Made by a program: the position numbers and the translations under genes
In this document: positions 1 through 64,000 of the stretch, piece after piece
Layout of the letters: each line of letters begins with the position of its first letter
Position numbering within the stretch: position 1 is the first letter of the stretch
The notes under the pieces: generated by a model
What the model was told of the DNA's origin: nothing
Seen by the model: the letters and a program-made list of their open reading frames with translations, nothing else
Databases searched by the model: none
Assembly: GCF_004010195.1 (NCBI RefSeq)
Contig: NC_057718.1
Coordinates: forward strand, 84,917,968 to 84,981,967
DNA length: 64,000 nt
Source: Chiloscyllium plagiosum
Taxonomy: Eukaryota
Direction of reading: 5' to 3'

Positions 1-45
1 GATATTGATTGTTCACTTTTTTTTTGGGGGGGGGGGGGGGGAGGG

Positions 46-571
46 TATCACAATGTTGGTTCTCCAGCCTAAGTCTTTCATGTCTTAACAAAAACCAGTA
101 TAAACAAAGGGAAGTGGCAGCTCACTTTGATTAGAGTTTTTGAGTCAGTTCAGCAGCAGTGTGTGTGAAGAAAGACAGCTGGGGCAAGTCTAGCCGGGTA
201 TTCTATCTCTCTAACTTCAAACCTGTAAGCCCTGGTAGGTTTTATTTTTAGGAGAAAGTGAGGGCTTTCATTTTTACTCTTTGTGCTAAGGGATGTTTAT
301 TGGGACCGTTGCAGGTATTTTCAGAACAGCATCATTACGGTGGGATAGTCTGTCGGGTTTTTAGATAGGTTAAGTCATCTGGTATTCTATTTTCTGTTCT
401 TTGTTTCATTCCATAATTTTGTAAATAAATTCTGTTTGTTTAAAACTTGGCAACCAAATCAGCTAATTCACTCCAAGAATATCCACTATACACTTACCTA
501 AAATAAATAGCAAAGTTACGGTCTGGGCTACCTGCTTAAAATATTGAGGGGGTCAGGCCTGGCCCGTTAAA
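46..571 (+). mobile_element. Diverged solo LTR, related to the LTR at 62530-63108
   Basis: Starts TATCAC (cf. TGTCAC), has AATAAA at ~424, and its 3' part (CACTTACC...GGTCTGGGCTACCTG...GGCCTGGCCCGTTAA) resembles the reverse complement of 62530-62720. Confidence 0.55.
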
Positions 572-1464
572 AAATGTTATTTTCTCTTGACATTCTCTTA
601 ACCATTCTGGTGAGAGCAAGACAAAAAGCTTTGTCTTTTTTCAGTAATAAAAAAGGAAGAAACTACAAAAACAATTTTGTGTCAACAGTTTCCATTTTAA
701 CAAAAATAAAAAACTTGGAAAAATTACCACTTTAAATTAGAGCCGTAGCAACAATATGGAAACAGGAAGTAAAGCATTGTATAGGAGAATTATGGAAACA
801 TACAAAATATTAAGATACACACGCATTATTCTAATCCTACCTTTAAGTTATATTTCTTCAATGTGGAAAAGCCCACATTTTTCATAATTTTCATCATACA
901 TTAGTTCTTTGACAGAAGGGATATGCAACATTCTCATTTGATGATTATCCAATACTTTGATATGACAATTGTTCAAGAATAGCAAAGGCTGGACATTACT
1001 CCTGTTGGTATCTAAGCAAAGCATGACGTAGTTTGAGATGATTTCTTTCAGGTTACGTTTCAGATCATCTTCTATTATGGAAATTAAAAGTATGCTTTAA
1101 ATAACTGAACTTGCAATTTTATTTTTAAAAGGTAGAGATTGCAGGCATTGAAATAGTACATTAAGGCCAGCTGGTCGGATGCTACAGCTAAATCTTTGTC
1201 AAACTGCTACAATGAAGGTCAACTGCCAAATCCCAGACCAATCAGACAGTACTTTGTTATCCTGTCTTAAATGATCAGCAATTCTGAATAAACAATGTGG
1301 CAAAAAATTTCTGTTCATGCAAACACACACTATACTTTTCTTTGTTTGTAAATTCTTATCTCTGAAAGCAAATAATACGATGGCTGGGTGTAGTCAAGAT
1401 TTAAACAAGTGACAACGAAAGTGTATGCCAGAATATTGAATATCAGAACACCAATTTAAGAGGC

Positions 1465-2167
1465 AAGTAGTTGGCCCCTTAGAAAAGGAGGCTGGGGAAA
1501 TAGTAATGGGGAATCAGGAAACAGCAGAGGAATTGAAGAAATACTTTGCATGTGTTGTTAGAGTAGAAGACACTGATAGCATCCCAAAATTACTAAATAT
1601 TCAAAATACAAAAGGAAGAAAGGAAATAAATACAATAACCATCACTGGAAGAAAAGCGCTGGGGAAACTAATGAGGCTAAAGACCGATAAGACAGAATCC
1701 CTACATTTTAGAAAGAGGCCAGCCAGTCTGCACTGACCCTCTGAACAGCATCCCACTCAGACCCTACCATATCCCCATAACCTCACATTTACTATTGCTA
1801 TTCCATGTAACTTGCACATTCTGGATGCTATAGACAATTTAGGATGGCCAATCCACCCAACCTGCACATCTTTGCAATGGGAGGATTTCGGAGCATTTAG
1901 CAGAAACCCAAGTGGATGTGGGGGGAACATGACAAGTCCACATTATCACCAAAGGCTGAATCAAACCCAGATCTCTGGCGCTAAGAGGCAGCAATGCTAA
2001 CCACTGAGCCACTGTGCCACCCCTGATGCTAAGATTTTAAAGGAAACACTTATAGAGATAGTAGATGCACTGGTCATAACTTTCCAGGAATCCCAGAGGA
2101 TTAGAAAACTGCCAACGTAACACCAAACAGGTAACCATGGGCCAGTTAGATTAATGTCTGTTATCGG
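1465..2167 (+). mobile_element. Decayed CR1-type LINE ORF2 fragment, split by an HE1 SINE and broken off at the ERV
   Basis: ORF 1506-1736 (GNQETAEELKKYFACV...KALGKLMRLKTDK) resembles the CR1 copy at 56339-56911; 2030-2167 reads like ILKE..EIVDALVITFQES...TANVTP...PVRLMSVIG. Confidence 0.75.
1730..2022 (-). mobile_element. Degenerate HE1-like V-SINE
   Basis: Reverse complement begins GGTGGCACAGTGGCTCAGTGGTTAGCATTGCTGCCTC like the other copies; V-domain remnant present. Confidence 0.7.
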
Positions 2168-3483
2168 GGAAACACCCCACTTTCCGAATTCTGTTCAGCT
2201 CACAGCTACACCCCATTACAAAAAGTATGAGGACTGGTATGCCAGACCTGGGTGAGATACGTCACTTACAGCGAATACCCCTACAGAGGAACACAGACTG
2301 TGGGTCACAGATTGGGTGCACCGTTGATGTTCATACCAAACTGTGGGACAGGTCTGTGTTCCTTCTTTGCTTTTACCAATCTTGGTGGATTATGTACATA
2401 ACTGTACACACCCAGGCAAGGTGGAAATGGTCAGTACTTTGCTACAAATGTGGTGGCACCCTGATTCCCAAAACAATGACTGAGAAACTAGCCAAAGCAT
2501 GCTTGATCCGCAAAAAGACAAATCTGGAAAAGGGATGCCTTGCATTTCTGGGATTACTCCATTGACTGGTGGACCTTTCAACTGTCTACAATTAGATTTC
2601 ATAGAATTACCCAGGGTACAATGTTATAAGTATTGCTTGGTGATAGTAGATGTCTTCAGTGGATGGATTGAGGCAATCCTGACATGGGATAACACAGCTG
2701 CAAAAGTGGTAAAAATACTGTGAAGGGAAATAATTCCCCGCTACGGACTACCAGAGACAATAAGCTCAGACAATGGGCCGCATTTCATGGCTAAAATTAA
2801 CCAGGGAATCTGCAGGGAACTAGCAATAAAACAACAATTCCACTGCATTCACCATCCAAAAGCAGCTGGAGTGTGGATTGAGCAAATGGTACCCTAAAAG
2901 ATAAGCTGGCAAAGCTGAAACAGGCCTAAGTTTCACGGTGGGCGGCATGGTGGCACAGTGGTTAGTACTGCTGCCTCGCAGCGCCAGAGACCCGGGTTCA
3001 ATTCCCGACTCAGGAATCTAATCTAATCTAATCTAATCTAATCTTGGTTGAAGGTCCTACCCTTGGCCCCTTCAAGCAAAACTGGTCAGTCTCCGTGATT
3101 TATGGGAAGCCCATGAGGACCCCATGGGGACCTGGGATAGTCCAACCACCCCCCCCCCCTCCCCAAGAGACTAGATATGAACACCCTGGGGAAGGTGGTC
3201 AGCGTGTGCCTGCAGGGACGAACCAAATCTCTCCAAAGTTTGCATTCTTTGGAGAGATTTGGTTAGTCCCTGCAGGTACACCCTGACCAGAGAAAGCGAC
3301 GATCTGTTTGAAGGGGACTACCCCACTGCCAAGCCAGGGGATTTCGTCCTGATAAAGGATTGGGATGAAAGAAGCTGGGATCAAGATGAAAAGGACTGTT
3401 CCAGGTGCTGCTTACCACCCCCACAGCTGTGAAAGTACAAAGGCATCCCCGGTGGATACACAGAACTGACTGCAGAAGAATTA
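2168..3483 (+). pseudogene. pol: ERV pol 3' end (integrase), inactivated by stops, frameshifts and a SINE
   Basis: HHCC remnant (VHNCTHPG...ACLI); catalytic core LQLDFIELPR..YKYCLVIVDVFSGWIEA and REIIPRYGLPETISSDNGPHF; C-terminal PGDFVLIK...FQVLLTTPTAVKVQRHPRWIH (GPY/F-type module). Confidence 0.9.
2931..3043 (+). mobile_element. Internally deleted HE1 SINE inserted in the ERV integrase
   Basis: tRNA-like head (TGGCACAGTGG...GGTTCAATTCC) joined directly to a (CTAAT)n tail; the integrase frame continues across it (TGL..WLKVLPLA). Confidence 0.8.
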
Positions 3484-3514
3484 GCGTGGAAGCAGATACC
3501 AACTAAGGACAAAG

Positions 3515-4783
3515 ATGTTTTCCATACTCGTGACATTGGCGACTTTGGGAAATGGGGCCTTGGGAATAGATAGATTCCAAATTGACACTCCTCAGCATAA
3601 TACCTTTTTTGCACCTAGCCTATCAGACAACCCATGTAACGGGGAGACACACACACACTGCTGGGTATGTGCCCACATGCCATCCCACTCGGTGGGAGGA
3701 ATCCCTTTGTGGCCCGTACCTTTTCACTGGTACGAACTGGCCAAATGGCTACTGTGAAGTCTTTCCGGTGATCTTGCAAACACCAATACGCATGAGTGCG
3801 GCAGTCGGTAGGGTATAACCTGACCTCACTCAGGGACTGGTAGCATCCTAAATACAGCCAATCCTATAGGCCTCCTCCCTTGTAGTTCTCAACAATACTT
3901 TCGACTACACCATCTGTTTCAGGCGGAAAAGGAAGCCTTCCAAAGGTACTTATGTGGGAACGAGTGAATGAGTCTCTGCCATCCCCTGGGCCGAACCTAT
4001 TCAGAACTTAACAGAATGTGGGTATTTTATATTTATTTGGCCCACCATCCACAAAAGAACCTCAGGCCACCTCTGAAATAATCCTGCTCCCAGATTATGT
4101 TGCGCTTTTTTGGGGGGGGGGGGGGGAAGAAAAGAGTGGTTTGACAGCTTACAAAGCCATATACTTTATTTGCAGGCTAAAAGCCTACCCTTGGCTTCCC
4201 TCCGATTGGGAGGAGTCACGCTACCTGGGGTATGTTGCGTTTCGGGTGACTTGCCCTCACCCCTGCGTCCCAGAAGGTTCCTCATCTGAATGAGAATGTT
4301 CTCTCCGCCAACAGGAATCTATTTACATGCCCAAGAACTTAGTCAGCTCAGGACCGCATGGGAAAGGGGTCGCCAATGATATGGCTACTGCTTTAACTGA
4401 AATTAACGCACAGCTACTTGCAGTTAGAACTGTGGCCCTCCAGAATCATTTGGTCCTGGATTTCCTGCTCGCCAAGGAGGGTGGTAGCTGTGCTATTGCT
4501 GGGGCAGAGTTCTGCACCTACATCCCTGATGGGTCCACTAACATCACTGATCTCACTAAACACATCACACAGGAAATCTAGACTCTCCAAACAATGGAGG
4601 AGTGGCCACTAGGGATATTCTTGGAGGATTAGGAGGCCTGCTGGTACATATCTGAATTAAATACTAATCGTAATCGCCTGCATTCTAGTGCTCCGGTGCT
4701 TATGGCCACTGTTGTCAGAATGTTTTCGCTGTAGGCTCGGAGGGGACCTGGTTGATCATAGAATGATCAATAGGAGGGAATGA
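3515..4783 (+). pseudogene. env: ERV env, gamma-type envelope, decayed
   Basis: Hydrophobic N-terminus MFSILVTLATLG; CXXC motif HCWVC; YFICRLKAYPWLPSDW..YLGYV; RPRR furin-like site ~4266-4277; immunosuppressive domain LQNHLVLDFLLAKEGG followed by a degenerate CX6CC (CAIAGAEFC); transmembrane-like LIVIACILVL; ends at TGA 4781-4783. Confidence 0.88.
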
Positions 4784-5529
4784 GGAAGTTAGAAAGCCAC
4801 AAAGGAATCAGTTCCATATTTTACTTCTTTTTCCCTACTGGGCACTCAAAGGTTAAACATGCCACTGCCAAAGAGACTTACTGCAGTATCAATTGGAAGC
4901 CTGTCCTCTTACAATATAGACAGAACATCTCAGTAGGGGGGGTGGCTGACTGTATCCCAGAAGAAGAGTCCAGTGGAGCCACATATGTGGATTCCTCTGC
5001 AGCCTCAGCCAAGACTAATAGTCTTGGCCACAACCCTGTTAAACTGCCTTCTGGCTGCCGTTGTCTTACTTCCCCTCCATATTAACATGGGCATGTGAAC
5101 TCCCCCATTGAGAATAGGCAAAACCCTTCTGCTTTAATCCCATCGACACGTGGTCATGAAGAATACGGTACGGCACGGTGGCACAGTGGTTAGCACTGCT
5201 GCCTCACAGCGCCAGAGACCCGGGTTCAATTCCCGCCTCAGGCGACTGACTGTGTGGAGTTTGCACATTCTCCCCGTGTCTGCGTGGGTTTCCTCCGGGT
5301 GCTCCGGTTTCCTCCCACAGTCCAAAGATGTGCAGGTCAGGTAAATTGGCCATGCTAAATTGCCCGTAGTGTTAGGTAAGGGGCAGATGTAGGAGTATGG
5401 GAGGGTTGCGCTTCGGCGTGGCGGTGTGGACTTGTTGGGCCGAAGGGCCTGTTTCCACACTAAGTAATCTAATCTAATACGATAATCAGTCCCTGCAATC
5501 CATTCGCAAGTTATCACAGGACATCAACA
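4769..5529 (+). mobile_element. Polypurine tract and probable ERV 3' LTR, with an HE1 insertion
   Basis: AATAGGAGGGAA immediately followed by TG at 4781, the usual PPT/U3 junction. The right end (ATCAACA ~5529) is a guess because no 5' LTR is available for comparison. Confidence 0.5.
5171..5478 (+). mobile_element. HE1-type V-SINE, near full length
   Basis: tRNA-derived head with A/B boxes, V-domain TGTGTGGAGTTTGCACATTCTCCCCGTGTCTGCGTGGGTTTCCTCCGGGTGCTCCGG, CR1-like tail ending TAATCTAATCTAAT. Confidence 0.9.
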
Positions 5530-5789
5530 TTCATCCGTTTTTGTAAATTCCATCTTAAACTAAGAAATGACTATTGACCATGTGAATGATAAACCTTTTG
5601 GTTAACCCCTATATTAAAAAAAAACTGTCTTTGTTTAGGACAGAGATTCGTGGACAAGTGTCACCACAGGTAGACACACGACTACTTTTGGGGACATTGA
5701 GAATCTCTTGCCAGCTGTCTGTTACCGTTGTACAGAAACTGGTGTCATCTGGATTTGTGGAACAAAATATACATCAATACTTGTAGGAG

Positions 5790-6065
5790 AATCTAGGGCC
5801 AGAGGGCATAATCTCAGAATAATGGGTTGACCATTTAAGACAGATAAGGAGGAATTTCTTCTGAGGTAGTGAATCGTTTGAATTGTTTAGCACAGACCAT
5901 TGAGTCATTAAGACTGAGATTTACAGATTTTTTAAATCTGTAAAGGAATCATGAATTATAAAAGTCAGGAAAGTGGAGTGGAGGATTATCAGATCAGCCA
6001 TGAGCTCATTAAATGACAGAGCAGACTTGATGGGTTGAATTGCCTATTTCTCCTCATATCTTATG
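5790..6065 (+). mobile_element. CR1-type LINE 3' end
   Basis: RARGHNLRIMG*PFKT..RRNFF remnant plus a 3' UTR with GATCAGCCATGA. Confidence 0.7.
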
Positions 6066-6148
6066 AGTTTATAGTTTTTGCAATTAAAAGAAAATTTATA
6101 GTTTACAGGATCAGAGTACATGATTTATTCTTCCTTTTCACTCCTTAA

Positions 6149-6453
6149 TTAGATTAGATTCCCCACAGTGTGGAAATAGGCCCTTCGGCCCAACAAGTCC
6201 ACACCAACCCTCCGAAGAGTAACCCACCCAGATCCATTTCCCTCTAACTAATGCACCAAACACTATGGGCAACTTCCCATGGCCATTTTACTTGCCCTGC
6301 ACATCTTTGGACTGTGGGAGGAAACCGGAGCACGCAGAGGAAACCCACGCAGACATGGGGAGAATGTGCAAACTCCACACAATCGCCCGAGGCTGGAATC
6401 GAACCTGGGATCCTGGTGCTGTGAGGCAGCAGTGCTAACCACTGAGCCACCAT
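6149..6453 (-). mobile_element. HE1-type V-SINE
   Basis: Reverse-complement match to 5171-5478, with a TTAGATTAGATT tail. Confidence 0.9.
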
Positions 6454-7178
6454 CTTTGAGGGGAAGCGAGATCGAGCAAACTGAATAAAACAACCTGAAG
6501 ATTTGACTGTAGGCATTTCTCAACAAAGCCATAAAATAAATTGGAAAATTATGAGATAGGAACTAGCTAACATATTTGATCCACAAGGGACCTGAAGTTT
6601 ACACCCTTCATATTAACAGAGTTGAATTGCCTATTTCTCCTCATATCTTATGCTTTTATAGTTTTGTAGTTCATATTAACATACAGTACAATTAGATATT
6701 TATCAACATTAATAGGAAAACAAGAATCCTGGGACCACATATAGGAAAGATCATATCAGAAAATATCTAAGGCAGATGTGAATATAACATGCTTTTATTG
6801 TTTTACTTCTGTAATCCAGGCTTTAAATTACCGAATTCATTGCTGCGCTCCAGTGTTTTAGACATAAAGCACATCTATTGTGACCCTAGATCTCTTACCC
6901 TGCTGCATCCTTAGTCATTATCATTCATGATTGCTCGCATTTCCTCTATCAAGGTGTTCCAAGTTCCAATGATGCACTGTAGATATCAGAGAAGGCTACT
7001 GAAGCATGTCCACGTATGGAATGAGCTGCCAGAGGAAGTGGTGGAGGCTGGTATGATAGCAATATTTAAAAAAGGAGTCTGTATGGGTATATGAATGGGA
7101 AGGGTTTAGAGGGATATGGGGTGGGTGCTGGCAAGTGGACTAGATTAGGTTGGGATATCTGGTCGGCATAGCCAAGTT

Positions 7179-9005
7179 CACCCTCAACGCGCAGCCCTCC
7201 AATCCCAACGTCACCATTAAGCCAGCGGACAAAGGGGGCGCAGTAGTAGTCTGGCGCACTGACCTCTACACCACTGAAGAGAAACCCAACTCGAGGACAC
7301 CTCTTCCTACTGCCCCCTCGACCATGACCCCACCCCCCATCACCAAACCATCATCTCCCAGACCATACAGAACCTCATCACCTCAGGAGATCTCCCACCC
7401 ACAGCTTCCAACCTCAGTCCGGGAACTCCGCACTGCCTGGTTCTACCTCCTTCCCAAGATCCACAAGCCTGACCACCCTGGCCGACCCATTGGGGCAAGA
7501 GCATGCTGAGACACTGAACTCATCTCTACCTACCTCGACACTGTCCTATTCCCCCCCAGTCCAGAAACTCCCCACATACGTTCGAGACACCACCCACACC
7601 TTCCACCTCCTCCAAGACTTCCGTTTCCCTGGCCCCCAACGCCTCATCATCATCATGGATATCCAATCCCTCTACACCTCCATCCGCCATGACCAGGGCC
7701 TCCAAGCCCTCTGTTTTTTCCTCTCCAGATGTCCCCAACAGTACCCTTCCACCGACACTCATTCGTTTGGCCGAATTGGTCCTCATCCTTAACAATTTCT
7801 CCTTTGAATCCTCCCACTTCCTCCAGACCAAAGGGGTAGCCATGGGCACACGTATGGGCCCCAGCTATGCCTGTCTCTTTGTTGGCTACGTAGAACAGTT
7901 GATCTTCTGTAATTACACCGGCACCACTCCCCACCTCTTCCTCCGCGACATTGATGACTGCATTGGCGCCACCTCGTGCTCCCGCGAGGAGGTTGAGCAA
8001 TTCAACTTCACCAACACATTCCACCCTGACCTTAAATTTACCTGGACCATCTCTGACACCTCCCTCCCCTTCCAGGACCTCTCCATCTCCATTAGTGACG
8101 ACCGACTTGACACTGACATCTTCTACAAACCCACCAACTCCCACAGCTACCTGGATTACACCACTTCATACCCTATCTCTTGCAAAAATGCCATCCCATA
8201 TTCCCAATTCCTCCGCCTCCGCCATATCTGCTCCCAGGAGGAGCGGTTCCACCATAGAACACACCAGATGGCCTCCTTCTCTAGAGACCGCANNNNNNNN
8301 NNNNNNNNNNNNNNNNNNNNNNNNNNNNNNNNNNNNNNNNNNNNNNNNNNNNNNNNNNNNNNNNNNNNNNNNNNNNNNNNNNNNNNNNNNNNNNNNNNNN
8401 NNNNNNNNNNNNNNNNNNNNNNNNNNNNNNNNNNNNNNNNNNNNNNNNNNNNNNNNNNNNNNNNNNNNNNNNNNNNNNNNNNNNNNNNNNNNNNNNNNNN
8501 NNNNNNNNNNNNNNNNNNNNNNNNNNNNNNNNNNNNNNNNNNNNNNNNNNNNNNNNNNNNNNNNNNNNNNNNNNNNNNNNNNNNNNNNNNNNNNNNNNNN
8601 NNNNNNNNNNNNNNNNNNNNNNNNNNNNNNNNNNNNNNNNNNNNNNNNNNNNNNNNNNNNNNNNNNNNNNNNNNNNNNNNNNNNNNNNNNNNNNNNNNNN
8701 NNNNNNNNNNNNNNNNNNNNNNNNNNNNNNNNNNNNNNNNNNNNNNNNNNNNNNNNNNNNNNNNNNNNNNNNNNNNNNNNNNCACCTTCATCTCCTCTCC
8801 CACTCACCTATTGTACTCTATGCTACTCTCTCCCCACCCTCTAGCTTATCTCTCCACACTTCAGGCTCTCTGCCTTTATTCCGGATGAAGGGCTTTTGCC
8901 CGAAACGTCGATTTCGTTACTCGTTGGATGCTGCCTGAACTGCTGTGCTCTTCCAGCATCACTGATCCAGAATCTGGTTTCCAGCATCTGCAGTCATTGT
9001 TTTTA
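7179..9005 (+). mobile_element. Penelope-like element (family A), RT region and 3' terminal repeat, spanning an N gap
   Basis: TIKPADKGGAVVVW, FYLLPKIHKPDHPGRPI, MDIQSLYTSI, GVAMGTRMGPSYACLFV, FLRDIDD. Inserted into a CR1 tail (7015-7178 / 9006-9055) with 7-bp TSD CCAAGTT (7172-7178, 9006-9012). Confidence 0.9.
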
Positions 9006-9395
9006 CCAAGTTGGACCAAAGGGTCTATTTCCGTGCTGTACATCTGTGATTCTAATTGCATTCCAACAGATTTCTCCGGATTAGTCCTATCCAAATAAAT
9101 AACTCGCCATTTTTCTGTCCACTCGCAAAGCAATCAATAACGTTCTCCCTCGCGACCAATTCAATAACGGCTTTACTATTCAACGGCGTTATTAATCCCG
9201 TCCTTCGTCATTGCAATGATTGAAGTATAGTAAAAAAAGGATAGGGTGTTTTTAAAAAAAAAAGCATTCTAGCAGCATCTCTAGGAAGAAAAACAAAATT
9301 GAAGTCTCGAGCCCAATAACATTCCTCCGGAGAAAGACCAGTGCTTCACTTTTAATATTTTAAAAAATTTATTTGGAAAATACTTCATTACTCAC

Positions 9396-9470
9396 ATTAA
9401 AAGCGGGCAGTTGACCGTCCGCTGCTCGTTGGAGCTCTCGGATTAACTCTATAGCTTTTTCACAAAACAT
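9396..9470 (-). CDS. GINS1: GINS complex subunit 1 (Psf1), first coding exon
   Basis: Minus strand ATG..AAT encodes [25 protein letters not shown], closely matching the vertebrate GINS1 N-terminus (human [25 protein letters not shown]); 75 nt, followed by donor GTGAGT. Later exons not found, presumably left of the window. Confidence 0.93.
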
Positions 9471-9539
9471 TATTCACTGAAGAAGCAAACGCTATTCTAT
9501 AAACCTCACCACACACAAAGAAAATCCAACACCGATGAG

Positions 9540-9920
9540 CTGAAAACATGGAACAAAAATCTTAAATCCGAACCCCCGCCAAAACCGAGCAGAGAGCGCG
9601 GTGTCGTCGGGACCAATCAGGAAAGTGGAGAGTGAGCAGCCAGCTCCGTCACTTCCCCCGGAAACCAGCTTCGCTATAAAGTCTAAACAGCGAACAATAT
9701 CTACTCAATGTTCGTACAAAAGGTATATGTACCCGAGTGACTTTTTTTTTAAATGTGTAGTTCGTCTTCGTTTATGTCCCCCTCCTATAAACAGATGAAC
9801 CGTTTGGTTTTGCTGCTTCCCAGTCAAACGGCTACTTCGACGCGAGACCAACTGGCGAACATGAGGAGAGCGCTTGCGCTCTAACTGCTTGTTCCTTCCG
9901 CTGCTGGCAACCCTATCTCT
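9540..9920. promoter_or_regulatory. CpG-enriched GINS1 promoter region
   Basis: CpG-rich relative to flanks; E2F-like TTTTGGCGGGGG (minus, 9573-9584), CCAAT (GACCAATCAG 9611-9620), ETS-like ACTTCC/CCGGAA ~9651-9663, all just upstream of the GINS1 ATG. Confidence 0.6.
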
Positions 9921-10002
9921 ATAACAACTCATACGTCGTGTTCATTTGTACTATTAATTCATCTATCTTACAAACACTGTGTGCATTCAATTAGAGTAAT
10001 TA

Positions 10003-10122
10003 ATTCCTGATGAAGAGCTTATGCCAAAACGTCGGCTCTCCTGCTCCTCGGATGCTGCCTGACCGGCTGTGCTTTTCCAGCGCCACATTCTCAACTCTGA
10101 TCTGCAGTCCTCATTTTCTCCT
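10003..10122 (+). mobile_element. Short solo PLE family A terminal unit with hammerhead-like motif
   Basis: CTGATGAAGAGCTTATGCCAAAACGTC...GGATGCTGCCTGACCGGCTGTGCTTTTCCAGC; similar to 8880-9005. Confidence 0.75.
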
Positions 10123-10954
10123 CATAATGCTTGTATGCTCTGTCCCTTCCCGTCACACTGGTTAATAATTATCCCCATCTCTGTAGTGTTGCCTTATTCT
10201 TTCTTCACAACTTTCTAAACTTCCCCTCACGTGAACCTTATCTTCTTCCAACTGTCCTTTTTTAGCTGAAAGCCTGCTGCATTCACTGTCTCACACCTGC
10301 ACACACCCACCATGCGTGCTGGGGCAAAAATAAGCACTACCGCACTTGGGTGGTAGTGTGGGGGTTAAATTTAAAAAAGAAAAAAATAGAAACTGTTTTC
10401 TGTTTATTGTCAACTGTATTTAAAAAAAAATAAATAGGAGTGTCACTCTATTTTGATTTAATCCCTAAAGAAAAAAAAGAAAGCCTGCTGCACGGTCCTT
10501 GTTCTGCAATTTGGCAAGACAGTGGTCTTAGCACAACTGAGAAGACTGTCTGCACAACACTGCTACTCTTTGTCCAGCTCTGAAGCCAACTCTCTCAGCA
10601 TTTAAATGTATTTCTTCTGTACTAATCTTTGAGTCGTACATTCAATGCTCTGAACTTACTTACTCAATGCCAAATTTGTTGTGTTCAGGAAGTAGTTCAG
10701 AGACATACCTCGTAGTATAACTAGTTAAGGTATAAATCCAATACAGCGCATGTTTCTCCCTGGTATTAGTTTAAACTATTCCACTTTTTCAGGGAATAAC
10801 ATCAGCAAACCTTTAACACTCCCTAGCTTCTGGAAAAAAGTGAAAAAGCAGCATGTTTTCTCTTCTGCAACGAACTCCCAAGCTGACACACTTGTGTTCA
10901 TAGGTTTCTGCTTAATATGTTCAGGATTGAAAAGAGGTCTTCAGATCCATTCCT

Positions 10955-11182
10955 AGGAGAAAGTGAGGACTGAAGATGCTGGAGATCAGAGTTGAGAGAG
11001 GGGTGCTGGAAAAGCATAGCACGCCAGGCAGCATCCATGAAGCAGAAGAATCGATGTTTTGGGCATAAGCCTTTCATCCGGAAATCCTGAGGAAAGGCTA
11101 ATGCCTGAAACGTCCATTTTCCTGCTCCTCGGATTCTGTCTGGCCTGCTTGTCTTTTTCCAGTACCACACTTGATTCAGACC
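10955..11182. mobile_element. Inverted pair of PLE family A terminal units
   Basis: Minus copy ~10955-11083 abuts a plus copy ~11084-11182; both have degenerate hammerhead cores meeting at the centre. Confidence 0.75.
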
Positions 11183-12084
11183 CATTCTTGTTTGATTTTC
11201 TGATTTGACCACAATCCATCAAATTTCCCATATCTGCCACCTAGGAGACAATGAACTGATTCATTGGTGCTCTCTGACCTCTCCTAGCTAAGTCTTCTCA
11301 GGCTCCAGAGCCGCAAGTTACTATTCAGAAATAATTTGTGCTTCATTTATTGTGATCACTTGTTTTCAAGTGTTCTAACTAATAATAAATAGTCACTGTC
11401 ATGGTTGAGGATTTGTAGTCAATGTCGGAGATGGGAAACTCATGGAAATTGGCAAAAGTAATGGATGAAAGGTCTTTAGGATTTTAAGCAAAACAGGATG
11501 AATTAGAAATGAAAACAGAAAATTCTGGAGAAAATCAACAGGTCTAGCCGCATTTGTGGAGAAAGAATCAGTTTTGAAGGAGTGTCTTTGAACTTGAAAT
11601 GTTAACTCTCGTTTGTTTCTGCAGATGTTTTCAGTCCTGCTGAGTTTGTTCAGTATTTTCTGTTTTTATTTCAAATTTAAAACATCTGTAATATTTGGTT
11701 TTATTGTGAGCAATTAGAATTTATCTGTCATGAGAACCTGAAATAAGAATCAAAGGCATAGCTGAAGGCTCAGTGAGAATGATGTTACACATTCAGAAAT
11801 AGGTACTTTTGATGATTAATTCAACTTGGAATTTAAAGTTCACCCTATAAAGGTGGAGATCTCCATCTCAATAAGCAGCAGGTAAAGGAGATGAAATCAG
11901 GTTCGAAGGCATGACATTTCTGTAACTGGTTGCTTGACAGCATGGTATCAGACAAACTGATGAACAGAATGTTTTGATCACATTTCTGAGCAGAAAATCT
12001 CTAAATTTTAAAATCTTTCAGCAGGGTTTTGGCATTCTATTTAAATGCTGCTCCATGTTTTCTCACACTGATGAGAATGCATTG

Positions 12085-13055
12085 GATTGAATTGAATTGA
12101 ATTTATTATCACATTTACTGAGGCACAGTGAAAAGCTTTGATCTGTCTGTATTGTTTGCAATACAAATAGTTAAATAGCATAGCTAAGTAAATAATAGGA
12201 AAACAAGGGCAAAACGTAAACACAGGTACAGACGAATGCTAAGAGTTTTGAGTCCATTCAGTATTCTACAACAGTAGAGTAGAAACTGTTTCGAAACCAG
12301 CTGGTGCACGTGTTCAGGCTTTTGTACCTTCTCCCTGTTGTTAGAAGTTGTAGAAAAGCATTGCCAGGGTGGGATGGATCTTTGCGAATGCTGGCGGCCA
12401 TTCCTTGACAGTGGTTCTGGTAAATGGGTTCTGAGATGGGAGGTTGGCCTTTGTGATTGTCCAGGCCAAGTTTACCACTCTCTGTAACCGTCCCCAATCT
12501 TGAATGGTACAGTTACCATACCAGATAGTGATACATCCAGACAGAATGCTGTCGATGGTGCACCTATAAAAGTTGGCAAGGGTATTTGCCGTCATGCCAA
12601 ATTTTCTCAGCTGCCTGAGGAAGAAGAGATGTTGTTGTGCATCCACGTGAAGAATCCAAGAAAGCTTGTTGTTGATGGCCATTCCCAGGAGCTTGACACT
12701 TTCCATTCGTTCCACCTCTGCCGAAAGTCAATCAAGAGTTCCTTGGTTTTGCCGGCATTGAGAGCTAGGTTGTTCTAAGTGCCCCATTTTTCCAGGTCTT
12801 CCACCTCCCATCTGTAGTCTATTTTGTTGCCATCTGAGGTTCGACCGACTCTGGTAGTGTCATCAGCGAACTTGTAAATGGCATTAGTCTGGTATTTAGT
12901 GACACAGTCATGAGTATACAGCAAATACAGTAGAGGCTGAGTACACACCACTGGGGAGCTCCAGTGTTGAGTATTAGTGAGTTTGAAATATTGTCCCCAA
13001 TCTTCACTGATTGTGGCCTGTGGGTCAGGAAGCTGACAGTTGCAGAGAGTGGGGT
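12085..13055 (-). mobile_element. Rex1/Babar-like non-LTR retrotransposon, 3' portion
   Basis: ISNSLILNTGAPQWCVLS; AQQHLFFLRQLRKFGM..FYRCTIDSILSGCITIWYGNC..LQRVV; short (TCAAT)n tail at ~12085-12101. Confidence 0.75.
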
Positions 13056-13704
13056 TTAATCAGAGATCACTAAATTACCTTCTAATATGCAAAAGGTCAC
13101 TTCAAATACTTTATTTCTAAGAAACATTTCTTGCCACTTACTTAATAATATTGACCTAAAGAGATCTTGTTGCATACTGGTAGTGTCCTTACCTCTGAGC
13201 TAGAGGTTATAGGTTCAATTCCCATCTTAAGACTTGATGTCAAGGGAAAGCACCTCACTACTTGGGAAAACAAGATGGTTATTAATCTGCAAGTCATTTT
13301 GATACACTAAAGGTAGACCATAAGAATAGAAAAGTTTTCTGGTCAGCTCGACCATATGGTAGCCATAGCATAACAGCCTTCCCATGTTAAAGGGCTTCAC
13401 ATTGTTTCTTGGTACAAGCTACCTTCATCCCCAGATTGAGGGGCTGCTGCACACTGTATTAAATTTGGTCAGCCTGACACAGGTGGGAAGAAACAGACCA
13501 ATATCTTTTAATCCTATTGTTCAATTCATTTTGAAAATTTTAATATAATTAAGAAGTACATTTTGTAAATGAATTTGTTTGGGTACATCTCTATAAAGGA
13601 TTTTGAATGTATTTTTAAGCATAGCTTTTACTCAATCAGTTGCCGTTCAGATGTTGAGAGTGACGTAGCAGGATAGACCTTACCTGGTAGTAAGCAAGTA
13701 GCAG

Positions 13705-13826
13705 AAAGTGAGGACTGCTGATGCTGGAGATCATAGCTGAAAAATGTGTTGCTGGAAAAGCGCAGCAGGTCAGGCAGCATTAAAGGAGCAGGAGAATTGA
13801 CGTTTCGGGCATAAGCCCTTCTTCAG
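13705..13826 (-). mobile_element. Short solo PLE family A unit with intact hammerhead core
   Basis: Minus strand CTGAAGA-A-GGGC-TTAT-GCCC-GAAACGTC at 13826-13799, followed by the family A tail. Confidence 0.8.
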
Positions 13827-14459
13827 TTAAACAAGCACCCAATACATAAACAAGGATCAGATTTATGTTTATTTTTAATACAGCTTTATTTTCAATAATT
13901 CAAGGAAAATCTGTCTTTCTGACAGAACATCTGCCTTCTCAGATGAATATAAATGATCCATTGGCACAATTCAAAAAATAGGATGGGTGTATTTTTGAAA
14001 AATAAACACCACCAAATCACCTATTTGACAAAGTAAACAATTAACAAGCACTACCCACCAGCAGAAGTGCAACATTAAAAAAAAGGGGCAGTTACAATGA
14101 GAGGGAGGGGATTAAATTGAAATGGAGTTGAAGGGGAAATTAATGCACTCCACCCTCCTGTGTTTGCCCAATCTTCTTTAAAGAATTTGAAAGTGTTCTG
14201 TTGGAACCTTGAGTTAATTGTATCATAATTGGCCATAGAAATTGTGCTCAGGTGATTGGCATAAAGAGGGGATTCACTTGGCTTCCTATGTTTATTTTTT
14301 TTATATAGGAAAACACCCGGGTGGCGCTTCCTATGTTTATATGGTAGGACAGAAATTGTGGTTGGTTATATTTGGGATGCATGTTTGTAATATGTTGGTG
14401 TAAATAGAATCTTGTAAATGTGTAAAATTAGACTGGAATTCTATGCTTTATCACATGTT

Positions 14460-14645
14460 TATCTAACCAATAATTATCCCGCAACTAATGCAGAGAAAAT
14501 CTGATTATTTACATAATTTGTTGTTTGTTGAATCTTGCTGTGCACGGATTAGCTACGTATTTCCTCCATTTCGACAGTGACGGCTGTTCCAAAATACTTT
14601 ATTGTCTGCAAAGCTTTTCCTAATGTGCAGTGGTTGTGAAAACTA
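14460..14645 (+). mobile_element. Ancient DeuSINE-like (SacSINE/AmnSINE-type) fragment
   Basis: TTGTTTGTTGAATCTTGCTGTGCACGGATTAGCTACGTATTTCCTCCATTTCGACAGTGAC resembles the DeuSINE 3' portion as I recall it; not checked against a database. Confidence 0.45.
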
Positions 14646-15494
14646 TTTAAATTCAAATTTGTTCAATAATTAAAATCTGTAATTTCAATACTTTGCTTTT
14701 TGTATCAACGCAACTCGCATACTGATCAATACATTTTTCTCGTAATAATTTAGACAATTATCGGAGAGTAATTATTATTTCATCTAACTGGAGTCAAGAA
14801 AACTGGGATGGCAGAGTGCTGTTTGGTCACGGCCAGCATTCTTTCACAATGGCATACCTTTTTGAAAGTTGTTATGGCATTGACTTTCGCCATCCTGACG
14901 GGTAGTGAATTGCAATCCATACCTTTGCAAAAAATAAAATCTCTCTGGTTCTTTTGCAAATTACTTTAAATCGGTGTCATGTACTTAGAACTCTCTTGAT
15001 AACGAAGGGATACTTGAGTAATTAATTCTGTGCTATACGTTTTTAAGTGAATACTCGTTCTACACTCCCAATAAAGTTGTAACTTGTTCCCAGACAGTTC
15101 AATCATTATATTTTTGATATTTAGCATAATGCCTGGACGCAGAAATCAGCTGGAAGATTCATTTTAAAGTCTCATCTCAAACGCTCAATTATTTAGGGAC
15201 TTTTTCCGGCCTGCTAGCCTGGAAAAAAAAATGCTTACTTTAACATATTGACTCTTAAAACATAGGAGGCGTGTCTCCTCCAAACGGGTGAGAGGTTGGA
15301 ACTGATCAGCTGATGCGAAGCTGTGGGAGTCGCTGCAAACAATGTACTGAACCGGGCTTCTTTCGAAAAACCAAAACACTAAGAGACTAAAGTCTGCGCT
15401 GGTATAGCTGATTTCCACTACCAGTGCTTCGCCTTCAGCTCTTTATTTTTATCTCCTAAATAAAGGTGGCTGTTCGCATTTTCCTCTTCTAGTA

Positions 15495-15673
15495 ATGCGA
15501 AAGAGGAATAATTCCCTGATAGTAGAACATGACACGACCGTCACGACACTGCAAAAGGACTCCGTACATCTTGCACCAAGCTTGAAGCACAACCACAAAT
15601 CAGCAACTAGCAAAGGAAGTGATAACAACCTCGACATAGACGAAAAAACGGGAATGCGAACTGGTCATTGGAG
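15495..15673 (+). CDS. ABHD12: ABHD12 (lysophosphatidylserine lipase) coding exon 1
   Basis: MRKRNNSLIVEHD...LKHN...GMRTGHW resembles human MRKRTEPVALEHE...LKQN...GMKR; phase-2 donor AG|GTAAGA splices in frame to exon 2. Confidence 0.85.
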
Positions 15674-17554
15674 GTAAGAATGGTGCGTGTGTGCGAGGGC
15701 AAGTGCTGTACTACAAGATATATACCACAGAAAATCAGTGGTTGTAATGAGAGTTCGAAAAACGACTGGTCAAATCGGGTGAAACGTTAAAAGCTCAACG
15801 TCCTATAAATACAATTCGTATTTTTCGAGTTAGAATTGTAATACTGTAGCACCAAACGTAACCAAAGGCATGGAAACATCTGACCGGAAATTTCACATGA
15901 ATATTGAGTCAGGTTTTCTCTAGGACAGAAAAGGACAGTTGAAAAATGATGAACCTATTTTATTTGGAGGAAGAATTCGGAATGCAGTTTAACATTTTAA
16001 ATAACTTAGCTGCGTATTAAAGCACATCTTGGCTAATTTCTCAATGCGTACACCTGTTAATAAGAAAGATGTGGTTCAAAGAGAATAAGTATCCAAATCG
16101 TTTACCCCAACGGATTTGCTAAAGTAGACAATCACAGTTGCTATTTGATTTTTACCATTTTTGTAAGTGTTGTGTTTGTATACTTTCGAAATTTATAACA
16201 TTCTTAATTCTATGATTTTGGAGACAGTTTAAAATAAAAATTGAAAAGTTTTGATCTGATGGTCATAATTTAAATTGTTGTCTTAATATTTTTTTTGCTG
16301 CTATTAATTAGTGTGCTATGCTGAGAAGAATGGCCAAGGATTAAGTCAAAGCTTATATTTTGTGGGATTTGTGAGAGTGAGGTGGATTAGTATATCATAC
16401 CCTTTCTCCCTCAGTCATTTGCAACCACCTCCTCCAACATGTCATGATCAGGTCCAGGAAATAATCGAGGCTAATGGAATGCTGACCTTTGTATTGACAG
16501 AACAAAGAGGCAGGAGTCATACTTCATGCACCACCCTTGATTTAACTCCGAACAGCTATGAGAACCACACTTTGAGGACATATTGACTTTAGAGGGAATA
16601 TATTTATCAGAATGATACCTGGACTCCAAGGGTTAAATTTATGGTGGATTTCACAAACTGAGGTTGTATTCTCTGGAGTTTAGGTCAAGGAGTAACTTGA
16701 TTGAACTTTTTAACCCACTAAGACAAACGTAAGGTCAACTGGGGGGAGGACATGTTTTTACTGCTTAAAGTCAAGGATTAGGAAGCAGCTTTAAGTCAGA
16801 GCTGAATCTTTTCTGAAATAATAAAAATTATGCAGTGTCTTAAAAAGCTTAACTCACTTCTGTAAATTATGTTCACTCACTGTTAATCTTAAAATATCAG
16901 ATTGAAAGATTTTTGTTAATAAATGTATTAAGGTATGTTGGACAAAGGTTTATGTTGGATAACAGATCAGCTAATCTTATTGCATGGGGAAACATGCTGG
17001 AGATGCTAAAGGCTTACCTTTGTCCCAGTGTTCCTATGATGGAACACATTTAAGGCTAATGCTAGAAGCAAGGGAAGGTAGAATGCACATTTTCAGACTG
17101 TTTGTTTGGATACAGATTGCTATGGCATAAATGGCTATGAAAGTTGTTGGTCGTAAAGTCTAAAAATTGAGAATCCTTTCAAGAAAGGAAATTAGGAATG
17201 TCTTGCTGATAGAAACCTAGGATCCATCCACTTCACTTTATTTTGGTAGTCAAATGGAACAATGATAATGGTGTTGTTGAATGATCATAGTAATCAACTT
17301 CCATTAATTCATCTACCAAGGAACTTGACATGATTCAAGGAAAACCCACTGGCAGTGAACATTTGGAACCATGGGCCAAAGTTAGCCATTTCTGCTCTAC
17401 TAGTGCAGTTATTACTTGTACTAAATTCTTCCCATGCACAATCTCCAAACACTTTTTTTTTCCGAAATAAATTTTTGAATTTTATTCAGAATGTGAGGGG
17501 ATATGGAGGCTCTTGAAATTGTTTTAATGGTGATTGAATATAAGATACCACGTA

Positions 17555-19090
17555 AGTGGATAAAAAGTGGAGCTGGAAAAAATGCAGCAGATCAAGCAGC
17601 ATCAAAAGAGAAGGAAAGTGGATATTTCAGGTTGGAACCTTTCATCAGAACTGGGAGAGGGGAAGGGGGCTGCAAAATAGAGGTAGGGGGCTGGGGGAAA
17701 GTTAGGTGGGATAGCAACAGATGGATGTAGGTAGGAGGTGGCTGGGATTGGTCAGTGGGAAGGGTGGACCAGATAGGTGAGAAGGATGATAGGCAAGAAA
17801 GATGGTAGGCAGGTACGGTCAGGTTAACGAGGTGGGGAGGGAGGGCTGAATCTGGAATGAGATGGAAGCTGAGGAAATTTGGAAGCTGGTGAATTCTATG
17901 TTCAGGCCATAAGGTTGTATACTATTGAGGCGGAAGGTGAGGTGTTCTTGCCTCCAGTTTGCATGTGGCCTTGTGTTGATGATGGAGGGGGCCCAGGCTG
18001 GGCGTGTCGTCAGGGAAGTTCAAATGGATGACAACTGGAAGGTGGGGTTGATGAGCGTGTATGGACCATAAATGTTCCCTGAACCATTTGCCAAGTTTAC
18101 ATTTGGTCTCTCAGATGTAGAGGAGACCACCTTGGGAGCAACAAATGCAATAAATCAGGTTAGAGGAAATGCACGTGAATCTCTTGCCAGACTTGGAATG
18201 ATTCTTTGGGGCCCTGGAAGAAAGTGAGGGGGAGGAGGTGGGGGACAGGGTTTCCTCCACCTGTGGCAGCAGAGGAAGGTTCCAGATTTGGAGGAGGATT
18301 TTGTGGAGTGTGTGGACCTTACTAGGGAGTTGTAAAGGGAACAATCCCTGCGAAAAGCAGATAGGAGTGGGGAGGCAAATATCATTTCAGTGGTGAGGTC
18401 AGGCTGCAGGTAGCAGAAGGGGTGGAGGATGATGCGTTGGACTTTGGAGATTCGTGGTGTGGAATGTGAGGACCGGAGGACTCCGTCCTTGTTGTGGTTG
18501 AGGGGATTTGTTTGAGGGCATTGTTGTGCGTGAAATAAAGAGGTGGGTTATGGTCCATACATTCCAATCAACTCCACCTGCCTCTAATCTGGTTTATTGC
18601 ATTCATTGCTCCCGATGTGGTGTCCTCTACATCAGAGAGACTGAGCGCAAACTTGGGAATTGCTTCAGGGAGCATTTATGGTCCATATACTCCAAGCAAT
18701 CACACCTTCTGGTTGCCATCCATTTCAGTTTCCCTGATGACATACTCATCACTTCCATCATCAACACAAAGCCACAAGCAAACTGGAGTAAGAACACCTT
18801 GTCTTCCACCTCGGAGCATACAACCATTTGGCCTTAACATAGAAATCACCAGCTTTCAGATCTTTGCACTAACCACCTCCCCCGCCCTCACAACCACAAC
18901 CTGCATCCACCTAATACATCCCACCCACCGTTTTCCCCTGCCCCACTGCCCCTCTATTTTTCAGCCCCTTTCCCTCCCCCAGTCCTGATGAAAGGTGACT
19001 CCTCTTCTCTGCTTGACCTGCTGTGCTTTTTCCAGTTCCACTCTTTATCTACTTTGACTCTCCAGCATCTGCAGTTCTCGCTATTTCCAA
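17555..19090. mobile_element. Decayed PLE with inverted structure (minus arm ~17555-18560, plus arm ~18565-19090)
   Basis: GIY-YIG remnants on both strands (FTCISSNLIYCICCSQGGLLYI minus; SNLVYCIHCSRCGVLYIRET plus) and family A-like tails at both outer ends. Confidence 0.75.
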
Positions 19091-20164
19091 GAATTAGATA
19101 CAACATAGCTTGCCAAGCTTTATGCTATTATGTTGCTACCCTGCATTAAAGACATCTCTTAAAATAGCTTTCAGAAGATTTAATACTGCAACTACTGAAT
19201 TATTCTTGCAGAAAGAGATGAGTGGTCTTATGCTGAGCGATTACATCTTATATCTATTTCACATCACATGCTTTTTACTTTTCAGTGATTTTATTCACAT
19301 TTCTTGTTTCTTTTGTGAGCTGCTTCAGACAGTTACACAAAATCTAATGCCCACTACACTGCAATTAATCAAATCACAAAAGCAATATTGGGAAGAAGAA
19401 GCCTATTTCTGCTTTATCACTATTTTGTCAGAGGACAAACTCTCTGTCTCTATTAAATGGTGAAAAGAAAACCATTAAAATGGTTGATATTGTTCTTTAA
19501 AAATCAATTATGTTTTATTGTAAATAAAATTGTCCCTGTAGCTATGTCGTAGCATTACAGATGTCAGCTGCAATGTTCCCTTTACCTACAGTGCAGTGAT
19601 ACAATAATTAGTGGCTGGACCAACAACTGAAGCTTGATGATCAAAAGCAATTGCTTTAGATTGTCACATTTATAGTATATATGTATTAGTTCAATATATT
19701 AAATACATTTAACTTATGACCTTGTTCAACTGCTTACTTTTGCTGAGTGCTGTTGGTTAAGAAAAGGTGGGTAATGGAGATAGGAGGGAGAAAACTTTGC
19801 ACTTGAGGTGAATAATATCAATCTTGGGAGCACACAATTTGTTTTGCTCGACTTGTATATTCCAAGGTTGGATGCCAGTAATCAAGATTACAACTTTGCT
19901 TTGCTACAACTATGTTCCTTTTCTCCAGCATTGTATCTGTGACTGCACAAATGGGAATTTTATATTTTGTATCAGCTCGTATTTGCCTTGAAGAAATGGC
20001 ACAAATATGTTTTTGAGTTGACATAGAATTACGTGAAATAGCAGGAGAGGAGGAGGTTATTTGGCCCAATCGGTTTGGAGCTCTGTCTGATATCCTTATT
20101 CAACTAACTCATTCACAAACCTCTTTTACATTTCTTGCATGTCACTAATTGCCTCTGAACAAAG

Positions 20165-20790
20165 TTTAAAAAATCTCACAACAACAGGTTATGGTCCAAA
20201 GAGTTTATTTGGAAATACTAACTTTTAGAGCTCCGCTCCTTCTTCAGGTAGCTGTGGAGCAGGAACATAAGACACAGAATTTATAGCAAAAGATCTGAGT
20301 GTCTTGCAACTGAAACAATATATGAACTAAACATGGGTTGCTGTCAACAAGAGTGGCCCTTCCTCAACTGATTAGTCATATCACATTTCTTATCCTGTCG
20401 GGTATTCACCATCCCTCCTACCCTTTCGCTATCCAATGCTGAACATTCTGTACTCAAAGGTCTTAGTTATATCCCTCTGCATCCCCACCTTAATTAATCT
20501 TGGACACTGATGTCAAACTCTTTCTTTTTTTTCATCTCCGTGCCCATTTCTTTGGATAAGAGTTGTCTCCTGTTTCACCTCTTTGCCCAGCTCCAACACA
20601 TTTCCTCCCTCTGCCCTTTTACCTGCATTCAATTTGTTCAGCGAGAACTGTCGATGTGACATTGGTTGCCTTCACTTCTCTGCCTTCTCACCCAATCCAA
20701 CCTATCTCCTCTGAACTGACAGCAATTCTGACTATGTCCACACATTTCAGTGTCACTGCAGCAGTTTGAAATTCCACTTAACTAGTCAGA
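20165..20790. mobile_element. Decayed PLE: family C terminal repeat (minus) plus an adjacent ORF remnant (plus)
   Basis: AAAATCTCACAACAACAGGTTATGGTCC...GCTCCTTCTTCAGG matches 37893-37972; downstream KGLSYIPLHPHLN-like remnant. Confidence 0.55.
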
Positions 20791-22449
20791 ACGACATTGC
20801 AGCGCTGCAACCACATCTGTGCACCCATCTGTGCCATCTCATTTCCTCTAATCTCCAGTCATTCCCTTGTTTTGGATTGGTTTTCTGACCACTGCAGCCT
20901 GTTTTTGACTGGGAAGAGGATCTCTTGCCAAATGTGGATGAGAGTCTCCTTGGAGTTATCACTGAAGTTAGATGCTGTCCTATTGCAATTACTCCCTTGT
21001 TTGATCTCCCTTTCAATCTGAATATTTGACACTTATATCCCAGTGTTACCTACCCATTGTCTATGCTGTCTTCATTTCATGACAAGAAATCACTGATAGA
21101 TGCACAGATGTGGTTGAGTGCTGTAATGACCTTCTGACTGGTTAAGTAGAACTTCACATTCTAAGCTGTCAGCCCTGGATGTCACAAAGGATGCCTAGGA
21201 AACACAAGAAGTGGTAATTTACCCAGACACTGGGCATGACCATGCACCAGTATTCGCAGTGAAATGAATAGCTGCCTTCCAATGCAGGCCACTGATTAGT
21301 CAGGAATTCCTGCAGCATTGCCAATACTGAATGCATACTTGCAGAAGACATTCCAATGACATGCTCTGGATATTAAAATTGATGCAGACGAGAGTGCCAG
21401 CAGTTGGGTTATGGTGAGTAACTTCATGGGAGGAGGCCATAAAAGCTGATGATCACTGACTATGGCCCATAAGTGTCACCCTGTGGTGAATATAGGATTT
21501 CCAGCCTACTTACTATTTAATTGAACCTGTAGACAAGATTCAGTTTCCTGCCCTTGTGGCCATGTGACTCAATTTGGGGCAGAAAGTGGGAATTTCTGCA
21601 TAATGAAATGTGCCCATTCTTCTCTTTGAAAATCTTTCAAAAAAAATTGTCACTTTTTTTAAAAAGACCTAACTTGTTCATCCTTTCTGTTGGTGAAGTC
21701 TTGCAGTTCTGGTATCATGATTGTTAAACCTTTTTGCATCCTCTTCACTGCTTCTATGATCCTCTGTTCTTTTGCATATGGTGACATAATTGGAATACCT
21801 CTATACTTCTCTGTTTCAATTCTGTCCATCTAAGTAAACCCCATTCCTTGTTTTACTTTTGTTTCAGCATTATTGACATTTTTGAAGATGTGATCTTTCA
21901 GGAATGCTGCCATTGCTGGCTGCGCCAGTGTTAGTGTATCCTTAGTTGCCCTGAAGGTTGTGGTGAGCTGCCAACTTGAAATGCACCCATGTTGCTGTTA
22001 TGAAGGGAGTTCTTGGTGTTTGATCCAGTGACAGTGAAGAAACAAACATGTTGTTCAAATCAGGATTTTGTGTGGCTTGGAGGGAAATTTGCTACATGTG
22101 TTACTATTTTTAGTGGTCATGTATTTGTACTCAGATATTTTACTTCTCCCATTTTGTTTTACATTTTTCCAGTGGCTTTATCTTTCTTGAATAATGTAAG
22201 GTATTAGATTTTTCTACTTTGTAATTCACTTGCCTATTATATGGAGCTTCGACAGGAAGGCACTAAAAAGGCAATGTAATGATCACTGTTTCAGTGATTG
22301 TTGGTTTAAGGATAAATCTTGGCAAAAGCATGAAGGTGAACTTTCCTAACTCTCTTTGAAGTTTTGCTATGGGACTGTGTGTCTACCTGAGCGGTAAAAT
22401 GGAGTCTCATCCAGACATTTCACCTGAGAGGCGACATCTTCAGTATGTG

Positions 22450-23970
22450 AAGAGTGTGGCATGAAGGAACCCTATCAAAACTAGCCAAAGATTTGGGGAG
22501 AACTTTCCACTGGTTTGAAGACATAACTAACACACAATTTGAGATTGTTGAAATTCTGTTATCTCTGCAGGAGTTCCTCAGGGTTGTTGCTTAGGCCCAA
22601 CCATCTTCAGCTGATTCATCAGTGACCTTCTTTCCATTGTAAAGTCAGAAATGGAGATGTTAGCTGACTGGGCTGAACATTATGCATTTAAGATTCTTGG
22701 GTACCGAAGCAATCTTTGTCCAAATGCAGCAAAATCTAGACAATTTCCAGATTTAGGCTGGCAAGTGATGAGTAATATTTGTCTACGTAAATGCCAGTTG
22801 ATGACCATCTCCAATAAGAGAATTTAATCACATTCAATAGTGGTGCCATCACTGAATCTTCCGCTATCAACATCCTTGGTGTTACCATTGACCAGGATTC
22901 CATGGGACTCACCGAATAAACGCAGTGGCTACAAGGGCAGGTTAGAGGCTCGGAATACTGCAACGAGTAATTTACCTGACTCCCCAAAATCTGTCTACCA
23001 TCTACAAGGCACAATTCAGGAGAGTGATAGAATATTCCCCACTTGTCTGGATGGGTATAGACTCAGCAATATGCTAATGTTCCAGGACAAGCAGTCTACT
23101 TGATTGGCACCTTGTCCACAAGCTTCCACTCCTCCACTAACGCTCTGCAGCAGCGTGCCACTACCGACAAGAAGCACTGGGGAAATTCACCAAAACTTGT
23201 AAGCACCTTTAAAACTCATAACTACTTCCATCGAGAAGGACAAGAGTAGCAGATAGATGGGAACATCACCTGCAAGAGCCCCTCTAAGCCATTTATCAGC
23301 ATGACTTGGAAATAAATCACCATTTCTTTGTCGCTGGATCAAAATCCTGGAATTCCCTCCCCAAGGGTGTTGTGGCTTAACCTACAGTGCATTGATGGTA
23401 GCAGCTCATCACCACCTTCTCAAGGGCAACTGGGGACAAGGAATAAATGTTGGCCAACCATCAATGTACATGCCCATGAGTGAATTTTCAAAAAAAAACA
23501 AAAGCAAGTCAGTCTTGGAGCCCTCACTTCCCACATACATGAATGAGCCCATTTCCAACAACAATCAAGATGCTTGACATCATCCAGGACAAAGCAGCCC
23601 ATCCGTCATTGACACCCAATAGCAGTTGTGTTCACTATTCACCAGGTGTACTGCAGAAATTCACCAAGACTCCTTAGATAATACCTTTCAAAACCACAGT
23701 GGCCACCTTGACGGACAAAAGCATCCGATACATGGCAACATCATCTGCAGGCTTCCCTCCAAGCAATTCAGCATCTTGGAAATATCACCATTCCTTCAGT
23801 ATCACAAGATCAAAATCCTAGAACTTCTGTATGCATTATGGGTCTCCCTGCACCAAATGGACTGTTGTTCAAGAAGGCAGCTCTCAATCACCACCTCAAG
23901 GGCAATTTGGATCGGCAATAAATTCTGTTTAGCCAGTGACACCAATATCCTGTGAGTGAATGTTTAAAAA
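22450..23970 (+). mobile_element. Two tandem decayed CR1/L2-group LINE 3' fragments
   Basis: ISAGVPQGCCLGPTIFS RT remnant; a shared 3' tail (CAGCTC..CACCACC..CAAGGGCAA..AATAAAT..GAGTGAAT) at ~23400-23490 and ~23875-23962. Confidence 0.65.
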
Positions 23971-26889
23971 GAACTTGGGATGTCATCTTGGATTGCATGC
24001 TCCTATATCAGAAGTAAAACCCTAGGACCTTTTGACTGCAACTTGAGTGTGCTACTTCTGGACCACAGTTGACACCCAATTCAGAAATGCAGGTCCTACA
24101 CTGATCCAATTGCCTAACTCCTTTTTAAATTGATCAAGGGTGTAAGAATTCAATTCCGAATTTAGATCTATTTGTGCCTGATAAGGTTGACAGGCTAGTT
24201 TCATTTGTAATAAGATAGTAAAATAAATCCAGCAGGTATTAAGTTTGACGCATTTGGACAGGCTTTGCTTCCTATTTTAAACTTGGAAAGTGCACAGACT
24301 CAGACCATGTATCTGAAGCCAAAACTTAAGTTGTGTTCCTCTTTGTCTGAAAAGCATTCTTGAACAGCATGCTTCACTCTAGTCCTTAAAACATGACACA
24401 CCTGTATTCTTAAGGATTTGTGGTGTTTCAAAACACTTTGACTTGTTCTCTCCAAATTCTCCAGTGTAGAAGGAAAGGACATGTCCGCTCTGTCCTTCCA
24501 GCCAGCCTCAGCATGAGAGATTTCAGCTGAGTGCACTTAAAGAATCAATCATTGTTCATTTCTGATATTCTTTATAAGTGCGCAAAAGATAAATTTACTC
24601 AAAACATATTTGCTACTGACTCATTTTAAATTCTGGGGATTAGATTAGAAAGTAAAGAAAACTGTAAACTGATAAGCAAACAAGAACAAAAATTGCTCGT
24701 GAAACTCCGCAGATCTGACAGTGTCTATGGAGAGAAAGCAGTTAATGTTTCAAGTCCTGTGACCTTTCTGCTTTCTTGCCACAATTGCTGCCAGACCTGC
24801 CGAGTTTCTCCAGTAATTTCTATTTTTGTTTGTTTCAGATCACCAGCATCTGCAATTCTTGTTTTATGTTTTTTAAGTTTCATTTACTGTTCTTTCCCCT
24901 TTATTTTCTTGCCCCTTCGTAGTTGGAAAGTCTCAATCCAATCTTGTGTTTTGAAGTGAAATTATATTAATTAAGTTGTTTACATGTTGTATTTAGTTCT
25001 GCATGGCCAACATAATACTCGTAATAAAATATGATCTTGGTGATCTGATGGAAACCAAAGTGGTCTATACCCATCTCAATCTGATTCCATTACTCTAAAT
25101 GCAAACTAGAGGATCTTAATCAAATGGCCTGATACGCAGCTTCTAGAACATTTAACCTGTTAACTTATTAAAGTACTATTTCCTTTCTCAAGTTACATAA
25201 TTGCTTATTGTTTTTAAACTAAAACATAACATCCTATTCTTATTTTCATTGACAGCTTATGCCAGAATTATCAGAAGCAATAAATAACAATATTAAATCA
25301 TCAGTAGCTCATTGTGTAGTTAAACATCTAAAATTCTTTAGTCAAGTTGTAGTAGACTTTGAGATATTAATGTTTTAACGGCTTTGTATAACAGTACTTC
25401 TAAATGCATATTGCACCTTTTTGGCTGTGCACCAAGTTGTTGTTTAGCATACACAAATGGAATAATAGTTGGCTTGGATTGTATTACATGGAGATAATGG
25501 ATACCCAGGAGGGATTACTGATTAGTAGTTCTGTCAAGGGAATTCAGGTAGGATCGTAAATAACCTGAGAGATTAGCTGACAACCTTGAAACAGCTGCTG
25601 GGGAACATTATCTGAGAGATGTGATGAGGTAACAAGTTCAGGTAGTGATAAACCATTGATCTGTTCAGCTTACCCTCTGAACTTGCTTCAAGGTGCCCTT
25701 GATTTAGATTTAAATCTACATATCTCAAGTATATTTTTATTGACAGGATGCTATCTAGTTTCTTTCTGAACTCCAATCTCTGCTTGTTGTCGACTTTCGT
25801 ATCTTTACCATGTTATAAAATATATCCGATCATTGACAAACTGCTGGTATTAATCTTGAGATGAAGAGTTCTGGACATTTTTTTCTTCAAACTGGTCCTT
25901 GACAAGAGGCAGCTGAACTAAACACCTGAATATTTTTATTTAAACATTGGAACTTGATCCTTCATTGCTCATGTAATTAAAGTGCTCAGATCATACCACG
26001 ACCTGAAGAGTACAGCTCGGGGAGTTCCACCTGAACACCCTACAGATAGGCATGATTTCAAAATTACAGTTTCAAGTAGATTTTGAATCTGTCATTATAA
26101 AGCTATTTCTTGTATATTCTTTGTCCTTGTGATGGCTTCCAGAGAGTAAAACGATCAACTAGTAGAAACATTAATTGTGCAGTATGCCCACTTTACATAA
26201 ACTGTGGGGATTACATTTAAACTTATTTTCTTTTAAATAGCTGGATCCAGTTAGGTCTTTTTAAAAAAAAATGTCCAGCAATGAATTAAGGATGAATGTC
26301 TTTACTCAAAGGGCAGCTAAAATGTGGCACCTGTTGCTACATGAAGTTGAGATGAAAAGCGAAGGTGCATTTACAGGAAGCTAGGATAAATACATAAATG
26401 GGAAAAGATTTATAGGATATGTTGATAGCCTGGTAGGAGGCTCATGTGGATCATTAACACTGGCGTAGATCTGTTAGGCCATGTCGATTTATTTCTGGGG
26501 TGTAAATTCTACGAAGGCTCATCTTTGGTAGGACGGTTAAAATTCAAATTCAAATAGGAAGGTAGTTCTATTGGAATGGCTTTATGCACTTTGCCTGGTT
26601 TTCCTCATCATTAACTTCATTGGACGTGGGATTTATGATCATCAACCAATCCGTATCAGTTGCTTTTCTCCTTACTCACTCAAGTTGAACTTCAACTTGT
26701 TTTTCCCAGAATTAATGCATTTTCCTGTTTTTAACATCTGTTGCTTTTTTGATGTAACTTACTTAATATGTGGTAGGGAAAGAAATCAAATTTTCATATT
26801 AGTAAAAGATGCACTACATATGGAATAATTACTGTTGATAAGGAAGATGTGTTAATGTCACTGAGCTAATGACCTAGATATCAGCATGG

Positions 26890-27560
26890 TTGGTTTGCAG
26901 GTACAGCAAGTAATTAAGGCAAATGGAATTTTGTCCTTCGTTGCTAAAGGGATAACCTTCCTGTTTTTAAAGGCAATGTTGCAGGTGTACAGGGTGCTAG
27001 CGAGGCCACACCTGGAGTACTGCGTGCAGTTTTGGTCTCCTTATTTGAGAAAGGATGTACTGGCACTTAAAGGGGGTGCAGAGAAGGTTCACTAAGTTGA
27101 GTTGAAGGGGTTTGTTTATGAGGAGAGACTGAGTAGACTGGAATTATATTCATTGGAATTTAGAATGAGGGGGGAATCTTATAGAAACATATGAAATTAT
27201 GAAGGGAATAGATAAGATGGAAGTAGAGAGGATGTTTCCATTGGCAGGTAAAACGAGGACAAGAGGTCATAGCCTCAAAATTCGTGGGAGCAGATTTAGG
27301 ATCAAATTGAGAAGGAATTTCTTCACCCAGAGGGTTGTGAATCTGTGGAATTTTCTGCCCAGTGAAGTAGTTGAGGCTTCTTCATTGTTTTTAAAGCTAA
27401 GATAACTTTTTTAAAACAGGAAAGGAATTAAGGGTTATTGTGAGAAGATGGGTTAGTAGAGCGGAGGCCACAAAATGATCAGCCATGATTTTATAAATGG
27501 CAGAGCAGGCTTGAAGGGTCAGATGGCCTACTCCTGCTCCTAGTTCTTATGTTCTTGTTC
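26890..27560 (+). mobile_element. CR1-type LINE 3' fragment
   Basis: LARPHLEYCVQFWSPYLRKD; TRGHSLKIRGSRF..RRNFFTQRVVNLWN; tail ending TTCTTATGTTCTT. Confidence 0.85.
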
Positions 27561-29423
27561 TTGTTATTAATGCTTAGGGTCATAGGATTTGAAAACATCA
27601 TGGCAGTGATGGTTATTTAAATTCAATTAATATCTAGAATTGAAAAACTAGTCTCCATGATGGTAAAATTGTACTATCATCAATTAGTCTTTTAAGACAA
27701 AAAAAATTGTTCATTGATTTCAATTTAGGGGAGGATCTCTGCCATGAGTATCTGGTCTGGTCTGTGAGTCTTCAGATGTGACTGAATCTGAATTAGTGCC
27801 ATGAACGAGCATCATATGAATTGAACAATTTTTACTTTCCTCTTCTGTCTGTAACAGAGGTGATTTTTAATTTGTTACTTTTCTTTTTTAAAAATAATAT
27901 GCAGTTGTGTGTTTCTTTAAACCTGACTTAAGAAATCCAATTTTTAAATGGCACACAACAAACTGCTTACAGTTAAAACAAAGTTGTGTTCATTCACGTG
28001 TTCAAAAGTTTGTAATAGACATTTGCTCTTACAGGGTAGGAAAGGAAATTACAAATTTTTGAAAAATCGAAAATGCTGATATTAATTTATCTAAGTTAGT
28101 CTATTAAGTAAATATCCATGAATGTTTCCAGTTGGGTGATCTACCAGAATTCCTTTATGTAGAATCTTGAATACAGGTATAAAGTAGTTCAAGTTAATTC
28201 TTTTGTAGCCTGGGAAATTCATTTTTCAGGCTAAATAGTGGATTCTTTCCAGAAATTTTGAGTTTTGAGAAAAGTTGATACCGGAGGCAGATATTTAGCT
28301 GAGCCTGAGTTGCTTTTGTAGTTATCTGTTCTTGTGTAAAATGTAAACTAAGAAACCAAGCTGAAGCTGTTCAAAATCCAACTGTTTCAGTCATGTAACT
28401 GGGGTTCCAGGATAGATCACCCTGGTGAACAAGATTGGTCAAAAACTATTGTGTTTTAGCAGAGTTATGAAGGCCATTAGCACCATCTCATACATAATAT
28501 ATTTCAAATGTAGTCTTTGTTCTGAACTGGCTTGCGTAGTTATCTTGTTAGTTGTTCCTTTGTTGTGGCTTGACAGAAATATCTATAGAATGTAGAGTGT
28601 GACATTCCAGAAAATGATGTAAGTTTTTGTGTCCAGGTTACTGCTGATCACTACTTTGCAGAAGTTGGCATCAGTGGCAGCCACGTTATCAGTTTAGTGA
28701 AGTGTCTATTTCAAAAGAAGTGTAAGCAAGAGGAAATAGTTTTGAAGAAAAGCAATTTCTGATTTGACTTTGTGTCTCCTTGCCGTGACACTACCCTCTG
28801 ACATAGCCTAGCAAGCTGTACATTTCAAGGACAATTAGGGCTGGGTAACAAATGCAGGCCTTCCAAGCAATGCCCACATTTATGAAAGAACAAAAAAATG
28901 CAAGCCACTCTATTCCAATTACCAGTTTATTCAAATTTGGCATGCATGTGGAGGGCTTCTATACCATTTAGAGGTATTTATTTAATTTCAATCTTTTAAG
29001 CTCAATTATTTTGGTAGACGTAGCATCTATTAATCTAATGGAAGCATTATAACACCATCTCCCTTTTTAGAATTTCTTTGTCTTAGGTCATAGGTTGAGG
29101 CTGAGAAAACCCAAAAAATTCCTTTTGGCCTTTCTCTTTGTGACTCTTACCACCTACCAAGAGGTGGTGTGCAACTAGATGAGGTGATTTTAAACCTCTA
29201 GGTTTCATATCTTTCTCTAAGGAATTAACTAGCTCTTAATCAGTCCTTACCTTGCTGATGCTAGGATTTTAGCAGATGTGAAGTTGTGAATATGAAGCTG
29301 GCTGAGTTCTTTCAACAGCTTCAGATTAAGCTTTCATGTATCTTTATAAGGAAATAGTTGCACTTGTATGATGCCCTCATGCTGTGCCAAAGTACTTGTA
29401 AAGTGTGGTCAGTGTTGTAATGT

Positions 29424-30420
29424 GAGTTTGCACATTTTCCCTATGCCTGCTTGGGTTTCCTCCAGGTGCTCCGGTTTCCTCCTGCAGTCCAAAGATGTGC
29501 AGGTCACGTGAATTGGCCATGTTAAATTGCCCATAGTGTTAGGTACATTAGTCAGAAGGAAGTAGGTCTGGGTGGGTTACTCTTCGGAGGGTCAGTGTGG
29601 ACTTGTTGGGACAAAGGGCCTGTTTCCACACTGTAGGGAATCTAATCATAAAGATATACAGAATGGTCCAACTCATCCATGCTGACCAGATATCCCAACC
29701 CCAATCTAGTCCCATCTGCTAGGACCCAGCCCATATCCCTCCAAACCCCTCCTATTCATATACCCATCCCCCACATGCCTTTTAAGTGTTGCAGTCATAC
29801 TAGCCTCCACCACTTCCTCTGGCAGCTCGTTCTGTGCATGTACCACACTTTGCATGAAAAAGTTCCCCTCTCACCCAAAACCCAATGCCTTCTAGTTCTG
29901 GACTTTCTCACCCCAGGGAAAAGACTTTGTTTATTTATCCTATCCTATCCTATCCTATCCTAACCTATCCTATCTATGCCCCTCCTGACCTTGTATACTT
30001 CTATAAGGTCACCCCTCAGCCTCTGACTCTCCAGGGAAAACAGCCCCAGCCTATTCAACCTCTCCCCATCCCTCAAATCCTCCAGCCCTGGCAACATCCT
30101 TGTTAATCTTTTCTGAACCCTTGCAAGCATCACAGCATCTTTCCATAGGATGGAGACCAGAATTGCATGCAATATTCCAAAAGTGGCCTAACCAATGTCT
30201 TGTATAGCCGCAATATGACCTCCCAACCCCTGTACTCTATAGTGTCACCCATAAAGGAAAGCATACCAAACACCTTCACTATCTTATCTATCTGTGAATC
30301 CACTTTCAAGGAGCTCTGAGCCTGCACTTCAAGGTCTCTTTATTCAGCAACACTCCCCAAGACCTTACCATTAAGTGTATAAATCCTGCTAAGATTTTCT
30401 TTCCCAAAATGCATCACCTC
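29424..30420. mobile_element. 5'-truncated HE1 SINE (plus, ~29424-29647) tail-to-tail with a CR1 3' fragment (minus, ~29648-30420) containing (TATCC)n
   Basis: V-domain and AATCTAATC tail; minus ORFs LVRPLLEYCMQFWSP and RLNRLGLFSLESQRLRGDLIEVYK. Confidence 0.8.
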
Positions 30421-31731
30421 ACATGATTGAATAAACCTTTTTAAAAAATCAATGGTTTCCCCTCATGTGTGAACTTAGAATTGGTGTCAAAGTTAAAAAA
30501 TAACAAGCTTCCCATTTTACTGGAGAGGACGAATCTCTTATGGTCTTTATTCAAGGCTGAATTGGACATATTTATAATGGAGCTGAGGAAATGGAGGGAT
30601 GGAGATGGTAGGTAGGAAAATGGAATTAAGGCCATAATTAGATCAGCCATGATCATATTGAATGGGGGACTAGATTCAATGGGCTGAATGACCTACTCTT
30701 TGGGATACAGTTGAAGATCCGGTGAAACATTGCAACAGGTAGAAACGGCTTTGGATTTCATGTTTTTTTTAAGAAAAACGCTATGCAAATACACTGGACT
30801 GTTAGTAAGACGTGCATGATTTTAACAATTTATGCTATCTGGTTCAGAATGCCCAAAAGTTGCCAACTGAAAAGGATATGGAGAGAATTCAACTAACTAA
30901 ATATCAATTGACTTTATCTCCAATCTAAGATATTGGAATCCTTACTCAGATTAATTCAGCTAATTTATTTTCAAAAGTATAATGAATCCAGCATCTGGTA
31001 GCAATTGATGAAATAACCATAGCTGCTAATAATATGCAAATCCTTCACTACATCTTGTGATTAACCTAAAATCTGTGATCTCTTTTTTTCCCCCTCACCC
31101 GATGGTTATTTTTTCTCATTCAAGGCTGCTCCGAATCCCATACCAGCCTCACCATGCCTACATGCATGTTTATCAAGGGAGGGCTGCAAAATTATTATTT
31201 TTAAACAATCTCTATCCAAGGAGCACTGAGCTGATTGTAGCACAAATCTAGGATTGATGAAGGGTGCCCACACCAAATAGTGTATGGCTTTGTAACATTT
31301 GTCACATGTTTTGAGCTGATATTTTGGGAAGCTATGCTGCAAGTAACCAAAGTTTGAAGATATTTATCTCATCCAATTTAATTTTGTGAGCAGTTGACAT
31401 ATTTTCTGCAAATGAAACAAGTCATCATAATTTAAACTATAACTGGCAATTGGGCTAGAATTCAGTTTGCAAGATAAACAAATTCATGTTGACAGAATTT
31501 CTTTAAGGAAAGGTCATAGCATTCATTTTATGGAACTTTTCAGTATGAATTTGAGATGTTAAAATACATTATTCTTGTATCTTTTTTGGTTTTATTGATT
31601 ATACTTGATTTAAAATTAAGGATTCAAGTATGAACACAGAATTTCACTTCACTATTTGTGATGAATATAATGTTTCGTCTCTCTTTCTTTTTTTGTAGAG
31701 TGACTTTTTTTCTTTTGCTTCCACATTTTAG

Positions 31732-31853
31732 GCATTCTTGGCTTTACAGAATCAAGAAGCTAGCAGTGTGGTTGTTAGCCGTGTACATATGCATTCCTTT
31801 CATAGTAAAAATGTGCCCAGCTATTCAAGCCAAGCTGGTCTTCTTAAATTTTG
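31732..31853 (+). CDS. ABHD12: ABHD12 coding exon 2 (transmembrane segment)
   Basis: TTTTAG|G..; HSWLYRIKKLAVWLLAVYICIPFIVKMCPAIQAKLVFLNF vs human [39 protein letters not shown]; donor G|GTGAGT; phases 2/1 fit the neighbouring exons. Confidence 0.93.
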
Positions 31854-32940
31854 GTGAGTAGCGATTCAGTGAATTGGATTAACTGCACCTGTTTGTCATT
31901 CACAAAGCCTTTGGCATGCCATCATGCATTTAGAACCAGAACCTTAAAAATTTCCACCAGGTCAATCTGATTCACCACCTATGTGTACTCCTTTAATTTG
32001 CAACATGTCTTTGACCATGTTTTTGTTCACCCCCTCCAAAAGAGTTTGGCTCAATGATACAGTTCATTTGTTTGCTTAATTACAGTAGATTAGAGAGTCC
32101 TGTATGTCTGTTCCACCCTTCAATAAGATCATCAAATTCCTCTTTTTCTCACAAAAGTTATTGAGCCCAGAATTTTACATCTTGAAATCCTTTTTTTCCC
32201 TTCCCCTCTGCTGCTGTTCCATTGGTGGCTGCTCATATCCACAGGCTTCTAAAGCTTGTTTTTCAGAAAAACTCTTATTCTGTGTTCAAAATATCTCAAC
32301 ATGTTTAAGTGCCTGTTTTCTCATCCAATTTAATATTGCATGACGCCTATTGAAGAGTTTGAGACACTGTATACTTGTCAATGAAATAGCTGGTGGTTTA
32401 ACATCTATATATAATTTAGGTGGATCCCATGACAAATATAACTACTTTTAAGCAAATTAGGCTACTTACTATCTTCCACCCTGCCCTTACAGTCCACTGC
32501 TCCAAATTGCAAGTACTTCACTAGTGGATAGAAACTTCACATGTCACTTAATTTAACCTAAACACATGCATCTTTTGGAAACGTGCATTCATATTGATCC
32601 ATTAATAACTTGTGTTTGCTTATCTATTTCATTGCTTGGGATTTTGCAGCAAAGGAATTAATTTCTTTATTCATCAGTACAAAATCTACACAGCTGTTTA
32701 TGTGGGTTATTTGAAATGTTTGTTTTGCTTTTGTAAGGGGCTTATTTATTTAGCTCTGAACCATGCAAACGAGGAAGACCCCCACAGTTTCAGTGGCCCA
32801 GGCTTAATTAACTGCCATCAGCAAACCAGCAGCTGTCTATAATGCTCTATGGTTAATCTATTGATAAACAACAAGAGTTTGAGACTAGGATTTCTGTAGT
32901 GCCCGCAACTGAATAATCAACTGATACTTGGCAATAAAGA

Positions 32941-33100
32941 ATCTCTCCACTCTAGAGGCTTCCTGCCTCTATTCCTGATGAAGGGCTTTTGCCCAAAACT
33001 TCGATTTTCCTGCTTCAGATGCTGCCTGACCTGCTGTGCTTTTCCAGCACCACTCTGATCTAAACTCTGATTTCCAGTTTCCGCAGTCCTCACTTTTGCC
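32941..33100 (+). mobile_element. Solo PLE family A terminal repeat
   Basis: CTGATGAAGGGCTTTTGCCCAAAACTTCG plus tail; AATAAAG occurs on both sides (possible TSD). Confidence 0.75.
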
Positions 33101-33672
33101 AAATAAAGTTTCACGGTTGAACTCTAGCCGTAAGGTACAAGGGAGTCAACTGCTCTTCGAACCATATCCTAGTAACAGCATAGGTCCCCCAACTGCATGT
33201 AAGTGAACAAAATAGTACTGAAAATGATTATAATTTAGGGAATGGTGTAACGGGGTTCCAAGCTGCAGGCTTACGTAGGCTTTCAGATAATGAAAATGCT
33301 GTTTTTATTTTCCAGCAAATGTCTTTCCAAGTTAACTGCAAACAACTTTATGAACAGAATAAAACATTTTTAAATTTTAGTGGCCAAAATATTGATATCT
33401 TTATTACTATAAATTTTTAATGGAGTGGTTTTTATATTTAAATATTAGAGTGTACAAATTAGTATTTCCTATATCTTTTGAGGAAAAAAAATGATTTATC
33501 AGTAAATTAATTGGCTATTTTCTGCACAAAGTGCATTGGTCAAGATTTTGATAGGATTGCAATTTACGATTAAAAACAAATTATTATAGATTTGAATTTA
33601 TTCTATGTAATTGGTTTGTAGTCTTAATCATTTGAAAGCTCTAAAATTTTTATTGACACCTTTCTTTTGTAG

Positions 33673-33778
33673 TGCGGCTACCATATTTCATTGACTTGAA
33701 GAGGCCACAGGACCAAGGGTTGAACCACACATGGAATTTTTATCTTAAACCTGAAGAGACAATTACTATTGGTGCTTG
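33673..33778 (+). CDS. ABHD12: ABHD12 coding exon 3
   Basis: TTTTGTAG|TG; (V)[34 protein letters not shown](W) vs human [36 protein letters not shown]; 106 nt; donor TG|GTGAGT. Confidence 0.96.
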
Positions 33779-33937
33779 GTGAGTGAGCAGAGACTGGTTT
33801 AAAAAAAAACATTGTCTTAATTTCACAGTTGTTGACAGACCTGATGTGGGTTCCTAGTGGTGTATATTTTTGTTGCTTTGCTTTACTAATGTTTTTGTAT
33901 AGCTGGTTGTCTGTTTCATGAATTAGTGCATAAAATA

Positions 33938-34160
33938 GGCTGACGCTCTAGTGCAGAACAGACGGAGTGCTGCCCTATGCTGTTTTTCAGGTTACACACA
34001 TGCCTCTTCAGGTGAAATATTAAAAGTTCCCAAGGTATTATTTTGAAGGAGAACAGTAGACTTCTCCCTGAATCAACATCACTGAAACAAATTATATGTT
34101 CATGTTGCTGTTGTGGGAGACTTGTGTGTATAAATTGACTGAGTTTTCTATGTTACAGCA
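33938..34160 (+). mobile_element. Ancient DeuSINE-like fragment
   Basis: GCTGACGCTCTAGTGCAG..GGAGTGCTGC..CAGGTG..TAAAAGTTCCCAAGG..AACATCACTGAAACA resembles the Deu domain as I recall it. Confidence 0.5.
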
Positions 34161-34957
34161 CCAGCAATTTGGATTTGCATGCTATCTTTAAAATATAGCA
34201 TTCCATTACAATCGTGTCTGCACCTCATACATAGTTGGTTGTTAACTGCCTTCCAGTCAAGCAATATCTTAATTTTAAGAATGATCCATGGTCTTGTTCC
34301 TTTCTATCTCTAATCTCCTCCTGCTCCTACAAATTCTCCAAGATAACTGCACTCCTTTAAATCTGTATTTTTTCTGCAAACCTGATTTTATTTGCTTCAT
34401 CACTGGTCGTCACACTCTGTTGTCTCAGTCCTAACTTCTATTACGTGCCCTATATTTTTCAGATTCTATACTTCCCTTTTCTTCTCTTAAGACACTGTAA
34501 AGCCTACCTATTTCATGTAGCATTTGGTCATCTAACTAGACATCTCCTGTCACTTCCTTGAAGTGATATTGTGCATAACCTATTGTTTGGCATATCCTGA
34601 GTTTGTAACTATTGTTCCCGTTCCCGTTACCGTTTGCATTCCTGCTCTTCCTGTCAACTTGTTTAAACAGTTAATTAGAGGACAGTTAATTTAAAGCTAA
34701 CTTGATGAAGGGTTATATCAGGCCTGAAAACGTTAACTATTGCATTCTCCACAGATATCAGACCTGTTGAGTTTCTCCAGCATTCTCAATACTTGCTTTT
34801 GCATGTCTTTTATTTAAAACGCATCTAATTTTGCTGCCATTTTTAATTTGAAAAGAAATGCCTAGTCAATTTGCTCACCGTTATTTGGGAAACTTTGTTA
34901 ATAATCAAGAGACAAGCAAAAATGGTTAAGGAGGGAGCTTGCATTCAGTGTGAGATG

Positions 34958-35632
34958 TCATAGAGTCATAGAGATGTACAGCATGGAAATAGACCGTTCG
35001 GTCCAACCCGTCCATGCCGACCAGATATCCCAACCCTTCCTATTCATGTACCCATCCAAATGCCTCTTAAATGCCGCAATTGTACCAGCCACCACTTCCT
35101 CTGGCAGCTCATTCTGTACACACACCACCCTCTGCGTGAAAAAGTTGCCCCTTAGATCTCTTTTTTTATATCTTTCCTCTCTCTCACCCTAAACCTATGC
35201 CCTCTAGTTCTGGACTCCCTGACCCCAAGGAAAAGACTTTGTCTATTTATCCTAACCATACCCCTCATAATTTTGTAAACCTCTATAAAGTCACCCCTCA
35301 GCCTCCGACGCTCCAGGGAAAACAGCCCCACCCTGTTTAACCTCTCCCTATAGCTCAAGTCCTCCAACCCTGGCAACATCCTTGTAAATCTTTTCTGAAC
35401 CCTTTCAAGTATCAAAACATCTTTCTGATAGGAAGGAGATCAGAATTGCACGCAATATTCCAACAGTGGCCTAACCAATGTCCTGGACAATCGCAACATG
35501 ACCTCCCAACTCCTGTACTCAGTACTCTGACCGATAAAGGAAAGCATACCAAACGCTTTCTTCATGATCCTATCTACCTGCGACTCCACTTTCAAGGAGC
35601 TATGAACCTGCACTCCAAGGTCTCTTTGTTCA
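34958..35632 (-). mobile_element. CR1-type LINE 3' fragment
   Basis: LERVQKRFTRMLPGLEDLSYRERLNRVGLFSLERRRLRGDFIEVYKIMRG; tail CTCTATGACTCTATGA. Confidence 0.88.
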
Positions 35633-35929
35633 TCAATTTAATAGAAATTGATGTCAAGCCACCAGATCTTTGTACAAAGAAATAAAACTTGATAACATCA
35701 TGTTACATAAATTACATAACAATAGAAGGAAATAAATTCTTAGTTTAAAGTGAAACAAAATTTCATGGCTGTTAAGAACTGGGAAGTACAGCTGTGTGGT
35801 AAGCTCTTTTAAAGAGCTATTACAACTGCAACCTTCTACACCACCTTTTGGTTTTGTAAGATGAAGTGTTGACAGCACCCACTCAATGCTTTTTAATGTT
35901 CTAGTTAACTTTGCACCCCAATTCCATGC

Positions 35930-36221
35930 ATTAGATTCCCTACAGTATGGAAACCGCCCCTTCAGCCCAACCCTCCAAAGAGCAACCCACCATGAACCAC
36001 TCCCCCACCCTACACCTAACACTATGGGCAACTTAGCATGGCCAATTCACCTGACCTGCACATCTTTAGATTGTGGGAGGAAACCAGAGCACACGGAGGA
36101 AGCCCTCCCAGACACTGGGAGAATGTGCAAACTCGACACAAACAGTCGCCCGAGGTGGGAATTGAACCCGGGTTCCTGGCACTGTGAGGCTGCAGTGCTA
36201 ACCACTGAGCCACTATGCACC
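35930..36221 (-). mobile_element. HE1-type V-SINE
   Basis: Reverse-complement similarity to 5171-5478. Confidence 0.85.
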
Positions 36222-37889
36222 CATTGTTCTTCTATCGTGTATATCTTCCTTAAATAAGCTTTTAAGCTGTTTAATTTCAAAAGATAGGAAGTCTTACATT
36301 TTCAGTAGCGTTGGAAATCAGTGCATTAAATACTTTTGAAGTGAGCAGCAGCCATTTGAACATGGCAGGTTCCCATGTGATAACGACCAGGTAATTGTAT
36401 TTCTGGCATTCTCTTAAAGGGAAGTTCTGACACAAGAAGCAGCTCTTTCAAATATTATTGCAATCTCTTACCTCACTGCTATCATCTATTAGAATCCCAA
36501 CAACAACTTTGATCCTGCATACTGTCTGCGCTGCCTACTCACTTGCTCAGGATACCTTCCCACCTACACTGTGCCATCCAGCTTAATTTCCCTTAATGCC
36601 TCCCTATTTAAGTCCACCATAGAACTGGAAGAATCCAGGGTAATGCCTGACATTTGGCTCCTAACCCCTGATGAGAAGATCTTCTCTTTCACTACCCTGA
36701 CCAAATCTAAGACCTTGGACTGATATTTGACGCTATCCTTGACTTGGCTGAGGAATGTTGATAATGTGGCAAGCTTCCTGGCTTTGTCTGTGCTAAATAG
36801 CATAGCAATGCAGCAGTACCATGAAGCTGGAATCTCTAGGTGAAGGGCCAGGCAAAGCAGGGATGCTGTGAGAATCCAGGTAGGCTAAGAGTGAGTGACT
36901 GCAATGAGAGTCAGTGAGCAGCCTGCAGATGTAGCCTGGCCTAATCCATGAGCTGGGTTTGTGTCCCTGAGTGCAAAGTGTCCTTGCTTCAGCATTACAA
37001 TAATATATAGTAGCCATTGCACACCAAGGTGCAGTGTTAAAGCGCAGAAGCATACTGAAAGTGAATTGATATGACATTGTTAGGTTTATGTTCTGTTGTT
37101 TTTTTTTCTTGAGATTCTTACACACTTGATGCAGCTGCAATGTGCCAGCTTCTGTGAACAACAACCAAATTTTATCAAGCACAGTGTGGTATAAACTTTC
37201 TGGAAGAACTTTTAAAACAGGGCTTGGCAGAGTCATGTCAAAGCTCTCTCTGAACAAAGGAAACAGTCCTTCCTTTATACAAAATATTTATGTCACAGTG
37301 ATGCCCCCAAGACAACCCCCAGCCAACCCCCCACAGTCACATGCCACTCAAGCCACAATGCAGTGACCTGATCATCTCTAGAAACAATATAATGTAAATC
37401 ACCCCTCAATGATCAAATCTATTGCAAATCATTTTTTTAACGACAGGGAGTAGTAAAATTCCAACTGTAATACTTTTATTGATTTCTGAATAGGGGATGA
37501 AAATGTAAATAAAAGGAGATGACAATGTAAATGGTTCTGAATAATAGGTGATTATGTAAATTGACTTACAAATAGATTGTAAGAAGAGGCATCCCACCCT
37601 AGCCTCGGAACATCTAAAAATGCAGGTCAGCAGAGCAAGTTAACTCTTTAATATCACAAAATAAGATTCTTGGGGCTGGTCCCTGTGGCCAAATCTCTGT
37701 CCCCAGAGATGTTAGTTCTTGGTGTCCAACATTTGGAGTAAGTAGCAAGCTAGAGTCATGAGGTACCCACACTGTCTTCCATGACACAACGTTTTGGTGT
37801 ATAGTTTGCTCACATTGGGTAATTGAATTAAAGTGAGATTACAATAGATATGATTTGGAAGTGTCGGTGTTGGACTGGGGTGTACAAAG

Positions 37890-38072
37890 TTTAAAAATCA
37901 CACAACTCAAGGTTATGGTCTAACAGGTTTATTTGGAAGCAATAGCTTTCACAGCGCTGTTCCTTCGTCAGGTGGTTGTGGAGTATACAGGTGATAAAGG
38001 AGCAGTGCTCCAAAAGCAAGTGCTTCCAAATAAACCTGTTGAACCATAACCTGGTGTTTTTTTTTCTAACTT
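37890..38072. mobile_element. Inverted pair of PLE family C terminal repeats
   Basis: GGTTATGGTCTAACAGGTTTATTTGGAAGCA... is mirrored by ...TGCTTCCAAATAAACCTGTTGAACCATAACC; degenerate hammerhead cores lie on the inner side. Confidence 0.75.
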
Positions 38073-38429
38073 TGCAATAGATAAGATTGTTAACAATCAA
38101 TGATCCCCTTCAAATGCAACTTACTGCTCCCTAGTGTGAGGCTTATCTTACACCTAGAACGTAGTTAAAAGATGCAGTGAGCTGCTGCTGACTCTTGAGA
38201 GAGGCTCACACAAGGAGTCTGGCTAGGCCCTTCACATTACTTGCGATAGCCCATGTCATTCAGATCTTTATAATCAGCCCCTTGTCAGTGCAGTGCCCCT
38301 TCAGTACTACAATGGAGTGTCCAGCTCTGATTGTTGTGCTCAAATACTTTATTCTCCTCATTTTGATTGAATGCAGAACCTTCCATTCTTTCAATAATGC
38401 TATCCTTGGTCATTGTCAGTCAAAGTCTA

Positions 38430-39005
38430 TCATGGTTGTGGGTATGTTCGCCAAGCTGGGAAGTTTATTTGCAGACATTTCGTCCCCTGTCTAGGTGACA
38501 TCTTCAGTGATTGGAGCCTCCTGTGAAGCGCTTGTGTCTTCTGGAATTTTATTGGTTCATTTTCTGCCACTTTTGGTTGCTGGTTCCAGTTGTTCATTGT
38601 AGTTGCCAGTATATTGGGTCTGTGTGTTTGTTGATGGAGTCTGTGGCTGAGTGTCATGCTTCTAGAAATTCTGTGGTTGTCCTATGATCATTGTGTTGTC
38701 CCAGGTGAATCTGTGGTCCTTGTCATGTGTGTATGGCTACTAAGGACAGCTGGCCTGGCGATTAATGGCTAGTTGGTATTTGTGGATGCAGATTGCTAGT
38801 TGTCTGCTTGTTTGCTCTATATATTGTTTTGTGCAGTTTCTGCATGGAATCCTGTAAATTACGTTAGTCTTGCACATGATTGGTATCGGGTTTTTTGTTC
38901 TGGCGAGTTGTTGCCTGAGTATGGCTGTTGGTTTATGGGCTGTCATGAATCAGAGATCAGGGAAGTCTGGCCATCAGTTCAGACTTTTTTATGTAAGATA
39001 GTGTG
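38430..39005 (-). mobile_element. PLE family B 3' fragment (GIY-YIG endonuclease and terminal repeat)
   Basis: NVIYRIPCRNCTKQYIEQT; terminal repeat similar to 60090-60260. Confidence 0.8.
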
Positions 39006-39804
39006 ATTTTGGTATAAAGCGCACAATTTTGAAATTTGCTTGAACTCTGAGCATCAGTTATAAATAATAGGACTAACATAGGTATGTATGTTTGCAGCTT
39101 GGTTGTGTAAAATGTCCACTGAGAGAAACTCTATTTTTATCCTCATTTTCTCCATTTTTTTTCCACTTCCAGGATACTCTGCATTATTCCTTTCTTGAGC
39201 AGTTAAACAGAGGACATGTCAGTATTTTTACCTCTGCAACTCTGACTTGGCCGGCTAGGAGATGAGTGAAAATGAAGGTTGACTTGTCCTCGAATTAAAT
39301 TGCTTCTTTGTATTGTCAGTTGTAGCTCACAGCACTCTTGCTTCTAAGTCAAATGGGTCTGTATTGTAGTTGGGCACAAGACTTGCAAGTTATGAACTGA
39401 GGAGAGTAATCAGCTTGAAAAAGGGCATGGATAGATTGGTGGAATGGGCAACCATAAAGCTGTTACTATTTAATAGTGTAAAGTAAAGCATATTGGTAGG
39501 AAGATTTGAGGAGCAGCAATACAAACTAATTTAACAATACGATTGTTAAGAGCTGGTGCAGAGTGACCGATGGGTATTTCTGTGAAAACTGTTGAAGGTG
39601 ACAGGACATATCTGAGAAAGTGATTAATAAGATGTATGTGGTACTAAAATTTATAATAAAATACCCTGAGAAAGTGATGGTAAACCTTTATAAAACAGCC
39701 TCATCTCAAGTATGCGGTTCAATTATAGCTTCCACACCTTTGGAACAATGCAAAAGCCTTAGACAAAAGGCAGAAAAGATTCTGTTTCCACAGATGAGGG
39801 ACTC

Positions 39805-40601
39805 TGAGTCAGTCATAGAGATGTACAGCACAGAAACAGACTCTTTGGACCAATTCGTCCATGCTGACCAGATATCGTAAATTAACCTAGTCCCATTTGC
39901 CAGCACTTGGTCCATATCCCTCTTAAACCCTTTCTATTGATATACCCATTCAGATGTCTTGTTTTAAGTGTCTCCGCCTCCTCCATTTCCTCTGGCAGCT
40001 CATTCCATAATGCACCACATGCCTCTGTGTGGAAAAAGTTGCCCCTCAGGTTCCTTTTTAAATCTTTTCTCCTCTCACCTTACACCTATGTCCTCTAGTT
40101 TTGGATGCCCCCACTCTATGAAAAAGACCTTGCTGATTTACCCTATGCACGCTCCTCACTTAATAAACCTCTGTAAGGTCATCGCTCAGCCTCCTCTTCT
40201 CCAAAGAAAGCATCATTCCTGATGAAGGGCTCTTGCCTGAAACATCTGTTCTCCTGCTCCTCGGATGCTGCCTGACCTGCTGTGCTTTTCCAGCACCCCA
40301 TTCTCGACTCCAGGGAAAACAGCCCAGCCTATTCAGTCTCACCTTATTGCTCCAACCCTCTAACCTTGGCAGCATCCTTGTAAATCTTTTCTGAACCCTT
40401 TCAAATTTCACAACATCCTTCCTGCAGGAGGGAGACCCAGAGTTGCATACAATATTCCAGACGTCGCCTAACTAATGCCCTGTACAGCTGCAACACGACC
40501 TCCCAAATCCTATACTCAATGCTCTGACCGATAAAGGCAAGCATACCAAACACCTTCACTGTCCTATCTACCTGCAACTCCACTTTCAAGGAGCTATGAA
40601 C
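39805..40601 (-). mobile_element. CR1 3' fragment containing an inserted solo PLE family A unit (40214-40310, plus)
   Basis: ERVQKRFTRMLPRLEG..RLNRLG; the insert begins CATTCCTGATGAAGGGCTCTTGCCTGAAAC. Confidence 0.8.
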
Positions 40602-41137
40602 AGTAGATCAATAGATTTGGGCTGTTTTATGAAAAGGAAATTAAGATTTGATAGAGACTTTTAAAATATGAGAAACTGGAGAGACTAAATTGAAAGCGTT
40701 CCCATTATTGGAAGTGTTAGGTGCTAAGAGAGACCAAATCAATGGTGACAGTAAAAAGAACCAAAGACAATATGAAGAACTTTTTTTAATGCATCAAGTA
40801 TCTAGAACAGATTGCACGAGTATGGTGGGGTGGATTCAATTGTGACTTTCACAAGGGAATTGGGTAGTTATCGGAATATTTAAAAAATTGCCAAGTTATG
40901 AGGAAAAGAGAAGGAAGTGAAACGAGTTGATATGCTCTTGCAACAAATAGGGAATAGCTGACCCAATTGACTGCTGCATTTGCTGTGAACATTCTGTAAA
41001 AAGAAAGTATTTTTTCAGATGAGGATATGCTCCAAGGAACCTGACCGTTGCTCTTCTGACACGTTAAGTCTGAGATTAAAATTAGCAATCTTTTTCAAAG
41101 TGAATCAAAGCTATAAGCAGTACCTGCATTAAACATT

Positions 41138-41441
41138 GGTGTTGTAGTGGTAATGTCATTGAACGTCTAATCCAGAACCGTAGGCTAGTGTTCTGAATTC
41201 CACCATGGTAGAAGGTAAATTTGAATGGAGTAAAAAAGATAGTCTAATGGTGACCATGTTGATTGTCATAAAATCATGTCACTAATGTCCTTTCCAGGGA
41301 AGGAAATCTGCTATTCATTACTGGCCTACATGTGATTGCAGACCCACAACAATGTGGCTGACTCTAAACAGTCCTCTGGGCAATTAAGAATGGGCAACAA
41401 ATGCTGGTCTAACCAGTGATGCCTACATCCCATAAATGAAT
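41138..41441 (+). mobile_element. Old tRNA-derived SINE (second family)
   Basis: A-box-like GGTGTTGTAGTGG, degenerate B box, body with AGGGAAGGAAATCTGC, and a tail shared with the LINEs at 22450-23970; relatives at ~27600-27790, ~41870-42130 and ~62395-63178. Confidence 0.6.
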
Positions 41442-43864
41442 ATTGTTTTTAATAATTCTGTAAACTCCCGAATGCTAGATGTAACTTTAGAGTTACTTCT
41501 TAGGCTACACTCTTCTCCAAAAACCTAAACTTTGCCAATCTTTCTAACTACCATTGAACATTACCACAGTTTTGACAAACTGTCCAATACGTTCTTGAGT
41601 TGTTTCTTCCCTGCTGTAAAACCGTCATTCTAAGCTCTTAAGATATTCCTATATTAAAAATCTCAGGTTTTCCTCGTACTGACTTTATTACAGTAAATAT
41701 CAGACTTTGTCATCTAAGCATTCGCATTGTTAAATTAGATGTTTCTAACTATTTTATAATAGCAAAATCCCATATTTTGGAAGATTGGTTGTCATTGTAA
41801 TTATAGCATTAAACATTTTATAAGTATCCTTCTGGAAAGAAAGCCTATTTATTTTTTCCCGATCTGCATTATGATAATGAAACTGTTTCACAAGAACTCA
41901 ACTGGTTCACTAAATTTCCTATAAGGGAGGAAACCTATCCGTGTCTGGCCTGTCTGTGACTTAACTGATGAGTCAACCAAATGGAAATGTTGAAGCAACT
42001 AGCACGCAACTTCGTTGTATTGAAATGGTTTAAAAAGGCTGTCTTGCTGCTGCCACCACTGCCATCTTCGGGCATCAAGGAATGTGCAGTAAATGCTGTG
42101 GTCCCAATAAGATTGCATCCTAAAAATGTGATTCATTTTTAAAGTATTTTGTCAAAACCAGAGTAATCTGACTCGATCATGAGACCTGATGTCACAGTTC
42201 TCACCATTTGATTTGAACCCAAGGATGACATTTTGAAAATAACTGCAATTTATTATGATAAACTTTGCAATAAGAATGTTTCAGCAAATTGTGTAATATT
42301 TGACTGTAGCCGACTTGAATCTTAAAACTTGTTAAGGTTGCAACATTTGTGGATGACTTTTCTGATGGGCTTTAAATAGATGAAACTGTAAGATTATGTT
42401 ACTATTTTCTATTATGCAATTTTCTTCAATTTAAACTGGATATTAAAGTTTATTTAAAACTTCTGACAATTAGTGACTTCATATGGAATGTTATAGTTAG
42501 TTCTTATCTTCCATTTCCTATTTAATTTTGATTTAGAAAACTACCTAAATTTGCGACCAACCCACAACTACTATTTTAGTGACAATCATTACAGCAGTCA
42601 GGAGATCTCAGCTGAACTCAGATCAGGAAGACTGTCTGGATACGAGGCAAGAATGTCTACCTTGCGTGTCAATTAAATTAATAACAGGAGTAGAATAGGT
42701 ATGTATGTTTTGCAGGCTGCTTGTATAAAATGTACAGTGAGGAACTCTTTATTTTTCTTCTCCTTTTCTCCATTTTCCCAGCAAAGTGCATCTTTCCTTT
42801 CTTGAGAGATTAAACAGTAGACCTGTGTCAAGATTTTTGTCTCTGCTACTCTTGACTGAGGCTACTAGGAAATGCATGAAAACTGAGGTTGACTTGTCCT
42901 CTTATTAAACTGCTTCTTTGTATGGTCAGTGTGATTCATTGGCAGCACTCTTGCTTCTGAGTCAAATGGTTCTGGGTTCAGGGTGTGCTCCTCAACTATC
43001 ATCTCTAACACACATTATCTAAGTTTGCTACATTACAACAGTGATTAGTTTTAAGTATTTTATTGATTCTAAAACATTTTGGAAAGTTGAGGACTTGAAA
43101 TATGCTATCTGAATATACATATGAGAAATATTTTTGAGGTAACAAGCTAATTGGTAAAGGAGAGAAGTGGATGTAACATAGTTGGATTGAGCAACAGGCA
43201 GTTACCTTTTTAAGTAAGCTATTTTATTTACTTGATTTGACAACTGTACAAGCCAAACTTGGAAAGCACAGAAGAGTTGAAATTTGACTTTGAATCAAAT
43301 TTCTAACATTAGTCAGTGGCCCATTTAACCTTTGTCTCACTGCTGCAGCCCCACACTGACCATGCTTCTTACTAACCCTAACAATATTTCTAAGGCTAGA
43401 AAGGAGATTTTGCTAAAAGACTTTGAACAGCTGGGACCTAATTTACGTAAGTAGAACCACCAAGGTGTCAATGTCTGGATTACTATCTGACCATAGGCAT
43501 AGGGTAAATAAAGTTAACGAGTTAAATATTTAGCCCAAAGAATAGTGTGGGTTGAATTGGATTTCAGTTTATGGGGCACTGGTACTAATATTGGTGTAGA
43601 ATGAGCTGTTCTGATGGGATGGTCTTCACTTGAACCAAATTGATACCAGTGTTCTGGTGAATCAAATATATAAGGAAGTAGAGAGCTTTAAACTAATCAG
43701 AGTTGGGGAGAAATTGAGAGAGAGAAAACATAGACCTAAAAGCAAGAGGATATGGTAGATATATAGATAACGACACCTAGAGTGCGACAAGAAGGACCAA
43801 AATATGTGAACATAGAAAAACAGCAGTAATAGGGTCAAAAGGGGGAAAGTATTTTTTTAGAAGG

Positions 43865-44588
43865 GGATAGTCAACATGGCTTTGTGCGTGGGAAATCATG
43901 TCTCACTACCTTGATTGAGTTTTTTTTTTGAAGAAGTAACAAAGATGAACGTAGAAGAGTGGACCTTGTCTATGTAGACTTCAGTAAGGTGTTCGACCAG
44001 GTTCTGCATGGTAAATTGGTTAGCAAGGTTAGAGTACTTGGAATACAGGGAGAACTAGCCATTTGGATACAGAACTGGCTTGAAGATAGAAGACCGAGGG
44101 TGGTGGTTGAGTATTGCTTCTCAAACTGGAGGCCTGTGACCAGTGGTGTCCTCAAGGATTGGTGTTGGATCCACTGCTTTTTTGTCATTTATATAATTGA
44201 GTTGAATGTGAACATAGATATGGTTAGTAAGTTTGTAGATGACACCTAAATTGGAGGTGTAGTGGACAGCGAAGAAAGTTACCTCAGATTACAGGATGTT
44301 GACCAGATGGGCCAATGGGCTGAGAGGTGGCAGGTGAGTTTAATTTAGATAACTTTGGGGTGCTGCATTTTGGAAAGGCAAATCGGGGCTGACTCATGCA
44401 CTTAATGGTAAGGTCCTAAAAGTAGAGTTTCAGGTAGACAGGATAGTGAAGGTGGTGTTTGGTATGCTTGTCTTTATTGGTTAGCTCATTGAGTATAGAA
44501 ATTGGGAGGACATATTCCGGCTGTACGGGACATTGGTTAGGCCACTTTTGGAATACTCCGCGCAATTCTCACCTCCCTTCTCTTGGAC
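43865..44588 (+). mobile_element. CR1 RT fragment
   Basis: DLVYVDFSKVFDQVLHGKLVSK..WIQNWLEDRR..WRPVTSGV..SKFVDDT. Confidence 0.85.
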
Positions 44589-44589
44589 G

Positions 44590-46925
44590 GATCAGGTTAT
44601 CTGTTTGCTTGCTGAACAGGTGGTTTGTTTTCAGACATTTCATTAGCATGCTAGGTAACATCAGTGAGCCTCCTGTGAAGCTTGGTGTTCTGTTCTGCTT
44701 GCTATTTGATTCTTGATCTGTGGTGGTGGTATCACTTCCGGTTCTGTTTGAGAGGTTGGTAAATGGGATCCAAATCTGTGTGTTAATGGAGTTCTGGTTT
44801 GAATTCCAGACATCTGTGAATTCCCCCCCACATCTTTGTTTGGCCTGTACCACAATGGAAGCATTGACCCAGGTGAACTGGTGTCCTCTTTCATCTGTGT
44901 ATAGATACCAGTGATAGTTGGTCATGTATCCTGGTAGCTAGTTTCCTGCCGGTTTGTCCAATGTACTGTTTGCTGCAGTCCTTGCAGGGTATTTTGTACA
45001 TTATGTTCATTCTCCTGGCTGTTGGTACAGGGTCCTTTAAAATCCTAAGTAGCTGTTTTAGTGTGGTAGTAGGTTTTTGGGCTAGCATTATGCCTAGGGG
45101 CCAGAAGAGTCTGGTGGTCATCTCTGAAATGTCTTTGTATGGTAGGGTGACTAGAGCCTCTGGGGGTGTTGTCTTCCTGTTTAGGTCTGTTGTGCAGGAA
45201 TCGGCAGACTGCGCATATCGGCTAACCATTGTTTCCGAATACTTTGTACAGCTGTTTCTCCTCTGCTTGTATTTCCAGGGTGCTGCATTGTATTGTGGCT
45301 CATTTAGATAGTGTCCTGATGCAGCTCCATTTGTGGATGTTGGAATGGTTGCTTTTATAGTTGTTTGGTCAGTGTGTGTGACTTTACTATAAATGCTAGT
45401 TTGCTGTTCTCCATTGGCTTTTCATTCTACCATGATGCCCAAGATAGGGAGTTGGTTATTGTTCACTTGCTCTTTGGTGAACTTTGTACCGGTAAGCATG
45501 TTGTTTGTGATTGTGGGTTCCTTCTAGTTTGTCATGTTTCGTGATGACAAAGATGTCATCTGCATAGTGGACCCAAAGCTCAGGCTGAATTGTGGGAAGG
45601 GCTGTTTGTTCTAACCTTTGCATAATCGCTTCTGCTCTGAGTCCTGATGTTGGTGATTCCATAGGCATCCTGTTGATTTATTTGTTTATCTTGTTGAAGA
45701 TGAAGTGGATTGTGAGGCATAGTCCAGTGGTTTGAGCAGCCTGTTCTTGCTAATTGGAATTGGTGCTGTCAAGTGTTTGTCTCTGGTTTGTCTAGCAGTG
45801 TGGCCTCAAACTACTGGACCTGTACCCCTCAACCTACGTTACCTTCAATGGCAAGATATACAACCAAATCAACGGGATGCCTATGAGATCAACAATATCA
45901 GGACTTATAGCAGAAGCAGTTATACAGAAGTTAGAACGAACAACCTTTCCCGTGATCCAGCCTAAGCTTTGCATCCGCTATGCGGATGACTCCTTTGTCA
46001 TCACGAAACGTGACGAACTAGGAGAAACCCACAAACAGCATCCTCGCCAGTATGAAGTTCACCAAAGAGGAAGAGAACAATAACCAACTCTCCCCCTTGG
46101 ACGTCACAGTAGAGCGAAAAGCCAATGGAGAACTGCAGACCAGGAAAGCCACACGCTGACCTGATACTCAACTACAGAAGCAATTTTCTCGTTACCCACA
46201 AATTGAACTGCATCAGGACACTATCTAAATGAGCCATAACACACTTCAGCTTCCTGGAATTACAAGAAGCAGAGGCGAAACACCTATACAACGTGTTTAG
46301 GAACAACAATTACCCAATAAGTGCAGTCCACTGATCCCTAAACAGGAAGACACAACACCTCAGAGATTCTAGTCATCCAACCATACATGAAAGACCTTTC
46401 AGAGATGACCACCAGCCTATTCTGGCCCCTGAGCACTATAGTAGCCCACAAACCACCTACCACACTAAATTTGTCAGTAACTGTTTTATATATAGGACCC
46501 TGTACTACAGGCAGCAGAACGAACGTAACATGCACCATACCCTGCAAGGACTACAAAAGTCATTACATTGGACAAACTGGCAGGAAACAAGCCACCAGGG
46601 AACATGACCAACTGTCACAGAAGTACACTAATTTGACTGAGACATTGCATCCATGCGTGGGAATTCCTAGAGGCCTGGCATTCAAACCAGAATTCCATTA
46701 ACAAGCACAGATTCAGACCCCAATTACCAACCTCTCAAACTGAACCAGAAATGATATCAGTCACCCCAACAGACCAAGACACACACATAGCAAGTGGAAC
46801 AGAACACCAACGCTTCACTGGAGGCTCACTGGTGATGTTACCTAGCATGGTGACGAAATATCTGAAAACATAGCCACCAGCTCAAAGAGCAAACAGGCAA
46901 CCTGATCAACAAATCTTCTCCAAAA
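44590..46925. mobile_element. Back-to-back PLE family B-like copies (minus ~44590-45735, plus ~45795-46925)
   Basis: WVHYADD / CIRYADD RT motifs and YKIPCKDCSKQYIGQTGR / TIPCKDYKSHYIGQTGR GIY-YIG motifs on opposite strands; hammerhead-like CTGGTGATGTTACC..GGTGACGAAA at ~46829-46859. Confidence 0.85.
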
Positions 46926-46944
46926 TCTCAAATGTTGTGAAACT

Positions 46945-48365
46945 TGAACATCCATGTACAGAGGTATCTGGGTGTACAGGTCCCCAATTCCCTGAAAGTG
47001 ATAACGCAAGTGGATAAGGTGGTTAAGAAGGCATATGGCATGCTTGCCTTCATTGGTCAGGGCATAAAGTACAAAATTGGCAAATTGTGTTGCAGCTATC
47101 CAGAATTTTGGTTAGGCCACATTTGGAATATTGTGTACAGTTCTGGTTGCCATGCTATAGAAGGAATTGGGGATTTTGGAGCAGGTGCAGCGTAACAGTA
47201 TGCTGCTAGGCTTGGAGGGTATTAACTGCGAGGAGAGATTTGCTTTCACTTAAATGTTGAAGACAGAGGAGTAATCTCATAGAAGTTGACAAAATTATGT
47301 GAGACATTTATAGATAGTTGGAGTCTTTTTCTTTCTCTCTCTTTCCTGCACCCCCCCACACCCCCACCCAGGATAAACATGTCAATAACCAGGGGACATA
47401 GTTTTATGGTAAACAGGGGCAAGTTTAAAGGAAGTGAGAAGCAAGTTTGCTTTTTACACAAAAGGTACTAAGCGCCTGGAATGCATCTCAAAGGAGGTGG
47501 TGGAGGTGGATGCAATAGCAATATTGAAGAGGCATCTTGACAGATAAATGAATAGGCAGAGAATAGAGGGAGGCAAATGGCATACAGGCAAACTGCTTTT
47601 AAGTTTAGAAAGACATCATGTGTTAACATTAGTCTTGATACTCCAAAGGACCTGTTCAGTGTTGTTCATTCTTAATGTTACAGAACAGTGAGATTTGGTA
47701 GTCCTTGTGCATGAATTTCAAAAAGCTAGCACCCAGGTGAGTGAGTATCGTGGAGGCAAATGGAATGCTGGCCTTTATTTCAAAAGGAAAGGAGTGTAAA
47801 ATTAGGGAAGTTTTGCAAAACCATACAAGGGACTAAGCCCACAGCTGGAATACTGAGAACAGTTTTGGAATCCTTTATCTAAGGATAAATATGCTGGCAT
47901 TGAAGACAATCCAGTAAAGGTTCTCTTGGCTGATGCCATGTATGGAGAGTCTGCCTGATGAAGAAAGATTGAGTAGTTTGGACCTGTACTCTTTGGAATT
48001 TCTAAGAATCTATAAGAATGAAAGTGACCTTATTAAAACACAATATTCTTGGGGCAAAAAGAGTAGCGCTGGAAAAGCCCAGCAGGTCAGGCATCATCCA
48101 AGGAGCAGGAGAGTCAACGTTTCAGGCATAAGCCCTTCATGAGGAATGCTTGTTTCCCCTGATAGGAGAGTCTAGGACCAGAAGATGTAATTTCAGAATA
48201 AAGAGTCATTAAGTACATTCGTGGAGAAGATAGATTTTGATCAATAAGGCAATTGAGGGTTGTAGAGGAAAGTGGAGTCAAGGATTATTAGCCATGGTCT
48301 TGTTGATTGGCAGAGCACACTCAGGCTGAATTACCTAATTCTGCTCCTACATCTTATGGTCTGAT
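46945..48365 (+). mobile_element. Two CR1 3' fragments; the second contains a solo PLE family A unit (48060-48148, minus)
   Basis: QVDKVVKKAYGMLAFIGQGI; EERLSSLDLYSLEF; the insert ends ..GCCCTTCATGAGGAATG. Confidence 0.75.
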
Positions 48366-48694
48366 ATGTTTTTCCCTTATCCTTTAGTTTCTCTCTCCTC
48401 TCAGCCATGAACACTTCATCTGCTAACTTGGTCCCATTCCAGTTGTCTCATAGCCTCAGTCTTGGATGATTTTGTAAATTACTCTTTCTCAAAAACTGTC
48501 TACCCCTCTCCACAATCTTTGAAATCCAGTCATTATACTTGTTTCCCCCCAAACAACTCTGTTCTGACAAACCACCATATCATTGAGAACCTGCCTTTCC
48601 TCTGCAAATATGATGTCACCTGAATCTCTGCCTACCATTTCTGTAGTTCCCTGTTTGCCCTCCTATTAGGGTTCTTCTGCTTCACAGCACCGGA

Positions 48695-49370
48695 AGTAGA
48701 CAGACAGGAAGCTGGAAGAACACAGCAAGACAGGCAGCATCATAAGATGCAGAAGTTGATGTGTCGGGTGTAACCCTTCAGGACTGGGGGTGGATATGCA
48801 GGGAGCTGCAGATAAAGGGGGAAGTGGGGGCAGGGTGGTGAAGTGGGTATAGGTAAAGACAGGTAGAGGGTATGACTTGGTTGGTTAATGGGAGGAATGA
48901 ATCTAGTTGGTGGCAGGGAGTAGTGGAAGGGAGGGAGGAGGGGCTGGGAAGGGAGTTGGGGGATTGGGAGGGAATTTATTTGAATTTGGAGAACTCAATG
49001 TTGAGTCCTTTGGGCTGTAGGGTGCCCAGGTGGCAGATAAATTGTTCTTCAAATTTCAAATAACCTCCCTCCCCATCCCTGACTCTCTTCCCAGACCCTC
49101 CCCCTCCCTTCCACTGCTCCTTGCCATCAAACAAATTCATTCCTTCCCATTGACCAACTAGGTTGTACCCTCCATTTGTCTTCTCTTTGTCTATCCCCAC
49201 TTCACCACCCTGCCCCATCTCCCACTTGATCTACCACTCTCCAGTCCTGCAGCAGGGTTACACCTGAAATGTCTACTCCTGCACCTCCTGATACTGCCTG
49301 GCTTGTTGTGTTCTTCCAGCCTCCTGCCTGTCTACTTTGGATTCCAGTATCTGTAGTTTTATTTTGTCAT
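48695..49370. mobile_element. Inverted PLE terminal-repeat pair, ~330-bp arms
   Basis: AGTAGACAGACAGGAAGCTGGAAGAACACAGCAAG at the left mirrors CTTGTTGTGTTCTTCCAGCCTCCTGCCTGTCTACT at the right; centre ~49050. Confidence 0.75.
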
Positions 49371-49519
49371 TCACAGCACTGTAAATGGCATTTGTTGGCA
49401 CGAGATAACCTCCTTTAATTCACGTACAATACCTTTCTACCTCCTTGACATCTTTGCAAACCTTGATATAATTGCTGCTTCTTTGTCATGAGGTTGGGGC
49501 GATTTCAATGTAAGTGGCC

Positions 49520-52500
49520 TAATCGGGATAAGGGATAACACTATAGCTGTACTTGGGGAAGATATTCCTGTGAATATGTCCAGGGAAGTCATTTGGGTGG
49601 AACTGAGAAATAAGAAAGAGATGAGCACTTCATTGGGATTGTACTATAGACCCCCCCCCCCACCGCAACCTCCATCGTCAGCAGGAAATTGAGAAACAAA
49701 TTTGGAAGGAGATATCAGTTATCTGTAAGAATAATAGAGTGGTTATGGTAGGGGATTTTAACTTTCCAGACAGACTGGGACTGCCATTGTGTTAAGGGTT
49801 TAGGTGGAGAGGAATTAAAGTTTGTACAAGAACATTTTCTGATTCAGTGTGTGGATGTACCTACTAGAGAAGGTGCAAAACTTGACCTACTCTTGGGAAA
49901 TAAGGCTGGGCAAGTGACTGATGTATCAGTGGGGGAGCACTTCAGGTCCATTAACCATAATTCTATATAAGTTTTTAAAATAATGATGGAAAAGGATAGA
50001 TAAGATCTAAAAGTTGAAATTCTAAATTAGAGGAAGGTCAATTTTGACAGTGTTAGGCAAATACTTTCGAAAGTTGATTGGGGGCGGAATTTTGCAGGTA
50101 AAGGTACGTCTGGTAAATGGAAAGCCTTCAAAAATGAGGTAACAAGAGTCTAGAGACAGTATGTTCTGTTATGGTGAAAGGCAAAACTGGTAGGTGCAGG
50201 GAACACTGGATAACTAGAGAAATTGAAGTTTTGATTAAGAAAAAGAAAGCGTATACCAAGTATAGATGGCAGAGATGGAATGAATCTTTAGAATATAAAG
50301 ACAGTAGGAGTGTACTTAAGAGGGAAATCAGGAGGCCACAAAGGGGACCTGAGTAGGGTTAAGGAGAATCCAAACCTATTTTATGATACATTAAGGTCAA
50401 AAGGCTAACTCTGGAGAGAATAGGGTCTGTTGAAGACCAGCTAGGCAGCAGATGTGTGGAACTGCAGGAGATGGAGATACTAAACAAATATTTTGCATTA
50501 GTGTTTACTGTGGAGAAGAACATGGGAGATATAGAATGTGAGGAAATAGATGGTGACATCTTGAAAACTGTCCCTATTACAGAGGAGGTGGAACTGTATG
50601 TGTCAGAATGCATAAAGGTGGATAAATCCCCAGGACCAGATCAGGTGTACCCTAGAACTATGGGAAGCTAGGGAAGTGATTGCTGGGCCCCTTGCTGCGA
50701 TATTTATATCATCGATTATTACAGATGAAGTGCCTGAAGACTGGAGGTTGGCTAACGTGGTGCCACTATTTAAGAAAGGTGCCAAGGAAAAGCCAGGTGA
50801 GCCTGGCATTGGTGGTGGGCAAGTTTTTGTAGGGAATCTTGGGGGACATGATTGACATGTATTTGGAAAGGCAAGGACTGGTGGCGTTGTGTGGAAAATT
50901 GGTCTCTCTGACTTGATTGAGCTTTTTGAAGAAGTAACAAAGAGGATTGATAAGAACAGAGTGGTGGACGTGATATACATGGACTTCAGAAAGGTGTTCG
51001 ACAAGGTTTCCCATGGTCGACTGATTATGAAATAGAATTAAAATCCTTACAGTGTGGAAACAGGCCTTCGGCTCAACAAGTCCACACTGACTCTCCAAAG
51101 AGTAACCCACCCAGACACGTTCCCCTATCCTATATTTGTCCCTAACTAATGCACCTAACCTACACATCCCAATGGGCAATTTAGCATGGCCAGTTGACCT
51201 AACCTGCACATCTTTGGACTGTGGGAGGAAACTGGAGCACCCGGACGAAACCTGCGCAGACTCCACACAGGCAGTCGCCTGAGTGGAATTGAAACCAGGT
51301 CCCTGAAGCTATGTGGCAGCAGTGCTAGTTACTGAGCCACCGTGCCACCCCAAAGTTAGATCAGATGGAAAGGAGGGAGAATGAGCTATTTGGATATAGA
51401 ATTGGCTCAAAGCTAGAAGACAGGGTGGTGGTGGAGGGTTGCTTTTCAGACCTAGGCCTGTGATCAGTGATGTGCCATAAGGGTGCTGAATCCACTGCTT
51501 TTCGTCAGTTATGTAAATGATTTGAATGTGAACATACAAGATATAGTTAATAAGTTTGCAGATGACTAATTTGGCAGGGGGCTGGGAACCAGAAGAAAAG
51601 ACTACTAGACAGTGAGGTGGAAACTGAGACTGTAAGGATCATGAAATTAGCTTTATCAAGGGGAAGAGCAGGCAGAGAGCAGATGAAAGCAAAAGAACTG
51701 GTGGCCTTGAGTGCATATATTTTAATGCAAGGAGTATAATGGGGTAAGGCAGATGAATTTAGGGCTTGGATTGGCATCTGGGAGTATAACGTTATTGCGA
51801 TCATAGAGACTTGGTTGAAGGAAGAGCATGATTGGCAACTAAGTGTTTCAGGATATAGGTGCTTCAGACAGGACAGGGAGGGGGAAGAGTTGCATTGCTG
51901 GTTAGGGATGATATCATGGCTGTGCTAAAGGAGGACACTTTGAGGGCTTGAGCAGCGAGACGTTATGGGTGAGGCTGAGAAATAAGGAGGGTGCAGTTAC
52001 ATTGGTGGGGCTGTATTACAGGCCTCCCAACAGTGAGCGTGAGGTAGAACAGCTAGATAAACCGATTATGGGAAGATGTAGAGGCAACAGGGTGGTGGTG
52101 ATGGGAGATTTTAATTTTCCCAACATTAACTGGCATGGACTTAGTGTCAGAGGTCTGCATGGAGCAGAATTTGTAAGGAGCATACAGGAAAGTTTTCTCG
52201 AGCATTATGTCAATAGTCCAACCAGGGGAAGCAGCTATATTGGACCTGGTGTTGGGGATTGAGCCAGGCCAGGTGGTAGAAGTTGCACTGAGGGAATTTC
52301 TTTGGGAATAGTGACCACAATTCTGTAAGTTTTAGAATACTTGTAGGCAAAGATGAGAGTGGCCCTGAGGGGTAAGTACTAAACTGGGCCAAGGCCAATT
52401 ATGTCAAAATTTGGCAGGAGCTGGGAAATGTGGATTGGACACAGCTATTTGAAAGAAAGTTCACATTTGATATATGGGAGGCTTTCAAAGGTAGGTTGAA

Positions 52501-55500
52501 GATAGTGCAACATAGGCATATTCCTTTGAAAACAAAGGATAGGAAAGGCAAGATTCGTGAACTGTGGATGATAGGAGAAATAGTGTGACTAGCCAAGAGG
52601 AAAAGGGAAGCGTACATAAGGTCCAGGCAGCTAAGAACAAAACTGGCCTTGGAGGAATATTGGGAGAGTAGGACCAATCTTAAATGAGGAATCAAGCAGG
52701 CTAAAAGGGGTCATTAAATAACTTTAGCGAGCAGAATTAAGGAGAATCCCAAGGCCTTCTCTTGCTTCTTACAGAAGAATAAGGTAACCAGAAAAAGGGT
52801 TGGTCCACTAAAAGATAAGCAAGGAAGGTTGTGTGTCGAACATGAGAAAATTGGTGAGATTCTCAATGATTACTTTTCACCAGTGTTCACTGAGGAATGG
52901 GAAGTGATGAATGCTAAGATTAGAAGTAGAAGTTTATTTACTCTAGATCACGTTGACATGAGGGAAGATACGTTGGATAGACTGATGTCAGTGGTGGGAA
53001 AGTTGCTGGAGAAGGTACTGAGGGATAAAATCGATCTATATTTGGAAAAGAATGGGTTTATCAGTGATAGGCGTTAAGGTTCTCCATGGTAAACTAATGT
53101 AGAAAGTGAAGTCACATGGTGTGCAGGGTGTTCTAGCTAGATGGGTAAAGAACTTGAGCAACAGGAGACAGAAGTAGTTGAAGGGAATTTCTCAAAATGG
53201 AGAACGGTGACCAGTGGTGTACCACAGGGATCAGTGCTGGGGCCACTGTTGTTTGTAATGTACATAAATGATCTGGAAGAGGGCATTGTTGGTCTGATCC
53301 GTAAGTTTGCAGATGACATGAAGATTGGTGGAGTAGCAGAAAGAATAAGGGACTGTCAAAGAATACAGGAGAATATAGATAGACTGGAGAGTTGGGTGGA
53401 GAAGTGGCAGATGGAGTTCAATCCATGCAAATGTGAGGTGATGCATTTTGGGAAGTCTAATTCTAGAGCGAGCTATATAGTAAACTGAAGAGCCTTGGGA
53501 AAAGTTAGCAGAGAGATCTGGGAGTTCAGGTCCATTGTACCCTGAAGGTGGCTGCACAGGTGGATAGAGTGGTCAAGAAGACATATGGTATGCTTGCCTT
53601 CATCGGCCGGGATATTGGGTGTAAGAAATGGCAGGTCATGTTAAAATTGTACAAGACTTTGGTTTGGCTGCATTTAAAATGCTCTGCACAGTTCTGGTCG
53701 CCACATTACCAAGAGGATGTGGATGCTTTGGAGAGGGTGCAGAGAAAGTTTACAAGGATGTATTCTGCTTTGGAAGATGCTAGCTATGAAGAGAGGTTGA
53801 GTAGGTTAGGATTGTTTTCATTAGGAAAAAGCAGATTAAGTTGGGAACCTGACTGAGGTCTACAAAATCATGAAGGGTATAGACAAGGTAGATAGAGATA
53901 AGGTATTTCCCAGGGTGAGGGATCCAATGAAGAGCGGTCACAGGTTCAAGGTAAGAGGTGAAAAGTTTTTAAGGGGGATGTATGTGGCAAGTACTTAGCA
54001 CAGGGTGACAGGTGCCTGGAATGCATTGCCAGTAGAGATAGTAGAGGCAGGCACAGTAGATTCATTTAAGGTGTGTCTGTGCAGATGCATGAATAGGTGG
54101 GGAGCAGAGGAATTGGGCGATAGGTTTAGACAGGGAATTTGGATCGCTCAGGCTTGGAGGGCCGAAGGGCCTTTTCCTCAGCTGTAAATTTTCTTTGCTC
54201 TTTTTGTGACACCTAAATTGGAGGTGCAGTAGACAGCAACAAAGGTTTCCTCCAAATACAATGGGATCTCGATCAGGTGGGCCAGTAGGCTGAGGAGTGG
54301 CAGCTGGAGTTTAATTTAGATTAATGTGAGGTGCTACATTTTGGAAGGGTAAATCAGGGTAGGACCTGTACACTTAATGGGAAGGTCCTGGGGATTGTTG
54401 GTGAACAAAGAGACCTTGGAATGGAGGTTTGTAGTTCCTTGAATATGGGGTAGCATGTAGATAAGATAGTGAAGAAGGCGTTTGGTGTGCTGTCCTTTTA
54501 TTGGTCAGAGCATAGAATATAGGAGTTGGGAGGCTAATTTGTGGCTGTACGCGACATTGGTTCGGCCACTTTTGGAATACTGCATGCAGTTTTGGTCTCC
54601 CTCCTGTAGGAAGGATATTGTGAATCTTGAAAGGGTTCAGAAAAGATTTACAACAATGTTGCCAAAGTTGGAGGGTTTGAGCTATAGGGAGAGGCTGAAT
54701 AGGCTGGGGCTGTTTTCCCTGGAGTGTCGGAGGCTGAGAGGTGACCTTAAAGAAGTCTACGTAATCATGAGGGGCATGGATAGGATAAATACCCAGGTCT
54801 TTTCCATGGGGTGGGGAGTCCAGAACTAGAGGGCATAGGTTTAGGGTGAGAGGGGAAAGATTTAAAAGGGACCAAACGGGCAACCTTTTCGCACAGAGGG
54901 TGTTGCACATATGGACAATAGACAATAGGTGTAGGAGTAGGCCATTCTGCCCTTCGAGTCTGCACTACCATTCAATATGATCATGGTTGATCATCCTTAA
55001 TCAGTATCCTGTTCCTGCCTTATCTCCATAACCCTTGATTCCACCATCCTTGAGAGCTCTATTCAACTCTTTTTCTTAAATGAATCCAGAGACTGGGCCT
55101 CCACTGCCCTCTGGGGAAGAGCATTCCACACAGCCACCACTGCCTGGGTGAAGAAATTTCTCCTCATCTCTGTCCTAAATGGTCTACCCAGTATTTTTAA
55201 GCTGTGTCCTCTGGTTTGACACTCGCCCATCAGCGGAAACATGTTTCCTGCCTCCAGGGTGTCCAATCCTTTCATAATCTTATATGTCTCAATCAGATCC
55301 CCTCTCAGTCTTCTAAACTCCAGGGTATACAAGCCCAGTCGCTTCACTCTCTTCAACTGTGGCGTAATCACTTCACTTAACCTCCTTGTCAAAGACTCCT
55401 GAGCTAAAGCCTCACTCTTCAATCCACAGGAACTTCCTTGGACCCTCTTTTTGGGGCAAGTCTGTGGACTTTTAATTTAGGTTAGAAGAGGTGCCTTCCT

Positions 55501-57152
55501 GTTCTTGCCACCAAAGTGGATAACTATACATTTATCCACATTAAACTGCATCTGCCATGCATCTGACCACTCACCTAACCTGTCCAGGTCACTCTGTAAT
55601 CTCCTAACATCCTCCTCACATTTCACCCTGCCACCCAGCTTAGTATCATCAGCAAATTTGCTAATGTTATTGCTAATACTATCTTCTATATCATTAACAT
55701 ATTGTAAAAAGCTGCAGTCCCAGTACTGATCCCTGCGGTACCCCACTGGTCACTGCCTGCCATTCCGAAATGGAGCCATTTACCACTACACTGTTTCCTA
55801 TCAGCCAACCAACTTTCAATCCAAGTTAGTACTTTGCCCCCAATACCATGCGCCCTAATTTTGCTCACTAACCTCCTGTGTGGGACTTTATCAAAAGCTT
55901 TCTGAAAGTCCAGGTACACTACATCTACTGGATCTCCCTTGTCCATCTTCAGAGTTGCATCCTCAAAAAATTCCAGAAGATTAGTTAAGCATGATTTCCT
56001 CTTCATAAATCCATGCTGACCCTGACCTATCCTGTTACTACTATCCAGATGTGTCGTAATTTCATCCTTTATAATTGACTCCAGCATCTTTCCCACCACT
56101 GAGGTCAGACTAACTGGTCTATAATTTCCTGCTTTCTCTCTCCCACCTTTCTCAACATTAGCCACCCTGCAATCCGAAGGAACTAATCCAGAATCTATCG
56201 AACTCTGGAAAATCATCACCAACGCATTCACGATTTCTCGAGCCACCTCCTTCAGTACCCTGGGATATTGACCATCAGGCCCCAGAGACCTAACAGTCTC
56301 TCCAACACCAATTCCTGGCAAATATAAATTCCCTTAAGTTAAGGTCCTTCAGCCACTGTTACCTCGGGGAGATTGCTTGTGTCTTCCCCAGAAAACACAG
56401 ATCTGAAGTACCAATTCAATTCTTCTGCCATTTCTTTGTTCCCCGTAATATATTCCCCTGTTTCTGTCTTCAAGGGCCCAATTTTAGTCTTCACCATTTT
56501 TTTGCCTTTCACATACCTAAAAAAACTTTTACTATCCTCCTTTATGTTATTGGCCAGTTTACCTTCGTACCTCATTTTTTCTCTGCATATTTCCTTCTTA
56601 GTAATCCTCTGTTGTTCTTTAGAAGCTTCCCAGTCTTCCGTTTTCCCCCTTATCTTTGCTATGTTATACTTTTTCTCTTTTAACTTTATATGTTTCTTAA
56701 CTTCCCTCGTCAGCCAAGGCCACCCCTGCCTCCTCCTAGGATCTTTCTTCCTTTTTGGAATGAACTGATCCTGCAACTTCTGCATTATACACAGAAATAT
56801 CCGCCATTGTTCCTCCACAGTCATCCCTGCTAAGGTATTGCACCATTGAACTTTGGCCATCTCCTCCCTCATAGGTCCACAGTTCCCTTTATTCAATAGA
56901 AATATAGTCACTTCCGACTATACCCTCTCCCTCTCAAATTGCAGATTGAAGCTTATTGTATTATGGAATGAGCTGCCAGAAGAAGTGATGGAGGCTGGTA
57001 CAGTTGCAACATTTAAAAGCATCTGGATGGATATATGAATAGGAAGGGTTTAGAGGGCCAAGTGGTGGCAAATGGGACTAGATTAATTTACCATATCTGG
57101 TTGGCATGGATGAGTTGGACCGAAGGGTTTGTTTTCATGCTGTTCGTCTCTG
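49520..57152. mobile_element. Nested CR1 cluster: outer plus copy, inner plus copy (~51570-54200), inner minus copy (54916-56961) and an HE1 SINE (51035-51350, minus)
   Basis: APE motifs (GLYYRPPNS, VVMGDFNFP) and RT motifs (GVPQGSVLGPLLF, KFADD, GNYRPVSLTSVVGK, VYLDFQKAFDKVPH); the outer copy resumes at ~54205 and ~56962. Confidence 0.88.
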
Positions 57153-58553
57153 ACTGCTGTTACTTATATGGTCATAGTCACAGCATCTGTAGCAATAGCC
57201 TCCCTTACTTTGTACCCTATTGACTCCTGACCCCACGATGTCAACTCTGGAATCCTCGAAGACAGTGGCATTGGTTTGGTCCTCTTTCTCATGTCTTTAT
57301 GACAACATCTGCAAATGATGTCAGCTTGCTACACATGTACTGTTGCATAATGTTTTCGATGTAAAAGGTACTGCAAAAATATTGTTTGCTGCTTTAAACT
57401 AATTGGCAAATTTCTCAGTAGCTCAGACTGGGAACATACTGTGAAGAAATGAAACAATTAATTTGGATTCTAATGGCTGATTTAATTTTTATTTTGAGAA
57501 GCAATATAAAGGTTCTGTCTTAGAATTGTTGAGCACGGTTGGTAGGAACAAGAAAATAAAAGTCAGCACATTAGCCGTTCATCCAGTTTCATAATCAAAA
57601 ACAAATCATTTTTGTTGTCTTAAAATCTACTTCCCATTGCTTCCTGCTGAAATTGAACCCTGTGTAATTCCAATGAACCCTGTGTTCATTGCTTCGGTTA
57701 GATCACGGTTCTACTAATTTTGGTTGTGTCGATATTGAAAGGTTTTATTTTCTGGATCTAACTAACAATACCAACTAAAATCCATTTGTTTATTATACAT
57801 CTCATAAATGTTTGTCATAGTGCCATGAGCATTTATCTTGAAGCATGAAAACAATGGTACCAGATCTGGTTTAAATGTGAATATTTGCAGCTTAACAATG
57901 GTGTGTTGATATGTCCTAAACAAAGTCCAGTTTGTTCAGGTTAACGTTTACTGCTCAGCTGTGAAACAGAAGGCAAACAACAAAAAAAAAGTCATTGCTT
58001 GTTCTTGGAAAAAATGCCAGTAGTCTTCTGTAGAATTAGATCCGAGCAATAAAGACAGATATACTTATAATCCCAAATTCCTTGTTATTTGGATTAAATT
58101 GAAGACCATAAGTTAAATCCTGTTTTCAAAAAGCCTGTTTTTATACTTTATTTTCTTGTGCAAATTTTCAGCTTGAAGAGTCAAGTAATCTGGATTTCAA
58201 TATGGAAGTTTTTGCAAACAAAACACCATATATAATGTAAATTTTCTTCATTTTGCTGAGGTGAATCAACTTAGTTCAGCATAGAAAGGCTTGGATTTTC
58301 ATTGCAACTCACCCAAATAACTTTTTTTAGAATTATTTTCTCTGAATTTGGTGCTGTGATGGATGTTGAGCATTGAGAGTGGAAGAGGTTTTTGGCATTT
58401 ATTGTCAATATCATTCTAGTTAAAGTAGATATTGCAGTTTGATGCAAAGTTAAACTCACTTCACTTTTCTCCAATAACGGAACACTCTATTCCAGTTTCA
58501 GAAGACTTTTCCTCCTTCCGCAATCTTGTGATGTTTTCCCATGTCAGCTATTA

Positions 58554-58868
58554 TTAGATTAGGTTACATAGTGTGGAAACAGGCCCTTCGGCCCAACAAG
58601 TCCACACCAACCCACCGAAGCGCGACCCACCGAAGCACAACCCACCCAGACCCATTCCCCTACATTTACCCCTTCACCTAATACTACAGGCAATTTAGCA
58701 TGGCCAATTCACCTAACCTGCACATTTTTTTTGGATTGTGGAAGGAAACTGGAGCACCCGGAGGAAACCCACGCAGACACGGGGAGAATGTGCAAACTCC
58801 ACACAGAGAGTAGCCTGAGGTGGGAATTGAACCCGGGTCTCTGGCGCTGTGAGGCAGCAGTGCCACCC
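58554..58868 (-). mobile_element. HE1-type V-SINE
   Basis: Reverse-complement similarity to 5171-5478; small internal tandem duplication ACCCACCGAAGC. Confidence 0.88.
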
Positions 58869-59743
58869 ATTATGTTGATATTTGAAATGGTTTAATTTAC
58901 GATCATGATTTTGTTGTGCCCAGTGTAACTGCTTTGAAACTCCCCAGGATCCTTTCATGGAGAACATTTGTTGCATGTAGCCAGAAGAGAATGCAGTCAT
59001 CACTGGATTTAAGATTTCAGAAATCAAAGGCTGTTGTGTCACTTAGTTTTTGGAATTCTGGGTATGAGGTTTAAAGTAAACCCAAGCTGATTTGAGAAAA
59101 ATAACTTTTATGCGAAGGGCATCCCTGGTATTGAACTGTTGAGTTTCAAATTTAAAAATCCAGTTTTCCGTTGCTGATGTTGATGAGAAATTATTTTGGG
59201 TGCATTCACAGATTTGCACAGGGTAGTACTAAAATGATTGTGTTAGAAAGAAATGTGAATCTGGTGCTGCTTGCTGCATGATTGCCTGCACAACAACCTG
59301 TCATAGAGATGTACAGCATGGAAACAGACCCTTCGGTCCAACCTGTCCATACCGACCAGACATCCCAACCCAGTTTAGTCCCACCTGCCAGCATCTGGCC
59401 CATGTCTCTCCAAACCCTTCAAATAATTTAATTGTGTCATGATGGCATCACCTTTTGGTGAGAGAGGTTAAAAGTTAATTAAGGCCCCTTTCACCTGTCA
59501 TTAGAGTACTTTTTCTCAACTGTTCATCCAGTGTAATTTATGGCAGTCATGGAGTGTGTCACAGCTATAGGGCTGGGGAGGAACTATCCACAAAAGTAGG
59601 ATACAAATAAAATGTAAAATTTAATTCTAGCAATTAGAGTCCATTATGTCCTATAATCAAAAAATCCATTTTATTTCATAAAGCATTCTTCTGTTATGAG
59701 CAGTGCTCTGTGTACAACACTAACCCACTCTGTTTATTTGTAG

Positions 59744-59863
59744 GCACACAGTACCTGCCAGTCTATGGAAGGAAGCTCAGGGAAAGGACCAAATGTGGTA
59801 TGAAGGGACTTTGGCATTAGGCAATCCTATCATTCTTTACTTCCATGGCAATGCAGGCACCAG
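59744..59863 (+). CDS. ABHD12: ABHD12 coding exon 4
   Basis: Branch-point-like [54 protein letters not shown](R) vs human [40 protein letters not shown]; 120 nt; donor AG|GTAAGA. Confidence 0.96.
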
Positions 59864-60087
59864 GTAAGAAGTTGGATGATTTGTAAAATCTCAAACTGGT
59901 TCCTTCCGAACTTTCTCATGATGTAACCCAGACTGAAAATATTGAGATGAGGATGAAGAGTATAGTTACAGAGCAATTGATGTAGTAGAATTTGAAATCA
60001 TTGACTCCCCTTTTGAAATAATATGATCATGGCAGCAACTGGGCCTCTGCGAACAGGTGGCTGAGTCACACTATTCAACAGAAAATA

Positions 60088-61315
60088 TGTTGTGGTTCTG
60101 TTTGCCAAGCCGGGAATTTGTGTTGCAGATTTTTCGTCCCCTGTCTAGGTGACATCCTCAGTGCTTGGGAGCCTCCTGTGAAGCGCTTCTGTGATGTTTC
60201 CTCCGGCATTTATAGTGATTTGTACCTGCTGCTTCCGGTTGTCAGTTCCAGATGTCCGCTGCAGTGGCCGGTATATTGGGCCCAGGTCGATGTACTTATT
60301 GATTGAATCTGTGGATGAGTGCCATGTCTGTAGGAATTCCCTGGCTGTTCTCTGTTTGGCTTGTCCTATAATAGTAGTGTTGTCCCAGTCGATATCATGT
60401 TGCTTGTCATCTGAGTGTGTGGCGACTAAGGATAGCTGGTCATGTCGTTTTGTGGATAGTTGGTGTTCACGGATATGGACCGTTAGCTGTCTTCCTGTTT
60501 GTCCTATGTAGTGTTTTGTGCAGTCCTTGCATGGGATTTTGTACACTAAATTGGTTTTGCTCATGCTGGGTATCGGGTCCTTCGTCCTGGTGAGTTGTTG
60601 TCTGAGAGTGGCTGTTGGTTTGTGTGCTGTTACGAGTCCTAGTGGTCGCAGTAGTCTGGCTGTCAGTTCAGAAATGTTTTTGATGTATGGTAGTGTGGCT
60701 AGTCCTTTGGGTCGTCGCATGTCTTCATTCTGTTGTCTTTCCCTGAGGCATCTGTGGATGAAATTGCNNNNNNNNNNNNNNNNNNNNNNNNNNNNNNNNN
60801 NNNNNNNNNNNNNNNNNNNNNNNNNNNNNNNNNNNNNNNNNNNNNNNNNNNNNNNNNNNNNNNNNNNNNNNNNNNNNNNNNNNNNNNNNNNNNNNNNNNN
60901 NNNNNNNNNNNNNNNNNNNNNNNNNNNNNNNNNNNNNNNNNNNNNNNNNNNNNNNNNNNNNNNNNNNNNNNNNNNNNNNNNNNNNNNNNNNNNNNNNNNN
61001 NNNNNNNNNNNNNNNNNNNNNNNNNNNNNNNNNNNNNNNTCATGTTGCTTGTCATCTGTGTGTGTGGCTACTAAGGATAGCTGGTTGTGTTGTTTCGTGG
61101 CTAGTTGGTGTGGCTAGCTGGAACTGACAACCGGAAGCGGCAGATATAAATCACTATAAATGCCGGAGGAAAGATTACAGAAGCGCTTCACAGGAGGCTC
61201 CCAAGCACTGAGGATGTCACCTAGACAGGGGACGAAACGTCTGCAACACAAATTCCCAGCTCGGCGAACAGAACCACAACAACGAGCACCCGAGCTACAA
61301 ATCTTCTCCCAAACT
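60088..61315 (-). mobile_element. Relatively young PLE family B with GIY-YIG ORF, inverted terminal repeat (61113-61315, plus) and 14-bp TSD
   Basis: Open frame 60145-60720 with LVYKIPCKDCTKHYIGQTGRQL..REH; TTCAACAGAAAATA at 60074-60087 and 61316-61329; spans an N gap. Confidence 0.9.
61205..61244 (+). ncRNA. Minimal type I hammerhead ribozyme motif in a PLE terminal repeat
   Basis: GCA-CTGAGGA-T-GTCACC-TAGACA-GGGGAC-GAAACGTC-TGC: intact core, stem I GCA/TGC, stem II, palindromic ACGT arm, GUC triplet ending at 61241. Confidence 0.75.
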
Positions 61316-62529
61316 TTCAACAGAAAATAAATCTGGACCTTTAAAGAAATCTTGCAGGAAATCAAAATTGAAAGAGTACAAAGATTTATCGGGCAGAAGG
61401 TGGTTACATAGATACAGAGGTATGAAGCTGTCAGGGAATTGAAAGCAAGGAAGAGAATTTTAACAGTGTGCTAATATTTTCAAAGTGCAATATGTCACAT
61501 CTAGTTTTAAAAACTGTAGGTGCAATTCTATATTTTTGTGTTCTTGAGGGTCAAAGATTAGAAATAACTACAAGGGAAGATTTCCCAATTGATTTAGCTT
61601 TACTGTAATAACAAACGTGAATATAAAAATGTTGACAGTTGTTACAAAGAGCAACAAGGGAAGCTTACACAAAATAAGAGTGTTTATAACATAAGCAGGA
61701 AAGAGAAGTGAATATGACTTTTTAAAAAACCTTTATTATTCAGCTGGCAAGCAACTCTTAGCTCAGGTTCGGACTAAGAAAATCATCAATCACAATATGT
61801 AATTGGTAAGAAGAATGTTATGAAGTTGATCATGGGGTCAATCAGCCACTGCAAAGTTTCTGTTATTCCATTTAGTTCTAGCCATTATGAGTCAGGGTTT
61901 CTAGCTTATAAGTCAGTTGGCTTTTTAGTAATAAAAATGTAATTTTTCCAACTTGCACATAACAATCTCTTCAGTTTTGAAATTAAATTTTGCAGAGATT
62001 GCATTTTCATGTCTCAACTCTGCCTAGATGTTATCTGTCACCAGATTTATTGCAACTGAAATGTCTCAGTTTCCAATTGTTTCCAATTTTCAAAGTTTTA
62101 AAGTCAGCAGCAAATTTACGTAGATTCTTCCAGATGTCTAGAATTGCATGAAGACTCTTTCCTATTTTATCATAGTTGATTTCTCAAACCTGCTTAATTA
62201 GTTAATTGTGTTTAGCAGCTCAACAAAAACAAATGTTGAATCCTGATTTTTTTGGGCAGAGTGATTAAAGTTGAATTCTACAGAGAACAACAGATACAAT
62301 TTCTGATCAGAGAAGCAATTGAGCATTAGCAGGGAACATAACACTACATTTGCCTGATTGATCTACACGAAACCAGCAGGCTACCTGCCTTTGGGAGGCA
62401 GTAGTGTAGTTGTAATGGTAGTGGATTAGTAATCCAGAAATCTGGTTAAATGTGCTGGCCTCGTGGGAATTGAATCTCACCATGGGAATTGGTGAAATTT
62501 GAAATCTGTTAAGAATTTGGAATAAAATG

Positions 62530-63108
62530 TATTATGGACTAGGCCAGACTACTCAAAGCATTCTTAACCAGGCAGCCCAGACCATAACTTGGCAATTTGT
62601 TTTGGTAAGTGTACAGTGAAAATTACCCAGATTAAGTTAGCTAGGTTGACTACCAGATTTTAAAACAGACAAAAATGTGGTTACAAAATTATGCAATGAA
62701 GCACAAAGAACAGAATAAGGAACCCCAAAAGAAATCAGCCTATCCAAACTGGACTTAATTCTGCTGTTCCCAAATATACATCCCCGATAAGTAAGCCCCC
62801 ATATAAAAAAAAACAGTAAATATGGAACAAATGCTTACAGGTTGAAGTTAAAAGGGCAGAAGGAGAGAGTGAGCCTGTTTCCACACAGCTGGACTGAACT
62901 GCTCAGCTAGAGAACTGACCATTCCCCTTTCATTATACAGATCACTTCTAAAACATGATCACTTTGGCCTGAAGTCACATCCGTTTACATATAAACAAAG
63001 ATGCCCAAGTCTAATCAGGACCAGGAGCTGTCTATGATTCCTCTGAAAACCAAAGAGACAGTATCCTTGAGAAAAGCCTTTAGAAAACAAGGGACCAGCT
63101 TAGTGACA
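62530..63108 (-). mobile_element. Solo LTR with 4-bp TSD, inserted into a SINE
   Basis: Minus strand starts TGTCAC and ends CCATAATA (cf. ..AACA); AATG at 62526-62529 and 63109-63112; the host SINE continues on both sides. Confidence 0.75.
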
Positions 63109-63199
63109 AATGTTAGCTAATGGTAACAAAGTAACCACTATTGATTTGGTTTTTTTGGGTTATTAGCATCCTTTTAGAGACATAGAGTCGTACATATCT

Positions 63200-64000
63200 C
63201 AGCAAGAGGCTCAGCAATCACTTCTCTAGCTTCCCACAGAGTTCTCGGGTGCACCTGATCAGGTCCTGGGGATTTATCCAGCTTTAACCGTTTTAAGACA
63301 TCCAGCACTTCCTCTCTGTAATCTGGACATTTTGCAAGATGTCACCATCTATTTCCCTACAGTCTATATCTTCCATATCCTTTTCCACAGTAAATACTAA
63401 TGCAAAATATTCATTTAGTATCTCCCCCATTTTCTGTGGCTCCACACAAAGGCCGCCTTGCTGATCTTTGAGGGGCCCTATTCTCTCTCTAGTTACCCTT
63501 TTGTCCTTAATATATTTGTAAAAACCCTTTGGATTCTCCTTAATTCTATTTGCCAAAGCTATCTCATGTCCCCGTTTTGCCCTCCTGATTTCCTTCTTAA
63601 GTATACTCCTAGTTTCTTTATACTCTTCTACGGATTCACTCGATCTATCCTATCTATACCTGACATATGCTTCCTTCTTTTTCTCAACCAAACCCTCAAT
63701 TTCTTTAGTCATCCAGCATTCCCTATAACCTACCAGCCTTCCCTTTCCCCTGACAGGAATATACTTTCTCTGGATTCTTGTTATCTCATTTCTGAAGGCT
63801 TTCCATTTTCCAGCTGTCCCTTTACCTGCGAACATCTGCCTCCAATCAGCTTTTGAAAGTTCTTGCCTAATACCATCAAAATTGGAATTCTCCAGTTTAG
63901 AACTTCAGCTATTAGATTTGGTCTGTCCTTTTCCATCACTATTTTAAAACGAATAAAATTATGGTCGCTGGCCCCAATGTGCTGCTCCACTGACACCTCA
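63200..64000 (-). mobile_element. CR1 ORF2 fragment (region between APE and RT), running off the window
   Basis: SDHNFIRFKIVMEKDR; ANRIKENPKGFYKYIKDKRVTRERIGPLKDQ..EILNEYFALVFT. Confidence 0.88.

Follow-up and report, generated by a model that had tools for sequence, protein, structure and literature searches.

Minimal hammerhead ribozymes that can cleave as dimers are known from the terminal repeats that Penelope-like elements (PLEs) carry, one point of the earlier sequence-only reading of the DNA studied here that is established in the literature. Their cleavage as dimers is low (PMC4209133), and the small PLE hammerheads that cleave in this way have a short palindromic stem III (Lünse, Weinberg and Breaker 2017, as cited in the review PMC6765202). 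The closest described systems are the minimal hammerheads of metazoan PLE pLTRs reported by Cervera and De la Peña in 2014 (PMC4209133), in the text of which every trait listed by the sequence-only reading is already present. They share with the three families described below (A, B and C) the type I minimal core, an unpaired base between positions 9 and 10.1, the G10.1-C11.1 pair and the palindromic positions 15.2-16.2, as well as the coexistence of multiple families in one genome, pairs of copies on opposite strands at distances of 100-700 bp and a majority of solo truncated copies. Such motifs were reported in the fish elements Xena, Poseidon and Neptune, and the accessible text of the paper names no shark. 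The genome of the shark Chiloscyllium plagiosum differs by its copy number, with about 68,000 pattern matches where coelacanth has about 4,000 copies and Xenopus 9,000 (by different counting methods), and by shorter stems, of 2-3 bp for stem I and 4-6 bp for stem II; the stem I published for Schistosoma has 4-5 bp.

In the Poseidon element PAc from Anolis (Frangieh et al. 2024, PMC11167929), as probably in family B, two internal reverse transcription start sites define the tail, and both target strands are cut and extended. Protein-assisted cleavage of PAc was obtained in vitro, and that study found no RNA ends at the cut site. As in family B, the PAc ORF begins within the ribozyme, at stem II, about 26 nt upstream of the cut site, but a stop codon inside loop II is a feature of family B of which the accessible text of the study makes no mention for PAc. 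Neptune-clade PLEs (Craig et al. 2021, PMC8557442) carry a CX2-5CxxC linker before GIY-YIG, as does family A and, in decayed form, family C; this linker marks Neptune and Nematis. The insertions described in that paper show 5' truncation, an inverted 5' copy and a tail of 30-40 bp, like the copies analyzed here, but the sharp 5' boundary at the ribozyme edge reported below is absent from its available text, which calls the role of the PLE hammerhead unclear. Finally, non-LTR retrozymes (bioRxiv 10.64898/2026.07.22.740005), present in one chondrichthyan genome according to the part of the preprint at hand, are also PLE-derived and carry a type I hammerhead. They are head-to-tail tandem units, whereas the present copies are dispersed or back-to-back and harbor ORF remnants; the absence of such tandem units in the analyzed DNA led us to reject an identity with retrozymes. 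A literature search, with subscription papers, Repbase and supplements outside its scope, returned no paper describing shark PLE hammerheads or such a 5' boundary.

The window analyzed here is a stretch of 64,000 nt of C. plagiosum (NC_057718.1, positions 84,917,968 to 84,981,967). An intact minimal type I hammerhead motif of family B lies on its plus strand at 61205-61244, as judged from its sequence, its matches in the genome and the fold of the monomer. It comprises stem I (GCA, 61205-61207, and UGC, 61242-61244), the first core segment (61208-61214), an extra U (61215), stem II (61216-61221/61228-61233) and GAAA (61234-61237), and its letters match the sequence-only reading as written. The core CUGANGA...GAAA...UH, the criterion for type I hammerheads, is complete at 61208-61241, and the cut site is predicted at 61241/61242. 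The stem II of that reading is present, but it carries a fixed internal A·G mismatch between 3 bp and 2 bp, found in 70 of 77 family B copies. Older relatives of the family lie at 46827-46877 (+) and 22405-22451 (-); in the first of these, whose motif is at 46835, the 6 bp of stem II are all paired, so that the mismatch of young family B looks derived. Among the 17 window motifs aligned, the one with its core at 61208 is, in our reading of the alignment, alone in keeping core, stem II, stem I and palindrome. A scan of the window with Rfam gave 10 weak matches at E<=10, with no hammerhead among them. The Rfam hammerhead models expect a closed stem III. By every sequence feature tested, the motif at 61205 is a PLE minimal hammerhead.

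The motif belongs to a single outward-facing PLE insertion, 60088-61315, which can be delimited as one unit because it is flanked by identical 14-bp target-site duplications (60074-60087 and 61316-61329). Such duplications are typical of outward-facing family B pairs: duplications of at least 9 bp flank 50 of 64 pairs versus 2 of 64 controls. The right arm (61118-61315, plus strand) contains an ORF 3' end, the ribozyme and a long tail, and forms an inverted repeat with the left arm (60088-60251/61118-61281, 164 nt, 94% alike). The left arm (60088-60767, minus strand) consists of a GIY-YIG endonuclease fragment (60765-60148) and a short tail, and runs into an assembly gap of 272 N (60768-61039) that no listed contig spans. 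In Atlas, the top matches of this endonuclease frame are GIY-YIG clusters (score 0.96; 15-20% of their members carry the family), and a Pfam search of the fragment gave no real match. The left arm also carries a sister family B motif (60125-60164, minus strand, at 60161), antisense to the host gene, whose stem III palindrome is broken. On the other side of the gap lies a second endonuclease fragment (61040-61117, minus strand), 90% like 60395-60466. The resulting 72-nt direct repeat (60395-60466/61040-61111, 90% alike) flanks the gap and may be a partial tandem or an assembly collapse. The structure of the insertion would be explained if the PLE endonuclease cut both target strands at the insertion site, with reverse transcription starting within the tail on both sides and the resulting cDNAs being joined; such double-ended priming and joining would leave two outward-facing ribozyme copies.

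Genome-wide pattern searches gave 54,284 matches for family A, 4,144 for family B and 9,522 for family C, with 0 for each reversed-pattern control. Tail motifs gave 157,179 (A), 6,112 (B) and 30,571 (C) matches, again with all reversed controls at 0, for totals of about 68,000 motifs and 194,000 tails. A genome-wide search and per-family alignments had been proposed as a check by the sequence-only reading, and the results bear out its claim of three families with a shared core and differing stems; the stems remain complementary. The core is intact in 57/85 A, 52/77 B and 40/62 C copies. The extra unpaired base after A9, which had also been noticed, is present in all copies (85/85, 77/77 and 62/62). 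The families have a loop-less stem III reduced to a palindrome at 15.2-16.2, CG in A and B and GC in C. Stem I is open and flanks the core, with 3 bp in B and C, and 2 bp plus a mismatch in A. G10.1-C11.1 is kept across families, and the pairs at 10.2/11.2, 10.3/11.3, stem I and 15.2/16.2 change between families with complementarity kept. Within families, compensatory changes at 10.2/11.2 are rare (4/85 in A, 3/62 in C) and could be double CpG-type decay. Core bases in the genomic copies decay about as fast as the remaining bases (0.967 versus 0.954 in A, 0.979 versus 0.962 in B and 0.961 versus 0.950 in C), in a sample that is tail-selected and hence biased to young copies. A tally of family C copies keeping core plus stems (8/62) was dropped as an alignment-edge artefact.

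The attribution of the three families to PLEs also holds, since in all three the motif is located at the 3' terminus of PLE coding sequence. Family B motifs are found downstream of a GIY-YIG-like frame and of a reverse transcriptase (Pfam RVT_1, E 1.2e-10, locus L096), and locus L259 contains a decayed but near-complete family B ORF. Family A motifs lie 80-350 nt past homologs, in the same orientation, of an ORF that encodes a CX4CX2C linker and a GIY-YIG domain (L093 and linked copies; a Pfam search of L093 gave nothing useful). Family C motifs follow a reverse transcriptase thumb-like piece 36% identical to that of family A, with coding evidence limited to fragments. The linker before GIY-YIG is present in A (L093) and decayed in C (L174), a motif shared with Nematis, and the CX2-5CxxC motif occurs in none of the family B translations, L259 having a gap at that point. 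By these motifs, family B appears Poseidon-like and families A and C Neptune-like. At two loci (L174:1650-2800 and L289:3700-4660), family C copies pass into the 3' region straight from flank or from the linker region, with the endonuclease frame absent, the L174 copy having an internal deletion; these copies are possibly a non-autonomous subfamily. Other PLE traits present are the pLTR, the inverted 5' copy and the optional tail. Each family has two clusters of 3' ends, for example at about +76 and +115 in B, which match the optional 30-40 bp tail and the internal reverse transcription starts published for other PLEs (PMC11167929, PMC8557442).

Taken together, the motif is very probably a minimal hammerhead sequence within a truncated PLE terminal repeat. 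The active element would likely cut its tandem RNA slowly, as a dimer or with the help of its own protein, and the 61205 copy itself is likely a passive intronic remnant. In a swapped dimer, as hammerhead topology implies, stem III and stem I would both form between molecules, and the family-specific stem I would then limit pairing to the own family. On paper, heterodimers of A and B through their shared ACGU are rejected, as stem I would not pair.

The 5' ends of the copies were mapped in 1.33 Mb on copies chosen by their tail alone; 19 family A and 6 family B rows at N gaps were dropped, and one family A row is a duplicate. They lie at -12 to +2 of the first base of the core in 75/160 A and 53/109 C copies versus 1/114 B copies, whose ends spread upstream, and at -20 to -13 in none of the A and 2 of the C copies. 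The letters preceding the A and C boundaries are unique flank or inverted arm. The commonest start of family A is 4-5 nt before the core, in what we take, from the consensus, to be an initiator-like context. Among 28 family A copies keeping the four pre-core bases, an extra G before the boundary, as expected for a cap signature, was counted by eye in 9 cases versus 3 with A. An internal promoter is known in the Penelope element of Drosophila virilis (PMC2377424). Our preferred reading of the A and C boundary is a transcription start, and most A and C stubs would likely have been copied from element RNA with an uncut front end; the boundary may also be a stall of the reverse transcriptase at the end of stem I.

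Starts within 2 nt of the cut site were found in 13/160 A, 6/114 B and 2/109 C copies. For family B, a genome-wide pattern requiring three non-family bases before the tested position gave 42 matches at the cut site, compared with 13 at a control position 5 nt downstream and 12 at one 5 nt upstream. On inspection, true junctions were 21/30 at the cut site, 9/13 downstream and 5/12 upstream, the latter with 3 long jumps in addition. Family B copies begin at the cut site about threefold more often than at the controls, a hint to be read with 6 of the 21 rows being symmetric joins on the UGCA palindrome and the upstream control being blind to the matching ACGU joins. In family A, the counts were 808 at +28 (with true junctions in 24 of the 30 inspected), 1,316 at +33 and 124 at +23, the last two as raw counts; scaling by exact-match rates (45, 72 and 27 of 149 at +28, +33 and +23) gives about 2,100, 2,700 and 690. 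There is thus no genome-wide +28 peak over +33 in family A, where +28 is also confounded by a GA microhomology to the opposite arm, and no enrichment at the cut site in family C (2/109 copies at +27 to +31). Near position 1500 of loci L346 and L350, the tail of a family B copy ends almost directly against a sequence that starts at the cut site, in the same orientation; such a join may have arisen by re-priming on RNA that was cut or circular.

A tentative extension of the main reading brings the two types of ends together. The boundary of the Neptune-like families would be the transcription start, and their stubs would be uncut front-end RNA copied through internal initiation of reverse transcription on the first repeat. 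Starts at the cut site would be a fossil of cleavage in cells, and in the Poseidon-like family the cut would remove the start codon and turn a message into a template. This scheme is possible, though we hold it to be doubtful as a whole. It draws on an 11-nt overlap in family B (61214-61224, plus strand, from the translation), where the ORF start AUG is formed by A9, the extra U and G10.1, and the UAG stop of the upstream ORF lies in loop II, 8 nt further on. At locus L237, the frame opened by this AUG enters the N-terminal region of the reverse transcriptase, with one stop on the way.

The same overlap is central to the strongest rival explanation, in which the family B motif is no longer an effective ribozyme and has been kept for the ORF start and stop, perhaps also as a promoter or a protein-binding site. 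This dual coding is shown, the A·G mismatch is fixed in stem II whereas the 46835 relative is fully paired, and stem I has just 3 bp. Moreover, stem II is unstable in context: with longer flanks the pairing probability of the B stem II is <=0.02, whereas those of A (0.91-1.0) and C (0.6-0.9) persist. The 44-nt monomer forms both stems, with an energy of -10.2 kcal/mol that is no better than that of shuffles (z -1.15). The active dimer appeared in none of the co-folds. RNA evidence comes from one single-cell poly(A) run, of which about 2% was read, from a type of library that loses 5' cleavage products and fragments ends. It gave 342 reads on the element, 89% of them continuing into other loci, with a depth at the motif of 141 versus 11 by strand, taken as sense RNA, and a unique intron depth below 2. 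Reads of the family cross the cut site uncut with no pile of starts or ends reported, which is weak evidence in such a run. In PAc, ribozyme mutants leave insertion unimpaired in vitro (PMC11167929). However, PAc has the same AUG-in-ribozyme layout and cleaves once the protein is added (same source), the commonest family B form keeps the full core, the extra base, the palindrome and stem I, and about threefold more B copies start at the cut site than 5 nt on either side. We therefore regard a lost ribozyme function in family B as unlikely, and the reading as a minimal hammerhead of a PLE terminal repeat is retained.

Turning to the other copies, a scan of the window recovered the A and C motifs of the sequence-only reading at the places it listed. 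In family A, a copy in GINS1 intron 1 (8783-9009, +) has a broken core (U4 to G), a stub at 9999-10122 (+) is decayed, and two back-to-back stubs at 10955-11179 have a broken core (11080, minus) or have lost stem I (11087, plus). An intergenic stub (13700-13826, -) starts from the first base of the core and keeps core and stem II without stem I. The core is broken at 32941-33102 (+, G12 to A) and 48060-48150 (-), and palindrome and stem I are lost at 40213-40310 (+). Family C is represented by a copy with a broken core (20156-20340, -) and by two back-to-back stubs (37850-38078), one truncated (37991, plus) and the other (37971, minus) with the motif present as reported but stem II broken, whereas the usual family C form pairs 5 bp. 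A loose scan, with 20 core-like matches, added two family B copies absent from the earlier list, the sister motif at 60161 (-) and an older copy with an endonuclease fragment (38435-39005, -) whose palindrome is altered (38507). The claim of more than 10 motifs in 64 kb stands as a count (17 aligned from the window), but only one of the 17 is fully intact. Further older hammerhead families, one of them with an AUAU palindrome, lie at 17612-17732 (-), 18900-19090 (+), 48784 (-) and 49247 (+), with tails related to family A. A long imperfect inverted repeat at 48843-49193, with weak Rfam scores for plant miRNA models far below the gathering scores, probably consists of a pair of PLE 3' regions, rich in pyrimidines and inverted relative to each other. 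The window also contains dispersed repeats of other kinds that are 76-82% alike (49919-50706 with 63191-64000, and 29740-30424 with 35028-35636 and 54324-54905) and are probably fragments of LINEs. Similarity to the other loci compared covers about 48% of the window.

The first coding exon of GINS1 (PSF1) lies at 9396-9470 on the minus strand (PDB phmmer E 9e-11). A splice-site scan identified host exons on the plus strand at 15493-15673, 31732-31853, 33673-33778 and 59744-59863, the last just upstream of the insertion, and the next one about 4.4 kb past the window. By human motifs, we assume that these exons belong to ABHD12 and that 59744-59863 is its exon 4; neither Pfam, for the four host exons, nor Atlas, where the best host exon score of 0.86 is a lead only, confirmed the name. 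GINS1 and the gene presumed to be ABHD12 form a head-to-head pair (9470-15495), with about 6 kb and four family A stubs between their start codons. Of the many copies that had been placed in GINS1 or ABHD12 introns, 12 are indeed in ABHD12 introns, but GINS1 has only one (8882), and four lie between the start codons.

The 61205 copy is in sense to ABHD12, as had been noted, and lies about 1.3 kb into the host intron. Being intact, it could have been co-opted to cut the ABHD12 pre-mRNA and tune host expression; its right-flank junction also occurs in further data sets from this species (runs X1 and X6, where X1 may be the sample of the assembly itself). Several observations make this very improbable. 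The insertion is young, with arms 94% alike, and since the core is intact in 52/77 B copies, an intact copy needs no selection. Beyond the window, the ABHD12 span contains two further sense family B copies, both broken, so that no partner was found in cis; in the 264 kb of window and neighbors, no intact same-family partner was found on the ABHD12 sense strand. In addition, we infer that an intronic cut need not affect splicing. The relevance to GINS1 and ABHD12 implied by the sequence-only reading is not borne out, as the copies are nearly all decayed and without such a partner.

An origin of the motifs by chance resemblance to a short consensus, as the lack of Rfam hammerhead matches and several loose stemless CTGANGA...GAAA matches in the window might suggest, is refuted and has a negligible probability, given 13 strict descriptor matches in the 264 kb versus 0 in 11 controls (the reversed sequence and 10/10 shuffles) and about 68,000 genome-wide family matches versus 0. 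All 13 matches have the extra base, and the descriptor misses family B because of its stem II mismatch.

The hammerheads of C. plagiosum extend the class described in 2014 to more families, and a role in the host genes is unlikely. With about 68,000 motifs and 194,000 tails, the 5' ends of the copies can be mapped base by base, which makes the RNA start and the copying of cut RNA testable. If the proposed switch is true, cutting would strip the start codon from the downstream RNA and convert a message into a template in a Poseidon-like family, and the genomic copies would then record the RNA life of the element.
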